In this document: positions 1-64,000 of the stretch, one piece after another | How positions within the stretch are numbered: the first letter of the stretch is position 1 | Layout of the letters: every line of letters starts with the position of its first letter | Assembly (NCBI GenBank): GCA_002269645.1 | Contig: NIVC01000963.1 | Coordinates: 1-64,000 of the forward strand | Length of the DNA stretch: 64,000 nucleotides | Direction of reading: 5' to 3' | Source of the DNA: Macrostomum lignano | Lineage: Eukaryota | Notes under the pieces: model-generated | Databases searched by the model: none | The model's input: the letters and a program-made list of their open reading frames with translations, nothing else | Told to the model about the DNA's origin: nothing | Position numbers and translations under genes: made by a program

Positions 1-9
1 TTAAATAAA

Positions 10-1163
10 ATGGAAAGAAAAAAATCAAAACGATTCAAGTTTCTCTCCTGTGATCGTACAGGATCCGCTTCAAAACCATGATGCCCACACCAAGATTGAC
101 AAATTTAAAACAAACAAAATCGTACGATAAACTAATTAATCTCTATGAAGAACTTAATTTTAGATTCGGAAGTTGCAGTGTAACATGGAATAGTAAAACA
201 AAGAAAAAAATACCATCAGGAATGCCAAACCAAAGCAGATAGGAATTCAACCTCACCACCATTTCGACCAGATGTAGACAACATGATTTGGATAGATACA
301 GAAACTCAAATATAACCGTAATCGATATTGATAATGCTGACCTATGCCCTGAGTTGAATGAACTGTTATGACTCATTGTGATTGGGTTGTTCAGACAAAC
401 AAGGGACACCACTTTTACTTTAACAAGGTAGATGGATTGAAAGTAACGATTCAACAAAGTGTGGGTTTTGATATTCCCGCCTTAGTATTTGCTCCACCAG
501 GTTTCTATTATGTCGATGTGTGAAATTAGGAATACAAACGTACAAAGTCCAATGTTTAATAGACATGCCAGATGTAATTCTTGATGAGATAAATAGATTA
601 ATAAAGCCACAGGATAAAAAAGAAAACCAAGAACCGATAAACAGGCACTAAAAAGCACCGTTCCACCACCCACTTGTGAAGGAGCTTCAAAGTTGTTAAG
701 TATAATACAACACAAAAACCAAGACTATGATTCTTGGTACAAGGTAGCACTTATACTCCGCGACATAGACAGTGGTGATGAAATGTACAAAGTATTCACT
801 GATTGGTCAAAAGTAAATTATGATAAGTTCGATTCCGAATCATGTAAAAAGGTGTGGAATAGCACCAGTACCAGCTCTGCTGATGCACAGGACAGACTTA
901 CTATCGGTACACTAAAGAAATGGGCAAGTGAAGAAAATAACAAATATAAGGAATGGAAAAGCAAATATGATTATTATGGTAGGATTGAGTTTCTTGATGA
1001 TAATTTCACTGACGTTAATATAACCAACTTTGTTTATGAATATAAGAAGAATAATATAATTTACAATAGCGATGGTATTTACTATTTTGATGATGATAAG
1101 TGGAGAGAACTAAGTAGTATAAATGACATATTTCTTAAAATATCACACCTTGTTCAGCAGTGA
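10..1163 (+). pseudogene. PrimPol (AEP) + PriCT-2 primase region, disrupted by stops/frameshifts
   Basis: Manual translation gives NITVIDIDN (~308-335, DxD motif) and VVQTNKGHHFYF (~385-422, AEP motif II). ORF 693-1163 has PriCT-2-like YDSWYKVALIL...FTDWSK...CKKVWNS...TIGTLKKWA. Confidence 0.75.
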
Positions 1164-2469
1164 GTTAAACCACCGAAAGACTAGACTCGAAATTGCAATT
1201 AAGAAGGCGGCTGATGATAAAGAGAAGTTAAAAGCACTTGAAAAGAAACTACAGAGTACAATAAAGAATATAAATTCAATACAAGGAGCCAACAAACTCA
1301 AACAGGTAACTACTTTGTTCAAAGAGAGGTTTACTAACAATGAAATTGAATTCGACATGAAATGGAATTTGCTAGGGTTTAACGATGGAGTATACGACCT
1401 CCTTACAGGTGAGTTTCGCGAGTATAGATATGACGATTACGTTACTAAATCGGTGGGATATAATTACTCGGATGTACTTGGAGTGAGTGATTACGACTAT
1501 GGCTTCATTGTTAATCTGCATAACCAAATTCATCCCGATCCAGAAAATAGAAAAAGTTGGGAATCCGTTATAGCCACAGCTCTAATGGGTAAGAATGTTG
1601 AAAACTTTATAATGTTTGATGGCGCTGGTGGAAATGGCAAGGGAGTTGAGGACAACCTACTTCTTAGAACTCTAGGGTCTGATTATGCAGCACCACTGAG
1701 TCCTGATGTTTTGAATTTACCAATAAGAATAGACAGGCCACAACCAGCCCTAGCACAAATTAATAAAAAGAGGTTGGTTATCAGTCAAGAAGTAAGTGGT
1801 GTCTTGAACAATGCATCAATAAAATTACTAACTGGTGGTGGGGTTATCCAAGCTAGAAATTTATATTCAAGCCAGTGTAATGTCGTTTTACACACAACTC
1901 TGATAGTCGAATGTAATAACAAGCCTGACTTTAGACAAAATATTGGAGATGCAGAAAAAAGACGAATTATAAATATTAATTACCCATGTAAATATACAGC
2001 AGATACCGACATCATTGATCATGCGAAACACATTTATAAAGCCGATTCATATCTTAAGACCGAGGAGTTTAAGAATAAATATAAGTTTGCTGAGATGAAA
2101 CACCTACTAGAAATTTTCAAGCAAACAAAGGGTGAAATATATCGATCGAAAAGCGTAATTGAAAACACTAATGAATTCATACAGAATTGTAATTGGTTTG
2201 CTCACTTCTTTGAAGAGAATTATGAATTTTTAGAAACTGAGGAAAAAACATTTTTGCTTATTAGAGAAATTTACACTGCCGCAACAGAGAGTGAATACTA
2301 TAGGACTCTAGCCCAACGTGAGAAACGTGAATTCCAACAACAATACATAACAGATTTCTTCAAGAATCACAATGACTATTGTAAGTATTATAAGGATAGA
2401 TATAGGCGTAGGATAGATGGTAAACAGCAAGAAACTAGAAATGTTCTGTTTTACTGTGTAAAAAAATAA
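1123..2469 (+). CDS. D5-like SF3 helicase (C-terminal part of primase-helicase, frameshifted from the upstream ORF)
   Basis: D5_N-like LLGFNDGVYDL, Walker A GAGGNGKG (1621-1644), Walker B VISQE, motif C VECNNKP. Confidence 0.9.
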   Translation: MTYFLKYHTLFSSELNHRKTRLEIAIKKAADDKEKLKALEKKLQSTIKNINSIQGANKLKQVTTLFKERFTNNEIEFDMKWNLLGFNDGVYDLLTGEFREYRYDDYVTKSVGYNYSDVLGVSDYDYGFIVNLHNQIHPDPENRKSWESVIATALMGKNVENFIMFDGAGGNGKGVEDNLLLRTLGSDYAAPLSPDVLNLPIRIDRPQPALAQINKKRLVISQEVSGVLNNASIKLLTGGGVIQARNLYSSQCNVVLHTTLIVECNNKPDFRQNIGDAEKRRIININYPCKYTADTDIIDHAKHIYKADSYLKTEEFKNKYKFAEMKHLLEIFKQTKGEIYRSKSVIENTNEFIQNCNWFAHFFEENYEFLETEEKTFLLIREIYTAATESEYYRTLAQREKREFQQQYITDFFKNHNDYCKYYKDRYRRRIDGKQQETRNVLFYCVKK

Positions 2470-2490
2470 ACGAAGATGTTATCAATGAGA

Positions 2491-5400
2491 TTACATTGGC
2501 TGATGAGGAATAGATCTGATAGGATCCAAATAATATCTTTTATCATCTAACGGACTCATTGTTTGTTTCATAATCTCACGAATATATATTTTATTTTTTT
2601 CAGATACAGTCATACTTACTCTACCTCTTTGAATATCTTTGTAATCTGTCAATAGTATGTTTTTAAAAGTTTCAAATTTATATTTGTACTGCTTTTATCA
2701 ACCCCTTGATCGTAACACACTCCCCTGAAACTGTAGTGAAAGCATACTCCTTTGACCGCAGGAATACAGCTTCGGAAATTATTGAGCCATTCATTTCATC
2801 TTTCAACTTTCCAATAACTTTCTTGTTCGTCTCGGAGTATAGTGGATGCTCTCTTGGATAATCCGATGTGTCTAAGTGTTCTTTAATTTTTTCAAGATCC
2901 TTATAAACATCTGAGTAATCACTGAGAATATTAGCGAATCACAATCAGAATAGTGCAATTGACAGCTGTTCCAATTCTTCTCAATAAAATTGTAATAGCA
3001 ATCGTACATTAGCATTTTTGCATAATCCAGAATAGCCATTCCTAAATAAATTGGCTTGTCACACGCAATTGTCTTTTTGTACATTTGGACACCAACTGCA
3101 TCCTCACTAAACATAATGAAATCTTTGAAATTTGGTTTGGAAAAATAACGCCTTGCAGTTTTTTCTTCAGCTACAAGATGAAAGTTCGACCTATTCTTTA
3201 CATTTTCGATTGTTTTACCGTAGAATGAATTGTTCAGTAGTTTCCACAGGTCTTTCTCAAATTTAGTTTTTGCTTCCATTCTCTGCCTGGTATTAAATTC
3301 GATGTATTTACTCAACCAGTTTGACTCTTTGAATGAAAGAATTCTATGAACTCTCATAACTCGCATGCCCATCTTCTCATAAAACTCAAGTAGTCTGTGA
3401 TGTAAAACATATTTCTCCTTGTTGTAAAATGTCAACATCAACTTGGATTGAACAAACTTTTTCTTTTCGACTTCGAGGTATTGCTTCTGTATATCAGATA
3501 AATCCTCAAACCTAGTTGTTCGTTTCTCAGGAGCCAGTGGATATTTACTTGTAGCTTTCTTACATCCTCTGTATATTCAAGGTCAACTTCAAGAAAACAA
3601 CCCCTGCCATTAGGAATATTCTTGTGATACTCTAGATCATTTTCAAACTTGAAATCTCCCACAGGTAGATTTTTCATCATTGCTTCACCATATAAATTAT
3701 TCTTGTCCAAGTATAGCATGTACGACGATTCAGAATTGCTGTCATAACTTTCTAAATACTTGTTATTCATTTTTTTATATCGATCTCCAAGAACTCCAGA
3801 GAAACCGCCGCGAATACCACTTTCTACCATGGATATCATTTCTTTATCACCAAGTAATTCCAATTCCACATTAGTATATTTCAACCCACATGCCCACGAT
3901 AATCCAGAAAGGGAAAAGCAATACGCAGGATCTATCTTGAAATATTTCAAAAATGTTGATCGAAACTTCTCAAAAGCGTTGACAAATGAGTAAATCTTTC
4001 TAATTACTGCTGTTGTATCACTGGGTGGCAAATATTTTATTTCTTCTTCAGAGAGTGTAAATGGTGGTTCCAAAAACCTAGATCCATCTAAAAACACAAC
4101 ACCACTGGTATAATTCCCCCACTTAATTGCAACATGGTCTTCCGATGTTTTAGAAATGAAATCCAATTTATAAGCTGTATTCTTTATTCGTGTTAATGGA
4201 ACTATCAAATAGTTTAGATCTTTTCCAGATTCATTCAGGAGAAACAACGGTACCGTTTGATTCGCCTTGCCCTCCTTGGTATTACATGATTGACATGCTG
4301 CGCCGCGATATTTACCATTGTAGTGATTATGCTCTCTAATTTTTTTACTATCTACAAATGGCCTTGAGCAGAGAAAACATTGTTCTGCCGCTTTGTAATC
4401 AGTCTCTTCGACATCACTTAATCTTGGATGTTTATATCTATCCATTTCATTTTTTATATGCTCAAACTTTTTTATTACGGTTTCAACGAATGATTCCACT
4501 GTAGTATTTAAAATAATATTTGATTTTATAATGTCCTCATAGTCGGAACTAGTAAAAAGTGTCCATTGTGATAGCTCTAGTGATTTATCATCCATCGTTA
4601 CATAATCTAATATTGCATAAAACACAAATGGTTTTCTTACACTCATGTGGTAGTTTTTAAACTTTAATATCCTCTTATCAATCTTTGGAACTTCAATTGA
4701 CACTTTGAAGTCATTACAGATTGCTTTATGATTATCCAGTGCATCCTGGGAGTATTTGACTTGAAGACACTTTCGACAAAGAAAAACCCTGTTGTAATTT
4801 TGGGACGTGAGGAATAAACACAAGTCTGTTATTAAGCAATAATGATTTTCAACAAGTAGTAAATCAATAACATTGGGGTTGTCGTAATCTTCTGTCAGAC
4901 GAATAGAATATATTGACTCTTTAGTATTTATATCCCTCAATCCAAACACATTTATATGAAGACTGTTCAACTTTTCAATCTCAGAGATATCTCGAATGTC
5001 CACTGGAAATTTAACGTCTCCTAAGTTTATTTCATTTATATACTGTGTATACTTACCAACTCTATATCTATGTTCCTTCACAGGATGGAGCTTTGCTAAA
5101 ATAGACCAGAGAAAGCACCTATTGTCTTTAGTGTTCTTAACATTTACTAATGCGTTTGATTTAATTGGAATTAGAATATAAGTTCCTCCTTTCAACTGAT
5201 TAATGCCAACAACTTTCAACACAATCTTTACTAACTTAACAAAATAATATCCTGATCCCCTTTCATTAAAACTATCCTTCCATCCATCGAATTCATCCAG
5301 AACATCCTGAATTGTACTTTCTATACTAGTTTCCACTTGGAGAAGATTTAACAAAGTTCGATACTTTGAATGATATTGGAACTCAATCCAACTGTCGGTA

Positions 5401-5555
5401 GTTCCTTTATAAAATTCTGCGACAAAGGAAATTCTGTATTTTATTGAATCTCTAGCCATCAAATATTCGGAAAGAATTGGGGAGATTAAACCGCGAATTT
5501 CTTCAACGGAGTCGAGATCGAATTCATAAGAGGCCGCTGGTATTTTCCTTTCCAT
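2491..5555 (-). pseudogene. polB: Protein-primed family B DNA polymerase (Polinton type) with C2H2 finger and EndoVII/HNH-like insert; frameshifted
   Basis: LYLDKNNLYGEAM (motif A), KLLNNSFYGKT (B), YSDCDS (C). Alternate frames continue SKYPLAPE (~3540), LDTSDYPREHPLY...IGKLKDE (~2800-2880) and SPLDDKRY to TAA at 2491. Insert CFLC...REHNHYNGKYRGAACQSCN. Frameshifts near 3550, 2905 and 2700. Confidence 0.9.
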
Positions 5556-5580
5556 TTTTAAGAAAAAAAATTAAACAGAC

Positions 5581-6321
5581 TCAAGCATAGGGGGGTGCAC
5601 TTGGAGCATTTGATTGAAGATTGAGTGTTGCCGAGTACTCTTTTGGCTTATCAGCTAGACCCAATTTTTCTCTCAGATCTTTCTCCAGCAGTTCCTTTTT
5701 AATTTTTTCCTTCGCTGATTGACCAAGTCTACTCTCTTTGAGGATTTTATCAACGACTTCCGAATGGTTAACTTCTTCAGGCGCAACACAGGTGTCTAAC
5801 AATTGGTCTCTTTTCTCTCTGTATTCTGAATAAATTGCAGCAGCTGCTTGAACCTCTTCAAGAGTTAATCTATAATCATCAACTGCTTTTTGGGAGTAAA
5901 TATACAATCTCTCTCTGTATTGATTTGCCAGATCTCTGAGAACAATGTATTTTGCCTTCTGCTTTTGGCAATGCATTTTCACAGTTGCAAACAACGACGT
6001 GGATTTTACAGCTTCAAAACCACTCATTGCCCCGATTACTACTCCAATAACTAAGGGATTCAATGTCAGTATCGATGTTGCTATGCCAATTCCTGTAGCA
6101 GCCAAGAGACTTACATTTCCTGTCACAATGTTGATCCAATTTATCCTGCTACTTTGTCGTTTGTACTTTTTTACCTTTTTGCTATAAATTGTAAGATCTT
6201 TCGTAATGCATTCAATACTGCCTTTGATTTCACCCTTTCTCTGATTGAAATAGTCCCACTCCCTCAAATCTGCTTCATGCAGCTCAACCACAGGATAGAT
6301 GTGTTCATTTTTTTCATTCAT
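5581..6321 (-). CDS. Polinton-associated coiled-coil/transmembrane-hairpin protein
   Basis: Intact ORF; probable start TATAAAAATG at 6321 (track start 6351). Hydrophobic hairpin WINIVTG...GAMSGFEAV, conserved-looking AVDDYRLTLEEV block, C-terminal PSAPPY. Confidence 0.7.
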   Translation of the reverse strand: MNEKNEHIYPVVELHEADLREWDYFNQRKGEIKGSIECITKDLTIYSKKVKKYKRQSSRINWINIVTGNVSLLAATGIGIATSILTLNPLVIGVVIGAMSGFEAVKSTSLFATVKMHCQKQKAKYIVLRDLANQYRERLYIYSQKAVDDYRLTLEEVQAAAAIYSEYREKRDQLLDTCVAPEEVNHSEVVDKILKESRLGQSAKEKIKKELLEKDLREKLGLADKPKEYSATLNLQSNAPSAPPYA

Positions 6322-6839
6322 TTTTATATGGCGATTATGCCTAATTGTCAATTATGTCTATACCTGACTGAATATCTAAGGCATTTCCTAGAAATATTGG
6401 TTTACTGAAGGCCATTTTATATATATATAATTTACTATCGTTGAATTGGATGACACTTTCATATTGTATATACCTGAAATTGCATTAAATTGACCCGAGG
6501 ATCCAACTTTTCTCATGGTTTTTGAGCTGGAATCGTGAAAATTGCACTTTTTCAAAATTTTTGAAAATCACAAAAAATCGCTGTTTTCAGACCATTTTCA
6601 CCTGTTTTTAGTCATTTTTCACTTATTTTTAGTGATTTTCAAAATGAGTGAGGGCATGAGGGCGAGGGCACCCCCCCTTTTTAAAAGTATAAAAATTCCG
6701 GAAATTCTGTGTTCTGTGAAATATTCCACAGGCCAATGCCCCCACATGCCCTCACCCTCAACACCCTCACTCACAGATATATGTATATTTATATATTTTT
6801 ATATTTATCACACACACACTTGAATCCATGACCACCTGG

Positions 6840-6940
6840 TAGTAGTAGTATGTTATAAGGGGCTGAGTCATCCAGCGAGCTGGCGCGTAATGCGCCCGAG
6901 CGATAAGTGTGGCGCAGCCCCTTATAACATACTACTACTA
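6840..6940. repeat. Perfect 26-bp inverted repeat (terminal hairpin)
   Basis: TAGTAGTAGTATGTTATAAGGGGCTG (6840-6865) is the exact reverse complement of 6915-6940; 49-nt GC-rich loop. Confidence 0.95.
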
Positions 6941-6941
6941 A

Positions 6942-7205
6942 TGGGGTATTGCGAATGGGGTATTGGGAATGGGGTATGGTGGATGGGATATTAGCGATGG
7001 GGGTATTGGGGATGGGGTATTGGGAATGGGTTATGGGGGGATGGGGGCATAGGGCATGGGGATTGGGTATTGGGGATTGTGATGGGGTATTGGGATGCGG
7101 TATTTTGATGGGTATGGGCGATGGGGCATGGATATTGGGTATTGGGGATTGGGTATTGGGATGGGGCATTGGCGATGGAGTATTGGGGATGGGGTAATGG
7201 CGCAT
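6942..7205. repeat. Degenerate TGGGGTATTGGGGA minisatellite
   Basis: Visible tandem repetition. Confidence 0.85.
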
Positions 7206-7324
7206 TGGGAATTGGCAATCCGCACTGGCCATGGGTACGCCAATGTGCTGCGGAGCTGAGCTGCAGGCAGCCAATAAAAACGCAAGGCTACTTCGCCCAG
7301 TTACCAAAATCGAACGCTACTCAC

Positions 7325-7405
7325 GCTGTGGACACGGAGGGGTCGGTCGGAACCGCCGAGAGCTGGCTCAGAAACTCGATGGACGAATTTTTGTAATTTA
7401 CCGAT
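7325..7405 (-). CDS. ANO: Anoctamin exon (putative, phase 2-2)
   Basis: ttgcag acceptor and gtgagt donor; 81 nt open in the frame set by the previous exon (SVNYKNSSIEFLSQLSAVPTDPSVST). Confidence 0.6.
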
Positions 7406-7469
7406 CTGCAATATGAAGCAAAGTGAGCCTTCGGTAATTTTTGCGGGTCACTGAGGTTGCTGGCGAGAT

Positions 7470-7775
7470 CAGGGACACCAGGCACACCAGGGACACCAAG
7501 GACACCAGGGACACCAAGGACACAACACCAGGGACACCAGGGACACCAAGGACACCAGGGACACCAAGGACACCAGGGACACCAAGGACACCAGGGACAC
7601 CAAGGACACCAGGGACACCAAGGACACCAAGGAGTTAGGACACCAGGGTCACCAGGGAAACCAGGGACATAAAAGTCAGAGACACTATGTTAGCTTCCAC
7701 TGTTGATCCCCTGGGGTCTCAAGCGAGTCCCAAGCGAGTCCCGAGCGAGTCCCGAGCGAGTCCCGAGCGAGTCCC
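7470..7775. repeat. 9-bp GGACACCA(A/G) array plus 11-bp GTCCCGAGCGA array (intronic)
   Basis: Direct tandem repeats. Confidence 0.9.
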
Positions 7776-7786
7776 AGTCCACTCAC

Positions 7787-8162
7787 GCATTGGCCAGTCC
7801 GTACACGAAGAAGCAGAGGCCGATGGCCGTGAGGAACAGCAGGCACCAGATGATGTAGCCGAACCAAGCATAGTAGAAGGCCAGCCGCTCGCCAAAGTAC
7901 AGCCGGATGAGGCGCAGAGGCTGGAAGCGACAGCAGCAGTCCCACGAGCGGCTCAGCTGGTACCGCAGGTCCAGGTTGAGCCGCCAGCCGTCGCGAGAAT
8001 CGCCGCCGCCGTTGTCGGATTTCGTGTCGGCGTCCTCCACGACGCCGCCGCCGGTGCGGCAGCCGCAGCCGCCTGTCGGGCGCTTCGCCGGTCCCGACGT
8101 CTGCGCGTCGTGCATGGCGAAGGCGTCGGAAAAAACGTTCGACTCCAGCAGGTGCTCCAGCA
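7787..8162 (-). CDS. ANO: Anoctamin/TMEM16 exon including TM1
   Basis: LEHLLESNVFSDAFAMHD and FQPLRLIRLYFGERLAFYYAWFGYIIWCL match anoctamin AFPLHD and QPLD.IR.YFGEKI..YFAWLG motifs; cag/gtgagt boundaries. Confidence 0.9.
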
Positions 8163-8221
8163 CTGCCAGGGTGATTGAGAACATGCGGGAGGGGGTTGAG
8201 ACCATGGCAACAGAGGGGACT

Positions 8222-9215
8222 GCAGCGCCTTGATGACACGATGGGATCTCACAGCGCCTTGACAACACGATGGGGATCTCACAGCGCCTTGACAACACGA
8301 TGGGGATCTCACAGCGCCTTGACAACACGATGGGGATCTCACAGCACCTTGACAACACGATGGGGATCTCACAGCACCTTGACAACACGATGGGGATCTC
8401 ACAGCACCTTGACGACACGATGGGGATCTCACAGCGCCTTGACAACACGATGGGATCTCACAGCGCCTTGACAACACGATGGGATCTCACAGCGCCTTGA
8501 CAACACGATGGGGATCTTACAGCACCTTGACAACACGATGGGGATCTCACAGCACCTTGACGACACGATGGGGATCTCACAGCGCCTTGACAACACGATG
8601 GGATCTCACAGCGCCTTGACAACACGATGGGGATCTCACAGCGCCTTGACAACACGATGGGGATCTCACAGCGCCTTGACAACACGATGGGGATCTCACA
8701 GCACATTGCAAACACGATGGGGATCTCACAGCACCTTGACAACACGATGGGGTTCTCACAGCACCTTTACGACACGATGGGGATCTCACAGCGCCTTGAC
8801 AACACGATGGGGATCTCACAGCACCTTGACAACACGATGGGGATCTCACAGCACCTTGACAACACGATGGGGATCTCACAGCACCTTGACAACACGATGG
8901 GGATCTCACAGCACCTTGACAACACGATGGGGATCTCACAGCACCTTGACAACACGATGGGGATCTCACAGCACCTTGACAACACGATGGGGATCTCACA
9001 GCACCTTGACAACACGATGGGGATCTCACAGCACCTTGACAACACGATGGGGATCTCACAGCACCTTGACAACACGATGGGGATCTCACAGCACCTTGAC
9101 AACACGATGGGGATCTCACAGCACCTTGACAACACGATGGGGATCTCACAGCACCTTGACAACACGATGGGGATCTCACAGCACCTTGACAACACGATGG
9201 GGATCTCACAGCGCC
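8222..9215. repeat. 30-bp minisatellite GCACCTTGACAACACGATGGGGATCTCACA, ~33 copies (intronic)
   Basis: Near-identical tandem units. Confidence 0.95.
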
Positions 9216-9229
9216 CAGACGCTCCTCAC

Positions 9230-9410
9230 CAATCGGGGAGTCCTCTTTATCCAGCCAGGTCCTGAGGCTCTTGCAGTACATGCAGGACGGAGGACAGCCC
9301 AGCAGCTCGGGATCCGAGCGGACGGCCTTGCGCAGCTCTAGGCCGATGTCGATTCGCTGCAGCCTGGAGTAGGTCTGCTCGGGGGAGGACATTCGTGCCA
9401 ATCTGAGGTA
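9230..9410 (-). CDS. ANO: Anoctamin exon (phase 0-1)
   Basis: ttctag acceptor, gtgagg donor; 181 nt open; phases fit both neighbours. Confidence 0.65.
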
Positions 9411-9660
9411 CTAGAATTATGACTACAGGATGGCCAAATATTTTTTGTTTTTGCTTTTCTAAATTCTTAGAAAACAGTTAAAGAACTGCCCCTCTCGGGG
9501 TAACATTAAGTGATCTTTACTTTGAGCACTGCTGGTTCGTAACTGCATGATCCAGCCGCTTCATCATAAGTTTGTTAAACTCTGCTAAACTAGTTATTCA
9601 TATTTGCCATCAGGCATCCTCAATCTCCTACAAGTTCGGTTCCAACTCGCCCAGCCTCAC

Positions 9661-9767
9661 CAGGTAGATTCGCTGAGCTCCGGTGAGGCGAAACTCGCTG
9701 CCGTCGCGGCCGCCGCCGAAGAACATGTGCTTCTTCTTGAAGATGAACGGCGCACAGATGAAGTCCG
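9661..9767 (-). CDS. ANO: Anoctamin N-terminal exon
   Basis: DFICAPFIFKKKHMFFGGGRDGSEFRLTGAQRIYL resembles the anoctamin FTAPF...F...QR motif; gtgagg donor. Acceptor at 9768-9770 (alternative at 9788-9790). Confidence 0.75.
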
Positions 9768-9799
9768 CTGCGGGATTGGAGGGCCTTCTAATGTTAGAG

Positions 9800-10515
9800 C
9801 GGTGAGATAGACAGGGTGCGCATGTGTTAGACAGGTGTTAGACAGGGTGCGCATGTGTTAGGTAGGTGTTAGACAGGGTGCGCATGTGTTAGACAGGTGT
9901 TAGACAGGGTGCGCATGTGTTAGGTAGGTGTTAGACAGGGTGCGCATGTGTTAGACAGGTGTTAGACAGGGTGCGCATGTGTTAGACAGGTGTTAGACAG
10001 GGTGCGCATGTGTTAGACAGGTGTTAGACAGGGTGCCCATGTGTTAGGTAGGTGTTAGACAGGGTGCACATGTGTTAGACAGGTGTTAGACAGGGCGCGC
10101 ATGTGTTAGACAGGGTGTGCATGTATTAGACAGGGCGCGCATGTATTAGACAGGGTGTGCATGTATTAGACAGGGTGTACATGTATTAGACAGGGTGTAC
10201 ATGTATTAGACAGGGTGTACATGTATTAGACAGGGTGTACATGTATTAGATAGGGTGTACATGAATTAGACAGGGTGTACATGAATTAGACAGGGTGTAC
10301 ATGTATTAGATAGGGTGTACATGTATTAGACAGGGTGTACATGTATTAGACAGGGTGTACATGTATTAGACAGGGTGTACATGTATTAGACAGGGTGTAC
10401 ATGTATTAGACAGGGTGTACATATGTTAGACAGGGTGTGCATGTATTAGACAGGGTGTACATGTATGTAGACAGGGTGTACATGTATTAGACAGGGTGTA
10501 CATGTATTAGACAGG
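9800..10515. repeat. 20/30-bp minisatellite AGACAGGGTG(C/T)(G/A)CATGT(G/A)TT (intronic)
   Basis: Tandem units with a gradual sequence shift along the array. Confidence 0.95.
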
Positions 10516-10538
10516 GTGTTGCATTCTCCCCAGCCCAC

Positions 10539-10673
10539 CATTCTCGTCGGTGATTGCGGCTTCTTCCGCCTCCCGATGGCGGTGGTCTCGGGCTGCAGGC
10601 AGCCGCAGCAGCAGGGGTTGTCCCCCTCAATCTTGGCTTCGTCGTCCGGACAGCACAGCGGGGTGGTTTCGGT
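10539..10673 (-). CDS. ANO: Anoctamin exon (probable 1-nt indel)
   Basis: cag/gtgggc boundaries. TETTPLCCPDDE... needs one extra base (e.g. in the CCC run) to join in phase as ...EAAITDEN-ADFICAPF. Confidence 0.5.
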
Positions 10674-10763
10674 CTGAGAGGGTTCACGAAGTCGGCTGTG
10701 AGGCAGCGGCAACGGATTTTTCAAGATCAGATATGGTCAAAGCTCAAGTTATTGTTCTGAGAT

Positions 10764-12347
10764 CAGAGAATAGATATGAGAACTGATCAAATGTCAGAGA
10801 ATAGATATGAGAACTGATCAAATGTCAGAGAATAGATATGAGAACTGCTCAAATGTCAGAGAATAGATGTGAGAACAGCTCAAATGTCAGAGAATAGATA
10901 TGAGAACTGATCAAATGTCAGAGAATAGATGAGAACAACTCGAATGTCAGAGAATAGATATGAGAACTGCTCAAATGTCAGAGAATAGATATGAGAACAG
11001 CTCAAATGTCAGAGAATAGATATGAGAACAACTCAAACGTCAGAGAATAGATTAGAACAGCTCTGAGACCAAAGAATAGATGAGAACAACTCGAATGTCA
11101 GAGAATAGATATGAGAACAGCTCAAATGTCAGAGAATAGATATGAGAACAGCTCAAATGTCAGAGAATAGATGAGAACAACTCAAACGTCAGAGAATAGA
11201 TATGAGAACAGCTCAAATGTCAGAGAATAGATATGAGAACAGCTCAAATTTCAGAGAATAGATATGAGAACTGCTCGAATGTCAGAGAATAGATATGAGA
11301 ACTGCTCAAATGTCAGAGAATAGATATGAGAACTGCTCAAATGTCAGAGAATAGATATGAGAACAGCTCAAATGTCAAAGAATAGATATGAGAACAGCTC
11401 AAATGTCAGAGAATAGATATGAGAACTGATCAAATGTCAGAGAATAGATATGAGAACTGCTCAAATGTCAGAGAATAGATATGAGAACTGCTCAAATGTC
11501 AGAGAATAGATATGAGAACAGCTCAAATGTCAAAGAATAGATATGAGAACAGCTCAAATGTCAGAGAATAGATATGAGAACTGATCAAATGTCAGAGAAT
11601 AGATATGAGAACTGCTCAAATGTCAGAGAATAGATATGAGAACAGCTCAAATGTCAGAGAATAGATATGAGAACAACTCAAATGTCAGAGAATAGATATG
11701 AGAACTGATCAAATGTCAGAGAATAGATATGAGAACAGCTCAAATGTCAGAGAATAGATATGAGAACAACTCAAATGTCAGAGAATAGATATGAGAACTG
11801 ATCAAATGTCAGAGAATAGATATGAGAACAACTCAAACGTCAGAGAATAGATTAGAACAGCTCTGAGACCAAAGAATAGATGAGAACAACTCAAATGTCA
11901 GAGAATAGATATGAGAACTGATCAAATGTCAGAGAATAGATGAGAACAACTCAAACGTCAGAGAATAGATTAGAACAGCTCAGAGACAAAGATTAGATGA
12001 GAACAACTCAAATGTCAGAGAATAGATATGAGAACTGATCAAATGTCAGAGAATAGATATGAGAACAGCTCAAATGTCAAAGAATAGATATGAGAACAGC
12101 TCAAATGTCAGAGAATAGATATGAGAACTGCTCAAATGTCAGAGAATAGATATGAGAACTGCTCAAATGTGAGAGAATAGATATGAGAACAGCTCAAATG
12201 TCAAAGAATAGATATGAGAACAGCTCAAATGTCAGAGAATAGATATGAGAACAACTCAAATGTCAGAGAATAGATATGAGAACTGCTCAAATGTCAGAGA
12301 ATAGATGAGAACAGCTCAGAGACCAAAGAATAGATGAGAACAGCTCA
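10764..12347. repeat. 31-bp minisatellite CAGAGAATAGATATGAGAACTGCTCAAATGT, ~50 copies (intronic)
   Basis: Period 31 checked directly. Confidence 0.95.
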
Positions 12348-12365
12348 GCAGTCAATCAGCCTCAC

Positions 12366-12675
12366 CGCCTTCAGCGGCATCTCCATCTTCACAAACTCAG
12401 CCTCGTGCAGCAGAACGTCAACATCCTTGGCGCGGAAGCCCCAGTAGGTGGACTGGTAGGGCGCCCACTTCTTCCGCTTCGGCGTGTCCTTGGCAACGGG
12501 CAGCTGCAGCTTGAGCTTGTCGATCTGCAGGTCCATTTTGCGGGCGGCGGCCCAGTACAGCTGCCTGGCCGCCACCTTCAGGCGGCACTGCAGCTGGTTG
12601 TCCTCCGGGAACGAGTGGATCTGCGCGTAAAACAGCACGTAGTCAGCGGCCAGCAGCTCCTGCGGGACCTCCATC
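12366..12675 (-). CDS. ANO: Anoctamin N-terminal (dimerisation domain) exon
   Basis: ADYVLFY and DVLLHEAEFVKMEMPLK match anoctamin DYVLVY and WEVL..EAE.LK.KMP motifs; cag/gtgagg boundaries. Confidence 0.8.
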
Positions 12676-13011
12676 CTGACAGGCTTGAGTTGCTGGAATT
12701 AGCGAGCTCTGCTCTGAGTGAGCAGTTAAAATAGCGCTGCCATCACCTGCAGCCCGCTAGCCTGCGTTATCGCTATTTGTGGCGGTCGTTGAGCTCTCAC
12801 GCCACCGCAGGAGAGGGGGGCTGCACTGTTGCCGAGGCGACAAGTGTACAGACCTGAGCGCCTGTCTCTCTTCATCGGAGTCTGTGCGGGCTTGAAATAC
12901 AGCTTTTTTCGTATAGCAGGGCTTCTGTTATGCCCAGTGCTGAGAGGGTACTTGGAGAACTGAGTTTGGGCAGAGGAGAGTTGAATGCCAGTGGCATTCG
13001 TGCTGCGTTTG

Positions 13012-13571
13012 CGAGCTCTACAGTATGAGATGGGTGAGATCTGCGAGCTCTACAGTATGAGATGGGTGAGATCTGCGAGCTCTTCAGTATGAGATGGGTG
13101 GGATCTGCGAGCTCTTTAGTATGAGATGGGTGGGATCTGCGAGCTCTTCAGTATGAGATGGGTGAGATCTGCGAGCTCTACAGTATGAGATGGGTGAGAT
13201 CTGCGAGCTCTACAGTATGAGATGGGTGAGATCTGCGAGCTCTTCAGTATGAGATGGGTGAGATCTGCGAGCTCTACAGTATGACAGGAGTGAGAGTGAC
13301 GGCAGACAGGAGTGAGAGTGACGGCAGACAGGAGTGAGAGTGACGGCAGACAGGAGTGAGAGTGACGGCAGACAGGAGTGAGAGTGACGGCAGACAGGAG
13401 TGAGAGTGACGGCAGACAGGAGTGAGAGTAACGGCAGACAGGAGTGAGAGTGACGGCAGACAGGAGTGAGAGTAACGGCAGACAGGAGTGAGAGTGACGG
13501 CAGACAGGAGTGAGAGTGACGGCAGACAGGAGTGAGAGTGACAGCAGACAAGAGTAAGAGTGACAGCAGAC
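13012..13571. repeat. Adjacent 32-bp and 22-bp minisatellites
   Basis: GAGCTCTACAGTATGAGATGGGTGAGATCTGC x~8, then GACAGGAGTGAGAGTGACGGCA x~13. Confidence 0.95.
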
Positions 13572-13797
13572 GGTGCGCGCTCAGATGTTGAGCACAAATA
13601 ACTCCAAATGAGAAAACAGAAACGAGAAAAAAGTTTTTATTAGGAACTCCTGAAAAATCGGGATCCGTGACGAAATTCTTAACTTGAGCCACTCAGTAGC
13701 GATTTGAGCATTCCGTGTATTTTCTGGTAGGCGCAAAAACTTGGCTCGTGTGGGACAGTGCGATACTGGGGGTGAATTATCTGCAGACAGGGGGCAC

Positions 13798-13911
13798 TGA
13801 GACAGACAGTCAGGCAGACAGACAGACAGACACACAGACAGACAGACAGACAGACAGGCACTAAGACAGGCAGAGAGACAGGCAGGCAGACAGGCAGACA
13901 GGCAGGCAGGC

Positions 13912-13964
<53 letters not shown>

Positions 13965-14019
13965 GGCACTAAGACAGGCAGAGAGACAGGCAGGCAGACA
14001 GGCAGACAGGCAGGCAGGC

Positions 14020-14076
<57 letters not shown>

Positions 14077-14280
14077 CTAAGACAGGCAGAGACAGGCAGG
14101 CAGACAGGCAGGCAGGCAGGCAGACACACAGACAGACAGTCACAGACAGACAAACAGACAGACAAACAGACAGGCACACAGACAGACAGACAGAGAGACA
14201 GACAGGCACACAGACAGACAGACAGACAGAGAGACAGACAAGACAGACAAGCACACAGACAGACACAGACAGACAGACAC
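13798..14280. repeat. Compound (CAGA)n/(CAGG)n microsatellite
   Basis: Direct reading. Confidence 0.95.
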
Positions 14281-14614
14281 GGAAGGCAAGAAGTCAAATT
14301 TGTAAAGTTCATCAGTTTGGTCAACAAATTTGAGCAGGAACAAAGTCAAGCACAAGCATGATAAAAATAGTTATAAGGTCATACGCAAAATTAGCACATT
14401 ATACAAAATCTAATATCCACCAGTTCCTATAAACTGTTTAAGTAAGCTCACTGGGCTTGGCTAAGAAGTATTTGCAAATGAGGGAAGGTGGCCAAACAGC
14501 TCGAACTTACATGGCTCACTGTAAGCAAAAGCGTTCGTTATGAAGTGTGAAAACCGTTCAGGTGATGGCGAAAACGCCTGCCAAGGATGGGAGAGACGGC
14601 GGTCCTTTGAGGGA

Positions 14615-15310
14615 CAACTGAGACAGGGGTGAGACAGTGAGAGACGGGTGACACAGTGAGAGACAGGGGTGAGACAGTGAGAGACAGGGGTGAGACAGTG
14701 AGAGACTGGGGTGAGACAGTGAGAGACAGGGATGAGACAGTAAGAAACAGGGGTGAGACAGTGAGAGACAGGGGTGAGACAGTGAGAGACAGGGGTGACA
14801 GTGAGAAGCACGGGTGAGACAGTGAGAGACAGGGGTGAGACAGTGAGAGACAGGGGTGAGACAGTGAGAAGCACGGGTGAGACAGTGAGAGACAGGGGTG
14901 AGACAGTGAGAGACAGGGGTGAGACAGTGAGAAGCACGGGTGAGACAGTGAGAGACAGGGGTGAGACAGTGAGAAACAGGGATGAGACAGTGAGAGACAG
15001 GGGTGAGACAGTGAGAGACAGGGGTGAGACAGTGAGAAGCACGGGTGAGACAGTGAGAGACAGGGGTGAGACAGTGAGAAAAGGGGGTGAGACAGTGAGA
15101 AAAGGGGGTGAGACAGTGAGAAAAGGGGGTGAGACAGTGAGAAAAGGGGGTGAGACAGTGAGACAGGGGTGAGACAGTGAGAAAAGGGGGTGAGACAGTG
15201 AGAGAAGGGGGTGAGACAGTGAGACAGGGGTGAGACAGTGAGAAAAGGGGGTGAGACAGTGAGACAGGGGTGAGACAACAAACACAGGGGTGAGACAACA
15301 AACACAGGGG
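14615..15310. repeat. 21-bp minisatellite GAGACAGGGGTGAGACAGTGA, ~32 copies
   Basis: Period 21 checked directly. Confidence 0.95.
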
Positions 15311-15374
15311 TTAGTACACAGGGCCACACAATGTCAATAAGCGAGCAGGCGGTCATTCACATGTAGCATGAGGC

Positions 15375-15530
15375 TTAGCAGGGGTTCTCATCTTGGTCCG
15401 CTTCCTCCGTGTCCGGGTTCACCTCGTGGGCGGTCAGCTTGGATCGCTGCAGTGGAGGCGGGTTACAATACAGGTTCAAGTGCGACGTTGGTGAGATGGC
15501 AGCTTGAGCACGCAGATCTGTACGCTCGAA
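15375..15530 (-). CDS. Possible terminal (cytoplasmic tail) exon of the LDLR-family gene
   Basis: Unique sequence downstream of the TM exon. Candidate acceptors do not fit the donor phase cleanly; no canonical NPxY. Confidence 0.3.
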   Translation of the reverse strand, partial: FERTDLRAQAAISPTSHLNLYCNPPPLQRSKLTAHEVNPDTEEADQDENPC

Positions 15531-15574
15531 AACTGGATACAGGACCCACAACTCGAAATCCTGAATCGTCAGCC

Positions 15575-15765
15575 TGAAACCCCAAATTCCCAGCCAGAGA
15601 TAACAAATCCCCAGCCTGAAATCACAAATCCCCAGTTTGAAATCCCGAATTCCCAGCCTGAAATCCCAAATCCCCAACCTGAAATCCCAAATCCCCAACC
15701 TGATGTCCCAAATCCCCAGTCTGAAATCCCAAATCCCCAACTTGAAATCCCAGGTCCCCAGCCTC
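15575..15765. repeat. 21-bp minisatellite CAGCCTGAAATCCCAAATCCC, starting at the splice donor
   Basis: About 9 copies immediately after gtgagg. Confidence 0.9.
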
Positions 15766-15767
15766 AC

Positions 15768-16357
15768 CGAGTTGATCTTGGGCAGGCCGGTGGCCTCAGT
15801 GGAGCGGTTCAATCGCCGGTGCCGCCTCAGGCATGCAGCAGCGAGCGCGGCGCCGGCGGCCAGGCACAGCAGGAGGCCCGACACGGCCACCGCGGCAGCT
15901 ACGAGGCTTTGCTGTTGCCCGGCCGCCGCATCGGAGCCGTCCTGAGCAGCTCCGGTGGACTCGGCCGCGACCGGCTCCGGCTGCTTCCGGCCGGGCTTAC
16001 GGCCAGCATCGCCGCTCGGCACGCAGACTCCGTCCTTCATCACGCTGAGCTGGTCGCACAAGCAGACGGGGCTGCCGCCAGCCTGGATGCAGATGTGACC
16101 ACCGCAGGTGCACCGCCTGCTGCCCGCCTGACCTCCCAGCGCCTGCCGCACCGAGTGGTACACCACTGCCGACAGCACCGAGCCGCTGTGCTCCGGCGGC
16201 AGCACCAGCTTCAGCGGCTGGCCCGCGAATTTGTCGATGGAGTAAACGGCGCCGGCGCGCAGGTCGCTCCAGAGCAGGCGGTCCTCGAACTGCGCCAGGC
16301 CCAGCGGGATGCCGTCGTAGCCGCTGCCCATGTGCCAGATGGCCCGCCTGTCCGAGC
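15768..16357 (-). CDS. LDLR-family exon 5: last YWTD repeats, EGF-C, transmembrane helix
   Basis: LLWSD repeat, CTCGGHICIQ...CLCD...GVC EGF, TM LVAAAVAVSGLLLCLAAGAALAAAC followed by RRHRR; 590 nt, phase 1-0. Confidence 0.85.
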
Positions 16358-16362
16358 CTGCG

Positions 16363-16862
16363 GGCGGGGTTTATGGCTGTGGATTGGGGTTTATGGCTGT
16401 GGATTGGGGTTTATGGCTGTGGATTGGGGTTTATGGCTGTGGATTGGGGTTTATGGCTGTGGATTGGGTTTTATGGCTGTGGATTGGGGTTTATGGCTGT
16501 GGCATGGGGTTTATGGCTGTGGATTGGGGTATATGGCTGTGGATTGGGGTTTATGGCTGTGGATTGGGGTTTATGGCTGTGGATTGGGGTTTATGACTGT
16601 GGATTGAGGTTTATGGCTGTGGATTGGGGTATATGGCTGTGGATTGGGGTTTATGGCTGTGGATTGGGGTATATGGCTGTGGATTGGGGTTTATGGCTGT
16701 GGATTGGGGTTTATGGCTGTGGATTGGGGTTTATGGCTGTGGCATGGGGTTTATGGCTGTGGATTGGGGTATATGGCTGTGGATTGGGGTTTATGGCTGT
16801 GGATTGGGGTATATGGCTGTGGATTGGGGTTTATGGCTGTGGATTGGGGTTTATGGCTGCGG
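16363..16862 (-). repeat. 20-bp minisatellite CCATAAACCCCAATCCACAG (sense), ~25 copies, resembling the adjacent splice acceptor
   Basis: The real acceptor reads CCATAAACCCCGCCCGCAG. Confidence 0.9.
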
Positions 16863-16987
16863 ATTGCAGGGTTCATGGCTACGGGGTGGGGTTTAAAGCA
16901 AAAGGGAGAGGGGGTTTGTCCAGGGATTTATGTCCCGGGGTTTCAGACCCTGCGCCAGGCGCGCTGGATTGGAAGCCCCTAACAAAC

Positions 16988-17510
16988 CGTTGAGCCTGGC
17001 GGAGAAGACGCCCCTCAGCTCCATGTCCAGCCAGTACAGCCGGCCCTGCTCGCTGTCCAGCGCCAGGTGTCCGGGCGCGCCCCGGCCGCCAGTCAGCAGC
17101 GGGCGCAGCTCGGAGCCGTCCATGCGCAGGGTGTACAGGCCGGGCCGGGCGCCGCACCACAGGCTGATGTACAGAAGGCCCCTGGCCGGGTCCGCAGCCA
17201 GGCCCCTTGGGCAGGTGAGCCTGGCCAGCCAGGTGTACCGGCCGTGGTCCACGTTGAGCACCCCGACGCCGCCGCTGTTGTTGCGGGCGTCGGCGGCGTC
17301 GGGCACCAGGTAGAACAGCAGGCCGCGGGTCCAGTCGTAGGCGATGGCGTCCAGCACGGCGTCGCGCATGAGGATTTCGGCCGGGGCTGCCGGGCGGTCC
17401 AGCCGCAGGCGGCCCACCTGACCGTCGCGGGTGTGGAAGAACACGAGCCGCCTGCTGGAGTCGAAGTCCAGGAACTTCACCAGCTTCAGCTCGGAGCCGC
17501 CGTCAGTCAG
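16988..17510 (-). CDS. LDLR-family exon 4: YWTD beta-propeller
   Basis: AIAYDWTRGLLFYL, PRGLAADPARGLLYISL, GHLALDSEQGRLYWLD; 523 nt, phase 0-1. Confidence 0.9.
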
Positions 17511-17614
17511 CTGCAATGTCGGAGCGAATTACTTTCAGCACTCACCGCTGGCTTAGCAGGGCTGGGAATATCACAAATCTCACTGTTATGCCGCATCTCA
17601 TCTCATCTTACGTC

Positions 17615-19040
17615 ACCCTATCTCACCGAATCCCCCCTATCTCCCCCTATCTCACCGAATCCCCCCAAATTCCCCTATCTCACCGAATCCCCCCTATCTC
17701 CCCCTATCTCACCGAATCCCCCCAAATTCCCCTATCTCACCGAATCCCCCCAAATTCCCCTATCTCACCGAATCCCCCCAAATTCCCCTATCTCACCGAA
17801 TCCCTCCAAATTCCCCTATCTCACCGAATCCCCCCAAATTCCCCTATCTCACCGAATCCCCCTATCTCACCGAATCCCCCTATCTCACCGAATCCCCCCA
17901 TCTCACCGAATCCCCCTATCTCACCGAATCTCCCTATCTCACCGAATCTCCCCTATCTCACCGAATCTCCCCTATCTCACCGAATCCCCCTATCTCACCG
18001 AATCCCCCTATCTCACCGAATCCCCCTATCTCACCGAATCCCCCTATCTCACCGAATCCCCCTATCTCACCGAATCCCCCTATCTCACCGAATCTCCCCT
18101 ATCTCACCGAATCTCCCCTATCTCACCGAATCCCCCCTATCTCCCCCTATCTCAACCTATCTCACCGAATCCCCCTATCTCACCGAATCCCCCTATCTCA
18201 CCGAATCCCCCTATCTCACCGAATCTCCCCTATCTCACCGAATCTCCCCTATCTCACCGAATCCCCCCTATCTCCCCCTATCTCAACCTATCTCACCGAA
18301 TCCCCCTATCTCACCGAATCTCCCCTATCTCACCGAATCCCCCTATCTCACCGAATCCCCCTATCTCACCGAATCCCCCTATCTCACCGAATCCCCCTAT
18401 CTCACCGAATCCCCCTATCTCACCGAATCCCCCTATCTCACCGAATCTCCCCTATCTCACCGAATCTCCCCTATCTCACCGAATCCCCCTATCTCCCCCT
18501 ATCTCAACCTATCTCACCGAATCCCCCTATCTCACCGAATCCCCCTATCTCACCGAATCCCCCTATCTCACCGAATCCCCCTATCTCACCGAATCCCCCT
18601 ATCTCACCGAATCTCCCCTATCTCACCGAATCTCCCCTATCTCACCGAATCCCCCCTATCTCCCCCTATCTCAACCTATCTCACCGAATCCCCCTATCTC
18701 ACCGAATCCCCCTATCTCACCGAATCCCCCTATCTCACCGAATCTCCCCTATCTCACCGAATCCCCCTATCTCACCGAATCCCCTCTATCTCCCCCTATC
18801 TCAACCTATCTCACCGAATCCCCCTATCTCACCGAATCCCCCTATCTCACCGAATCCCCCTATCTCACCGAATCCCCCTATCTCACCGAATCCCCCTATC
18901 TCACCGAATCTCCCCTATCTCACCGAATCCCCCTATCTCACCAAATCCCCTCTATCTCACCAAATCCCCTCTATCTCACCGAATCCCCCTATCTCACCGA
19001 ATCTCCCCTATCTCCTCCTCATAGAATCTCCCCCTATCTC
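17615..19040. repeat. 18-20-bp minisatellite CTATCTCACCGAATCCCC (intronic)
   Basis: Tandem units. Confidence 0.95.
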
Positions 19041-19659
19041 ACCCCTGAGCTAGCCGAATCTCACCTAATCTCACTTATAGACATACCCATAGATCTTATT
19101 CTTACATCCCATATGAGCTTTGACACCAAAGCCTCCCTTTAAGCCATGGCTTAACCTTCACTCTCCCTGTAATGCTTGGCCTACCAACAACTCCCAATTG
19201 GCCTCTTGGCATTTCAGCAAACCCATATAAGCCTTGAACTCTCAGCAACCCCCCCACGAGCAGTTGCATATTCCTGCTCCTAAGTAGCAATATAAGAATT
19301 TCGCCATATAAAATTGCAAGCTATTTAAAGCTGCAGTGACCAGCTCACAATTTCTGGGACTGCTCAATGCCAGTTTGAGCAACAGAGAAAATTTTGGAGA
19401 GCCGTTAGACAATAAAAAACAAGAATTTTTTAAAGCAGAGAAAAGTTGGCATCTTAGATAAGGCCAGAAGCAGTACACAAGACGGGTCAGGAGAGAGGGT
19501 GAGCCAGACAGAATTGTCACGAGAATGCGAAACTGATGTCGGATGCAGAGCTCTACAGACACTGTAGGTTGAGACTCGCTCAGGTACTAACATATCAGAT
19601 GGCTGACATGGGGTGAAGTAGGGTGAGCTGCAGTGAGATAAGCTTCAGGAGACAATGGT

Positions 19660-20680
19660 GCGAAATGAGTGAGATGGGGTGAGACAGGGTGAGGTGGGTG
19701 AGACAGGGTGAGATGAGATGACATGAGGTGAGACAGGGTGAGATGAGATGACATGAGGTGAGACAGGGTGAGATGAGATGACATGAGGTGAGACAGGGTG
19801 AGATGAGATGACATGAGGTGAGACAGGGTGAAATGAGATGACATGAGGTGAGACAGGGTGAGATGAGATGACATGAGGTGAGACAGGGTGAAATGAGATG
19901 ACATGAGGTGAGACAGGGTGAGGTAAGGTGAGACAGGGTGAGATAAGATGACATGAGGTGAGACAGGGTGAAATGAGATGACATGAGGTGAGACAGGGTG
20001 AGGTAAGGTGAGACAGGAAGAGATGAGATGACATAAGGTGAGACAGGGTGAGACAGGGTGAGATGAGGTGACATGAGGTAAGACAGGGTCAGATGAGGTG
20101 AGACAGGGTCAGTTGAGGTAAGACAGGGTCAGATGAGTTGAGACAGGGTTAGATGAGGTGAGACAGGGTCAGATGAGGTGAGACAGGGTCAGTTGAGGTA
20201 AGACAGGGTCAGATGAGGTGAGACAGGGTCAGATGAGGTGAGACAGGGTCAGATGAGGTGAGACAGGGTCAGTTGAGGTAAGACAGGGTCAGATGAGGTG
20301 AGACAGGGTCAGATTAGGTGAGACAGGGTCAGATGAGGTGAGACAGGGTCAGTTGAGGTAAGACAGGGTCAGATGAGGTGAGACAGGGTCAGATGAGGTG
20401 AGACAGGGTCAGATGAGGTGAGACAGGGTCAGTTGAGGTAAGACAGGGTCAGATGAGGTGAGACAGGGTCAGATTAGGAGACAGGGTCAGATGAGGTGAG
20501 ACAGGGTCAGATGAGGTGAGACAGGGTCAGATGAGGTGAGACAGGGTGAGATAGGGTCAGATGAGGTAAGATGAGGTGAGACAGGGTGAGAGGTGAGACA
20601 GGATGAGATGGGGTGAGATAGGGTGAGACAGGATGATATGGGGTGAGATAGGGTGAGACAGGATGAGATGGGGTGAGACT
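19660..20680. repeat. Minisatellite of 10-bp modules GAGACAGGGT/GAGATGAGGT (30- and 20-bp periods; intronic)
   Basis: Tandem units. Confidence 0.95.
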
Positions 20681-20688
20681 AGGCTCAC

Positions 20689-21117
20689 TTTGGTGACGGC
20701 CTTCGTGTCGGAGTCGAGCAGCCTCACGCCAGCCTGGGTGGAGTAGAGCAGCTTGGGGGCTCCCACAGCCCTGCAGCGGCGGCCGTCCTTGCCATCGGGC
20801 AGGTAGCCGGGCAGGCAGGAGCAGGCCGGGCCTGTCGGGGTGCTCCGGCAGCGGTGGTCGCAGGTGCCGAACTCCTCGGTGCACTCGTCAGCCACCTGGC
20901 AGGCGCCCGCAACGGAGCGGCGGCCCGGGGGCAGCCAGCCGAGTCTGGCAGGGCGGAAGCCGATGGGTCCGGCAGGGCGGTGGGCGCGGGCGCTGTGGCG
21001 CAGCCCCGCTCGTCGCTGCCGTCTGGGCAGTGCAGGAGGCCGTCGCAGCGCTGCTTCACTGGGATGCAGTGCTGCCCGTTCTTGCAGGTCCAGTAGGAGT
21101 CCGTGGCGCAGAGCACT
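20689..21117 (-). CDS. LDLR-family exon 3: LDLa repeat + EGF-A/EGF-B (contains a frameshift)
   Basis: CATDSYWTCKNGQHC...CDGLLHCPDGSDERGC, then after a frame change ADECTEEFGTCDHRCRSTPTGPACSCLPGY...RC. Confidence 0.8.
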
Positions 21118-21164
21118 CTGCGATTGGGATTGGGGAAATCACCTGTGCGACATCGCCTGAGGCA

Positions 21165-24100
21165 GACACCTACCTGTCTATGGGGCAGACACTCACCTGT
21201 CTATGGAACCGACACTCACCTGTCTATAAGGCAGACACTCACCTGTCTATGGGGCAGACACTCACCTGTCTATGGGGCAGAAACTCACCTGTCTATGGGG
21301 CAGAAACTCACCTGTCTATGGAGCAGAAACTCACCTGTCTATGAGGCAGAAACTCACCTGTCTATGGAGCAGACACTAATCTGTCTATGGGGCAGAAACT
21401 CACCTGTCTATGGGGCAGAAACTCACCTGTCTATGGAGCAGAAACTCACCTGTCTATAGGGCAGAAACTCACCTGTCTATGGGGCAGAAACTCACCTGTC
21501 TATGGAGCAGACACTCATCTGTCTATGGGGCAGACACTCACCTGTCTATGGAGCAGACACTCATCTGTCTATGGGGCAGACACTCATCTGTCTATGGGGC
21601 AGACACTCATCTGTCTATGGGGCAGACACTCACCTGTCTATGAAGCAGACACTCATCTGTCTATGGGGCAGAAACTCATCTGTCTATGGGGCAGAAACTC
21701 ACCTGTTTATGGGGCAGAAACTCACCTGTCTATGGAGCAGACACTCATCTGTCTATGGGGCAGACACTCATCTGTCTATGGAGCAGACACTCACCTATCT
21801 ATGGGGCAGACACTCACCTGTCTATGGGGCAGACACTCACCTGTCTATGGGGCAGACACTCATCTGTCTATGGGGCAGAAACTCATCTGTCTATGGAGCA
21901 GACACTCATCTGTCTATGGGGCAGACACTCACCTATCTATGGGGCAGAAACTCACCTGTCTATGTGGCAGACACTCACCTATCTATGGGGCAGACACTCA
22001 CCTGTCTATGAGGCAGACACTCACCTGTCTATGGGGCAGAAACTCACCTGTCTATGGGGCAGACACTCACCTGTCTATGGAGCAGACACTCATCTGTCTA
22101 TGGGGCAGACACTTATCTGTCTATGGGGCAGAAACTCATCTGTCTATGGAGCAGACACTCATCTGTCTATGGGGCAGACACTCACCTGTCTATGGGGCAG
22201 ACACTCATCTGTCTATGGGGCAGAAACTCATCTGTCTATGGAGCAGACACTCATCTGTCTATGGGGCAGACACTCACCTATCTATGGGGCAGACACTTAT
22301 CTGTCTATGGGGCAGAAACTCATCTGTCTATGGGGCAGACACTCACCTGTCTATGGGACAGACACTCACCTTATCTATGGGGCAGACACTCACCTGTCTA
22401 TGAGGCAGACACTCACCTGTCTATGGGGCAGAAACTCACCTGTCTATGGGGCAGAAACTCACCTGTCTATGGAGCAGACACTCATCTGTCTATGGGGCAG
22501 ACACTTATCTGTCTATGGGGCAGAAACTCATCTGTCTATGGAGCAGACACTCATCTGTCTATGGGGCAGACACTCACCTGTCTATGGGGCATACACTCAT
22601 CTGTCTATGGGGCAGAAACTCATCTGTCTATGGAGCAGACACTCATCTGTCTATGGGGCAGACACTCACCTATCTATGGGGCAGACACTTATCTGTCTAT
22701 GGGGCAGAAACTCATCTGTCTATGGGGCAGACACTCACCTGTCTATGGGACAGACACTCACCTATCTATGGGGCAGACACTCACCTGTCTATGAGGCAGA
22801 CACTCACCTGTCTATGGGGCAGACACTCATCTGTCTATGGGGCAGAAACTCATCTGTCTATGGAGCAGACACTCATCTGTCTATGGGGCAGACACTCACC
22901 TATCTATGGGGCAGAAACTCACCTGTCTATGGAGCAGACACTCACCTATCTATGGGGCAGACACTCACCTGTCTATGAGGCAGACACTCACCTGTCTATG
23001 GGGCAGACACTCATCTGTCTATGGGGCAGAAACTCATCTGTCTATGGAGCAGACACTCATCTGTCTATGGGGCAGACACTCACCTATCTATGGGGCAGAA
23101 ACTCACCTGTCTATGTGGCAGACACTCACCTATCTATGGGGCAGAAACTCACCTGTCTATGAGGCAGACACTCACCTGTCTATGGGGCAGAAACTCATCT
23201 GTCTATGGGGCAGAAACTCACCTGTCTATGGAGCAGACACTCATCTGTCTATGGGGCAGACACTTATCTGTCTATGGGGCAGAAACTCATCTGTCTATGG
23301 AGCAGACACTCATCTGTCTATGGGGCAGACACTCACCTATCTATGGGGCATACACTCATCTGTCTATGGGGCAGAAACTCATCTGTCTATGGGGCAGAAA
23401 CTCATCTGTCTATGGAGCAGACACTCATCTGTCTATGGGGCAGACACTCACCTATCTATGGGGCAGAAACTCACCTGTCTATGTGGCAGACACTCACCTA
23501 TCTATGGGGCAGACACTCACCTGTCTATGGGGCAGACACTCACCTGTCTATGGGGCAGAAACTCACCTGTCTATGGGACAGAAACTCACCTGTCTATGGA
23601 GCAGACACTCATCTGTCTATGGGGCAGACACTCACCTATCTATGGGGCAGACACTCACCTATCTATGGGGCAGAAACTCACCTGTCTATGTGGCAGACAC
23701 TCACCTATCTATGGGGCAGACACTCACCTGTCTATGAGGCAGACACTCACCTGTCTATGGGGCAGACACTCATCTGTTTATGGGGCAGAAACTCATCTGT
23801 CTATGGAGCAGACACTCATCTGTCTATGGGGCAGACACTCACCTATCTATGGGGCAGAAACTCACCTGTCTATGTGGCAGACACTCACCTATCTATGTGG
23901 CAGACACTCACCTGTCTATGGGGCAGACACTCATCTGTCTATGGGGCAGAAACTCACCTGTCTATGGGGCAGAAACTCACCTGTCTATGGAGCAGACACT
24001 CATCTGTCTATGGGGCAGACACTCACCTATCTATGGGGCATACACTCATCTGTCTATGGGGCAGAAACTCATCTGTCTATGGGGCAGACACTCACCTATC

Positions 24101-24411
24101 TATGGGGCAGAAACTCACCTGTCTATGTGGCAGACACTCACCTATCTATGGGGCAGACACTCACCTGTCTATGAGGCAGACACTCACCTGTCTATGGGGC
24201 AGACACTCATCTGTCTATGGGGCAGACACTCATCTGTCTATGGGGCAGAAACTCACCTGTCTATGGGGCAGAAACTCACCTGTCTATGGAGCAGACACTC
24301 ATCTGTCTATGTGGCAGACACTCACCTATCTATGGGGCAGAAACTAACCTGTCTATGTGGCAGACACTCACCTATCTATGGGGCAGACACTCACCTGTCT
24401 ATGGGGCAGAC
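21165..24411 (-). repeat. 23-bp minisatellite GTCTGCCCCATAGACAG|GTGAGT, ~140 copies, equal to the exon 2 / intron junction
   Basis: Unit = last 17 coding nt plus first 6 intron nt. Confidence 0.95.
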
Positions 24412-24827
24412 CTCGTCCTCGCCGTGCAGGCACTCGCTGATGCCATCGCAGACAAAGTTGATGGGCACGCAGGCGGGGTCCCGCGGCCCCTTGCCGGTGG
24501 AGAACCTGCAGGAGAACTCGTAGCTGAAGCCGCAGTTACCGCGGCCGGGACAGCCGATCTCGTCCTGGCCGGAGCTGCAGTCGATGGTGCCGTCACAGCG
24601 CACGCTGGCTTTGAGGCAGCGCCCGTCGCAGTGGAACTCGCAGTCGGCCGCGGCTGCCCGGCAAATGTCCGGCGACTCGTCCGAGCCGTCAAAGCAGTCC
24701 TTGAAGCCGTCGCAGACGAAGCTGCGGGTGACGCAGGACTTGCCGTCCAGGCAGCGGAACTGGTCGGGGCCGCAGGCTCCGCGGGCCACGGCCCCGGGCG
24801 CGGGGCAGTCCATCTCGTCTGAGTAGT
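24395..24827 (-). CDS. LDLR-family exon 2: LDLa repeats
   Basis: Three class A repeats (CDGFKDCFDGSDE, CDGTIDCSSGQDE, CDGISECLHGEDE); 433 nt, phase 1-2, matching exon 3. Confidence 0.9.
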
Positions 24828-24974
24828 CTGCCAGGCCTGGGCGGGATGGAGAGGCGAAGCAGCGGGGTTGAAGAAAGGGATTTCTGAGGACCGGAGTCTG
24901 GGCGGGCATCAGGGCGGGAGTCGGGACAGAGGAGCGTCAGGGCGTGTATGATATGGGGGAATCGAGAGGGGAAC

Positions 24975-25560
24975 AGGGATCAGGGATCAGGGAGGAGATC
25001 AGGGAGGGGAATAGGGAGGGGATCAGGGAGGGGAATAGGGAGGGGATCAGGGAGGGGAATAGGGAGGGGATCAGGGAGGGGAATAGGGAGGGGATCAGGG
25101 AGGGGAATAGGGAGGGGATCAGGGAGGGGAATAGGGAGGGGATCAGGGAGGGGAATAGGGAGGGGATCAGGGAGGGGAATAGGGAGGGGATCAGGGAGGG
25201 GAATAGGGAGGGGATCAGGGAGGGGAATAGGGAGGGGATCAGGGAGGGGAATAGGGAGGGGATCAGGGAGGGGAATAGGGAGGGGATCAGGGAGGGGAAT
25301 AGGGAGGGGATCAGGGAGGGGAATAGGGAGGGGATCAGGGAGGGGAATAGGGAGGGGATCAGGGAGGGGAATAGGGAGGGATCAGGGAGGGGAATAGGGA
25401 GGGGATCAGGGAGGGGAATAGGGAGGGGATCAGGGAGGGGAATAGGGAGGGGATCAGGGAGGGGAATAGGGAGGGGATCAGGGAGGGGAATAGGGAGGGG
25501 ATCAGGGAGGGGAATAGGGAGGGGATCAGGGAGGGGAATAGGGAGGGGATCAGGGAGGGG
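24975..25560. repeat. 24-bp minisatellite GGGAGGGGAATAGGGAGGGGATCA, ~24 copies (intron 1)
   Basis: Near-perfect tandem units. Confidence 0.95.
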
Positions 25561-25591
25561 ATTAGCAAGGGGATCACTGGCATCAGCTCAC

Positions 25592-25934
25592 CAGTTCTCT
25601 CGCAGTCGAAGCTGCCATCGCAGCGCATGGTGGCGGGTAGGCAGTGGCCGGGGCTCTGGGCGCAGGCGAACTGTCCGTGGGCGCAGCGCCGCCGCTTGCA
25701 CAGCTCCAGGGACTCGTCGGCCGCGTCAGGGCAGTGTGGCCGGCCATCGCAGACGAGGTGGTCGGCGATGCAGCGCAGAGGCTGGCTGAGGCTGGAGCTG
25801 TTCCGCAGGGGGCAGGAGAACTGGCCGGGCTCCGGGCAAGTCAGCGTGGCAGCGGAGGCTGCGGATTTTCCGACGTCGGCGGCAGCTGCAATGTACAACA
25901 GCAGGGCGATGAAGCTCAGCTGCTTGCCTGGCAT
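25592..25934 (-). CDS. LDLR-family exon 1: signal peptide + LDLa repeats
   Basis: MPGKQLSFIALLLYIAAAA signal peptide, CDGRPHCPDAADE; gtgagc donor; splices to DYSDEMDC. Confidence 0.9.
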
Positions 25935-26409
25935 GCTTTCTAATTGCTGCTACTAGAAGAAGACTACTACGGAGAAAACGAAAGCACAGGCAGAGAAAAA
26001 GAGAACAGAGCAGAAAGAATCTCTACTCAGTGCTGTGTTCTTATTTCACAGCCCAGCCAAGACAATCAATGCCTACTCAGGACAAGGGCGGGGCAGCTGC
26101 TCCGCTCCCTCCAAGCACTGAATGGCCGCTCGCACAAAAAAACCCGCCACTCCCTGTCTGCCTCTCCGCCCTCCCCCGCTCATCAAAGTCTGCTCGTCTG
26201 CTCAGCGGCTGCTCGTACCTGAGCGGGGTGGGGGCAACTGGTGGTCTCTCGCTGCATTCACTGAATTTGCGCACACTGCTCAGTGCTCAGCGAATCTGCT
26301 TAGGATATGCGATTGCGGAGTTTACAGAACGAAGTGAACGGTTCCGTCCATTTCCCGTGAGATTGGAGGAGCATTGGGCATTACGAGTATGGGCAGGATT
26401 TCTATAATA

Positions 26410-26618
26410 TACAGTGGGGAGGTCAACAGGCTATCCATAACAGACAGTGGGGAGGTCAACAGGCTATCCATAACAGACAGTGGGGAGGTCAACAGGCTAT
26501 CCATAACAGACAGTGGGGAGGTCAACAGGCTATCCATAACAGACAGTGGGGGCGGTCAACAGGCTATCCATAACAGACAGTGGGGGCGGTCAACAGGCTA
26601 TCCATAACAGACAGTGGG
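26410..26618. repeat. 33-bp minisatellite, ~6 copies
   Basis: CAGTGGGGAGGTCAACAGGCTATCCATAACAGA units. Confidence 0.9.
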
Positions 26619-27429
26619 GAAGTCAAAGGAGCGGCTGGGAACGGGAACAGGGCGGGGTGGGAGAGGGGAGAGACAGTAGGGGAGAGAAAAGGGTAAGGGA
26701 GGGGGAGGGAAGAGTGGAGGGTAGAGAAGAGCATACGGGAAAGGGCAACGGAGGGTAGTGGAGAGGGTAGGAGAGACGGAGCAGAGAGAGAGGACAGGGT
26801 AGAGAGTGGAGGTAAAGAGTAGGGAAGGGAGAGGGTAGAGAGGGTAGTGGATAGAGGAGAGGGAGACTGGAGAGTAGAGGGTAGAGATGGTAGAGGGTAC
26901 AGTAGAGGGTAGAAGAGAGGGGGAGAGGAGGAGGGGAGGCAAGACAGCAGAGGTAGCTGGTGGAGAGCTCAAATACAAGTATTGGGCAGGCAGGCAGACA
27001 GGCAGAGCCGAGTATTTAGCTGCAGGCAAACACGGAAAAGCACAGAAGTGCAGCACAATGGCCAGGCTCAAACACACAGAATACTGCGCTGCATCAGTCA
27101 AAAAAAATTTGGCAGTTTAGTTGGACAAAAAAGATTAAAAGAACAAAAAGCACAGCGGGGTGGGGTATGGCGAGGCGAGACAGGCAGTCAGGTGAAATGG
27201 GCGGGCGACTACTGGCCTGCCTGCAGTGCCTGCTGCCTACTCAATGGAGCGAAGAGAACGATATGGCTATTGTCCCAATGTGAATGGCCGACCAGCTACT
27301 CAAGCTCTGATGAAAAAAAACAGTTCAGATTTTTGAGCTGTTTGTCTATGCAGGCTAGCAGGTAGGCGGGCTGAACACGTGAAATGGCCTGGGGGTGTGT
27401 GACTTAGTGCTTGTGCGAGCTACTTGTCT

Positions 27430-27845
27430 GAGATAGCTGGCCCCAGCATCCTGTCTGAGCTGATGATGCCAGGTAGCTGGCCCCAGCATCCTGTCTGAGC
27501 TGATGATGCCAGGTAGCTGGCCCCAGCATCCTGTCTGAGCTGATGATGCCAGGTAGCTGGCCCCAGCATCCTGACTGAGCTGATGATGCCAGGTAGCTGG
27601 CCCCAGCATCCTGTCTGAGCTGATGATGCCAGGTAGCTGGCCCCAGCATCCTGTGTGAGCTGATGATGCCAGGTAGCTGGCCCCGGCATCCTGTGTGAGC
27701 TGATGATGCCAGGTAGCTGGCCCCAGCATCCTGTCTGAGCTGATGATGCCAGGTAGCTGGCCCCAGCATCCTGTCTGAGCTGATGATGCCAGGTAGCTGG
27801 CCCCAGCATCGCATCCTGTCTGAGCTGATGATGCCAAGTAGCTGG
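27430..27845. repeat. 40-bp minisatellite, ~10 copies
   Basis: GATGCCAGGTAGCTGGCCCCAGCATCCTGTCTGAGCTGAT; period 40 checked. Confidence 0.95.
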
Positions 27846-28122
27846 CAAGGTGAAGGGAGAAGGGGAGAGAAGGGGAGATGAAAGGAGAAAGAGGGAAAGC
27901 TGAGGAGATACGAGTATAAAAAGCTGGAGATGAAGAGGCAAGATTTGGAGAGACGGAGATGGAGGATTGAAGAGAGACAGTGTGACCCTTAGCCCCGCTG
28001 TAAGCGCATTCGAAATGCCACGTGACTAAAATCTAGCTTAAACAAGCAATAATTAGTTTGCAACCCACTGCCATAGCCAGGCCAGCGCAGGCAACCTACA
28101 AACAAATTCGCGAATAACCTAC

Positions 28123-28260
28123 CTCGGTCGCATCCGAAATCGGCATCGTTGGAGCACTGGATCCGACACTTCAGCGACTCCGGCAGGCAGTACACCTTGT
28201 CAGCGGTGGCGTTGTGACACTCGAAGTAGCCCGTGTTGGGTTCGCAGTACACCAGCAGTT
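28123..28260 (-). CDS. Orphan Cys-rich phase 1-1 exon (extracellular module, LDLa-like)
   Basis: tag acceptor and gtaggt donor; 138 nt; YCEPNTGYFEC...YCLPESLKCRIQCSNDADFGCDR. Confidence 0.5.
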
Positions 28261-28344
28261 CTACGCATCGCGTTGGAGTTGGGATTTATTTTTGTGATTT
28301 CATATCAATATAGTTGCTGAGCTGCTTTATGTAGTGTACTGCTG

Positions 28345-28860
28345 TGGGCCGCCGCTCACTGCCTGGTCCTCTAGTGGGCCGCCGCTCACTCTCCGGTCCT
28401 CTAGTTGGCCGCTGCTCACTCCTTGGTCTTCTAGTGGGCCGCCGCTCACTCCCTGGTCTTCTAGTGGGCCGCCGCTCACTCCCTGGTCCTCTAGTTGGCC
28501 GCCGCTCACTCCCTGGTCTTCTAGTGGGCCGTCGCTCAGCGCTCACTCATTGGTCCTCTAGTGGGCCGCCGCCAACTCCCTCCCGGGTCATCTAGTGGGG
28601 TAAGTGGGCCGCCGCTCACTCCCTGGTCCTCTAGTGGGCCGCCGCTCACTCCCTGGTCTTCTAGTGGGCCGCCGCTCACTCCCTGGTCCTTTAGTGGGCT
28701 GTCACTAACTCGCTGGTCTTCTAGTGGGCTGTCACTCACTCACGGGTCCTCTAGTGGGCTGTCACTCACTGTCATTGGTCTTCTAGTGGGCTGTCACTCA
28801 TTTACTGGTTCTCTAGTAGGCAGGCTGTCACTCCCTGGTCCTCTAGTGGGCCGTATCAAT
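28345..28860. repeat. 30-bp minisatellite CTAGTGGGCCGCCGCTCACTCCCTGGTCCT
   Basis: Tandem units, degenerating to the right. Confidence 0.9.
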
Positions 28861-31800
28861 TCTACTACAATATTACGTTACGAGTTAATACAACGCAAAG
28901 CAGAGCACTCACTCATAAAGTCCTCCTTGGACAATCCGGTCAAAGAAATGGCCGGAACCGGAACAGTCAGACTGAGCAGTGAAGAGTACAATAGCAGCAT
29001 AAATTTCACAGCATGCCGGCCGCTGCTGTATCGCATTTTGGGTATTATATTCCGGTTGAGCTCGATCCTACTTTATCTGTCTGTCGGGCTGGCAAACCAA
29101 TTAAAAAACAATCGAAAAGTACGGCAGCACAAATGCAGCCACTTTGAACTTGAGCCGTCCTTGACTGATCTGGCCGGCCGCTCCAGTTTATTTATTTATT
29201 TTGTTTGTTATGTTTCAGCAGTGCTGCCGAACTGCAAATATTCCTAAAATTACGATTTACATTTTAATTATCGTTACAGTTACAGGGCATGCAGCCACTC
29301 ATGCACTAAGTATGCCCTATCCTGTCTTGTTTTATAATGTTTCTGACTTAGCAGTTGGCAAATATCAGATACAATACAATTCTCAAAAGGCCATGAATAG
29401 TCTGGACGCGCGTCCTATTCTGAATGGGTGGTGTGGTCGGCGGGGGGCTCAGGTTCAAATGTACATCTGCTAGCAAAGTGTACATTCAAACCCTTCCTTT
29501 CCACCCTTTCCGTCTGAGCGAATCAACCCCCTCACACCCCTCCCCCCACGCTGGCGTAAACCCCCAACCAAACATCGGCCGCACTAGGAGGAGAACCAAA
29601 AATACTTTACCCAAAGCGAAAGCGAAGCCCAGTTTAATCAGTTCAGGCCTGGAGGCGGCGTTTTGATCACGTGACTCGTCACCCCATGTTTTTCCGAGGT
29701 TTCCCCTTGCCCTCTTGGGAAGTTGGGAGTCTCGCCAGTCGCCAGCCTACAGTTAGTTGTATTTGTGAAGTTATGAGTGAAGCTTGCTACGCGTCTGCCA
29801 CAAATCACAATTGATTCACATTACTGTTACAAAAATTCCTTTGAATTTCTAGCATGAATCAGCTTTCTCAAATAATTTGCGCCTGTCTGCTAATGCCAGC
29901 AAAATTTACATTTCTCCAGCAATACGAGCGTATAGCTAAACAAGTTAACAAGTTAACGCCCGTTTGGTGTCTATAAGTTAGTAAGGCCAATAGGAAGAGC
30001 CGATAGCCATATGTCAGTCGCCAGGTGTGCTGCGTGCAGTGCATGACAAATGAGGAGTCACGAGTGACAAGGAAAAGTTCTTTTGGCCAGCCGAATCCCA
30101 CTGCAGTCCGCATTACTTTCTGCTGCTTCTGTACTTGTGAATCAATTTCGAGTTTAGCAATCCCGACAGAAATAAAAAGATAATTCTCTAACTTTCTTGA
30201 GTTTATATAGTGACCAATACGTTGATAATACTGTCTGTCTGATTGTAGGGTTGTACTTTCGTGTGGTGTGACAGTGTTTCAATCAGACACTTTATCACTA
30301 GTCAAGCTGTCATTTCTGTTAGGCGTCAACAAGGGCAGGACAATCGAGAACAATTCGGTGTCAAGTGGTTTCGGTGGACACGAAACAGCACTTGCTCGGA
30401 TCGTGACACTCGGCACTCTTATCAGAGATAAGAATAAGTAGTTAATGAACACGCCATCATGCCATGCTCGTGGTGCCATGCGTGCCAGCGCTGATATTCA
30501 GATCTTGAGTGCGATAAGCTACGTTATTGAGTTCCTGGAGTAATAAACTGCAATTGAAATACACTGTACCCAGTGCGTCATAACAGATATCGCAGTTAAA
30601 GAGCCTGCTGTGAACTCAAACCTATCATGTCACCCCTCAAAGCAGGTAGATATAGTGGCAGACACTGCGTATTCTACTTATAATAAGGCAATCTGTGAGC
30701 TCTATCTGCCTGCTTATCTCCGAAAAAATGAAAGATTATTTGCAATCTATCAATCAAAAATGATTCTGCGGTCAGCAGAGACACGAGAAATGGGAGTTTA
30801 ATATTTAACTCGACAATCGTTGATTTAAATTAGGGCTAAGATTAATATCAAGTAAAGGTTTATTATAAGGTTTGGTAGGTTAATGTTTAGGTTAGGGCTA
30901 GAGCTCATGTTTAGTGTAAGTTAAGGTAAGATAAATTACCGTTAAGGCTTAGGTTAATGCTATATAGCATTCTAGTGCCCCCAACAAAGAATGGAATAAT
31001 TTTTTAAATAAACTACATGTAAGCTTCTGACTTTTCAGCCTTGACATCTCAGCAATTCCCCCCGTAAGCATTGACATCTCAACAATTCTCCGTTAAGCCT
31101 TGACATTAAGGTTTAGATTGGTAAAAGTTTAGGTTAAGATTTAGGTTAAGGTTTAGGTCTGGATCGGCAGTCAGTTATGGCAGTCAAATGTCGTGAACCC
31201 TCAAGGAGTACGAGTATTTCAATTTTTCTTGTACTTCCTTTTTACAACACACTACTTACAACTCAGCCGTGTTTCGTGATCCGGCCGTCCCGGTTCAGTA
31301 AGCCATGTGCATCCTCCGAGCATTGCGAGTCGCAGAGGTCACAGTTCCTAGAATACTTTTTTTTATAATTGCTAACTGGCATTAGTTTCTAGCTGCCTTT
31401 GTGTCAGTGTGCACATCGAGAAGCTAAATTAAATCATTCGCAAAAATTTTCGTTCGCAAATTCTCGTTTTGTTACTGCAAGTAGCGCGAATAAACTCTGG
31501 CTACGAGCAGTATTCATTATCTCACCAGCTATTACCGGTACTTTACGAGCGTAGTAGATTACGCTCCAGATATAGGCATATTTCAGTTGATATTCACTGA
31601 GTCTAATGGAAACAAAGGTTTATTGTAATTTATACTTCAAAAAACCTTTAATTTTTTCTAACGTACATGTTATGCTATGAAGGACTGCCGCATGTAACGA
31701 CGTACAATTAATTGACTAAATAAAGTATAAAAAATAGCTTGAATATCACTGGATATAAGTATGAGTGCTCTGCCTACTGTCTCATCATCCCTGACGCACT

Positions 31801-34159
31801 TTAAGCGACATTGTCACAACCGGCGAGACGCATTACTGCCCATTCCGCCGACTCACCTGAGCAGGCACACAAGTGCGCGAATATAGTGTATGGCGCCCCA
31901 ACTTTATTTTTCGTTAGGCATGTACTTGGGGGTTGGATCTCAAGAGCGTTAATTGCAAGAGCAGATCGCCAAGCCGAGATTCCACAAGTTAGTCCCAAAT
32001 TAATGTGACTGAACTTGGAAACGAACCCTGGCCGCCGGCACGTAAGAGCGCTGAGCTATGACTACTGGGCACCCCAATAGCCTAACTCTTTAATTATCAG
32101 CCTAATTCAGTCATGCTCTAGAGTCTAGACTACTAAGGATACATTTAGCTGTTGATAGGATAAGTTGCCAAATCCTCTGCGAGAAACACTTGCTTCCCCA
32201 GAGTTCATTGCGGCGCAACTTTGGCTCTGAACAGATCGAGAGCATGGTCTTCACCTCAAGAAGACATCAAGACAGTTCCTGACTTCCTGATCGCCAAAGG
32301 GGGTGGGCGTTGTTCGTGGCAATTGTCGAGACCGTCTTGCTCAATTGAGCCAAGTCGTGGATTGTGGATGCTGAAATATTTGCAATTGGAGCTGACGGAG
32401 CTCATCTGAACCAATGCCAATCCATGTGCAACTAGTCGTACTTCATGTACTTTGATCTGGATCTGGTCGCTTTTGTTAATTACTTGATGACAAATAACAA
32501 TCATCAAACAATGAAGTGAATTGATTCAGTTAGTCCCGGATCTCGCACTCAGGGAAATTAAGACTCACTGCGGGCTCCGGTCTGTCTGTCGGAGAGCCTC
32601 TCCTACAAGCCTTCTCTAATACTTCCGTGAGCCTCCATTGCCTCATCCGCCCCTGCTGAGCACAAAAAACAGGAGGATAAAGCAGGTCACACAGTCTGAC
32701 GATACGAGAGGTCTGCAGCTTGACAACCGTTTTCACCCTTTCTATACGAGTAATTACACACCTATTTCCTTCACGCTAAAACTATTCAACTGGGAATGCT
32801 GCCGCCATTGTTTTGTGAGTCGCCATCTTTCTCTATCGTTCGTGGAGGATCTTTCTAATGGGAGGGGAAAAGTGAGAGAGAATCTGCTGGTATCACTTGG
32901 AGGGCATTAGAATACCAGCAGACTATTTGGGAGCTTTGACTTACTTTTGCCAAGTAGCTTTTCAACTTTTCAACGACTCTATTGAACAGCGCCGTGTCCC
33001 TATACTCGTAATTTCATAGGGGCCCAGTGCCGTCTGTCCTCTCCTGTCTGTCTGTCTCGCTCCAGTCAGAGCGAAAATTGCTGGGGAGGGAGACTTACGG
33101 GGAATCTGTGCAAGGGGGAAGTTGACCACTTTTATCTCGCCACGGAACTCTTCTGTTTACAGCCACGCCATGTCCTCTAAATTTGAGACGATTCTAGCCT
33201 GTCGATACGGGCCCAAGACTTCAAGACGCTTCCATGAAGGCATTCTTTTGCAGCAGTCTGAGCGCTCTCTTCTTGTATATTCGTAGAATGGATGAAGCTC
33301 GCGCCAGCTTGCGCCAGTGGAGGAGCTGCGCGGCGAACTCAGGTCACAGAGCATGCAATAGTAACACCTAATAAGCAGGGCATCATCAGGCATCTTCTAT
33401 TACAACAAGCGGGCTAAAGTTACAGTTCATTATCAATCACTTTCTCGAAAGCAGGGAAGTGAGAACGCGAGAGAAAATTGTTATACAGACGCGAAAGAGG
33501 GAGATTGAGATATTGAATGGAAAGAGTGACCACAAAAAGAAACGAAGTAAACTGCTCAGAGTCGAGTGCTATCAAGTGAGACACGAGCCTGTAGGAGGAC
33601 TCGACAGTCAGAGAATGAGGAGGCGCAGCAAACAATGTAGGGGCTGCGTTGAACTGATTTGGAGAAGTTTTGCTCAGCCACTCAGCGCCTATCACAATTT
33701 TCAATGCTACGGAGGGACTCGAAGGAAAAACTTCGGAGCCGAGATGCCAATTAAGACTCGGGTTTGGGGAACCGGTATAGCTCGCGCGAGAAGTGCCTGA
33801 CATCTGTGCTTCTGTGCGAAGCGAATTAAGAGCGGACTGTGCAGGCATTTGACTCGGTCAGCCAACCATTAATTAGCTTATTAGCTGGACATTTGGGCGA
33901 CTTCGTTGTTGTCCGATTTCCTTACTTCCAATTTCTAGTCAAGGACTGAGCAAGAGCAACATACCAGCTATCTCGTCCGCAGTGTCAACTCCCATCACTA
34001 CCAGTATAGTCTGGTCTGGTTTGAAAATGAGCCTTCTTTTCAAATGCAAAACGCATGGAAACAAAGTCTCTGATTTGCTAATTAATAAATTCTTGTATTT
34101 AGAGATTCTCTGACTCTGAAAGTCCGAGCCAGTCAGAAACGGTCAGAATCAGAATAAAG

Positions 34160-35628
34160 TGAAAATCAGTCAGAGTCAGTCAAATTCAGAGTCAGTCAGA
34201 GTCAGAGTCAGTCAGAGTCAGAGTCAGAGTCAGAGTCAGAGTCAGAGTCAGTCAGAGTCAGAGTCAGAGTCAGTCAGAGTCAGAGTCAGAGTCAGTCAGA
34301 GTCAGAGTCAGAGTCAGAGTCAGTCAGAGTCAGAGTCAGAGTCAGAGTCAGAGTCAGAGTCAGTCAGAGTCAGAGTCAGAGTCAGTCAGAGTCAGAGTCA
34401 GAGTCAGTCAGAGTCAGAGTCAGAGTCAGAGTCAGAGTCAGAGTCAGAGTCAGTCAGAGTCAGAGTCAGTCAGAGTCAGAGTCAGAGTCAGTCAGAGTCA
34501 GAGTCAGAGTCAGAGTCAGAGTCAGAGTCAGTCAGAGTCAAAGTCAGAGTCAGTCAAAGTCAGAGTCAGTCAGAGTCAGAGTCAGTCAGAGTCAGAGTCA
34601 GAGTCAGAGTCAGTCAGAGTCAGTCAGAGTCAGAGTCAGAGTCAGAGTCAGAGTCAGAGTCAGAGTCAGAGTCAGAGTCAGAGTCAGTCAGAGTCAGTCA
34701 GAGTCAGAGTCAGAGTCAGAGTCAAAGTCAGAGTCAGTCAGAGTCAGAGTCAGAGTCAGAGTCAGTCAGAGTCAGAGTCAGAGTCAGTCAGAGTCAGAGT
34801 CAGAGTCAGTCAGAGTCAGAGTCAGAGTCAGAGTCAGAGTCAGAGTCAGTCAGAGTCAGAGTCAGAGTCAGTCAGAGTCAGAGTCAGAGTCAGAGTCAGA
34901 GTCAGTCAGAGTCAGTCAGAGTCAGAGTCAGAGTCAGAGTCAGAGTCAGAGTCAGAGTCAGAGTCAGTCAGAGTCAGTCAGAGTCAGAGTCAGAGTCAGA
35001 GTCAAAGTCAGAGTCAGTCAGAGTCAGAGTCAGAGTCAGAGTCAGTCAGAGTCAGTCAGAGTCAGAGTCAGAGTCAGAGTCAGAGTCAGTCAGAGTCAGA
35101 GTCAGAGTCAGTCAGAGTCAGAGTCAGAGTCAGAGTCAGAGTCAGTCAGAGTCAGAGTCAGAGTCAGTCAGAGTCAGAGTCAGAGTCAGTCAGAGTCAGA
35201 GTCAGAGTCAGAGTCAGTCAGAGTCAGAGTCAGAGTCAGTCAGAGTCAGAGTCAGTCAGAGTCAGAGTCAGAGTCAGTCAGAGTCAGAGTCAGAGTCAGA
35301 GTCAGAGTCAGAGTCAGTCAGAGTCAGAGTCAGAGTCAGAGTCAAAGTCAGAGTCAGTCAGAGTCAGAGTCAGAGTCAGAGTCAGTCAGAGTCAGAGTCA
35401 GAGTCAGTCAGAGTCAGAGTCAGTCAGAGTCAGAGTCAGAGTCAGTCAGAGTCAGAGTCAGAGTCAGAGTCAGTCAGAGTCAGAGTCAGAGTCAGTCAGA
35501 GTCAGAGTCAGAGTCAGTCAGAGTCAGAGTCAGAGTCAGTCAGAGTCAGAGTCAGAGTCAGTCAGAGTCAGAGTCAGAGTCAGAGTCAGTCAGAGTCAGT
35601 CAGAGTCAGTCAGAGTCAGAGTCAGAGT
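34160..35628. repeat. Compound (GAGTCA)n/(GTCA)n microsatellite, ~1.5 kb
   Basis: Direct reading. Confidence 0.97.
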
Positions 35629-36130
35629 GATCAAATGACTTCTTCAAGCGCAATTAGGCAAGTGCGAGCACACAAACTTAATGGGTCGGATTGACAGAGA
35701 AAGTTTCATAAGTTCAATCATTTATGTTTTGACCATGCAGTTTAATATGATGAAATTTCCCACACCACATGTGAGCACAGCAATGCATTATATAAAGTTG
35801 CAACACGAGTGGATTGGATTCGTGCAGTGACAACCGGAAGCAAGGTATATAATACTGACTATATACACGCGCCCTTCGCTATTGTGACCGCTCAGGCATG
35901 TAACATGGGTGGGCAGCAGCTGCTCAATCAGTATGCAGTATGAACTATTAACAATTGGCAAGCGTGACATCATTCAGCAGACAGAGGAGAATAAGCAAAT
36001 TAGATAACGTCCACGACTGACGTGCTCTACCGGTATCGCTCGCACTTGGACTCCAAAACTAACAAGCATGCTGATGAATAACATTTAGAAAAAACGAAAG
36101 CAATCGGGTTAGAAATGTCGGCGAGTTTCA

Positions 36131-36509
36131 TCAATTTGTCTTCGATGGGTCCCAGATTGTTGACGAAGTTGCAGGAGCCGCTGCATCCCACGGGTATTGC
36201 AGCTGAAGCTGCGGCTGCTGCAGCATCAGGGATGTTGGCTGACTACTGGCCTGGAACTGAATGGCGTGCTGCGGCTGGGGCTGGGGCTGCGGCTGGGGCT
36301 GGGGCTGCGGCTGCGGAGTGCAGACCGCTCCTCTAAGCCGGACCTGGTGGGGGGGCACCCCGTTGATCACCTGGCCCATGAACCGGATGTAGGTGATGGC
36401 CAGCCTGAGCGTCTCAATCCGCGACAGTCGCTTCTCGAAGGCGAAGGTTGGCACCTTGGTGCGCAGCGTGTCGAAGGCCTCGTTCAGATTGAACATGCGG
36501 CGTCTCTCC
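36131..36509 (-). CDS. Fer3: Fer3/FERD3L (NATO3)-like bHLH, exon 2
   Basis: [41 protein letters not shown] is near-identical to the FERD3L bHLH; ctttgtcag acceptor. Confidence 0.92.
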
Positions 36510-36613
36510 CTGACAAAGTTTCCGGGGTGTTTTGTTTACAGTTAAGCAAATTAAATTAAGACTCGAAAAATTTCAGGAGCAAGGGTAGACAAGATTTTAC
36601 TTTCACAACTCAC

Positions 36614-37023
36614 CTGACATTTGCCGCTTTTCTCTGGGCCTGCGACGCCACTCGCTTGCGTTTTGGCTTCTGGGGCCGAGCGGCTTGCTGCTCCTGCTGC
36701 TGCAGCTGCTGCTGAGCCGGTTGCGGAGGGAACTGCGGCTGAGGGTACTGGGCGTACTCACAAGGCATTGAACAGAAGTACTGCGGCTGCTGCGGCGGCA
36801 CTGGCGGCAGCTGAGTCTGCAGCTCGTCGGGCTGCCAGCACTGAGCTGCCGTCTCTGGGACGAACAGAGCCGCTCCCGAAGTCTCCATCGAGGAGGTCAT
36901 GTTGGCTGCGCTGCCCACGCTGCCGATGCTGCTGCTGCTGCAGTTGCTGCTGAAATTGCTGATGCTGCTAGCGACCTCTGCCGCCTGCTGCTGGCTGGCT
37001 AGACACGCAGGGGACGTGGCCAT
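36614..37023 (-). CDS. Fer3: Fer3/FERD3L-like bHLH, exon 1
   Basis: ATG at 37023; S/Q/P-rich N-terminus; QRKAANVR with AG|gtgagt donor; phase 2 fits exon 2. Confidence 0.88.
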
Positions 37024-37265
37024 GGCTGCGGTCCTGTGCTCCGAGTATTCTGCCTCGGGCTGCTCCGGCTGCTCAAGAACGTGACTTCTAGCTGACTGGC
37101 TTCAAGTGTTTATTCGCCAATTGACACCAGCGAAGCTGCTGATCTGAGAGCAATTCGCGCGTGACTGGACTGCCTTTTTAGCGATGATGAGCTGGGGATG
37201 CGCGCTCTGAGGTTGTTCCGGCCTTGTCCCTCTGCTGCTCGGCACGTGCCTGTTGCGGCCTCCGC

Positions 37266-37420
37266 CTTTTATCTTTGATGGAGAGAAGGAAAGCGAGGAC
37301 CGGGGGTGGGCTCGGTCCAATCCCCCCTGAGCAGTGTTTCCCACCATATTCCCCGCTACCGGTTTAGAAGGGGGGGAGGCAGCGGAGGGGAGGGAGGGAC
37401 CGCGCGAGGCGGTTCATTGG
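37266..37420 (-). promoter_or_regulatory. Putative Fer3 proximal promoter
   Basis: GATAAAAG TATA-like box (37266-37273), CTTTGAT TCF-like site (37273-37279), CCAAT (37416-37420). Motif matches only. Confidence 0.3.
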
Positions 37421-37861
37421 TCCGCGCCTTCCCATGCTCCCGGGAAAGTTAATTAGCGGCTGCGGCGGCACGGCTGCGCGCCCGAGTGTGAGAACCGCGG
37501 CCCGAGGGTTCTCATGAGCTCCCCTCTACAGGCTACAGATTGCCCCCGAAACGCCAAGGTGAAGACTTGTTTTCTAACGCACATGGGATTTATGGCCGAA
37601 TCAAGTTAGTAGGCGGTCCGCTGTCTGATCGATCGATTATAAAACTTATAGCTAATTCTGCTCAATATATGCTTGAGTTTTACAGCTTTTTACAGGCAAA
37701 TTTAAGATCCTTCTAGCGGTGGGAGTTCGTGCCGAACGAATGCGCTCAAAACTCCGGAGGGACTGCTCGGTGCGAAATTTTCAAGTCCATTGTTGACCTG
37801 CTGGCGGCAGGGCTGGACGGTTCGCATTTGAAAACACGTCGTAAAGACAAGCAGTTCTCTT

Positions 37862-39228
37862 AGACTATCGGTGATGGGGTGAGACTATTGGTGATGGGGT
37901 GAGACTATCGGTGATGGGGTGAGACTATCGGTGATGGGGTGAGACTTTCGGTGATGGGGTGAGACTATCGGTGATGGGGTGAGACTATCGGTGATGGGGT
38001 GAGACTATCGGTGATGGGGTGAGACTATCGGTGATGGGGTGAGACTTTCGGTGATGGGGTGAGACTATCGGTGATGGGGTGAGACTATCGGTGATGGGGT
38101 GAGACTATCGGTGATGGGGTGAGACTATCGGTGATGGGGTGAGACTTTCGGTGATGGGGTGAGACTATCGGTGATAGGGTGAGACTATCGGTGATAGGGT
38201 GAGACTATCGGTGATGGGGTGAGACTATCGGTGATGGGGTGAGACTATCGGTGATGGGTGAGACTATCGGTGATGGGGTGAGACTTTCGGTGATGGGGTG
38301 AGACTATCGTGATGGGGTGAGACTATCGGTGATGGGGTGAGACTATCGGTGATGGGGTGAGACTATCGGTGATGGGGTGAGACTTTCGGTGATGGGGTGA
38401 GACTATCGGTGATGGGTTGAGACTATCGGTGATGGGGTGAGACTATCGGTGATGGGGTGAGACTATCGGTGATAGGGTGAGACTATCGGTGATGGGGTGA
38501 GACTATCGGTGATGGGGTGAGACTATCGGTGATAGGGTGAGACTATCGGTGATGGGGTGAGACTATCGGTGATGGGGTGAGACTATCGGTGATGGGTTGA
38601 GACTATCGGTGATGGGGTGAGACTATCGGTGATGGGGTGAGACTATCGGTGATAGGGTGAGACTATCGGTGATAGGGTGAGACTATCGGTGATGGGGTGA
38701 GACTATCGGTGATGGGGTGAGACTATCGGTGATGGGGTGAGACTATCGGTGATGGGGTGAGACTATTGGTGATGGGGTGAGACTATCGGTGATGGGTTGA
38801 GACTATCGGTGATGGGGTGAGACTATCGGTGATGGGGTGAGACTATCGGTGATAGGGTGAGACTATCGGTGATGGGGTGAGACTATCGGTGATGGGGTGA
38901 GACTATCGGTGATGGGGTGAGACTATCGGTGATGGGGTGAGACTATTGGTGATGGGGTGAGACTATCGGTGATGGGTTGAGACTATCGGTGATGGGGTGA
39001 GACTATCGGTGATGGGGTGAGACTATCGGTGATGGGTTGAGACTATCGGTGATGGGGTGAGACTATCGGTGATGGGGTGAGACTATCGGTGATGGGGTGA
39101 GACTATTGGTGATGGGGTGAGACTATCGGTGATGGGGTGACACTATCGGTGATGGGGTGAGACTATCGGTGATGGGGTGAGACTATCGGTGATGGGGTGA
39201 GACTATCGGTGATGGGGTGACACTATCG
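37862..39228. repeat. 20-bp minisatellite GAGACTATCGGTGATGGGGT, ~68 copies
   Basis: Highly homogeneous array. Confidence 0.97.
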
Positions 39229-40865
39229 TACGGAGGGGGAGTATCGGAGAGAGGGTGAGAGCATCAGGAGCCCATGGGTGAGACTGAGTATCAAAATGCC
39301 GTCCAGTCGCTCGAGCTCCGCAAGGCTGGTTCGCAAGAATCCAATTGAATTTGGATAAAACGGCAAGGGGTTTCGAGGGCCAGGTGTAACCTTTCCCATT
39401 CCAGCACGCAGCTAACGGCTCGGTACATGCTAATGCTCACCTGTGGAGCCGCCCACATCCCCGGCTGTGATGGGTCTGCATGGTCGAGTCTGCAGCGGGT
39501 CTGCATGCATATTAATGCTGCTGATTTTCGCAATTCTCGCCCATAGGCAGCCTCGCCCGCATGCCACTTGATTTTGGGGATCACGGAGGATCAGACCAGC
39601 TCGATCGGTTATCCCAGCCCGAATAGTTAAGCACCAGCCCGCAGAGTCTGTGCTCGAATTCGATATGCGGCGGCCCGACACATGGCAACAGTGTAGCCAA
39701 AGCTGTATGGGACATTTCTGCAGGCCTGGAAGATTTCTCCCACTGCTTTGCTATTTTGGAAAACCATGCGCGGCCTTCCCTCATCGGGATTCGGATCCCA
39801 GATCATTTTTTGGCCATTCATCTTTCCAAATCACCCCCTGCACGACTTCATTTCCATACAATTCCCGCGCAAAGAAAGCCGCTCCGCACCTCTGGCCCGC
39901 AGCGGGGGCTCAGCGGATTTGCGGCTGCTCTATGCGGGCATCTCCGAGTCCGCCTGAGCTCCTGATTCCAAGAAATTTTCCACTGCGGCTCAGGCAGAGC
40001 CAAGGAGATCCGCATAACCTGCGCTTGGAGGCCCCACTGTAGTCAGTTCGCACACAAGAGTCAGAAGAGTTTCTGGTGTTTTTTTCAAAAAAAAAACAAT
40101 CCAAGACTACAGCAGAACAGTCTCATTTTCCTGAGCAATAGGCCACCATTCGGTATTTATTGAATTGTAGTTTTGAAATTGAAACTGAATATTTTTTATT
40201 CCTAGTAAATTGTTCAAAGTTTTGCATTCCTAACTTTTTCATGCCTACCGCAAAATATAGATTCTCCCAGGGTTTTCAAATATTGAATGTTATTTCTGGA
40301 TGCCATGGCATTTTTAGCAAGCTCGGAAAATGCTTCATCAGCCAAACCAAAGTTACGCTAAACTTAAAAATAATATGATGCGGGAAGAGTCGCTGGTCCG
40401 GGTTCGGGGCTCAGATCTCCATGGCACTGCAGCTTAGAGGCGGGCACGGGGGGGTTTGTGGTGGTCACACGTGTTCCTGACCAGCTGTTGCTCACCTCTT
40501 CTCAGCAGCTACCGCTGCGCCTCTCCTCCACAGCGGGAGCCGGGCTGTGATAAATAAATCCATGCGGTAGAGAAGTTTCTCTGCTCGCTCACCTACCAGG
40601 AGCCACTTGAGCAGACAGGGCCCGGGCTGAGGGCGGAGTGACCGACTGAAACCAACTCTTTAACAATCCATTCAGATCTGCCAGCTCTGCGGGCGGGAGG
40701 GGATTAGCGAGCTAATCCGGACCGCGGCTTGTGAAGCCAGTGGGGACTTGCGAACTGCTGCATTGCTGGGAAACTCTGTATATGAGGAAGGCTGCAAGGA
40801 CCAAATCTGTTCAATGATACTGAGGGCTGTAGCAGTGCGACCGTTCAAGTTTCTGAGCAATACTA

Positions 40866-41118
40866 GGGGTCTATGACCTCCTTCATAGTTTCTGTGAAAT
40901 ATTAGGGGATCTATGACCTCCTTCATAGTTTCTGTGAAATATTAGGGCGTCTGTGACCTCCTTCATAGTTTCTGTGAAATATTACGGGGTCTATGACCTC
41001 CTTCATAGTTTCTGTGAAATATTAGGGGATCTATGACCTCCTTCATAGTTTCTGTGAAATATTAGGGGGGTCTATGACCTCCTTCATAGTTTCTGTGAAA
41101 TATTAGGGGGTCTGTGAC
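40866..41118. repeat. 40-bp minisatellite, ~6 copies
   Basis: CTATGACCTCCTTCATAGTTTCTGTGAAATATTAGGGG units. Confidence 0.9.
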
Positions 41119-41344
41119 CTCTTGAATTTCGTGATATGTGGCCTGGTTTGATCTGGTTTCTAGAAAATCTAGGGGACTATGGCCTGTTTTCTAGAAAATA
41201 AAGGTGTATAACTTTCTGTAAAATAATACGGTACTATATGTGATAAATGACCTCCTTGCAAAGATTAAACAGGGAACTATAGGACATCCTTGTTTCTTAG
41301 GAAATAAAAGAGAACTATGAGATCCTGGGTTTTTAGGAAAAAGT

Positions 41345-41693
41345 TTAGGAAACAAGGGAACAGTGACATTCAGGTTTCTAGGAAACAAGGGAACAGTGAC
41401 ATTCAGGTTTCTAGGAAACAAGGGAACAGTGACATTCAGGTTTGTAGGAAACAAGGGAACAGTGACATTCAGGTTTGTAGGAAACAAGGGGAACAGTGAC
41501 ATTCAGGTTTCTAGGAAACAAGGGAACAGTGACATTCAGGTTTCTAGGAAACAAGGGAACAGTGACATTCAGGTTTCTAGGAAACAAGGGAACGGTGACA
41601 TTCAGGTTTCTAGGAAACAAGGGAACAGTGACATTCAGGTTTCTAGGAAACAAGGGAACAGTGACATTCAGGTTTCTAGGAAACAAGGGGAAA
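41345..41693. repeat. 33-bp minisatellite, ~10 copies
   Basis: GGAAACAAGGGAACAGTGACATTCAGGTTTCTA units. Confidence 0.95.
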
Positions 41694-42579
41694 CTTGACC
41701 TTCTGATTCATAGCGTCACAATTTCTGTTGTGAGTTCATGTCTTTCTGGCAAGCCAATGTACGACGGCATCCCAGTCGGACCCGTCGGCAGGCCAGGATA
41801 ATTGATTCCCGGGAGGAATGGCAGCCGACAAAGGGAAGCAGAGCGAAACAAAGGGATTCCCGTGCAATCGCAGCGGATTCACAGAGTTGCAGGCAGACTT
41901 GTGCCGAGCTCAGGGCGACATTGTCAGGTCCAACTTTCCTTTTGCAATTCATTCAAAGACAACAATATTCAGACCGGAATGACAATGGAGAACAACACAA
42001 TGGTCACGTGACCAGATCAAGCGCTCCCGCGGATTCTTCGCGCCAAATTTGAGCAGAATTGATGAATTATAATCCGCTAATTAATCTGCAGAGGCTGTCA
42101 CATTTTTATTTGTTTTTCCCAATGGCGCTCAGGAAGCTCCGGCTCAGTCAGCAACCACGCGGGCAGCTGTCGGAGGGACATCTCTACGCTCGTATCGCCG
42201 TGGCTTCCAGACCAAACATTGCGGATCTGTTTATCATGGAAATTCGGGCATTTGGAGCCGGTACAGGACACGCATTTTATTCCTTATTATTTTTCCCCGC
42301 CTGCCAGCCACTCGGCTCTGTTTTGTTTCAATGCACGCAACAGGTTCGGTCTTGTCACCAAGGCAGCAGCAGAGGATTATTGAGGAGCTCTACCGGCTGA
42401 CTCAACGATTAATTCTCGACGAAAAGGAAGCAGGAAGTTCTGACTGGGAGAACTGATCAGTAAACACTGACAGTTGAGCTGCTTGGAATTTCTGCGGTGG
42501 AGATGTCTCTGGCTTATTGTTGAACCGTCTGCTTGTTGCATCCTTCTAGCAACCATACAATGTTGGTGCGGGTTCCGGC

Positions 42580-45885
<3,306 letters not shown>

Positions 45886-48800
45886 CAATCCACCTGCCAG
45901 GAAAATATTTTTTCTGAGACACTTCAAGTTCGGAGAATTACACGATATTTCAAACACTGACAGCTAAATGACAGACTGACTTAAGTCGAAGCTGGCGCGC
46001 AGACCCTCAGCTGAAAATTCACTCTAGGCTGTCAGCAAGAATAATTGTAATGACTTTTGAGAACTTGTCGATGAAGAAATGGGAGGAGACTGAGCATGGG
46101 GATCTAAGTCTGGCATCCCATTGGGATGTTTAGACAGACAAAAGCAGCCCTCCTGCGCCCGCCACTTCAGCAGTCAAGTGGCGACACTCATATGAATCCT
46201 TGCGGCAGTGGCCGGGCCGGAGTCCATGCAGCTCAGCGGACTCATCCGAATGCTCACTCAGCTATGAAATCGGCTCAGCTGATCTCTCTGTTATTTTGAC
46301 TGCCACACGTGAAGGCAGAATCCGGTCACAGTGCCACCTCACTGTAAGCTTCTTCCGCCTTATTACTTAACTATCGAGTTTAAAAAGCGCGTCTTTTATT
46401 ATTTATTGAGTGAATCCTTTTGTCCTCCTAATAATTTGTTTCCAGCTTCAGTTGAAACTTCACTGTGTCTGTGTTAGTTCTCCATCCATTTAGAGTGAAT
46501 ACTAATTATAAATTGATATTTAACTAGCTTCTAATTCTAATATAAATCCCTTATAGCAACATTACAACATTGAATTAGCTCGTACAGCAACAGCAGTGTC
46601 AGTTGCATTACAGTATCGGTACTTCTGGAACAGATGTATTCCCTATAGTGCCCCTTTGTAGTGATGGATTTTGGTTAGTGAGCGGCCGTCTGCAACCAGC
46701 ACGCGCTGCTTGAGCATTTGATCACCGTAAAGGGCATGCATATTCAAGCGGACTGTCTTCGGTCGTTCAATCCTGGGTCGTTGCTAGGCGGTTGCTATAG
46801 GCAGCGTATGCATGTTCCTAATTTAAAAGTAAGTGGCGAAGGCTCCGATCGCGAACGCGATCGCGCGTGAAAGTGTTTGGCTTTTGGGAGCGCTGATTGG
46901 GGCTGCTGGAGCGCGGCCACACGAGTTGCCTGGCAATTCAAAATTTTGCTGCTGCAAGAACTCGAACTCATGCAGAACGCGGAAGCGCAAAAATGCCACG
47001 GAAATGACTAGGAGATTTTAATCTGATATTCGAAAATCACTACTTTAATCATTCGGTATATGTGATTGATGGGACACAAATGACCTTTTTTATATTTTAC
47101 TAATTTTAGTCACCTGGACTTGGATAAACAATCAATTGATCAAAGCGTCTTTCCATCGTCACTCAAAGCAAAAAAATCACGCGAAATCCTTTTGAAATTC
47201 ATTCATGAAATTTGCGAATTCGTACATGTAAATTGGATCATGCTTGAACGTCATCACTTAAATAAGGCAATATATACATGTATATCGGCAACTACATGTA
47301 GGCGTCCAAGACGACCGAAATTGCGATAATTAATTGACAATTGAATTACTTGCAAGTGAATTGTAATTTTTGCAATTGCTTACGATTATTGAATAGCAAT
47401 TATCGCAAAATTATTTTGAAAAGTTAATTCAATAAGATAATGGCATGATTTCACCATAGTCATGATTCGATCTGTTTCTATAAAGGGCATCTAAACAACA
47501 CATTTATTTACAAAGAAGGCAGGCAGAATAAGTGAGTTAAAAATTTCCTATGTAAATTTACATTTTATTCTACTATTAGTAACGATAGTAGAGTATATTT
47601 ATAATTATAAAGCTTGCAATTAGCTTGCGCAAGTCACTTGCAATATTCAGAATCGGTCGAATAAATAGAAAAACCATCCTCCATCAACTCCGCCCCTTCG
47701 ACCCCCTCCATCAGCTCCGCCCCTACCGCCCCCCTCCAACAGCTCCGCCCCTACCGTCCCCCCTTCATCAGCTCCACCCCTATCGCCCCCCTCCAACAGG
47801 TCCGCCCTTACCACCGCCCCCCATCATCTCCGCCCCTACCGCCCCCATCAGCTCCACCCCTACCGCCCCCATCAGCTCCGCCCCTCCAAAAGGTCCGCCC
47901 CAACGCCTCCCTTCATCAGCTCACCTACGACAAAGTAATGGTTAAACACAGCGTGCAGCTCTAAGACAGCGAATATACAGTTATCAACAAATCATTCTCT
48001 AGGAAACTTGATCGACACAAATAATTGGCACCAGTATTGCTTTCGACTATGTAAACGAGACTTGCGCCAATTCAAATAGGACGCCATACGAGATCTTTGC
48101 GAGTATTGCAAGACAACAGTGGCAGAAAAAGACTAGAGTGGGAAGTGAGTTGCTTGCTTCCTATTCAGGTTAGTATTTTGCGTTGGTCTAACTTAAGCCT
48201 GGGGCACAGACTGTGGTCAGGGAAAGAGCAGGGAAAGTGGAAGTAGGAAAAGTGACTCCAATTTTATTTACGTACCAAGATTTCCTTGGTTCTATCCGCG
48301 ATCCGAAGATCAAATATACTATAAGTCTGCGGAGCTCAGTCTGCTTTCCATATACTCGTACCTTTGCTTGAGGAGCATTTGGATCAGTGAGGAGTCTGGC
48401 TAAAGTCTCGTTTCGATTGCCAAAAGCGATACAGTATTACATTACAATGTATTTTAAGCGATTAAAATGGTCATTGCGCTATAAGTTGCATACAGATTCA
48501 TATTGGGGCCACACAATGTGAAATTATTGGCACAATGTTACGTCAATAAATGCAGAAGTATAGTATATAGTTGTAATACAGAAAAGCGACAATAGTTAGA
48601 CAATTACATTGGAAATTGAATTTCGCGATAGTATTACACCAACGCCACACGGCATTAACGCCGAACGGTGAAAAGTTAAACACAAGAAAAATGCACGGAC
48701 TTGAAAGTAAACGATTTGCTTGGTTGCGTCGGAATTAAATCAGTAAGAAGCATACGCTTTTTAAATTGCGAGTACCCGGTATGCACCATCACAGTTCGCA

Positions 48801-50073
48801 GCTGGGCAAATTATTCTGAAGAGAAGAAGAATTACGATTTTATTAGCAGAGCTACGAGAAGGGGACCCGCCGGGGGAGGAGGGGCTAGGGAAAGAGGAGG
48901 GTATAAAAGGCTATTTAAAAACACTGTAGCAGACGGGTTATGCATGACACAGTAAGTAAAACAGGGAGGAAGGCATAACCAAGGAGAGTAGAGGGTGGGC
49001 GCTGGAGTGGAGGAGAGGGAGGGCGCTGGAGTGGAGGAGAGGGAGGGCGCTGGAGTGGAGGAGAGGGAGGGCGCTGTAGTGGAGGAGAGGGAGGGCGCTG
49101 GAGTGGAGGAGAGGGAGGGCGCTGGAGTGGAGGAGAGGGAGGGCGCTGTAGTGGAGGAGAGGGAGGGCGCTGTAGTGGAGGAGAGGGAGGGCGCTGGAGT
49201 GGAGGAGAGGGAGGGCGCTGGAGTGGAGGAAAGGGAGGGCGCTGGAGTGGAGGAAAGGAGGGCGCTGGAGTGGAGGAGAGAGAGGGCGCTGGAGTGGAGG
49301 AGAGAGAGGGCGCTGGAGTGGAGGAAAGGGAGGGCGCTGGAGTGGAGGAGAGGGAGGGCGCTGGAGTGGAGAGAGAGGGCGCTGGAGTGGAGGAGAGGGT
49401 GGGCGCTGAAGTAGAGGAGAGAGAGGGCGCTGGAGTGGAGGAGAGGGTGGGCGCTGGAGGGGAGTAGAGGATGGGGGCTGGAAAGTAAAGGAAGAGAGGG
49501 TAGGGGCTAGAGAGGGGGAGGCGCTGGAGGTGGAAAGAGGGGATAGTAGAGGCTGGATAGGGAAAAGTATAACGCGGGAAGGAGAAGTATAGGAAAAGCA
49601 GGAGGGTATGGAGAGTATAGGGAGGGCATGGAGGGTATAGGGATGGTATGGAGGGTATATGGAGGGTATGAATGGGTATAGAAGGGTATGGAGGGTATAG
49701 GGAGAATATTGAGGGTATATGGAAGGCATAGAGGGTACAAGGAGGCCATGTATGGGTATAGAAAAAATATGGAGGGTATATGGAGGGTATAGAGGGTATA
49801 GGGAGAGTATTGAGGGTATAAGAAGGGTATAGAGAAGGTATGCAAGGGTGTAGAGAGGTATGGATGGATATAGGAAGTGTATGGAGGGCATAAGGGGTAC
49901 AAGGACGATATGGAAGTTAAAGGGAGGGCATGAAGAGTATACGGAGGGCATAAGGGGTACAGGGAGGGTATGGAGGGTATAGAACGGGTATAAAGGGGTA
50001 TAGGAATGGTATGGAGGGTATAGGGAGGGCATAAGGGATATAAGGAGGTATGGAGGGTGTAGAGAGGTATGGA

Positions 50074-50368
50074 CATACATGCGCAACGTCTAAAATTCGG
50101 TCGGCCGTGCGACTTAGTTTTAACAAAAATGCGACGTAGTTTTTGGCCAAAAATGCGACTTACATGTAAAAAACCCTAAAGCAAAATTAACGCAACTTTG
50201 GGTAAACGGCGGGAGTAACTATAACTGTCTTATCAGGCAAAAATGCCTCGTCAGCTACTTAGTACTACTGCGTGGGTATTTTTGGGTGGGCATTTTTGCG
50301 ACTTCCTTGGTTGGCTGCCAAATCAGTCGGCCGGATCGGCCGACTCGGCCGACTGTTGCGCATGTATG
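50074..50368. mobile_element. 295-bp MITE (hAT- or P-type)
   Basis: 14-bp perfect TIR CATACATGCGCAAC (50074-50087 / 50355-50368); 8-bp TSD GGTATGGA (50066-50073 / 50369-50376); subterminal TCGGCCG and AAAAATGCGAC repeats. Confidence 0.9.
50200..50263 (+). pseudogene. 28S rRNA fragment (helix 69-71 region, R2/I-PpoI target) inside the MITE
   Basis: GGGTAAACGGCGGGAGTAACTAT (23 nt) and AAATGCCTCGTCA (13 nt) match the eukaryotic LSU consensus as I recall it, at the correct 18-nt spacing. Confidence 0.88.
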
Positions 50369-52906
50369 GGTATGGATGGATATAGGAAGAGTATAGAGGG
50401 TATAGAGAGATTGGATAGGTATAGGAAGGATATGGAGGGTATGGAGAGATATAGGAAGGGCATGGAAGACATATTGAGGGAGGGTATTAAGGGTATAGAG
50501 TGTATAGGAAGGGTATGGAAGGTATAGGAAGGGTATGAAGGGTATAGGAAGGGTATGGAGGCATAGGGAGGGTATATAGGGAGGGTATAAATGGGTATAG
50601 GGAGATTATAGAGAGTATAGAGGGTATAGAGAGATATAGGGAGAGTATAGAGAGTATAGGAAGGTATGGAGTGTATAGAGGGTATATAGAGAGGATTAGG
50701 GTATAGGGAAGAGGTATGGAGGATGTAGAGAGATAAAGATGGGTATATGAAGGGTATGGATATGGAAGGTACAGAGAGAATATAGGGAGGGTATAGAGGG
50801 TATATAATTCTGCATCTAAAAAATTTGTTTCTTGGGTAAAAAAACAAAGCAAATTAGAAAACCTACTAAAAAAATAACAGGTCATTATTCCCTTAAGCTA
50901 TGTTAGCTATGGAAATTTTGCATTTAAAACAATTTCACCTATAGACTATTTTACCCCTAACTAAGCCAATTTGATTATGGCCACAATAATTTAGGGGCAA
51001 AAACAAAATTTAAATAACAAAAATGAGAATTTAATCAAAACATTCTTATTTTATAAATGTAGGCCTGGCCTAATGAAATTTTTTATGCTAGAAATTAACC
51101 ATTTAATTTTGTTTGGTTTTAAAAAATAAAATGCTTTGATATTAAAAGCTTATCCCCATGCATTAAAACTTGATTTATTTGGTAGGTCTATATTTAATGA
51201 TCAATGTGCTTCCCAACCCCATCAAGTTTGATTTTAATTTTTCTATGCCAATTGTTAAATAGGTTGTAAATTAGGCCTATCAAATAAAAAAATCAAAGTA
51301 CCTTAGTAATCTGCAATCACCCCATTCCAAATTTTCTGGATCCCAATCTGAAATGAAACCAATAGAATAGCCGAATAGGTCTAGTCTAGTCTAGTCAGTG
51401 TGGCAGAACCAGGTAGTAGGCCTAACGATGATGATATGATCTATTTTAATGATATTCTGACAATCCATCTATCTAGGCTAGCCCCCTAAGTCATATCTAA
51501 TATCCATATCTGTATTTTAGGGATCGCAGTCGCAGTCAGCTCAAACAAGCCTGCTGCTGGCACATATTGTACTCAAAATTAAGCATAGGCCCTATTCAAA
51601 ATTGATGATGTATCGAAAGTTGCTTTAGGAATAACTAACTCTGTACAGTGAAATGTATGTAACTCCCATTTTTTTATAAACGAATAGAAAGCAATACTAT
51701 TCAGTTGTGATTAGGCTACAATATTTCATTTAGACGGTACTAGTTTGTTTGTCATTGTGCAGGCAATATGTACGAGTATCCAGCATGCAGTAAAGGCAAC
51801 CAGCATGCTGGATATGCATGTTTATCGTACCTAAAATAGTGCTGAATTCGCGTATAAACTGCTGACACAATTGTGCTGAATTCGCGTATAAACTGCTGAC
51901 ACGGGTGATAATGGTTTAAAGTTTATGAACATGCGTGCAGAATTGAAAGTCTGCGACTGCGACGCCGCGCGCGCGCGCGACTTTCAGTATCAGTAGGAAC
52001 AGTGCAACGCAAGATATTAAGACTACAGTTCATTTCTTTTCTGTTTGTACTAATGTTCTGAGAGTCTGATGGTTGCCATGCATCAGTGCATAGGCCTAAC
52101 TCCAGGGGCCGCAAGCTGGGTATCCATGGTTGATTATTAAGTTGACGTCACGACCTGGCTGGCTAGAGTTTCGGAAAATTTGGATAGTTTATATAATTTA
52201 TATAGCCTATGTTGCATTTATAGGTTTTTCATATTTTAAATAGTTTTAAATATACATTTACTTTATTTGTTATTCTTATAAATTGAAATTGCTAGTTGAC
52301 TTACAATTAATGACCATTAATCAGGGGTCATTACTATTAAACCTATTAAATGACATGAAGTAAAATGAAATGACATTTTGATCTATGTTGACTTAGCTAA
52401 AATTGGTATAATAGGTTATATAGGCCTAATATATTATTACTGATTAGTGATTATTAGATGGAAAAAGTTTTCTAAATATAAAAAATCTTTTTTAATTTTG
52501 CTTATGTTATTTTCTTAAAACTTTCTTTGACAAGTATTAATGATAAAATTTGAATTTAATTTCTGATATTATTTAATTCATTTTCTAATAATTTTTGTTA
52601 TGTTAGAATGTCTAATAGTAAGTTTATGCTAGCATTGATGACTATGATATAAATTGTTTAGCTTTTTTAATTCTTTTATAAAAATGACTTACAAAAGTCT
52701 TAGTTTTTTATTATTGTAATACTATTATATATGCATGCATATATTATTATATATTATTGTATACTAGATTTTTGATAGAGCTCATTTTTGTTAACACTCA
52801 TCCTTATTCCTTATGTATGTTTTTTTTCAAAGAAGCATCCTTTGTTGTTTAAGATATAAACATTTAATCAAAATTAACTTTGGATCTACTTAGACTAGGC
52901 CTAGAG

Positions 52907-53232
52907 CAAGGAGTGGCAAACTCTAGCTTCCAGGCCAGATGCAACTCACAAAGACCATCTACCATGGATCCTTTAAAACTTCACAATAGCAATCTGGCCT
53001 ACTCAAGGTTTATGTCTCTTCTCAGTCTTACCTCTTTTTCTTATTTCCTGTATTGTTCTATCCTTTCTTTTCTCTCTACTACTCTTATCTATTTGATCTC
53101 TTCTCTCTTTTCTTGATTAATAAGCCTCTCTTTTCTCATATTTCTCTTCTCTATTACCTCTCCTCCCCACTTTGGCAGTCATGCGCTGGGTTCTCTATCT
53201 GGCCCTTGACACAAAAAGTTTGCCAACCCCTG
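52907..53232. mobile_element. Older hAT-type MITE
   Basis: TIRs CAAGGAGTGGCAAACT / AGTTTGCCAACCCCTG (CAGGGGTTGGCAAAC type); degenerate 8-bp TSD GCCTAGAG / ACTTAGAC. Confidence 0.65.
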
Positions 53233-53341
53233 ACTTAGACCATATTTTTTGGGAGGATTATAAATAATATGCTATGAGTAGACCTGTTTTGCTTTTTGCA
53301 TGTTCCTTTCTGAGAGTCTGAGAATAGCGAGAGACACAAGC

Positions 53342-53785
53342 ATGGCACTCGAACAAACTAAGGAGGAGCGAAAGTTGACGTCGCCGTCTTTGGCACAGAC
53401 CCATATGCAGGGTCCACTAGCCGTAAATGGCAGCGGCAAAGCGCTTACCAGAGCCGAGCTCGAAGAAGTCAAAAAGGATCTCGAGAAGATCAAGGCCGAG
53501 TTCGGACTGGAGGAGCCCGTCCGCAGCTTCATGGGCGAGGAGGACACCAGTTGGATCTTCGGGGGCCCACCGGATTACTCGCTCACAAACTACCTTTACT
53601 TGAAAGGGCGAACCCACGTGCACAAGCCCGGTTCCCTCGAGCAGATCGTCGAGAATCTCGTTAAGACATGGGAAATGGAGCGCTCCCACAAGGCCGACTG
53701 CAGGCAGCACCAGTCCGTGGACCAGGAGCGATTTGCCATCTCAGCCAATGGCGGCAAGGTTTTCAACAACTCCGAGGCGCACAAG
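53342..53785 (+). CDS. Pathogen-related protein (barley PRP / SnoaL-fold family), exon 1
   Basis: WIFGGPPDYSLTNYLYLKGRT...GSLEQIVENLVKTWEMERSHK matches the family; AAG|gtaagc donor. Start may be 53300. Confidence 0.85.
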
Positions 53786-53793
53786 GTAAGCCA

Positions 53794-54066
53794 GCCATAG
53801 CATCTCATGCCATAGCATCTCATGCCATAGCATCTCATGCCATAGCATCTCATGCCATAGCATCTCATGCCATAGCATCTCATGCCATAGTATCTCATGC
53901 CATAGCATCTCATGCCATAGCATCTCATGCCATAGCATCTCATGCCATAGCATCTCATGCCATAGCATCTCATGCCATAGCATCTCATGCCATAGTATCT
54001 CATGCCATAGCATCTCATGCCATAGCATCTCATGCCATAGCATCTCATGCCATAGCATCTTATGCC
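53794..54066. repeat. 15-bp minisatellite GCCATAGCATCTCAT, ~18 copies (intronic)
   Basis: Begins 8 nt after the donor. Confidence 0.95.
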
Positions 54067-54163
54067 AAAGTGCCATTGTGTGTCAGCTCAACATTTAAAT
54101 TCTCAAAGATTCTCGAATTCTCCGCTCCGCTTGCTTTATTATGTATCTCATTCTTTCAAACAG

Positions 54164-54571
54164 GTAGGAAACTATAACGTTCTTCTCAACGCGTGCCCAG
54201 CCGACCTCTGGGATTCTGAAAAGTCTACTTGGGAGGACTCGCACCACAAGTTCCGCGAAGCCTTTGCCGCCTTTCCCTGGGAGGTCCTCCAGGTCTACAG
54301 CGGCCCCCCGAAGGTGGCATTCACCTGGCGCCACTGGGGGACCTTCACGGGAACTTACGAAGAAAACAAGGGCAAGGGCGAAAAAGTAGAAATGTTCGGC
54401 TTTGGGACAGCCGTTGTCAACGACAAGCTTCAGCTCTGCGACGTTGAGATCTTCTACAATGCCGAGGAGTTCATAAGCGTCCTGCGGGGACAGAAAACTG
54501 TTGACGAGGTCAACGCTGACTGGAACAGCGGCGCCACCTGTCCCTTTGCCGCAATGGTTGCCAAGAAGTAA
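54164..54571 (+). CDS. Pathogen-related protein, exon 2
   Basis: ttctttcaaacag acceptor; GNYNVLL...SHHKFREAF..FPWEVLQVYSGPPKVAFTWRHWGTFTG. Confidence 0.88.
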   Translation, partial: VGNYNVLLNACPADLWDSEKSTWEDSHHKFREAFAAFPWEVLQVYSGPPKVAFTWRHWGTFTGTYEENKGKGEKVEMFGFGTAVVNDKLQLCDVEIFYNAEEFISVLRGQKTVDEVNADWNSGATCPFAAMVAKK

Positions 54572-54944
54572 ATCGTCCGGAGTTTGACAATTATGGATAC
54601 CGTTATTTTCATGCGATTGATTGATATGATAATATTGATATAATATTGATATTGCAACTAAAAAAATCATTAGCCAAAAAAATTTTTTCAGACTATATTT
54701 TTAATTCCTTTTTTCAGCTGTGCGCAATAGTTGATTTGTATCTTATTACATTTTCTCGATTGCTACAATAATATTGTGATGCTTGTCACTTTCTTCGTAT
54801 ACTGATAAAGGTGCATTCTTTGTTATAAATTCATTTAAATTCTCATTTAAATTTACAATATCGTGATTTATTAGCTGAGAATTTAGTATTTGTTATTGCA
54901 TATCGAAATATTTTTGTAATATCCAATGTCTACGAGACTCAAGA

Positions 54945-55330
54945 TTATTTTGTTCTTTTTGAGTTCTTGCTCAACAAATGACCTATTCGAGCACGCCTTG
55001 CTAACAAACACTGTCTTTTTGCAGCGTCCATTTCCGTAGTAGACTTTGCAACGCTTTGAAAGTCAAGGCTGCGATTCAGTAGACTCGATGAGGTCCTGAC
55101 AGTGACGAACAGGAGGGTGAAATCTCTTAGTGGCATCGCACTCCGTGTGTACAGGATCCAGGCGTTCCGTACCAGCTGCAGGAGGAAGTAGAACAGGAGC
55201 TTGTGGAACCACTTGTATGTGCGACGGTTGGTACGTGCTGCGTCTATCCTGTCCATTCCTCCCATGCGCTTGCTGTATGCTGCAACGCTTCAGCTTCAGA
55301 GCGTCCTCCGCTCCGATTATATCAAAGTGC
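54945..55330 (-). pseudogene. piggyBac (PGBD) transposase C-terminal relic
   Basis: YSKRMGGMDRID...RRTYKWFHKLLFYFLLQLVRNAWILY matches the piggyBac YN..MGGVD..D...KW..KLFF...NAWILY motif. Confidence 0.75.
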
Positions 55331-55633
55331 AGAAGTGACCTTGGTCGACTGTGTCGAAAGTTGTAAAAACTATCTATTCCATAGATTCCGAGACGAGTAA
55401 CACGATTCAGACAGTGCTCTCCTCTGCCGCATTTCTGCTATCCATCCCCATCTCTCCTCTCGAATCTCTTCTCTCCGATATTTCCTCTCCGATCTCTCCT
55501 CTCAGATCTCTCTTCTCTCCTCTCTCCTCCCCTGTCCCTTTACCCGTTTCCTATCTGCACAACGGCAATTCCATTAAATTCCAAGTCGCAACAATCGCAA
55601 AATACTACTTTATTGACTGTGCGAGTAGAACGC

Positions 55634-55758
55634 TGTCAGATAGTTAGTTATGTGTATGGCTTGGCTAGGTCTCTCAGTTAGTTATTATTATTTGTTTATT
55701 TTTTAGATCTAGTGCACTTTTGCCACCCCAGTGTCGGTGGGGTTTGGAGTTGGTTATT

Positions 55759-55798
<40 letters not shown>

Positions 55799-58263
55799 TG
55801 TTCAGTCACCCACCCCTAATCTCTGTCTGTGCTGAGTCAGTAAATCAATATAAATAAATACAACACCGCGCGTGGAGAGTTTCACGTGTCCTTCCTTTTC
55901 TACTTCTAACTACAATCACTCGGCTCATAACCTCACATTGGCGACGAGAAAATGGCTACAACTGGTAGAATTCCAGAACTCTCTGCAAACTCTGACATTG
56001 AGGTATACCTAGAGAGGCTCGAACAATATTTCATCTGTAAAGAAGTCCGAGACGAGGCGAAGGTCGCCACGCTGGTGACCGCCATCGGAGAAGACGCTTA
56101 CAAGGTTCTTCGGAATCTGTGCCTGCCGGAAACGGTGACCTCCAAGTCATACTCAGACTTAGCTGCTGTCTTGAGGGCACATTACTCTCCCAAGACGTCA
56201 ATGTTATCCGCCAGATTCCGCTTTCAACAGCGCGTGCAGAAGCCCGGCGAGAGTCTCGCGGACTTTATTGCTGGCCTAAAGGCTGCCTCGGAGCATTGCA
56301 AATTTGAGTTCACTCTGGACGGGTCAGACGGATCCCACTGCATCAGCACTCTGGACGAGAGACTGCGCGACCAGTTTGTCTTCGGTCTCCGCAGTGACGT
56401 GCACCGTGCAAAGCTGCTGGAGATCGAACAGCCCGACTTCAAGACGCTCGTGGCCAGAGTCGACGCATTGGAGGCAGCGGAGAAATCGTCGTCGGAGATG
56501 GCGCACCGTGCTGAAGCAGTCGCCCACCTGCGCCTCCACAAGAAGCCCACTGCGCCCGAAGAGCTCAACAAGCAGGCTCCCCGTCAGTCACCCGGAGCTC
56601 AAGCCGACGCTATGCGGGCAGCTGCTGCCTCAGGCGCGTGTGCAAGCTGCGGCGGCGCCCACAGTCGGCAGCAGTGCAAGCTTCGTGAGGCCAAGTGCCA
56701 CAACTGCGGCAAAGTCGGGCACATCCGCAAGGTGTGCAGGTCTTCAAATCTGCACAAGCTGGACCCAGAGCCGGCTGAGCTGCAGGAGCCCCTCTTCAGC
56801 ATTAGGCAGAGCGGATCGAGCAAGGGTCTGGCGGTCGAGCTGCTGCTCCAAGGCAAGCCATGTCGCTTCGAGGTGGATACCGGCTCCGCCCTCACCGTCA
56901 TCCCGAAGAGTCTCCAAGAGGATGTTCTGCCGGGTCTCCGTCTGTCGCCGACATCCACGGTGCTGCGCACCTACACGGGCGAGAGCTTTCGACCCATCGG
57001 ACAGGCAGAGGTCGCGGTTCAGCACAACGGCCAAGACCGGTGGTTGACGCTGCTTGTGGTCGAGCAAGGCGACGTCGCAGTACTCGGTCGCGACTGGCTC
57101 ACTGAGCTGAGACTGGACTGGTCGACGATCCTCGGTCAAGTCAACGCGGTGACCGGACAAGCTGCTGAACCTTGGGCGAGGCTGCACCTGGACTTCGCCG
57201 GCCCCGTTAACGGTCGCACGTACCTGGTCATCGTGGACGCCTTCAGCAAGTGGCCGGAGGTTCATCAGGTGCACAGCGTTACGTCTGCTGCCACCATCGA
57301 GCGACTCCGCGAGGTCTTCGCCAGACTGGGCATTCCCGGGTGTTGGTCTCCGACAACGGCACGCAGTTCACCTCCGCGGAGTTCGGCGAGTTCACAAGGC
57401 GCAACGGCATTCGGCATGTTTTCTCGGCGCCGTTCCATCCGGCAACGAACGGCCAAGTGGAGAGGTTCGTTCAGGTGCTCAAGCGACATCTGCTCAAGAG
57501 CGGGCACTCGACGGCGGCACTGCAGCAGATGCTGCTGTCCTACCGCAACACGCCGCACTCGATCACCGGCGAGGCTCCCAGCCAGCTGCTCATCGGCCGC
57601 AGACTGCGCAGTCGGCTGGACCTGCTGATGCCATCGCTGACGAACAGCATGGAGCAGCGCCAAGAGCGGCAGGTCGAGCAGCAGCCGCATGCGCGCGAGT
57701 TTCAAGTCGGCGACCGAGTTCTACTGCGTGACTTCAGCCCCAACGCAAAGGCTGGCGGCGGCACCCGCTGGGCGGAGGGCAGCGTCGTGTCCGCTGGATC
57801 CCGCAACTGCGACGTTGAGGTCGGCGGCGCTCTCCATCGGCGGCACACGGACCAGCTGCTGACGAGCTCGCTGCCAGAGGCCGACCCGGTGACGCCGGCC
57901 GCTGTCTCCGATGAACCGCATTCGCCGCCTACCGAGCAAAGCAAAGTCGACGGCGGCAATGACGCGCCGCAGGATGACGCGGCCACCGCCGCCGCTGACC
58001 GGCCGAGCAGTCCGGCGAGGCGCTATCCGCAGCGTCGGAGGCAGCCACCTGAACGCCTGCAACTTTGATCCTGAATTTGAACTGACTCTAACTTCGAACG
58101 AACTTTGCTAGGGGATGTTTCGAACTTTAGGGGGGAGATGTCAGATAGTTAGTTATGTGTATGGCTTGGCTAGGTCTCTCAGTTAGTTATTATTATTTGT
58201 TTATTTTTTAGATCTAGTGCACTTTTGCCACCCCAGTGTCGGTGGGGTTTGGAGTTGGTTATT

Positions 58264-58311
<48 letters not shown>

Positions 58312-58450
58312 TGTTCAGTCACCCACCCCTAATCTCTGTCTGTGCTGAGTCAGTAAATCAATATAAATAAATACAACACCGCGCGTGGAGAGTTTCACGT
58401 GTCCTTCCTTTTCTACTTCTAACTACAATCACTCGGCTCATAATTTCACA
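55634..58450 (+). mobile_element. Ty3/Gypsy LTR retrotransposon, internally deleted (no RT/RNase H)
   Basis: LTRs 55634-55937 and 58139-58450 (TG...CA, near identical); PBS TGGCGACGAG at 55939 (complementary to tRNA-Ser GCU 3' end); polypurine tract AGGGGGGAGA before the 3' LTR. Confidence 0.95.
55952..58068 (+). CDS. gag-pol: Gag-protease-integrase polyprotein (frameshift ~57340)
   Basis: Gag YLERLEQYF, zinc knuckles CHNCGKVGHIRKVC, protease VDTGS, integrase HLDFAGP / SDNGTQFTS / VERF and FQVGDRV. Confidence 0.9.
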
Positions 58451-58738
58451 TAGATCAGAATGCGCATAGATCAGTGAGTTAGATAAATTGTCTTCTGCAT
58501 TCGCTGCTGCTTCTGCTGCTGCTGCTGCGGCTTTGTTGTCGCACGCGGAGATTCTCCGTCGTTGAATTCTCCGACGTCTTCCCGACTGCCGCCGCCGCCG
58601 CAGCAGCAGGGCCATGAGCCCGGCGAACAGCCCGAGACCCGCCAGGCCGCCGAGGACGTTGCCGACGATGCGGGACAGCTCGCAGGACGGCATCTCGAAG
58701 TGCTGATGGCGGCTGAAGACCTCGGCAGCTGGAGTTGC
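58451..58738 (-). CDS. Terminal exon of a single-pass membrane protein, interrupted by the Gypsy LTR
   Basis: ctctgcag acceptor; TM IVGNVLGGLAGLGLFAGLMALLL followed by RRRR; the ORF runs into the LTR. Confidence 0.65.
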
Positions 58739-59093
58739 CTGCAGAGATGGCAGAGATTGGGATTTGAGGGGAGATGAGAGCCTGATAGGAGTCAGATCGC
58801 GAGATGGGAGGTTGGAGAGTGCAGATTGGAGATAGTAGAGATGGCAGACGGGAGATGAGGGATGGCAGATGGAAGATTGGAGATGGTACATGTAGATAGC
58901 AGATTAGAGTTGATAGTAAGCATACTAGAGGTGGGAGGCCAGACATGGAACCTGCTGAGAGAATCTAGACTAAAGAATAGACATACATGAAAGAGATCGC
59001 AGACCAGTGATTGTAGACTAGATATTGAGGGTAGAGATGGAAGACTAAAAGATCGGAGACCAGAGATGTGAGACAAGAGATGAAAGACCTGAC

Positions 59094-59146
59094 TGAAGTT
59101 GCCACATTGTAAATCTTGCAGCCGCAGGTTTGAGCTAAACAACTAC
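59094..59146 (-). CDS. Small Cys-containing exon of the same membrane-protein gene
   Basis: ttttgacag acceptor and gtcagg donor; 53 nt, phase 1-0, fits the TM exon. Confidence 0.45.
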
Positions 59147-59634
59147 CTGTCAAAATTAATTGAGCAGCCGAGTCTTCAAGTCCTGATGGCTTTCCGCTGA
59201 TTTCCGCAGAACTCGCTGCTCCAGTGAGCTGAGAGCTGATTGGCTCAATAAATACTCAATCACGCAGCCTTCATTGAGATCTTTCTGAATAACTGCGTTG
59301 TTCACAGCGGGACACCCGAAGGAACTTGCACCTGCACTAAATCTATAGTCTCCATAGGGATGCTCATTAAATATTAATTAGACTGCGAGTGAGTCACCAA
59401 GAATTGATCTCAGTTTGTAGAATTAAAATTCACCGCTTTCAGCTGAGCAGAGCCATGCATGCAATTCACACGCTGTCTAGTGGAAAGCAGGTACAAACAG
59501 CTATTAGCACAACACTACTCATTGTAAGTAGCAACTGTTGTGCTGAGTCAGGAGAAGTTAGTAAAATAATTTAGTATACATGTAGGTGGATTGTGTTAGA
59601 ACTGAGTGGGTTAGCTGTCGTGTTCATCTCCAGC

Positions 59635-60330
59635 CATCTATCATCTTCTGCACTCTTCTGCCATCTTCTGCACTCTCCTGCCATCTCCTGCACTCTCCTG
59701 CCATCTTCTGCACTTTTCTGCCATCTGCACTCTTCTGCCATCTACTGCACTCTCCTGCCATCTTCTGCACTCTTCTGCCATCTTCTGCACTCTCCTGCCA
59801 TCTCCTGCACTCTCCTGCCATCTTCTGCACTCTTCTGCCATCTGCACTCTTCTGCCATCTACTGCACTCTTCTGCCATCTTCTGCACTCTTATGTCATCT
59901 CCTGCACTCTCCTGCCATCTTCTGCACTCTTCTGCCATCTTCTGCACTCTCCTGCCATCTCCTGCACTCTCCTGCCATCTGCACTCTTCTGCCATCTGCA
60001 CTCTTCTGCCATCTACTGCACTCTTCTGCCATCTTCTGCACTCTTATGTCATCTCCTTCACTCTTATGTCATCTCCTGCACTCTCCTGCCATCTTCTGCA
60101 CTCTTCTGCCATCTTCTGCACTCTCCTGCCATCTCCTGCACTCTTCTGCCATCTGCACTCTTCTGCCATCTACTGCACTCTTCTGCCATCTTCTGCACTC
60201 TTATGTCATCTCCTTCACTCTTATGTCATCTCCTGCACTCTCCTGCCATCTTCTGCACTCTTCTGCCATCTTCTGCACTCTCCTGCCATCTTCTGCACTC
60301 TCCTGCCATCTTCTGCACTCTTCTGCCATC
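59635..60330. repeat. ~21-bp degenerate minisatellite CTGCCATCTTCTGCACTCT(C/T)
   Basis: Tandem units. Confidence 0.92.
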
Positions 60331-63141
60331 TCCTGCTATCTCTTGGCTCAACCATAGACAAAATAAACCCACAGGAATGAGGAGATTGCTGTGGGAAGAG
60401 GGGTAAGGAGATTACAACTGAAAGCTAGTTTTCCATACAATAAAACAAAAAATGGGCTTTTTCAATTTCTAAAAACAAATTTTAATCCTGCACCCATGCC
60501 GCGTTGTCTATAGAAAAAATCAATCATGCTCGCAGAATCAAATAAGACTGCACTGAATCAAAGGTCTTTTGGCCATAGACTTTCACAGGGCCGTTCGCTT
60601 TTAACCTCGTTTCAGCATGCATAGGCTGACTGAAAGACACACTGTGCTGAATAAATGGTCTTCTCGATCAACTTTGTATTCTAAGAATCTCTTCTACTTT
60701 TGCATTCTAAGAATCTCTTCTACTTTCCCATAGATATTCACAGGGCCATTTGCTTAGGTGGTGGTGGCCGCAACCGAACCATACTAGCCATAGGAGCGAC
60801 ACTCTTAGCCTTTTGAGCACTATCCAGTTGACTCCTTCTTGACTGCTGCTCCTTTACCGCTAAGTGATCCTAGCTAGTAGCATGCGGTGCAAAGAAGCTA
60901 GCATGTTTGCAAGTAAGAGGTTTGTTGAATGTGAGGATTCATCTGTATTTAGGCCCACATGTGAATCATATGAATCCAACATTGATTCGCCAGATTTCAC
61001 TTCTCCTAGAGCTGGTGTGGCCCTAAATCATCAGCTGCACCAAGAGCCTCCTCCCCAGCCTCAGTTGACATAATGCTCAAGACAGAGAGTGATGCAGAGA
61101 AAAATGAAGAAAGCAGATAGTAAAGCACACACAAATACAAAAAAAGAAATGTCTGGCAGAGAAATTAAGAAAACCCAGAAGAACCTAAATCCTAATTCTA
61201 GAATGAGCATACAACCCACGAGCGAAGCTAATCTGCCAGATGGTCCCTATAGTAGCAGGCAAAAAGGGGCTAACCTGGGAATAGATTTGATTGATCTTAG
61301 TGCCAAGTTGTTGACCCAGGTGCCAAGCTGCAGCTGTGGGCCTAGTGTAGACCTGGATGCCAAACTGTAGGACAGATGCAGTTGCAGACTCAGTTGAAGA
61401 AGACAAATTAAACAGATGAATGGCGGTGATAGCCAAACCAATATTGTAGAATATGGAGAAGATGTAGCTCTTGAAGTACAGAATCCAGATGCAGTATTAA
61501 ACTTAAATCAATGTCTCTGTGGGACCTCCATTAATGTAGCAGAGCACTTGGTGCATTTCAAATAGTAAAAGAAAATGTCTGTAACTAATTTATTTAACCG
61601 TGAAATTTATTATTAATTATTCTAGGTTAGGCCTATTCATTTGATTGTATAGCTTATATCAATTGGAGCACTTGACAAATAATAATATAGCTTATATTGA
61701 AGTTACTTGGCACAATCTTGGGGGCAGTTGAGTTGCTAAGTCTGATCTAATGTTTAATTCGGTTTGGGTTGGCTCTATAGCATAATAGGGGAAATAGTCT
61801 TGTCTGGTATCACTGGAACACGGTAACGATCGGCATGCCAAGCGCAAGGAGGGAGAGGAAGAGCCTACACCAAAAACACGAAACACCGCACTCAAAACCG
61901 TGCCAAAACTGACCCCCTATAGCCTCAAATCCTAACTGCAAAAAGTGGTAACCAAAATAATAGAACAGTAGATAAAATAATAGACAGAATTTTCCTAGAA
62001 CTAAACATAAAAGGGCTTCTCCTAAACCCATTATTACAAAAAATCAATTTAAGTACACTAAAAATGGATAGAAACAAAAAAATATTATAGTAATCTGCCC
62101 AGCTATTGCCATAATGTCTGGTTGACGAATGCCGGTTGACGAAATGTCCGGTCACCGAAATGCTGCACAGACTTCATTATACTCATCGAAAAGCAATTTA
62201 GACTGATACTGTTGTTAAAATGATTATTCACACTAAAGAATAACTCTAGTAGAAAGCAATTTACTGAAGCAGTATTGACTAATATTTCTCACTCAACGAT
62301 TTGTTATAATTTACAGTTTTAAATAGTAGAAAAAGGTTTAGACTGACTATCTAGTCGGTTAAAATATTAGAACAGGGTTTTTATAACACTAATCGATTTT
62401 AGGAAGAATATTTTGTAATTTGTTTTGTTTTACTGATCATGAGGACGTTACGTTAAAATGGCGCTTAAAATAATTTTAAGTCATTTAACGATATTTTAAG
62501 CCATAAGCTACTCGAATGCACCCTTTATATTCTTAGCAAAAATGTCAGTGCTACGCGTGAAAAATTCAAATTTTCAAATACTTTTTCTACGGCTTGTAAT
62601 TTTATGCAGAAAAACAAATTTATAAACTTATTGGCTATCAGAACTTTGACTGGCACTGAAAGCTTCTAACAATAACCCAATTTTGATATTTATTTTTTTA
62701 CAGAAGTTTAGGTAAAAATCAACTTTTTCTTAAAAACGATAACAAGTTTATTGGCTTTTGAAAAAAATTGAACCTTAATAACCTTGGCTTGAGAATACGA
62801 ATTCATCACGAGCGAAATCGAATTTAAAGCAATTGTCTGAAAAATTACAAGAAATTTAAAGACGGCATATTCAAAGGTAAGCTGCATCAACCCACACTGA
62901 GCAAATTTCTGCATTCGTGAATCAGGTTTGATTTTAGGATTCATAAAAAGGTTTATAAAGTTTTTGAAAAGATACTACAATCTTATTTGTTGATGTACAT
63001 GTAGATCAAAATGTCATCAGGATTCCAGTATTACGTACGAGCCTCTATTTCACCTCACCTCTGAATGCTCACTCGCCGATGCGCGCTCAACTAACTTGTT
63101 TTACTTTGAAGTTTTGAGTTTTTACCCCCTTTGCGATGCAG

Positions 63142-64000
63142 GAGCAACCAGCCAGGACGGCCGGTGCTCACCGGAGCTCTGCTGGATGTGTCCGGCTCCA
63201 TGGAGCGGACGTTCGACAGCCGGCAGGTGGTGGGGGCAGCCAAGCAAAAGTGGGTCAGATCCATATTTCGAGTCGGTGATCAGCTGGTGAAAAAAGATGT
63301 ATCTGAAGCTAACCGGGTGTTTATGCTTGGCGTGGGGGCTCACAATGAGCCACAGGTGTTCGATGTTCTGGCGTCCATTGAGAAGGCTCGTGAGCGGGAG
63401 GAGAGGATTCGTCAAATTCAAGAGAGGTTTACATTGGATCAAATATTTGATGAAGCACTTGATATACTTCAAAGCAGTGGCGCTCCACGAGTTCGAAACT
63501 GGGCCAGGAGGAGTGTGCTGCGCTCCGTTGTCGACATTCAGACAGCCAGTATCATCCTCGACGCCCTTCGAACTGACGATGATTTTAAAGAAACATTAGC
63601 GAAACAAATTCTGCCTGATCAGTGCAGAGAATTCAAAGCCTCAAAAATTGTTTCTGAGGGATTTAATGTTTTTGGAAGAATTGCCTCTTACACGCCATTA
63701 GCACTGATTTCAAACACCGTAATGGACGGGGCAACGGAGGACAGCATGAAAAAAGTTGTTGCAGACTGTGAGAATTATTTGAAGCAGAAACGCTCGCTAG
63801 AGTCCGTTTCGGTGCGATCAGTTGTTTCTGTGACAGAAGCAGAGCAAATTCTGAACTCTGGCGGTAACAGACAAGAAAATCTGACTGATAAAAAAATCGA
63901 CGAACTTATTAAAGCCATTGAGCCCTGCATCTACGGAGCAACTCCTTTGTTAGCTTCTCTCATGCAGTCCATAATACTGTTTAGCCACGCATCCTACAAG
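63142..64000 (+). CDS. vWA-domain protein (open at the window end; absent from the ORF track)
   Basis: Manual translation is stop-free for ~286 codons: LLDVSGSM (MIDAS DxSxS, D at 63185) and IEPCIYGATPLLASL (vWA G.TPL motif); possible acceptor tgcag at 63141. Confidence 0.8.

Follow-up and report, generated by a model that had tools for sequence, protein, structure and literature searches.

The stretch of DNA analysed here, 64 kb in length and called the window below, carries a hairpin that is genuine and not random. It lies at what is probably the right end of a decayed group 2 Polinton, and it is not an ITR of the parvovirus type with a Y/T shape. With moderate confidence, we interpret it as the right end of an AGT-type (group 2 / Alpha) Polinton that was replicated by protein priming and whose terminal 25 bp were copied in inverted orientation 49 nt further inside. 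Within this interpretation, a hairpin that is a constant feature of the family is a tentative suggestion, while a one-off product of this particular copy seems to us less probable again. Papers and preprints are cited below for the passages concerned.

Three viral-type genes occupy positions 1-6321, namely a primase-helicase, a protein-primed polymerase (pPolB) and a SLATT-like ORF (Table 1), and the window begins inside the element. The primase-helicase matches the Pfam profiles PriCT-2 and D5_N, with the NCBIfam P4-family primase below cut-off, and AEP-like motifs may be present at 321 and 395. Among its 74 matches, the best one to bear the name of an organism is the D5 protein of Bodo saltans virus (37%). 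The two replicases, the AEP/D5 primase-helicase on the plus strand and the TP-pPolB on the minus strand, converge tail to tail. The SLATT-like ORF has four homologues at 64-68%, with a well conserved helical core. Its C-terminus reads P-S-A-P-P-Y, which we take to be overlapping PSAP- and PPxY-type late-domain-like motifs; PSAP is kept in two of the four homologues. A search of the ESM Atlas with this ORF returned unnamed clusters only, and SLATT genes are drawn on the maps of Alpha adintoviruses (PMC8502044). Genes for a retroviral-like integrase, ATPase, protease or capsid were not found among the scanned ORFs of 1-6321, the window starting inside the element.

Table 1. Features of the element, its right end and the adjoining host DNA (positions in the window; strand given as +, - or. 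for none).
Feature	Position	Strand	Remarks
Broken AEP/PriCT-2/D5-type SF3 primase-helicase	321..2469	+	several frames; PriCT-2 in ORF 618-1163, helicase in ORF 1123-2469
Broken pPolB of HNH-insertion type	2503..5555	-	D1 TP-like 1-122, vOTU 131-247, EndoVII/HNH 394-439, exonuclease
SLATT-like hydrophobic ORF, 246 aa	5581..6321	-	viral gene nearest to the end region; NF033634 below cut-off (E 2e-4)
Subterminal hairpin H1	6559..6644	.	20-bp arms, 19/20 complementary, 21-nt repeats inside; z -4.1
Subterminal hairpin H2	6645..6773	.	abuts H1; arms of inverted GAGGG-type subrepeats; z -4.9 and -6.1
Inner arm	6841..6865	+	inverted copy of the terminal 25 bp; begins (AGT)3
Spacer, 49 nt	6866..6914	.	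holds an imperfect stem extension, 6867-6870 with 6910-6913
Two mini-palindromes	6872..6896 (6872-6883, 6882-6896)	.	share 2 nt; without a stable Y/T fold
Outer arm	6915..6939	-	ends (ACT)3; probable right terminus of the Polinton, inferred at 6939
G-rich 14-nt minisatellite, host-type	6940..7200	+	starts 6940/6941, adjoins the terminus
Host ORF containing an anoctamin exon	7783..8205	-	PF04547 E 3e-6, just below cut-off

The pPolB gene is damaged by an internal deletion near 4071-3986, a change of frame near 3552-3558 and six stops in the C-terminal frame. The best of its 670 matches is a Macrostomum lignano protein, 96-97% identical, so that the host is presumably a Macrostomum flatworm with at least one sister copy of the element. 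An AlphaFold model was built from 33 aligned sequences; its pLDDT averages 68 and mostly exceeds 75 in the N-terminal half. Foldseek gave no match of the model in the PDB at E <= 0.001, and domains were assigned from a second structural alignment, by a tool whose background lies at Z ~8. Residues 1-122 of the model resemble the Y-family LF/PAD fold (Z 8.8 over a background of ~8, rmsd 3.2, 105 aligned) and residues 131-247 a viral OTU (Z 8.2 over the same background, rmsd 3.3, 104 aligned), while residues 306-543 resemble phi29 polymerase (Z 11.3, rmsd 4.1, 154 aligned). The best viral fold matches are bidnavirus-like and adintovirus PolBs. The EndoVII/HNH domain is recognized by PF02945 (E 2e-7), and its H409 and N425 are present in all 33 aligned proteins. 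HNH insertions mark pPolB2 (PMC10748475), and Alpha PolB has been equated with group 2 Polintons (PMC8502044).

In the TP-vOTU-Exo architecture described in PMC11161782, the linking Ser or Tyr lies between helix 2 and strand 4, beside a Gly. In our model, S101 (G100-S101-G102) sits between helix 74-98 and strand 103-117. It is kept in 32 of the 33 aligned proteins and marks the predicted position of the priming, or linking, serine; the predicted vOTU pair of C147 and H238 is found in 33 of 33. To judge from sequence and model, the element appears to have kept the machinery for protein priming, and retention of the TP domain, of S101 and of the vOTU Cys/His favours protein priming over hairpin priming. 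The original prediction of a pPolB-encoding Polinton-like element is borne out by this TP-vOTU-HNH-exonuclease pPolB, broken gene as it is, together with the AGT end motif.

The hairpin lies 520 bp from the start codon of the last viral ORF, and its two ends are the only (AGT)3/(ACT)3 runs in the 64-kb window. In vertebrate Polintons, the commonest type of end carries the motif 5'-(AGT)2//(ACT)2-3' with a 6-bp TSD (PMC8097293). Because the runs at the hairpin ends match the Polinton motif and lie 520 bp past the last viral ORF, we place the right terminus, from the sequence, probably at 6939. The pair T6840:A6940, which makes 26 bp of 25, is then probably incidental, with A6940 as the first host base. 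Rightward of the element, GC rises from 0.35 to 0.57. The repeat had been said to sit at a virus/host boundary, and it does so, abutting a host minisatellite on one side and standing 520 bp from the last viral gene on the other. The DNA at 6350-6839 likely belongs to the element, having the same GC (0.35); a Markov classifier run on this interval reached no placement. The element appears to lie downstream of an anoctamin exon, within an intron. It had also been remarked that no 6-bp TSD surrounds the hairpin, and indeed the flanking 6-mers, CCTGGT and AATGGG, differ, with no 5-bp TSD either. Such a local lack of a 6-bp TSD says little, because the partner of a right-end TSD is expected at the left end, outside the window.

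The interval 7470-60700 is host DNA dense in minisatellites (81 TRF rows in the window), which account for numerous spurious ORFs; a 4-nt satellite is present in two inverted stretches, 13800-14121 and 45326-45647. A two-exon host gene at 53282-54571 (+), with a weak SnoaL-like match (E 0.009), is split by a 15-nt minisatellite. An LTR retrotransposon has left a remnant at 55931-58068 (+); the two ORFs scanned there show gag, zinc knuckle, protease and integrase matches, and neither matches RT. The open-ended ORF of 297 aa at 63110-64000 (+) has no Pfam match; a D-x-S-x-S near its start may indicate a vWA domain.

The inverted repeat with its AGT-repeat ends and 49-nt loop was reproduced at exactly the positions first given for it: 6840-6865 and 6915-6940 pair perfectly over 26 bp. 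When imperfect pairs are counted, it lengthens to 31 bp (94%) and the spacer shrinks to 39 nt. It tops all perfect inverted repeats spaced by up to 600 nt in the 64-kb window, the runner-up being 14 bp long, and the number expected by chance is ~2e-8 per 64 kb. In silico folding, which had been proposed as a check, yields a terminal fold-back with z -8.8, equalled in stability by none of 200 shuffles. The perfection of the arms is uninformative about selection, because the sister copy differs by only ~3-4% at the protein level. In the fold-back, the 3'-terminal base is paired, opposite a 5' template overhang. The inner copy ends within one base of the terminus, as is expected from run-off at a linear end. 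The spacer is asymmetric, with 24 of its 49 positions the same as in its own reverse complement, and flip/flop would therefore be detectable. At 6838-6840, the AGT periodicity runs two bases (GT) past the inner arm, and these may have offered microhomology for the switch by which a copy-back event returns.

A Y/T-shaped fold had been predicted from two small palindromes, described as adjacent, within the loop. These overlap at 6882-6883, which prevents the complete formation of both at once. The rod, at -35.2 kcal/mol, is 5.4-6.1 kcal/mol more stable than the best Y forms (-29.1 and -29.8 kcal/mol), and sampled structures with two hairpins (each of at least four stacked pairs) numbered 0 of 2000 on the plus strand and 10 of 2000 on the minus strand. 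Shuffling the spacer 5000 times produced two such mini-palindromes in 11.9% of cases (7.2% if one has at least 5 bp). When the arms are kept constant, the actual spacer is ordinary among 1000 dinucleotide shuffles (z -1.1 and +0.05), that is, no better folded than they are. Palindrome overlap, energy, structure sampling and spacer shuffles alike lead us to reject a parvovirus-like Y/T fold.

Directly inside the terminal hairpin lie two more, H1 and H2, which were absent from the original prediction. Their fold z of -4 to -6 contrasts with z >= -1.1 in all 25 windows of the element body. The inverted GAGGG subrepeats of H2 may resemble the iteron-type origins of D5/P4-like primase-helicases.

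Searches for other copies covered several collections. The 64-kb window holds no further copy of the hairpin at up to three mismatches, nor one detectable by self-BLAST. A 19-mer scan of prokaryotic genome contigs gave three bacterial loci against 4.3 expected by chance, with the inverted copy in none of the three; these chance matches (L001-L003, 3001-3019) fall at the same position in apparently one conserved Bacteroidota gene, which is unrelated. The phage collection contained no match to the pPolB or to the end region. In the plasmid collection there was one record, 83% over ~55 nt inside a reductase gene (E 3e-3), which we treated as chance, and the four Rfam matches are all far below gathering scores. 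Searching by phmmer with the 50-aa translation of the hairpin, a weak test for mis-called sister ORFs, returned three matches of 1516-1932 aa, none of them copy-like (the best stretches in two of them, 20 and 27 residues long, are 45% and 36% identical, the third being without a reported stretch).

In the model we favour, replication would be begun by protein priming on the (AGT)n end; AGT repeats at Polinton ends have a role in slide-back protein priming. The nascent strand would fold back at the imperfect pairs 6867-6870/6910-6913, which make up a short quasi-palindrome, copy its 5' end right through to the terminal base and then rejoin the template, which would leave the inner arm. When a single strand is displaced or excised, its 3' end could use the duplicate to form a local duplex of 25 bp, like the panhandle origin known from protein-primed replicons but acting at short range. 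Parallels are offered by the copy-back products of phi29 and of yeast linear plasmids, and by the adenovirus panhandle. Template switching was among the origins first suggested, and it is plausible. To our knowledge, neither the initiation of Polinton replication nor the shedding of TP before integration has been shown experimentally. TP removal before Polinton integration is called unclear in PMC11161782. Several points weigh against the copy-back reading. We have a single copy, with one end of the element in the window and no integrase, ATPase or capsid genes there, and 6350-6839 is no more than likely element DNA. Direct repeats (TA, and an imperfect one of 4 bp) flank the unit, which would also suit an independent MITE. 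Moreover, a retained TP domain is no proof of its use at the 6939 end, because the element carries a second replicase, and in the model the Z scores of the TP and vOTU domains are barely above the tool background of ~8.

Replication might instead be primed by the folded 3' end or proceed by hairpin transfer, with either the D5 primase-helicase or a polymerase of the host assisting. The hairpin would then be opened by nicking at 6840/6841, for which the EndoVII/HNH domain of pPolB is a possible agent, and this would regenerate the AGT end and invert the spacer. The geometry of the fold-back is suitable, its 3'-terminal base being paired with an overhang of 5' template, and the element possesses both a D5-type primase-helicase and an EndoVII-family domain (PF02945). 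In a preprint on Halocafeteria (bioRxiv 10.64898/2026.07.28.741278), terminal palindromes are found preferentially with non-pPolB replicases and hairpin priming is proposed, with accidental annealing as the alternative. Those palindromes are tight, however (the gap limit in that search was 10 nt), whereas the spacer here is 49 nt. AGT repeats are, furthermore, the standard end motif of ordinary Polintons (PMC8097293). Y/T arms are lacking, and a Pfam scan of nine ORFs, eight of them viral, detected no HUH Rep/NS1 domain in the visible part of the element; a resolvase role of the HNH domain is a suggestion of ours alone. The hairpin-primed variant was part of the original prediction. The paired 3' end and the D5 primase-helicase still speak for it, but with the TP domain, the GSG serine (Ser101) and the vOTU Cys/His all kept we consider it distinctly unlikely. 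Very unlikely, in our opinion, is an animal Polinton family with constant fold-back ends that would use both TP priming and snap-back hairpin transfer, open the hairpin with the EndoVII/HNH domain of pPolB2 and show flip/flop of its spacers. If true, such hybrid priming would bridge protein-primed and rolling-hairpin replication, a transition that has been proposed among parvoviruses, Polintons and bidnaviruses, and would give a hairpin-opening role to the EndoVII/HNH insertion of pPolB2, which is otherwise without an explained function.

Other explanations detach the unit from the replication of this element. Both of its ends are outward-facing, (AGT)3 and (ACT)3, like those of a whole Polinton, and this part of the original proposal of a ~100-bp mini-Polinton stood up. 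The unit could then be a non-autonomous mini-Polinton of 99 bp, or the left end of a nested second Polinton joined to this right end by deletion; tandem and nested integration of such elements is on record (bioRxiv 10.64898/2026.07.28.741278 and bioRxiv 10.64898/2026.10.13.758929). The mini-Polinton nevertheless fails on the TSD, neither 6 bp nor 5 bp being duplicated (CCTGGT vs AATGGG), and the lack of a second copy in the 64-kb window at up to three mismatches speaks against it; the nested version requires more events than copy-back. Either form is unlikely. Quite unlikely, too, is an unrelated MITE. It would comprise 6842-6938 with duplicated TA (Tc1/mariner type), or else 6840-6940 with TAG..CTA ends and 4 bp imperfectly duplicated (Academ-like, these being Academ end features). 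A 26-bp TIR around a short interior is typical MITE anatomy, and the diagnostic TSDs of MITEs are TA, or 3-4 bp. A trivial TA direct repeat does flank 6842-6938, an imperfect one (CTGG/ATGG, 3/4) flanks 6840-6940, and the window is very repeat-rich. Yet TA is palindromic and part of the AGT periodicity, so it is implied by the repeat itself, and a 3/4 match has a random probability of ~5%, not yet corrected for the 72 boundary pairs that were tested. On the MITE reading, it would be coincidence that the unit carries the Polinton end motif and that it lies at the element/host junction. The single copy seen might also prompt the thought of an assembly or sequencing artefact, a fold-back chimera of a read. 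Read fold-backs usually yield long palindromes, whereas this duplication measures just 25 bp, comes to a halt at a biological motif and gives way to unique sequence, and the window has no other perfect inverted repeat above 14 bp within 600 nt; we regard an artefact as highly improbable.

If the fold-back is constant at the end of an animal Polinton with TP-pPolB and D5 primase-helicase, it would extend the palindromes of protist virophages and PLVs (Polinton-like viruses) to animals. In that case, flip/flop of the asymmetric 49-nt spacer among copies would be a simple sequence discriminator between protein priming and hairpin transfer. A hairpin that turned out to be a one-off copy-back product or a MITE would be a minor curiosity. 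Our literature search, conducted over titles and the openings of abstracts, met no fold-back end in an animal Polinton and no description of a Macrostomum Polinton. The passages cited from PMC11296320, PMC6431247, PMC4455052, PMC4298943 and PMC3014272 held nothing decisive on the hairpin end. As for supplements, that of PMC10748475 has no Polinton end sequences, that of PMC8097293 gives 6-bp motifs and TSDs only, and a motif search in the accessible part of that of PMC8502044 found nothing.

With group 2 / Alpha Polintons (PMC10748475, PMC8502044, PMC11161782) the element shares a TP-vOTU-HNH-Exo pPolB, AGT ends and a SLATT-like accessory ORF. It differs in that the terminal 25 bp recur in inverted orientation 49 nt inside, which is undescribed in the passages cited, and in that integrase and virion genes are not visible within the window. 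The endogenous virophages and PLVs of Halocafeteria seosinensis (bioRxiv 10.64898/2026.07.28.741278) likewise have a fold-back at their very end, adjacent to host DNA, and a D5 primase-helicase, sometimes together with a pPolB; in four virophage subtypes and one PLV subtype, every complete member has palindromes within TIRs beside TSDs. There the host is a protist, the palindromes are tight (52 nt in one subtype) and all complete copies carry them, whereas here an animal host, an AGT end, a kept TP-pPolB, 25-bp arms and a 49-nt spacer are seen in one copy. Measured by their definition of a tight palindrome (arms of at least 20 bp, gap of at most 10 nt), our hairpin falls outside, its spacer being 49 nt, or 39 nt with imperfect pairs; as to the replicase association, a D5 primase-helicase is present, but alongside TP-pPolB. 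The idea of hairpin priming for such ends is therefore not new, having been raised in that preprint. A second preprint (bioRxiv 10.64898/2026.10.13.758929) reports dual replicases, tandem integration and mobile AEP-SF3 genes of the BsV type.

The ITRs of parvoviruses and AAV, which replicate by rolling hairpin, also present a base-paired 3' end on a fold-back. In contrast to them, our end has no stable Y/T arms, and the element shows no HUH Rep among its nine scanned ORFs and carries dsDNA Polinton genes. Bidnaviruses, which encode a pPolB, are described in PMC4061559 as being without parvoviral hairpins in their ITRs. Casposons (PMC4046053) are again self-synthesizing elements with palindromes inside their TIRs and a panhandle model of the origin. 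They differ in being prokaryotic and using a Cas1 integrase, and the passage cited is silent on palindromes that include the terminal bases. The typical telomeres of Streptomyces (PMC4513846) provide another comparison: a TP-capped linear end, the first bases of which pair with an internal palindrome, and packed hairpins. On this analogy, the terminal hairpin together with H1 and H2 may be compared, as a palindrome-rich end, with such telomeres. Theirs are bacterial, served by the unrelated Tap/Tpg, with real rabbit-ear arms and a pairing of 13 nt as against 25 here, and the likeness is an analogy of working, not of kinship. In Streptomyces, protein does the priming, and yet the fold-back is extendable in vitro (PMC4513846); TP priming and a fold-back end can therefore coexist.

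What the first reader, a model, noticed from the sequence alone, without database searches (positions are those of the whole stretch)
21165..24411. 3.2-kb minisatellite whose unit is the exon/intron junction (amplified splice donor)
Seen: the sense unit GTCTGCCCCATAGACAG|GTGAGT is the last 17 coding nt (VCPIDR) plus the donor. Phase 2 at the first copy matches exon 3. About 140 copies fill ~99% of the 3277-nt intron; many keep GT and many are mutated to AT. Using any later copy reads through an in-frame TGA. Inference: the intron grew by tandem amplification of its own 5' splice site, leaving dozens of decoy U1 sites that must be ignored or used for recursive splicing/NMD regulation.
Basis: seen in the sequence. 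Interest (0 to 1): 0.8.

Follow-up and report, generated by a model that had tools for sequence, protein, structure and literature searches.

The report
Splice-donor minisatellite filling a flatworm intron
An intron of an LDL-receptor-like gene of the flatworm Macrostomum lignano is almost wholly made of 141 tandem copies of the 23 bases that span the exon end and splice donor, an unusually large example of a repeat type already described in human and amphioxus genes.

Summary
A 23-bp array of 141 copies lies at 21168-24411 on the minus strand. Its first copy is the last 17 nt of exon 2 plus the donor GTGAGT. It fills 98.8% of a 3277-nt intron. 85 units keep GT and 56 carry AT. Using any later donor reads into an in-frame TGA.

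The host is an LDL-receptor-like gene of Macrostomum lignano, a repeat-rich hidden polyploid. Tandem arrays make up 34% of the window and 86% of this gene's intron bases. All five introns are inflated by arrays that start or end within a few bases of splice sites. Intron 3 carries another 64 sense-strand pseudo-donors. Only this array crosses into an exon.

The best reading is a neutral tandem duplication of the exon/donor junction, expanded in blocks, with the most upstream donor used. This class is already described: the human F7 IVS7, IFI6, CBS, LMNB2 and PDGFA minisatellites, and the amphioxus "mirages". The case here is a new and extreme member, with 59 perfect CAG|GTGAGT sites counting the authentic one.

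No transcript data were reachable, so donor choice is inferred. The assembled copy also carries a 1-nt frameshift in exon 3, so it may be a decaying duplicate.

The parts
24395..24836 (-). Exon 2 of an LDL-receptor-like gene. It encodes the end of LDLa module 2 and modules 3-5. Its last 17 nt (24411-24395, GTCTGCCCCATAGACAG = V C P I D R[2/3]) are the first 17 nt of repeat unit 1.
   Evidence: Stop-free frame 24394-24936. The translation matches Macrostomum lignano UniRef proteins P0001 and P0002 over most of its length. Six Pfam Ldl_recept_a stretches are found in the spliced product. Gene model.
24389..24394 (-). Inferred authentic 5' splice site GTGAGT, in the context CAG|GTGAGT. It forms the last 6 nt of unit 1. 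The donor phase is 2.
   Evidence: It is the only donor whose phase matches exon 3. Read-through gives AGG TGA. Its use in vivo is inferred; no transcript data were available.
21168..24411 (-). Minisatellite of 141 units of 23 bp (one unit is 24 bp, at 22387), consensus GTCTGCCCCATAGACAGGTGAGT. Counting the authentic site in unit 1, 59 units are CAG|GTGAGT and 23 are TAG|GTGAGT. 56 units have the donor G+1 changed to A. There are 29 sequence variants, arranged in recurring multi-unit blocks.
   Evidence: TRF. In-register lists. Variant counts, column composition and unit-identity peaks at lags 8, 17, 25 and 33. GT and AT units are clustered: 49 runs against 68 +/- 5.7 in shuffles.
21158..21167 (-). 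Terminal partial unit GTCTGCCTCA. Its last base, together with the next base (AG at 21158-21157), makes an in-frame alternative acceptor that would add 13 codons (RCRTGDFPNPNRR).
   Evidence: Sequence; frame worked out from the model. Disfavoured because it would add an unpaired Cys to the linker between modules.
21118..21157 (-). The only non-repeat part of the intron (40 nt): GGCGATGTCGCACAGGTGATTTCCCCAATCCCAATCGCAG. It holds a degenerate donor-like CACAG|GTGATT, a pyrimidine-rich tract and the acceptor AG (21119-21118).
20689..21117 (-). Exon 3: LDLa module 6, a Pro/Ala linker and an EGF-like module. As assembled it contains a 1-nt frameshift between the LDLa frame and the EGF frame, around 20893-20990.
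   Evidence: Three-frame translation, and a CDS length of 2399 = 3n+2. Pfam finds Ldl_recept_a, and FXa_inhibition (EGF-like) below its curated cut-off (25.4 vs 33.4 bits).
15375..25934 (-). The whole host gene. Six exons: 25934-25592, 24836-24395, 21117-20689, 17510-16988, 16357-15768 and 15446-15375. Domains: signal peptide, 6 LDLa modules, EGF, YWTD propeller, EGF, transmembrane segment, short tail. Introns are 755, 3277, 3178, 630 and 321 nt, of which 82, 98.8, 76, 84 and 65% are tandem arrays.

Best explanation
This is a junction-spanning minisatellite of the "mirage" or F7-IVS7 type.

Origin (inferred). A 23-bp segment made of the last 17 coding bases of exon 2 and the GTGAGT donor was duplicated in tandem, probably by replication slippage. 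It sat in a gene whose intron 2 was originally about 46 nt long. The array then grew to 141 copies by slippage and unequal exchange of multi-unit blocks. The same process has inflated every other intron of this gene in the tandem-repeat-rich genome of Macrostomum lignano.

Consequence (inferred). The most upstream copy is still the one that splices, so every added copy is removed as intron and the coding sequence is unchanged. The array is therefore a neutral or slightly deleterious passenger. The other 84 GT-bearing copies, 58 of them identical to the authentic CAG|GTGAGT site, are pseudo-donors. If one is used, the transcript meets a TGA one codon after the normal junction. Such products would be unproductive, not protein variants.

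Shown from sequence: the anatomy, the reading phase, the stop codon, the block structure and the genomic context.

Inferred: the direction of derivation (exon to array), the use of the first donor, and neutrality.
For: - The array and its register with the exon end are confirmed.
- The exon copy equals the majority consensus at all 23 columns.
- The unit is confined to this locus within the window.
- The spliced frame is continuous only from the first donor, and the intron is 3277 nt with 40 non-array nt.
- The 17 exonic nt encode V-C-P-I-D-R. The Cys lies where the sixth cysteine of LDLa module 5 is expected, and relatives aligned show DE-x-x-C-P there.
- Block-wise growth is indicated by recurring variant strings (JHAGB, HAGBCID, MAKDAGB), identity peaks at lags of about 8, 17, 25 and 33 units, and clustering of GT and AT units.
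- Genomic context: 33 arrays make up 34% of the window, and 86% of this gene's intron bases are arrays lying within 3-15 nt of four of the five donors.
- M. lignano has 15% simple and tandem repeats (PMC5730564). Its mean intron is about twice as long as in two congeners (PMC10468722).
- Precedent for upstream-donor choice: in human F7 IVS7 the first 37-bp monomer spans the exon 7 junction and only the most upstream of 5-9 identical donors is used. Similar arrays exist in IFI6, CBS, LMNB2 and PDGFA (PMC1557585).
- Amphioxus "mirage" repeats that span exon-intron boundaries do not disturb splicing (PMC3087553).
- Intron 3 of the same gene holds 64 sense-strand TTCG|GTGAGAT motifs, as good as three of the gene's authentic donors. 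Ignoring tandem pseudo-donors must therefore be routine in this organism.
Against: - No RNA evidence could be reached. Exact-sequence look-ups for the locus found nothing, and the available UniRef models stop at or garble the junction.
- The Cys in the unit lies one residue after DE, not two to four. The Pfam LDLa match stops at ...GEDE and scores the same with or without the tail. The argument that the exon tail is ancestral is therefore suggestive, not decisive.
- The F7 study found that perfect-consensus pseudo-sites can draw splicing towards themselves. Here 58 decoys are perfect.
- In a species with short introns, pairing across the intron could favour the donor nearest the acceptor.
- The assembled gene has a 1-nt frameshift in exon 3, so this copy may not be under selection at all.
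Confidence: 0.75

Rival explanations
1. Decaying duplicate. This copy of the gene is a recently inactivated homeologue in a hidden polyploid. The array is unconstrained junk, and splicing of intron 2 may already be inefficient or wrong. The origin by junction duplication is unchanged under this reading. Only the claim that the first donor still works and the gene is functional is dropped.
For: - The CDS as assembled is 2399 nt (3n+2), with a frame switch inside the exon 3 linker. No GT...AG pair there could remove it.
- The array shows only one length error in 141 units and no error in 141 C4 runs, so a random assembly indel is not especially likely.
- M. lignano underwent a recent whole-genome duplication (PMC10468722), and its assembly holds 180 Mb of duplicated blocks that are at least 95% identical (PMC5730564).
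Against: - All other exon frames, about 2.3 kb in total, are open and give good LDLa, EGF and YWTD matches.
- The shift lies near C5/G3 homopolymers in a very GC-rich linker, a typical place for a consensus error.
Confidence: 0.2
2. Functional array. The repeats act in RNA processing. One possibility is a chain of recursive splice sites: each unit is a pyrimidine stretch followed by AG|GTGAGT, so splicing from any donor to any later unit's ACAG regenerates the same junction. Other possibilities are a U1-binding platform, or a source of regulated unproductive splicing with NMD that tunes receptor output.
For: - 82 units have AG|GTRAGT preceded by TCTGCCCC.
- Any unit-to-unit splice would restore an intact unit, by construction.
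- Every mis-choice of donor gives an immediate stop.
Against: - The pyrimidine stretch is only 8 nt. It is separated from the AG by the purine-rich ATAGAC, which contains a competing AG 4 nt upstream. Using that AG would insert 4 nt.
- There is no good branch-site motif in the unit.
- The RNA is less structured than shuffled controls (z = +3.4).
- 40% of units carry a dead donor, spread in blocks, as expected from drift.
- The other four introns are filled by unrelated arrays without such sites, so no function needs to be invoked.
- At 3.3 kb the intron is far shorter than introns known to need recursion (general knowledge).
Confidence: 0.08
3. Reverse direction. A generic intronic minisatellite came first, and the exon acquired its present last 17 nt and donor from a repeat unit, through deletion or unequal exchange that fused ...GAGGACGAG to a unit.
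For: - The unit shares 7-10-mers (AGACAGG, TAGACAGGTG) with 7 other arrays of the window, against 1.3 expected (p about 0.006).
- The Cys spacing DE-V-C is atypical, and the Pfam match does not use it.
Against: - Those related arrays lie on the opposite strand.
- The full unit occurs nowhere else in 64 kb.
- The scenario needs a repeat unit to supply, by luck, a cysteine at nearly the right place, the right phase and a working linker.
- The exon copy equals the array consensus, as expected of a founder held constant by selection.
- C-P after the last cysteine is also seen in the aligned relatives.
Confidence: 0.06
4. Assembly artefact. The array is real but its length, or its abutment to the exon, is a mis-assembly.
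For: None from the sequence itself. Repeat-rich M. lignano assemblies are known to be difficult (PMC5730564). One amphioxus mirage was reported as mis-assembled in a draft genome (PMC3087553).
Against: - There are 29 unit variants in an ordered, non-random, block-wise pattern, with clean 23-nt periodicity and unique flanks on both sides.
- An independent UniRef model from an earlier M. lignano annotation also ends exon 2 with ...EDEVCPID (P0001).
Confidence: 0.04

Closest known systems
Human F7 intron 7 minisatellite (37-bp VNTR whose first monomer spans the exon 7/IVS7 boundary; Borensztajn et al. 2006, PMC1557585)
   Same: The first monomer contains the exon end and the donor, so the authentic 5' splice site is followed by identical pseudo-sites. 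Use of most later sites gives a premature stop. It is the model for selection of the most upstream donor.
   Different: - F7 has 5-9 copies of 37 bp, with only 4 exonic nt and a weak donor (UGG|gugggu).
- Here there are 141 copies of 23 bp, 17 exonic nt and a perfect-consensus donor.
- F7 splicing has been tested experimentally; here nothing has.
- The host is a flatworm, not a mammal.
Human IFI6 (6-16) intron 2, CBS IVS13, LMNB2 and PDGFA intron 4 minisatellites, as listed in PMC1557585. [quoted passage not shown]
   Same: Junction-spanning arrays that reiterate the donor: 25 pseudo-sites in IFI6, and 10-20 repeats in the others.
   Different: - In IFI6 and CBS the two nearest pseudo-sites are also used.
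- Here any such use hits a TGA at once.
- The copy number here is about 5-10 times higher.
Amphioxus 'mirage' minisatellites (Adh3; globins BflGb6 and BflGb9; Canestro et al. 2002 as cited in, and Ebner et al. 2010 as read from, PMC3087553)
   Same: [quoted passage not shown] Many units keep AG/GT signals, regular splicing is not disturbed, and the arrays are unstable in length. They occur in a genome where the phenomenon seems general.
   Different: - Mirage units are 10-160 bp with a few to some tens of copies.
- Both donor-side and acceptor-side cases are known.
- Polymorphism and splicing were shown experimentally there; here neither could be tested.
Recursive splice sites (ratchet points) of long Drosophila and vertebrate introns (from general knowledge, not from a tool result)
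   Same: An acceptor and a donor lie side by side (YAG|GTRAGT), so the 5' splice site is regenerated after each step.
   Different: - Known sites are single, conserved elements in introns of tens to hundreds of kb, with long pyrimidine tracts.
- Here there are 82 tandem copies in 3.3 kb, with a poor tract and a competing AG.
- There is no evidence that they are used.
Intron gain by tandem duplication of an AGGT-containing exon segment (Rogers model, discussed in PMC3087553)
   Same: Tandem duplication creates extra GT and AG signals without changing the mRNA. The head of exon 3 resembles the unit weakly (15 of 19 nt with one gap).
   Different: - The unit carries an in-frame TGA, so it cannot be former exon sequence.
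- The intron sits at the usual position between two LDLa modules and is probably old.
- What happened here is intron expansion, not gain.

Membership tests
Junction-spanning ('mirage' / F7-IVS7-type) minisatellite | Head-to-tail array of units of roughly 10-100 bp | tested here: met
   Period 23, 141.3 copies, 91% matches. 140 matches with up to 3 mismatches against 0 in shuffles.
Junction-spanning ('mirage' / F7-IVS7-type) minisatellite | The first monomer contains the exon-intron boundary, so the authentic splice-site sequence is reiterated in the intron | tested here: met
   Unit 1 (24411-24389) is 17 exonic nt plus GTGAGT. The exon is defined by the open frame, identity to M. lignano proteins, and phase continuity with exon 3. 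Counting the authentic site, 59 units have the identical CAG|GTGAGT.
Junction-spanning ('mirage' / F7-IVS7-type) minisatellite | Normal splicing uses the authentic (most upstream) site, and pseudo-sites stay silent or nearly so | not testable with these tools
   No transcript data were reachable. The only support is reading-frame logic: later donors give AGG TGA.
Junction-spanning ('mirage' / F7-IVS7-type) minisatellite | Copy number varies between alleles (VNTR behaviour) | not testable with these tools
   Only one haplotype is in the window. The block-wise variant pattern shows past unequal exchange but not present polymorphism.
Recursive splice sites | 3' and 5' splice-site consensus side by side (AG|GTRAGT) | tested here: met
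   82 intronic matches to AGGTRAGT on the sense strand.
Recursive splice sites | A functional pyrimidine tract and branch site upstream of the AG, with no competing AG | tested here: inconclusive
   There is only TCTGCCCC (8 nt), followed by ATAGAC, which has an AG 4 nt upstream of the candidate AG. No YNYURAY-like motif was seen in the unit (read from the sequence).
Recursive splice sites | Intermediate lariats or junctions are observed; the sites lie in very long introns | not testable with these tools
   No RNA data. The intron is 3277 nt, short by the standard of known cases.
Intron created by tandem duplication of exon sequence (Rogers model) | The unit is former coding sequence, so it must be open in the gene's frame, and the sequence after the acceptor repeats the sequence after the donor | tested here: not met
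   There is an in-frame TGA in the unit right after the donor. The exon 3 head matches the unit only at 15 of 19 nt with one gap, which is the top 0.4% of CDS windows (p about 0.01-0.02).
LDL-receptor family (host gene) | LDLa modules, an EGF-like module, YWTD class B repeats, and one transmembrane segment | tested here: met
   Pfam Ldl_recept_a, 6 stretches, E = 1.6e-38; Ldl_recept_b, E = 1.1e-9. The EGF-like match (FXa_inhibition) is below its curated cut-off at 25.4 vs 33.4 bits. A hydrophobic stretch LVAAAVAVSGLLLCLAAGAALAAAC is present. As assembled, the frame is broken once in exon 3.

The most novel reading that the evidence does not exclude
Each unit is a pyrimidine stretch followed by AG|GTGAGT, the form of a recursive splice site. 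The array could therefore be a self-correcting chain. Any donor-to-later-unit splice deletes whole units and regenerates the same junction. The 3.3-kb intron would then be removed in arbitrary steps, and the 58 perfect decoys would help splicing instead of threatening it.

A wider version is that M. lignano tolerates, or even exploits, hundreds of tandem U1 sites per gene through an unusually strict first-site rule. That would make this locus a natural 141-site test of how a 5' splice site is chosen.
Probability: 0.08. Interest if true: 0.6.

Novelty: new member of a known kind. Interest (0 to 1): 0.3.

Why it matters
This array appears larger than every precedent found in the papers read here. 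It has 141 copies against 5-26, with 58 decoy donors identical to a perfect-consensus authentic site.

Macrostomum lignano can be made transgenic (PMC5730564). The locus could therefore serve as a natural substrate to test in vivo whether 5' splice sites are chosen by 5'-to-3' scanning, by proximity to the acceptor, or by strength. The F7 work raised that question for 5-9 weak sites.

The locus also illustrates how minisatellites have inflated this species' introns right up to the splice signals. That is relevant to gene annotation, because several UniRef models break at this junction, and to the doubling of mean intron length relative to two congeners.

It does not reveal a new mechanism or a new class of element.

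Tried and rejected
1. Hairpin hypothesis. The unit contains AGACA...TGTCT around the donor, but folding the exon end plus seven units gave a z-score of +3.4, less structured than every shuffle. Rejected.

2. Other copies of the locus. Exact-product look-ups for the exon-2 ORF and for P0001 found nothing. The protein search returned no ORF calls from M. lignano contigs. Haplotype, homeologue and orthologue comparison was therefore impossible.

3. It is phase 0 and incompatible with both in-frame acceptors, which need phase 2. It is a poor match to the donor consensus and would remove the module's last Cys. Rejected on sequence grounds only.

4. Selection against decoys as the cause of G-to-A at +1. 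Only this one knockout is frequent. T+2 is kept in 140 of 141 units, and the AT units occur in blocks. Drift plus block amplification is enough. Units 2-5 are all sub-optimal donors, but the chance of that is about 0.11.

5. The cysteine in the unit as proof that the exon tail is ancestral. Pfam does not extend to it, so it was downgraded to suggestive.

6. Other arrays of the window derived from donors. GTRAG-bearing units occur on both strands relative to the gene, so this is a matter of composition or a shared core, not of splice sites.

7. A short hidden intron to cure the exon 3 frameshift. The only GT...AG pair there is 18 nt apart and of the wrong length class.

8. Rfam scan of the window. 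No family was found.

9. Papers PMC117041 (Canestro 2002) and PMC306954 (IFI6 1995) are not held. They are cited only through papers that quote them.
Full report
**What is there**

Tandem Repeats Finder reports a single array at 21161-24411 with period 23, 141.3 copies, 91% matches, no indels and score 5149. On the minus strand the units run in register from 24411 down to 21168. There are 141 units, one of which is 24 nt long, and a 10-nt partial unit follows. A search for the unit with up to three mismatches finds 140 copies, all inside the array. No match occurred in any of 100 shuffles or anywhere else in the 64 kb.

**The gene around it**

The flanks encode LDL-receptor class A modules. 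A protein search with the spliced flanks returns three Macrostomum lignano UniRef entries as best hits. tblastn shows residue-for-residue identity to them over long stretches, including the signal peptide. The window is therefore from M. lignano or something nearly identical.

I built a six-exon model on the minus strand: 25934-25592, 24836-24395, 21117-20689, 17510-16988, 16357-15768 and 15446-15375. Pfam finds six Ldl_recept_a stretches, an EGF-like module (below its curated cut-off) and Ldl_recept_b repeats.

The first repeat unit, GTCTGCCCCATAGACAG|GTGAGT, is the last 17 nt of exon 2 (V C P I D and two bases of R) plus the donor. The intron is 24394-21118, which is 3277 nt. Of this, 3237 nt (98.8%) are array and only 40 nt are unique.

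The donor leaves phase 2, and with base 21117 it gives AGA. The frame then continues into the next module (...EDEVCPIDR-VLCATDSYWTC...). Reading past the first donor gives GAC AGG TGA.

It fits neither of the two in-frame acceptors (21118, or 21157 in the truncated last unit).

Every numerical statement in the finding checks out.

**Inside the array**

There are 29 unit variants. The column-by-column majority consensus is identical to the exonic first unit.

The donor hexamer is GTGAGT in 82 units, ATGAGT in 50 and ATAAGT in 5, plus four singletons. That gives 85 GT units and 56 AT units. 59 units are the perfect CAG|GTGAGT and 23 are TAG|GTGAGT.

Variants recur in strings such as JHAGB, HAGBCID, MAKDAGB and AGKAE. 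Unit identity peaks at lags of about 8, 17, 25 and 33 units. GT and AT units are clustered, with 49 runs against 68 +/- 5.7 expected.

This is the signature of growth by unequal exchange of multi-unit blocks. It explains the spread of the G-to-A change without invoking selection. The other donor positions are almost invariant; for example, T+2 is kept in 140 of 141 units.

The RNA is less structured than shuffled controls (z = +3.4), so the small AGACA/TGTCT stem around the donor means nothing.

The sense strand is closed by TAG and TGA in two of the three frames. The antisense strand has stop-free runs of up to 459 codons, purely because the unit lacks TTA, CTA and TCA.

**Context**

The array is not an isolated oddity.
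- 33 arrays cover 34% of the window.
- In this one gene, all five introns are 65-99% tandem array. Together that is 7008 of 8161 intron bases. The non-array remainders are 134, 40, 768, 100 and 111 nt.
- In introns 1, 3 and 5 the arrays begin 3-15 nt after the donor. In intron 4 the array ends 8 nt before the acceptor.
- Intron 3 contains 64 sense-strand copies of TTCG|GTGAGAT, as good as the authentic donors of introns 1, 3 and 5 (CTG|GTGAGC, AAA|GTGAGC, TCG|GTGAGG).

So tandem pseudo-donors inside introns are ordinary in this gene. What is special about intron 2 is only that the unit reaches 17 nt into the exon.

The published genome paper gives 15% simple and tandem repeats for M. lignano (PMC5730564). 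A later comparison gives a mean intron of 1114 nt, against 558 and 692 nt in two congeners, and describes the species as a hidden polyploid after a recent genome duplication (PMC10468722).

**Most likely history and mechanism**

A 23-bp segment spanning the exon end and donor of a very short intron (6 + 40 nt without the array) was duplicated in tandem and then expanded. As long as the first donor is used, all added copies are spliced out, so the change is neutral.

The exon-to-array direction is favoured for these reasons.
- The exon copy equals the consensus.
- The unit is local to this site.
- The exon part supplies a cysteine where the sixth cysteine of module 5 should be, followed by Pro, as in aligned relatives.

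This last argument is weaker than it looks. The spacing DE-V-C is one residue shorter than usual. The Pfam match stops at ...GEDE and scores the same with or without the tail.

Use of the first donor is an inference from the reading frame and from precedent.

**What is already known**

Borensztajn et al. 2006 (PMC1557585) describe the human F7 gene. There the first 37-bp monomer of a minisatellite spans the exon 7/intron 7 boundary, and the authentic donor is followed by 4-8 identical pseudo-sites. Only the most upstream site is used, which the authors explain by 5'-to-3' scanning.

They list further cases: IFI6/6-16 (25 pseudo-sites, with the two nearest also used), CBS, LMNB2 and PDGFA. They also found that pseudo-sites matching the consensus perfectly can pull splicing towards themselves. 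This is relevant here, because 58 decoys are perfect.

In amphioxus, tandem repeats spanning exon-intron boundaries were named "mirages". They do not disturb splicing and are unstable in length (PMC3087553, citing Canestro et al. 2002).

The present array meets the two structural criteria of this class. The two behavioural criteria, first-site use and length polymorphism, could not be tested. It is therefore a new member of a known kind. It is notable for its copy number, for the strength of its donor, and for lying in a flatworm that can be made transgenic.

**Rivals and caveats**

1. The assembled CDS is 2399 nt (3n+2). The LDLa frame and the EGF frame of exon 3 differ by one base somewhere in 20893-20990, and no intron can mend this. 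It is either a consensus error in a GC-rich linker with C5/G3 runs, or this copy is a freshly broken homeologue. The clean periodicity of the array argues that the assembly is accurate, so the second possibility deserves about 0.2.

2. A role in recursive splicing, NMD control or U1 binding cannot be excluded, but nothing supports it. The acceptor half of the unit is poor: a short pyrimidine tract and a competing AG 4 nt upstream.

3. The reverse direction, in which the exon captured a repeat unit, is unlikely. It is kept at about 0.06 because the unit shares the core AGACAGG/TAGACAGGTG with seven other arrays (p about 0.006), although these lie on the other strand.

4. There is no sign of an assembly artefact.

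**Unexplained**

The first 19 nt of exon 3, with the preceding G, resemble the unit: GAGTGCTCTGCGCCACGGAC against GAGTG-TCTGCCCCATAGAC. This places it in the top 0.4% of CDS windows, with roughly two independent loci in about 90. It may be chance similarity between two x-Cys-x-x-Asp codings, or a trace of an older duplication.

**Verdict**

I score interest at 0.3.

Noticed in passing
window 15375-25934 (minus strand): Every one of the five introns of the LDL-receptor-like gene is 65-99% tandem array, 86% of all intron bases. Without the arrays the introns would be 40-768 nt. Arrays start 3-15 nt after four of the five donors. Over the whole window, 33 arrays cover 34% of the bases.
   Followed up: yes
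window 17616-19014 (intron 3, minus strand): An 18-bp array carries 64 sense-strand copies of TTCG|GTGAGAT. These pseudo-donors are as good as the gene's authentic donors of introns 1, 3 and 5. Decoy donors in tandem are therefore not unique to intron 2.
   Followed up: partly
window 16358-16895 (intron 4, minus strand): A 20-bp array (AATCCACAGCCATAAACCCC) ends only 8 nt before the acceptor cccgcag|gc, and each unit carries a CCACAG pseudo-acceptor. The branch site and pyrimidine tract must lie inside the array. The real acceptor may be a diverged unit, which would make this a possible acceptor-side 'mirage'. The similarity is only about 6 of 10 nt.
   Followed up: partly
window about 20893-20990 (exon 3, minus strand): There is a one-base frameshift between the frame of LDLa module 6 and that of the EGF-like module; the CDS is 2399 nt. 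No usable GT...AG pair could remove it. It is either an assembly indel near C5/G3 runs or a recently broken gene copy in this polyploid.
   Followed up: partly
window 9808-10519, 13283-13571, 14620-15297, 19669-20679, 27434-27846: Seven other arrays share a 7-10-mer core (AGACAGG, TAGACAGGTG, AGGTGAG) with the 23-bp unit, against 1.3 expected from shuffles (p about 0.006). Most are on the opposite strand. (AGAC)n and (TGTC)n microsatellites lie at 13800 and 45333. This may be a common minisatellite core, or a compositional bias of this genome.
   Followed up: partly
window 21098-21118 (intron end and exon 3 head): GAGTGCTCTGCGCCACGGAC resembles the repeat unit GAGTG-TCTGCCCCATAGAC (15 of 19 nt with one gap), which is the top 0.4% of 25-nt windows of the CDS. 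At protein level, the exon 2 tail VCPID resembles the exon 3 head LCATD. The cause is unexplained.
   Followed up: partly
window 21156-21160: The truncated last unit, ending in GTCTGCCTCAG|G, forms an in-frame alternative acceptor. It would insert 13 residues (RCRTGDFPNPNRR), including an extra Cys.
   Followed up: partly
window 21345-24344 (plus strand): Stop-free stretches of up to 459 codons run antisense through the array as 23-residue periodic peptides, because the unit lacks TTA, CTA and TCA. This is a periodicity artefact that an ORF caller would report as genes.
   Followed up: yes
window 42582-45300: A 1008-bp segment is duplicated in tandem: 43580-43879 equals 44588-44887 at 100% identity, and identical ORFs lie at 44005 and 45013. 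Each copy carries a 15-bp GATGGGAGAGGGGCG array, and a 552-bp (TGTC)n tract follows.
   Followed up: partly
window about 7786-12700 (minus strand): A second gene: an exon near 7800-8000 matches anoctamin-6 and anoctamin-1 (E = 1.4e-8 against PDB chains). The stretch between 8223 and 15300, up to the 3' end of the LDL-receptor-like gene, is again packed with arrays; exon-intron boundaries of this gene were not mapped.
   Followed up: partly
window 55931-58065 (plus strand): A remnant of an LTR-type retroelement. It has gag, a zinc knuckle and an aspartyl protease, followed directly by integrase-core matches. No reverse transcriptase domain was detected between them.
   Followed up: partly

Follow-up and report, generated by a model that had tools for sequence, protein, structure and literature searches.

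Non-autonomous DNA transposons capture fragments of genes, for instance by transduplication of the Pack-MULE type or as filler DNA during the gap repair of hAT, P and Mutator elements. Modules derived from rDNA are already well known in non-autonomous transposable elements (TEs), as in 5S-containing SINEs and TRIMs, in SINE28 and in the IGS repeats of Pokey. They are common products of modular reshuffling and mostly bring no benefit to the TE (PMC10946416). Pokey of Daphnia, a DNA transposon of the piggyBac superfamily with MITE derivatives (mPok), inserts at a TTAA inside CTCTCTTAAGGTAGC (PMC3315735, PMC4912750, PMC10946416). The same sequence is the recognition site of I-PpoI and I-Vdi141I (PMC2602781).

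This region of the 28S gene is also the target of R2. The bottom-strand nick corresponds to AAGG^TAGCC on the top strand, as deduced from the oligonucleotides used, and the standard 60-bp target for in vitro experiments is CAAGCGCGGGTAAACGG...GCCTCGTC (PMC13000458). Target recognition by the R2 of Bombyx (R2Bm) needs the RUM at −34 to −22 and the RASIN, T(−6)TNANN^T(+1); mutation of T(+1) abolishes cleavage, and the spacing between RUM and RASIN tolerates a change of only +1 (PMC10499050). Among free-living flatworms, R2 elements are present in Schmidtea and Nematoplana according to the host table in the supplement of PMC13188248.

Here, we describe a short TIR element from the flatworm Macrostomum lignano that carries a piece of 28S rDNA around this very target. 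In our preferred reading, to which we give a probability of roughly 0.55, this is a non-autonomous TIR element that inserted recently by means of a transposase acting in trans, and its passive cargo is an rDNA module, an older repeat that is dispersed in its own right.

Results

The locus

The window, by which we mean the whole stretch of 64 kb of M. lignano DNA that was analysed, contains an exon of a Fer3-like bHLH gene, LDL-receptor repeats, a piggyBac remnant, an LTR element and a Polinton-like region. The exon agrees fully (100% identity) with the M. lignano protein BOX15_Mlig000937g1, and contig NIVC01001541.1 aligns to window positions 48899-25288 with up to 99.6% identity, the stretch compared ending 1.2 kb before the element described below. 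The bHLH gene (36134-37101, minus strand) corresponds to BOX15_Mlig000937g1/g2 and has nine PQ repeats after the bHLH, compared with five in the public protein. A second copy of the locus, on NIVC01002014.1, loses its similarity to the window beyond position 47259 (position 2569 of that contig); this breakpoint is a structural difference, an insertion or a rearrangement, between duplicated copies in a hidden-polyploid genome.

The first 6400 nt of the window form an AT-rich block (~34% GC) with long intact ORFs. One is a D5-like primase/helicase (1123-2469, plus strand; match to a PHROG DNA primase with E~1e-28), another a polB-like ORF of 705 aa (3438-5555, minus strand) with an endonuclease-VII-like zinc module at aa ~363-438, and further ORFs lie at 2875-3576 and 5581-6351, both on the minus strand. 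The block resembles a young element, Polinton/Maverick-like or endogenous viral, that the window edge cuts off; the primase/helicase-like and the polB-like proteins were absent from a public protein index in an exact look-up. Very long GC-rich minisatellites are found at 17000-19150, 21400-24800, 34150-35700, 42500-43900 and 48986-49482. Several of their frames are open, giving mechanical ORFs of 400-690 aa, but they are not genes; they lie between LDL-receptor-like exons on the minus strand (16.9-17.5 kb, 20.7-21.2 kb and 24.4-24.9 kb).

The piggyBac-type transposase remnant (54948-55289, minus strand) is adjoined by a degenerate gag-protease-integrase ORF of an LTR retrotransposon (55952-58100, plus strand), which shares 48% amino acid identity with M. 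lignano Mlig033860g5 and 72% nucleotide identity in the integrase. ORFs at 53.3-53.8 kb had no relatives in the PDB. At the end of the window, an open frame of 297 codons (63110-64000, plus strand) begins with a DxSxS motif of the vWA type (LLDVSGSM) and runs off the window. Its closest relatives, unnamed ENA proteins and a protein of Acropora, are 34-37% identical; no M. lignano protein matched it and it appears to be unannotated in the public assembly.

A TIR element in a minisatellite array

At 50074-50368 a non-satellite stretch of 295 bp breaks into a minisatellite array (Table 1). A preliminary description had reported an element of this size with 14-bp TIRs and an 8-bp TSD; indeed, the TIRs are perfect and GGTATGGA stands on both sides, so that the stretch is confirmed as a genuine non-coding TIR/TSD element. 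The longest open frame has 81 codons and there is no transposase ORF; the 81-codon frame, which spans the 28S block, had no homologue in an index of 5.8 billion proteins, and no ORFs straddling the element are on record.

Table 1 Features of the element, of its 28S-derived block and of the surrounding array (window coordinates).
Feature	Position	Strand	Evidence or remark
Host minisatellite (GGAGGGTATGGAGGGTATAG)n, sloppy, holding the insertion	49600-50700	.	TRF
Left TSD, GGTATGGA	50066-50073	.	same 8-mer flanks the other end
Left TIR, CATACATGCGCAAC	50074-50087	+	14/14 complementary to 50355-50368
Left subterminal TCGGCCG motif, near-palindromic	50101-50107	.	one copy left, three right
Left subterminal tandem repeats, period 22-24, (CAAAAA)TGCGAC[G/T]TA	50108-50173	+	repeat search, TRF period 24, regex
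28S rDNA-derived block, sense orientation	50186-50263	+	nhmmer E=1.7e-13, 52/64 identity, E. coli 23S match
RUM equivalent, GTAAACGGCGGGA (−34 to −22)	50202-50214	+	13/13 identical to 28S
Altered octamer, TCAGGCAA replacing AGGTAGCC	50233-50240	+	removes RASIN A(−3), T(+1) and the I-PpoI core
Downstream 28S sub-block, AAATGCCTCGTCAGCTACTTAGT	50241-50263	+	21/23 identical to 28S
11-nt inverted repeat	50237-50299	.	GCAAAAATGCC (50237-50247) versus GGCATTTTTGC (50289-50299), repeat search
Fourth TGCGACTT unit, right arm	50297-50305	+	motif coordinates
Right subterminal TCGGCCG(A/G), three copies	50327-50352	.	repeat search
Right TIR, exact reverse complement of CATACATGCGCAAC	50355-50368	-	14/14 perfect
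Right TSD, GGTATGGA	50369-50376	.	identical to left 8-mer
Core sequence, 28S			GACTCTCTTAAGGTAGCCAAATGCC
Core sequence, window module			AACTGTCTTATCAGGCAAAAATGCC
Core sequence, L124 module			TATACATTTTAATGACAAAAATGCC

The host sequence is itself repetitive, with 13 occurrences of GGTATGGA in 806 nt, and the inverted and direct repeats could be chance features of the minisatellite with no mobile element involved. However, the perfect 14-nt inverted repeat exactly abuts the 8-nt direct repeat, and the interior of 295 bp is non-satellite and interrupts the array. With up to two mismatches allowed, 0.4 matches to the TIR 14-mer are expected in the 64 kb; both exact ends are present and no third match was found across the window. 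Across 790 positions of the array, two identical 8-mers stand side by side just three times, so the TSD is real and no by-product of the array. We consider a chance arrangement very improbable. A satellite at 9900-10500 (minus strand) has units, AAYACATGCRCRCC, that resemble the TIR at 11 of 14 positions; this likeness was judged to be due to chance, though it inflates background counts of TIR-like sequences.

The left subterminal repeat units start at 50108, 50130 and 50154 and are candidate transposase-binding sites. On the right, the TCGGCCG(A/G) copies form a 16-nt palindromic pair at 50324-50355. Four nucleotides of GCAAAAATGCC, the left arm of the 11-nt inverted repeat, are supplied by the altered octamer. 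As single-stranded DNA the element folds far more stably than shuffled sequences (z=−5.9) because of the TIRs and the GC-rich palindrome on the right. The RNA fold of 50186-50310 uses the 11-nt inverted repeat and is unremarkable (z=−2.2).

As to the superfamily, a TSD of 8 bp is what hAT elements make. hAT TIRs open with 5'-YARNG and their TSDs follow the consensus nTnnnnAn; the TIR described here starts with CATAC and in GGTATGGA the second and the seventh position are G, and because of this misfit the element is not filed as hAT. TSDs of about 8 bp are also made by P, Mutator-like, Merlin and Zisupton-type elements. A single remnant of a transposase was seen in the neighbourhood, and it is piggyBac-like. 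In place of the TTAA duplication of piggyBac and Pokey the element has GGTATGGA. Perfect TIRs, a fixed 8-bp TSD and the lack of a tail also set it apart from retroposons of the SINE28 type.

Origin of the central block

The centre of the element was compared with an LSU profile built from 69 distinct 471-nt segments, which are real eukaryotic sequences from contaminant contigs and not the 28S of M. lignano itself. A 71-nt LSU string around the R2 site is present without change in at least 120 eukaryote-contaminated contigs of a prokaryotic genome collection, and two of the source contigs were verified to contain complete LSU_rRNA_eukarya genes (RF02543). The block was the single match of this profile in the window, the runner-up having E=3.6. 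Without gaps, 50200-50263 aligns to real eukaryotic 28S with the identities given in Table 1; this is the solid core of the block, and the piece derived from 28S has a length of ~65-80 nt.

In E. coli (all 5,426 genomes), genes annotated as 23S rRNA agree with 50201-50232 (32 nt) at 90.6% identity. Since the eukaryotic match is far longer, the source was nuclear 28S, and an origin from bacterial or organellar LSU was rejected (32 nt matched by E. coli 23S versus 78 nt by the eukaryotic profile). Rfam cmscan, applied to the window and separately to 49900-50560, gave no match at the gathering threshold or at E<=10; the blank at the block is explained by the filtering out of a short fragment of a long model. 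With only ~78 nt homologous and no covariance-model match, this is no functional LSU rRNA gene (RF02543). Compared with a complete rDNA unit, neither arm of the element scored above shuffled sequences. An origin of the left arm from the upstream LSU region 'GACTGTTTAATTAAAACAAAGCATTGCGA' appeared in lenient-gap alignment only and was discarded. Judged by its sequence, the block is confirmed as genuinely 28S-derived cargo.

The lesion across the R2/I-PpoI site

In the ungapped comparison, the exchange of the octamer leaves the length of the block unchanged, and outside the octamer 52 of 56 positions are identical to 28S. The profile alignment reads the lesion instead as TTA[+TC]AGG[TAGCC->CAA]. 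Since the 12 mismatches in 64 positions include one run of eight (P~6e-6 if they were placed at random), the lesion appears to be one complex event. The block is centred on the 60-bp in vitro target of R2 and is nearly co-extensive with it; the target falls almost wholly within the block. At the place of the I-PpoI site the window reads CTGTCTTATCAGGCA, which is identical to CTCTCTTAAGGTAGC in 8 of 15 positions.

These data bear on several statements of the preliminary description. Its 52 identities in 64 positions were reproduced, and the doubt it had raised itself, that the similarity to real 28S might not be significant, is removed by the profile match (E=1.7e-13). The octamer swap without a change in length was found again at 50233-50240, and the published substrates place the R2/I-PpoI target where the description had put it (PMC13000458, PMC2602781). 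That the block is 'mutated exactly at the R2 site' holds in so far as the lesion lies on the core. The coincidence is less striking than this wording implies: an 8-nt lesion put down at random would take in the R2 nick ~12% of the time, and the derived 9-mer CAAAAATGC, which stands where 28S has GCCAAATGC, matches a repeat of the element itself. Two units of the left subterminal repeat have this 9-mer at their head, and an inverted copy is found in the right arm. Moreover, the block resembles in its right half, CAAAAATGC-CTCGTCAGCT-ACTTAGT, the repeat unit CAAAAATGC-G-ACTTAGT plus ~9 extra bases. The location of the lesion would thus have a mundane reason, the match to the subterminal repeat suggesting an internal conversion event.

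A second 28S module and the search for further copies

Four unrelated contig stretches of M. lignano, ~88 kb in total, were sampled. One of them, L124 (NIVC01000010.1), contains a second 28S-like block at 21690-21752 (E=6.7e-8 against the LSU profile) that is 80% identical to the block in the window. It sits in the AT-rich first intron of a gene for a poly(A)-binding protein (PABP; exon at 20870-21118). Both modules share the ends GGTAAA...TTAGTA, and the core is disrupted in each (Table 1). The differences from 28S cluster within 18 nt at the centre (Fisher test, p=1.4e-5 in the window module and 1.8e-6 in the L124 module); in both modules the flanking sub-blocks are 93-96% identical to 28S, the core only 33-44%. 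These two copies are what the evidence on the module consists of.

The two modules depart from 28S at the same positions more often than expected (p=0.001). There are nine such co-differing positions, and at six of them the derived base is the same, including +1, +3, +4 and +5; +29 likewise has a shared derived base. The test for identical bases gave p=0.04 with a chance of 1/3 per site and p=0.25 with an A/T bias. Upstream of the R2 nick, the two modules differ from each other. The simplest reading is that a common ancestor already carried the lesion from the nick onwards and that separate changes would have followed upstream. Since it recurs in a second place, with boundaries and derived bases in common, the 28S module is a dispersed repeat and not a one-off capture.

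Could the two modules have nothing to do with each other, the one being a private capture by the element and the other an independent stray fragment of rDNA? The arms around them gave no significant alignment under three scoring schemes, and the test for identical bases gave the p values just cited. This assumption would, however, leave unexplained the shared boundaries, the derived bases common to both modules and the excess of co-differing positions. In addition, a short stretch that looks homologous, AAATG.G..CTTA.ATGTAAAAAA, is found just upstream of both blocks, and stray fragments, if rare, would hardly be met a second time in an independent sample of ~88 kb. Coincidence has therefore little probability in our view.

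No recognisable element ends were found around the intronic copy. GCATGTATG, which resembles the TIR and lies 34 nt downstream of the module in L124, is part of a local repeat of ~450 bp and was discarded as evidence for a TIR, because the other copy of this repeat has no block. The two copies of the repeat (L124 17905-18460 and 21785-22341) are 70-76% identical and open near ...CATGTATG, followed by several TTGGCATACAAATTTTGG-like units. The repeat is possibly another non-autonomous element; its terminal 8-mer is the reverse complement of CATACATG in the element of the window.

The full element itself was present once in the window. No further copy sharing its TIRs or arms came to light in ~150 kb of M. 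lignano DNA (the window plus the ~88 kb), and an autonomous partner with the same TIRs was found neither in the window nor in the sampled M. lignano loci nor in metagenome and viral collections. The TIR-gap-TIR pattern and the 20-mer made of the TIR plus six nucleotides had 0 matches in metagenome contigs, and a diagnostic 23-mer of the element had 0 matches in viral contigs. The view of the preliminary description, that a MITE family disperses the 28S module, is therefore not supported by these data: there was no second copy of TIRs or arms in these ~150 kb and the arms of the two modules show no significant alignment. Nor did the partner that it proposed to trace through the TIR turn up in these sources. 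The roles that it suggested for the 28S block, as a decoy or landing pad, as a source of rRNA-like small RNAs or as a relic of an ancestor that targeted rDNA, are speculative. On the other hand, a one-off capture, which it had named as the finding that would speak against it, is countered by the core-disrupted module on an unrelated contig. From one hit in ~88 kb we estimate that the number of modules could reach thousands in a genome of several hundred Mb, with a range of two orders of magnitude.

The modules and the rules of R2 recognition

Judged by the rules for R2Bm, which may not transfer to the R2 of flatworms, the module in the window has a complete RUM (13/13) and a broken RASIN, which reads TTATCA^G with A(−3) and T(+1) gone. 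In the gapped reading the spacing between RUM and RASIN is changed by +2 and position +1 is C. The L124 module has kept 12 of 13 positions of the RUM, the change being C−29 to T toward the W of the published consensus, and has lost T(+1). With the RUM kept and the RASIN broken, both modules would be 'recognisable but uncleavable' for R2Bm.

It is tempting to speculate that this pattern goes back to R2. The modules would then be dispersed 28S targets that keep the motif for recognition and have the motif for cleavage destroyed, either as mis-repaired scars of off-target cutting by R2, for which no function is needed, or as a retained sponge for the R2 protein. The state of RUM and RASIN is as expected from this idea, both copies have their changes gathered at the core and are unlike one another upstream of the nick, the block has almost the extent of the in vitro substrate, and R2 exists in free-living flatworms, as mentioned above. 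Nevertheless, we regard a link to R2 as unlikely. There are two copies only, and the rules applied were derived from an insect and may not hold for the R2 clades of flatworms. The shared derived bases from +1 to +5 fit one ancestral lesion, not recurrent cutting, and the lesion lies downstream of the nick, where the junctions of R2 insertions are as a rule precise. The match of CAAAAATGC to the repeats of the element offers an explanation without R2, and M. lignano is not among the hosts in the rows covered of the table in the supplement of PMC13188248. The more special assumption that DNA transposons spread uncleavable mimics of the R2 target through the genome, as a record of off-target cutting or as a genome-wide sponge that would draw the R2 protein away from the rDNA, seems quite doubtful to us; it would amount to one transposon bearing a decoy for the site-specific endonuclease of another.

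The module could also be useful to the transposon or the host in another way, which would account for its conservation in the transposing lineage, for instance as a transposase-binding or enhancer site akin to the subterminal repeats, as a signal for transcription or processing, or as a source of rRNA-like small RNAs. Such a role would fit with sub-blocks that are far better conserved than core or arms in two diverged copies, with the resemblance of the right half of the block (CAAAAATGC..ACTTAGT) to the subterminal repeat unit CAAAAATGCGACTTAGT and with the 11-nt inverted repeat that takes in the altered bases. But the RNA fold around the block is unremarkable, there is no match to an Rfam family, and the L124 copy is intronic and lacks recognisable element ends. 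We consider a benefit of this kind rather improbable.

Discussion

The most probable explanation is, in our opinion, that the 28S module is passive cargo. A transposase acting in trans would mobilise the element; its putative binding sites are the 14-bp TIRs and the repeats next to them (TGCGACKTA and TCGGCCGR, four copies each), and it would make an 8-bp staggered cut at the target. The 28S piece most likely entered the transposon via template switching or capture of filler during gap repair ('modular reshuffling') and, once inside, would have been carried along passively. The module probably descends from an ancestor in which +1 to +5 were altered (TAGCC -> G/R-CAA). The lesion of the core is plausibly due to a short-patch conversion or a template switch against the subterminal repeats headed by CAAAAATGC, followed by local decay. 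Such a conversion may have been seeded by AAATGC, which is common to the block and the repeats, and would place a lesion beside the R2 nick without any involvement of R2.

Some observations count against passive cargo. Conservation is uneven, with sub-blocks close to 28S on both sides of an altered core and with arms that are not alignable between the two copies, and purely neutral cargo should decay evenly. Furthermore, a random draw of ~80 nt from an LSU of ~3.4 kb would, by our estimate, include the R2 site only ~2% of the time.

If the module turned out to be abundant, with a conserved RUM and independently broken cores, it would be a natural record of off-target R2 activity or a brake on it. 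A link to R2 would then bear on how the specificity of R2 is policed in genomes and on targeted insertion with R2-based systems, where off-target RUM-RASIN sites matter. If the module is passive filler only, it adds modestly to the host fragments known to be captured by DNA transposons and is useful for the annotation of repeats in M. lignano.

How does the element compare with known systems? Captures of the Pack-MULE type or by filler DNA are also short, pseudogenic, non-coding host fragments between transposon ends, and this is most likely the route by which the 28S cargo originated. They are usually specific to a family or a copy and decay evenly, whereas the 28S fragment recurs in a different context and is unevenly conserved around a known endonuclease site. 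Like mammalian SINE28 and the 5S-derived SINE3, Cassandra and Ajax, the element is non-autonomous and the rRNA-gene module is spread in the genome (PMC10946416, Table 2). Those are retroelements with an RNA intermediate and without TIRs, in contrast to the TIR/TSD DNA element described here, and the 5S modules of SINE3, Cassandra and Ajax supply a pol III promoter, whereas the 28S piece has no known promoter role. With the R2/I-PpoI target in the LSU rDNA the block has in common that it covers −36 to about +28 of the nick, with an intact RUM and the whole of the I-PpoI site; it differs in the broken RASIN, the replaced I-PpoI core, the location outside the rDNA and the lack of an R2 insertion.

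A TIR element with a genic 28S R2/I-PpoI target is not among the catalogued cases (PMC10946416); Table 2 of this 2024 review of rDNA and TEs agrees with the earlier statement that no described TIR MITE with this cargo was known. A close counterpart is Pokey, likewise a class II element that is tied to the same 28S region, has internal sequence derived from rDNA and has given rise to MITEs. Unlike Pokey, which has a TTAA TSD and carries IGS repeats, the M. lignano element has an 8-bp TSD, no piggyBac-type ends and genic 28S cargo that includes the target site, and it is inserted outside the rDNA.
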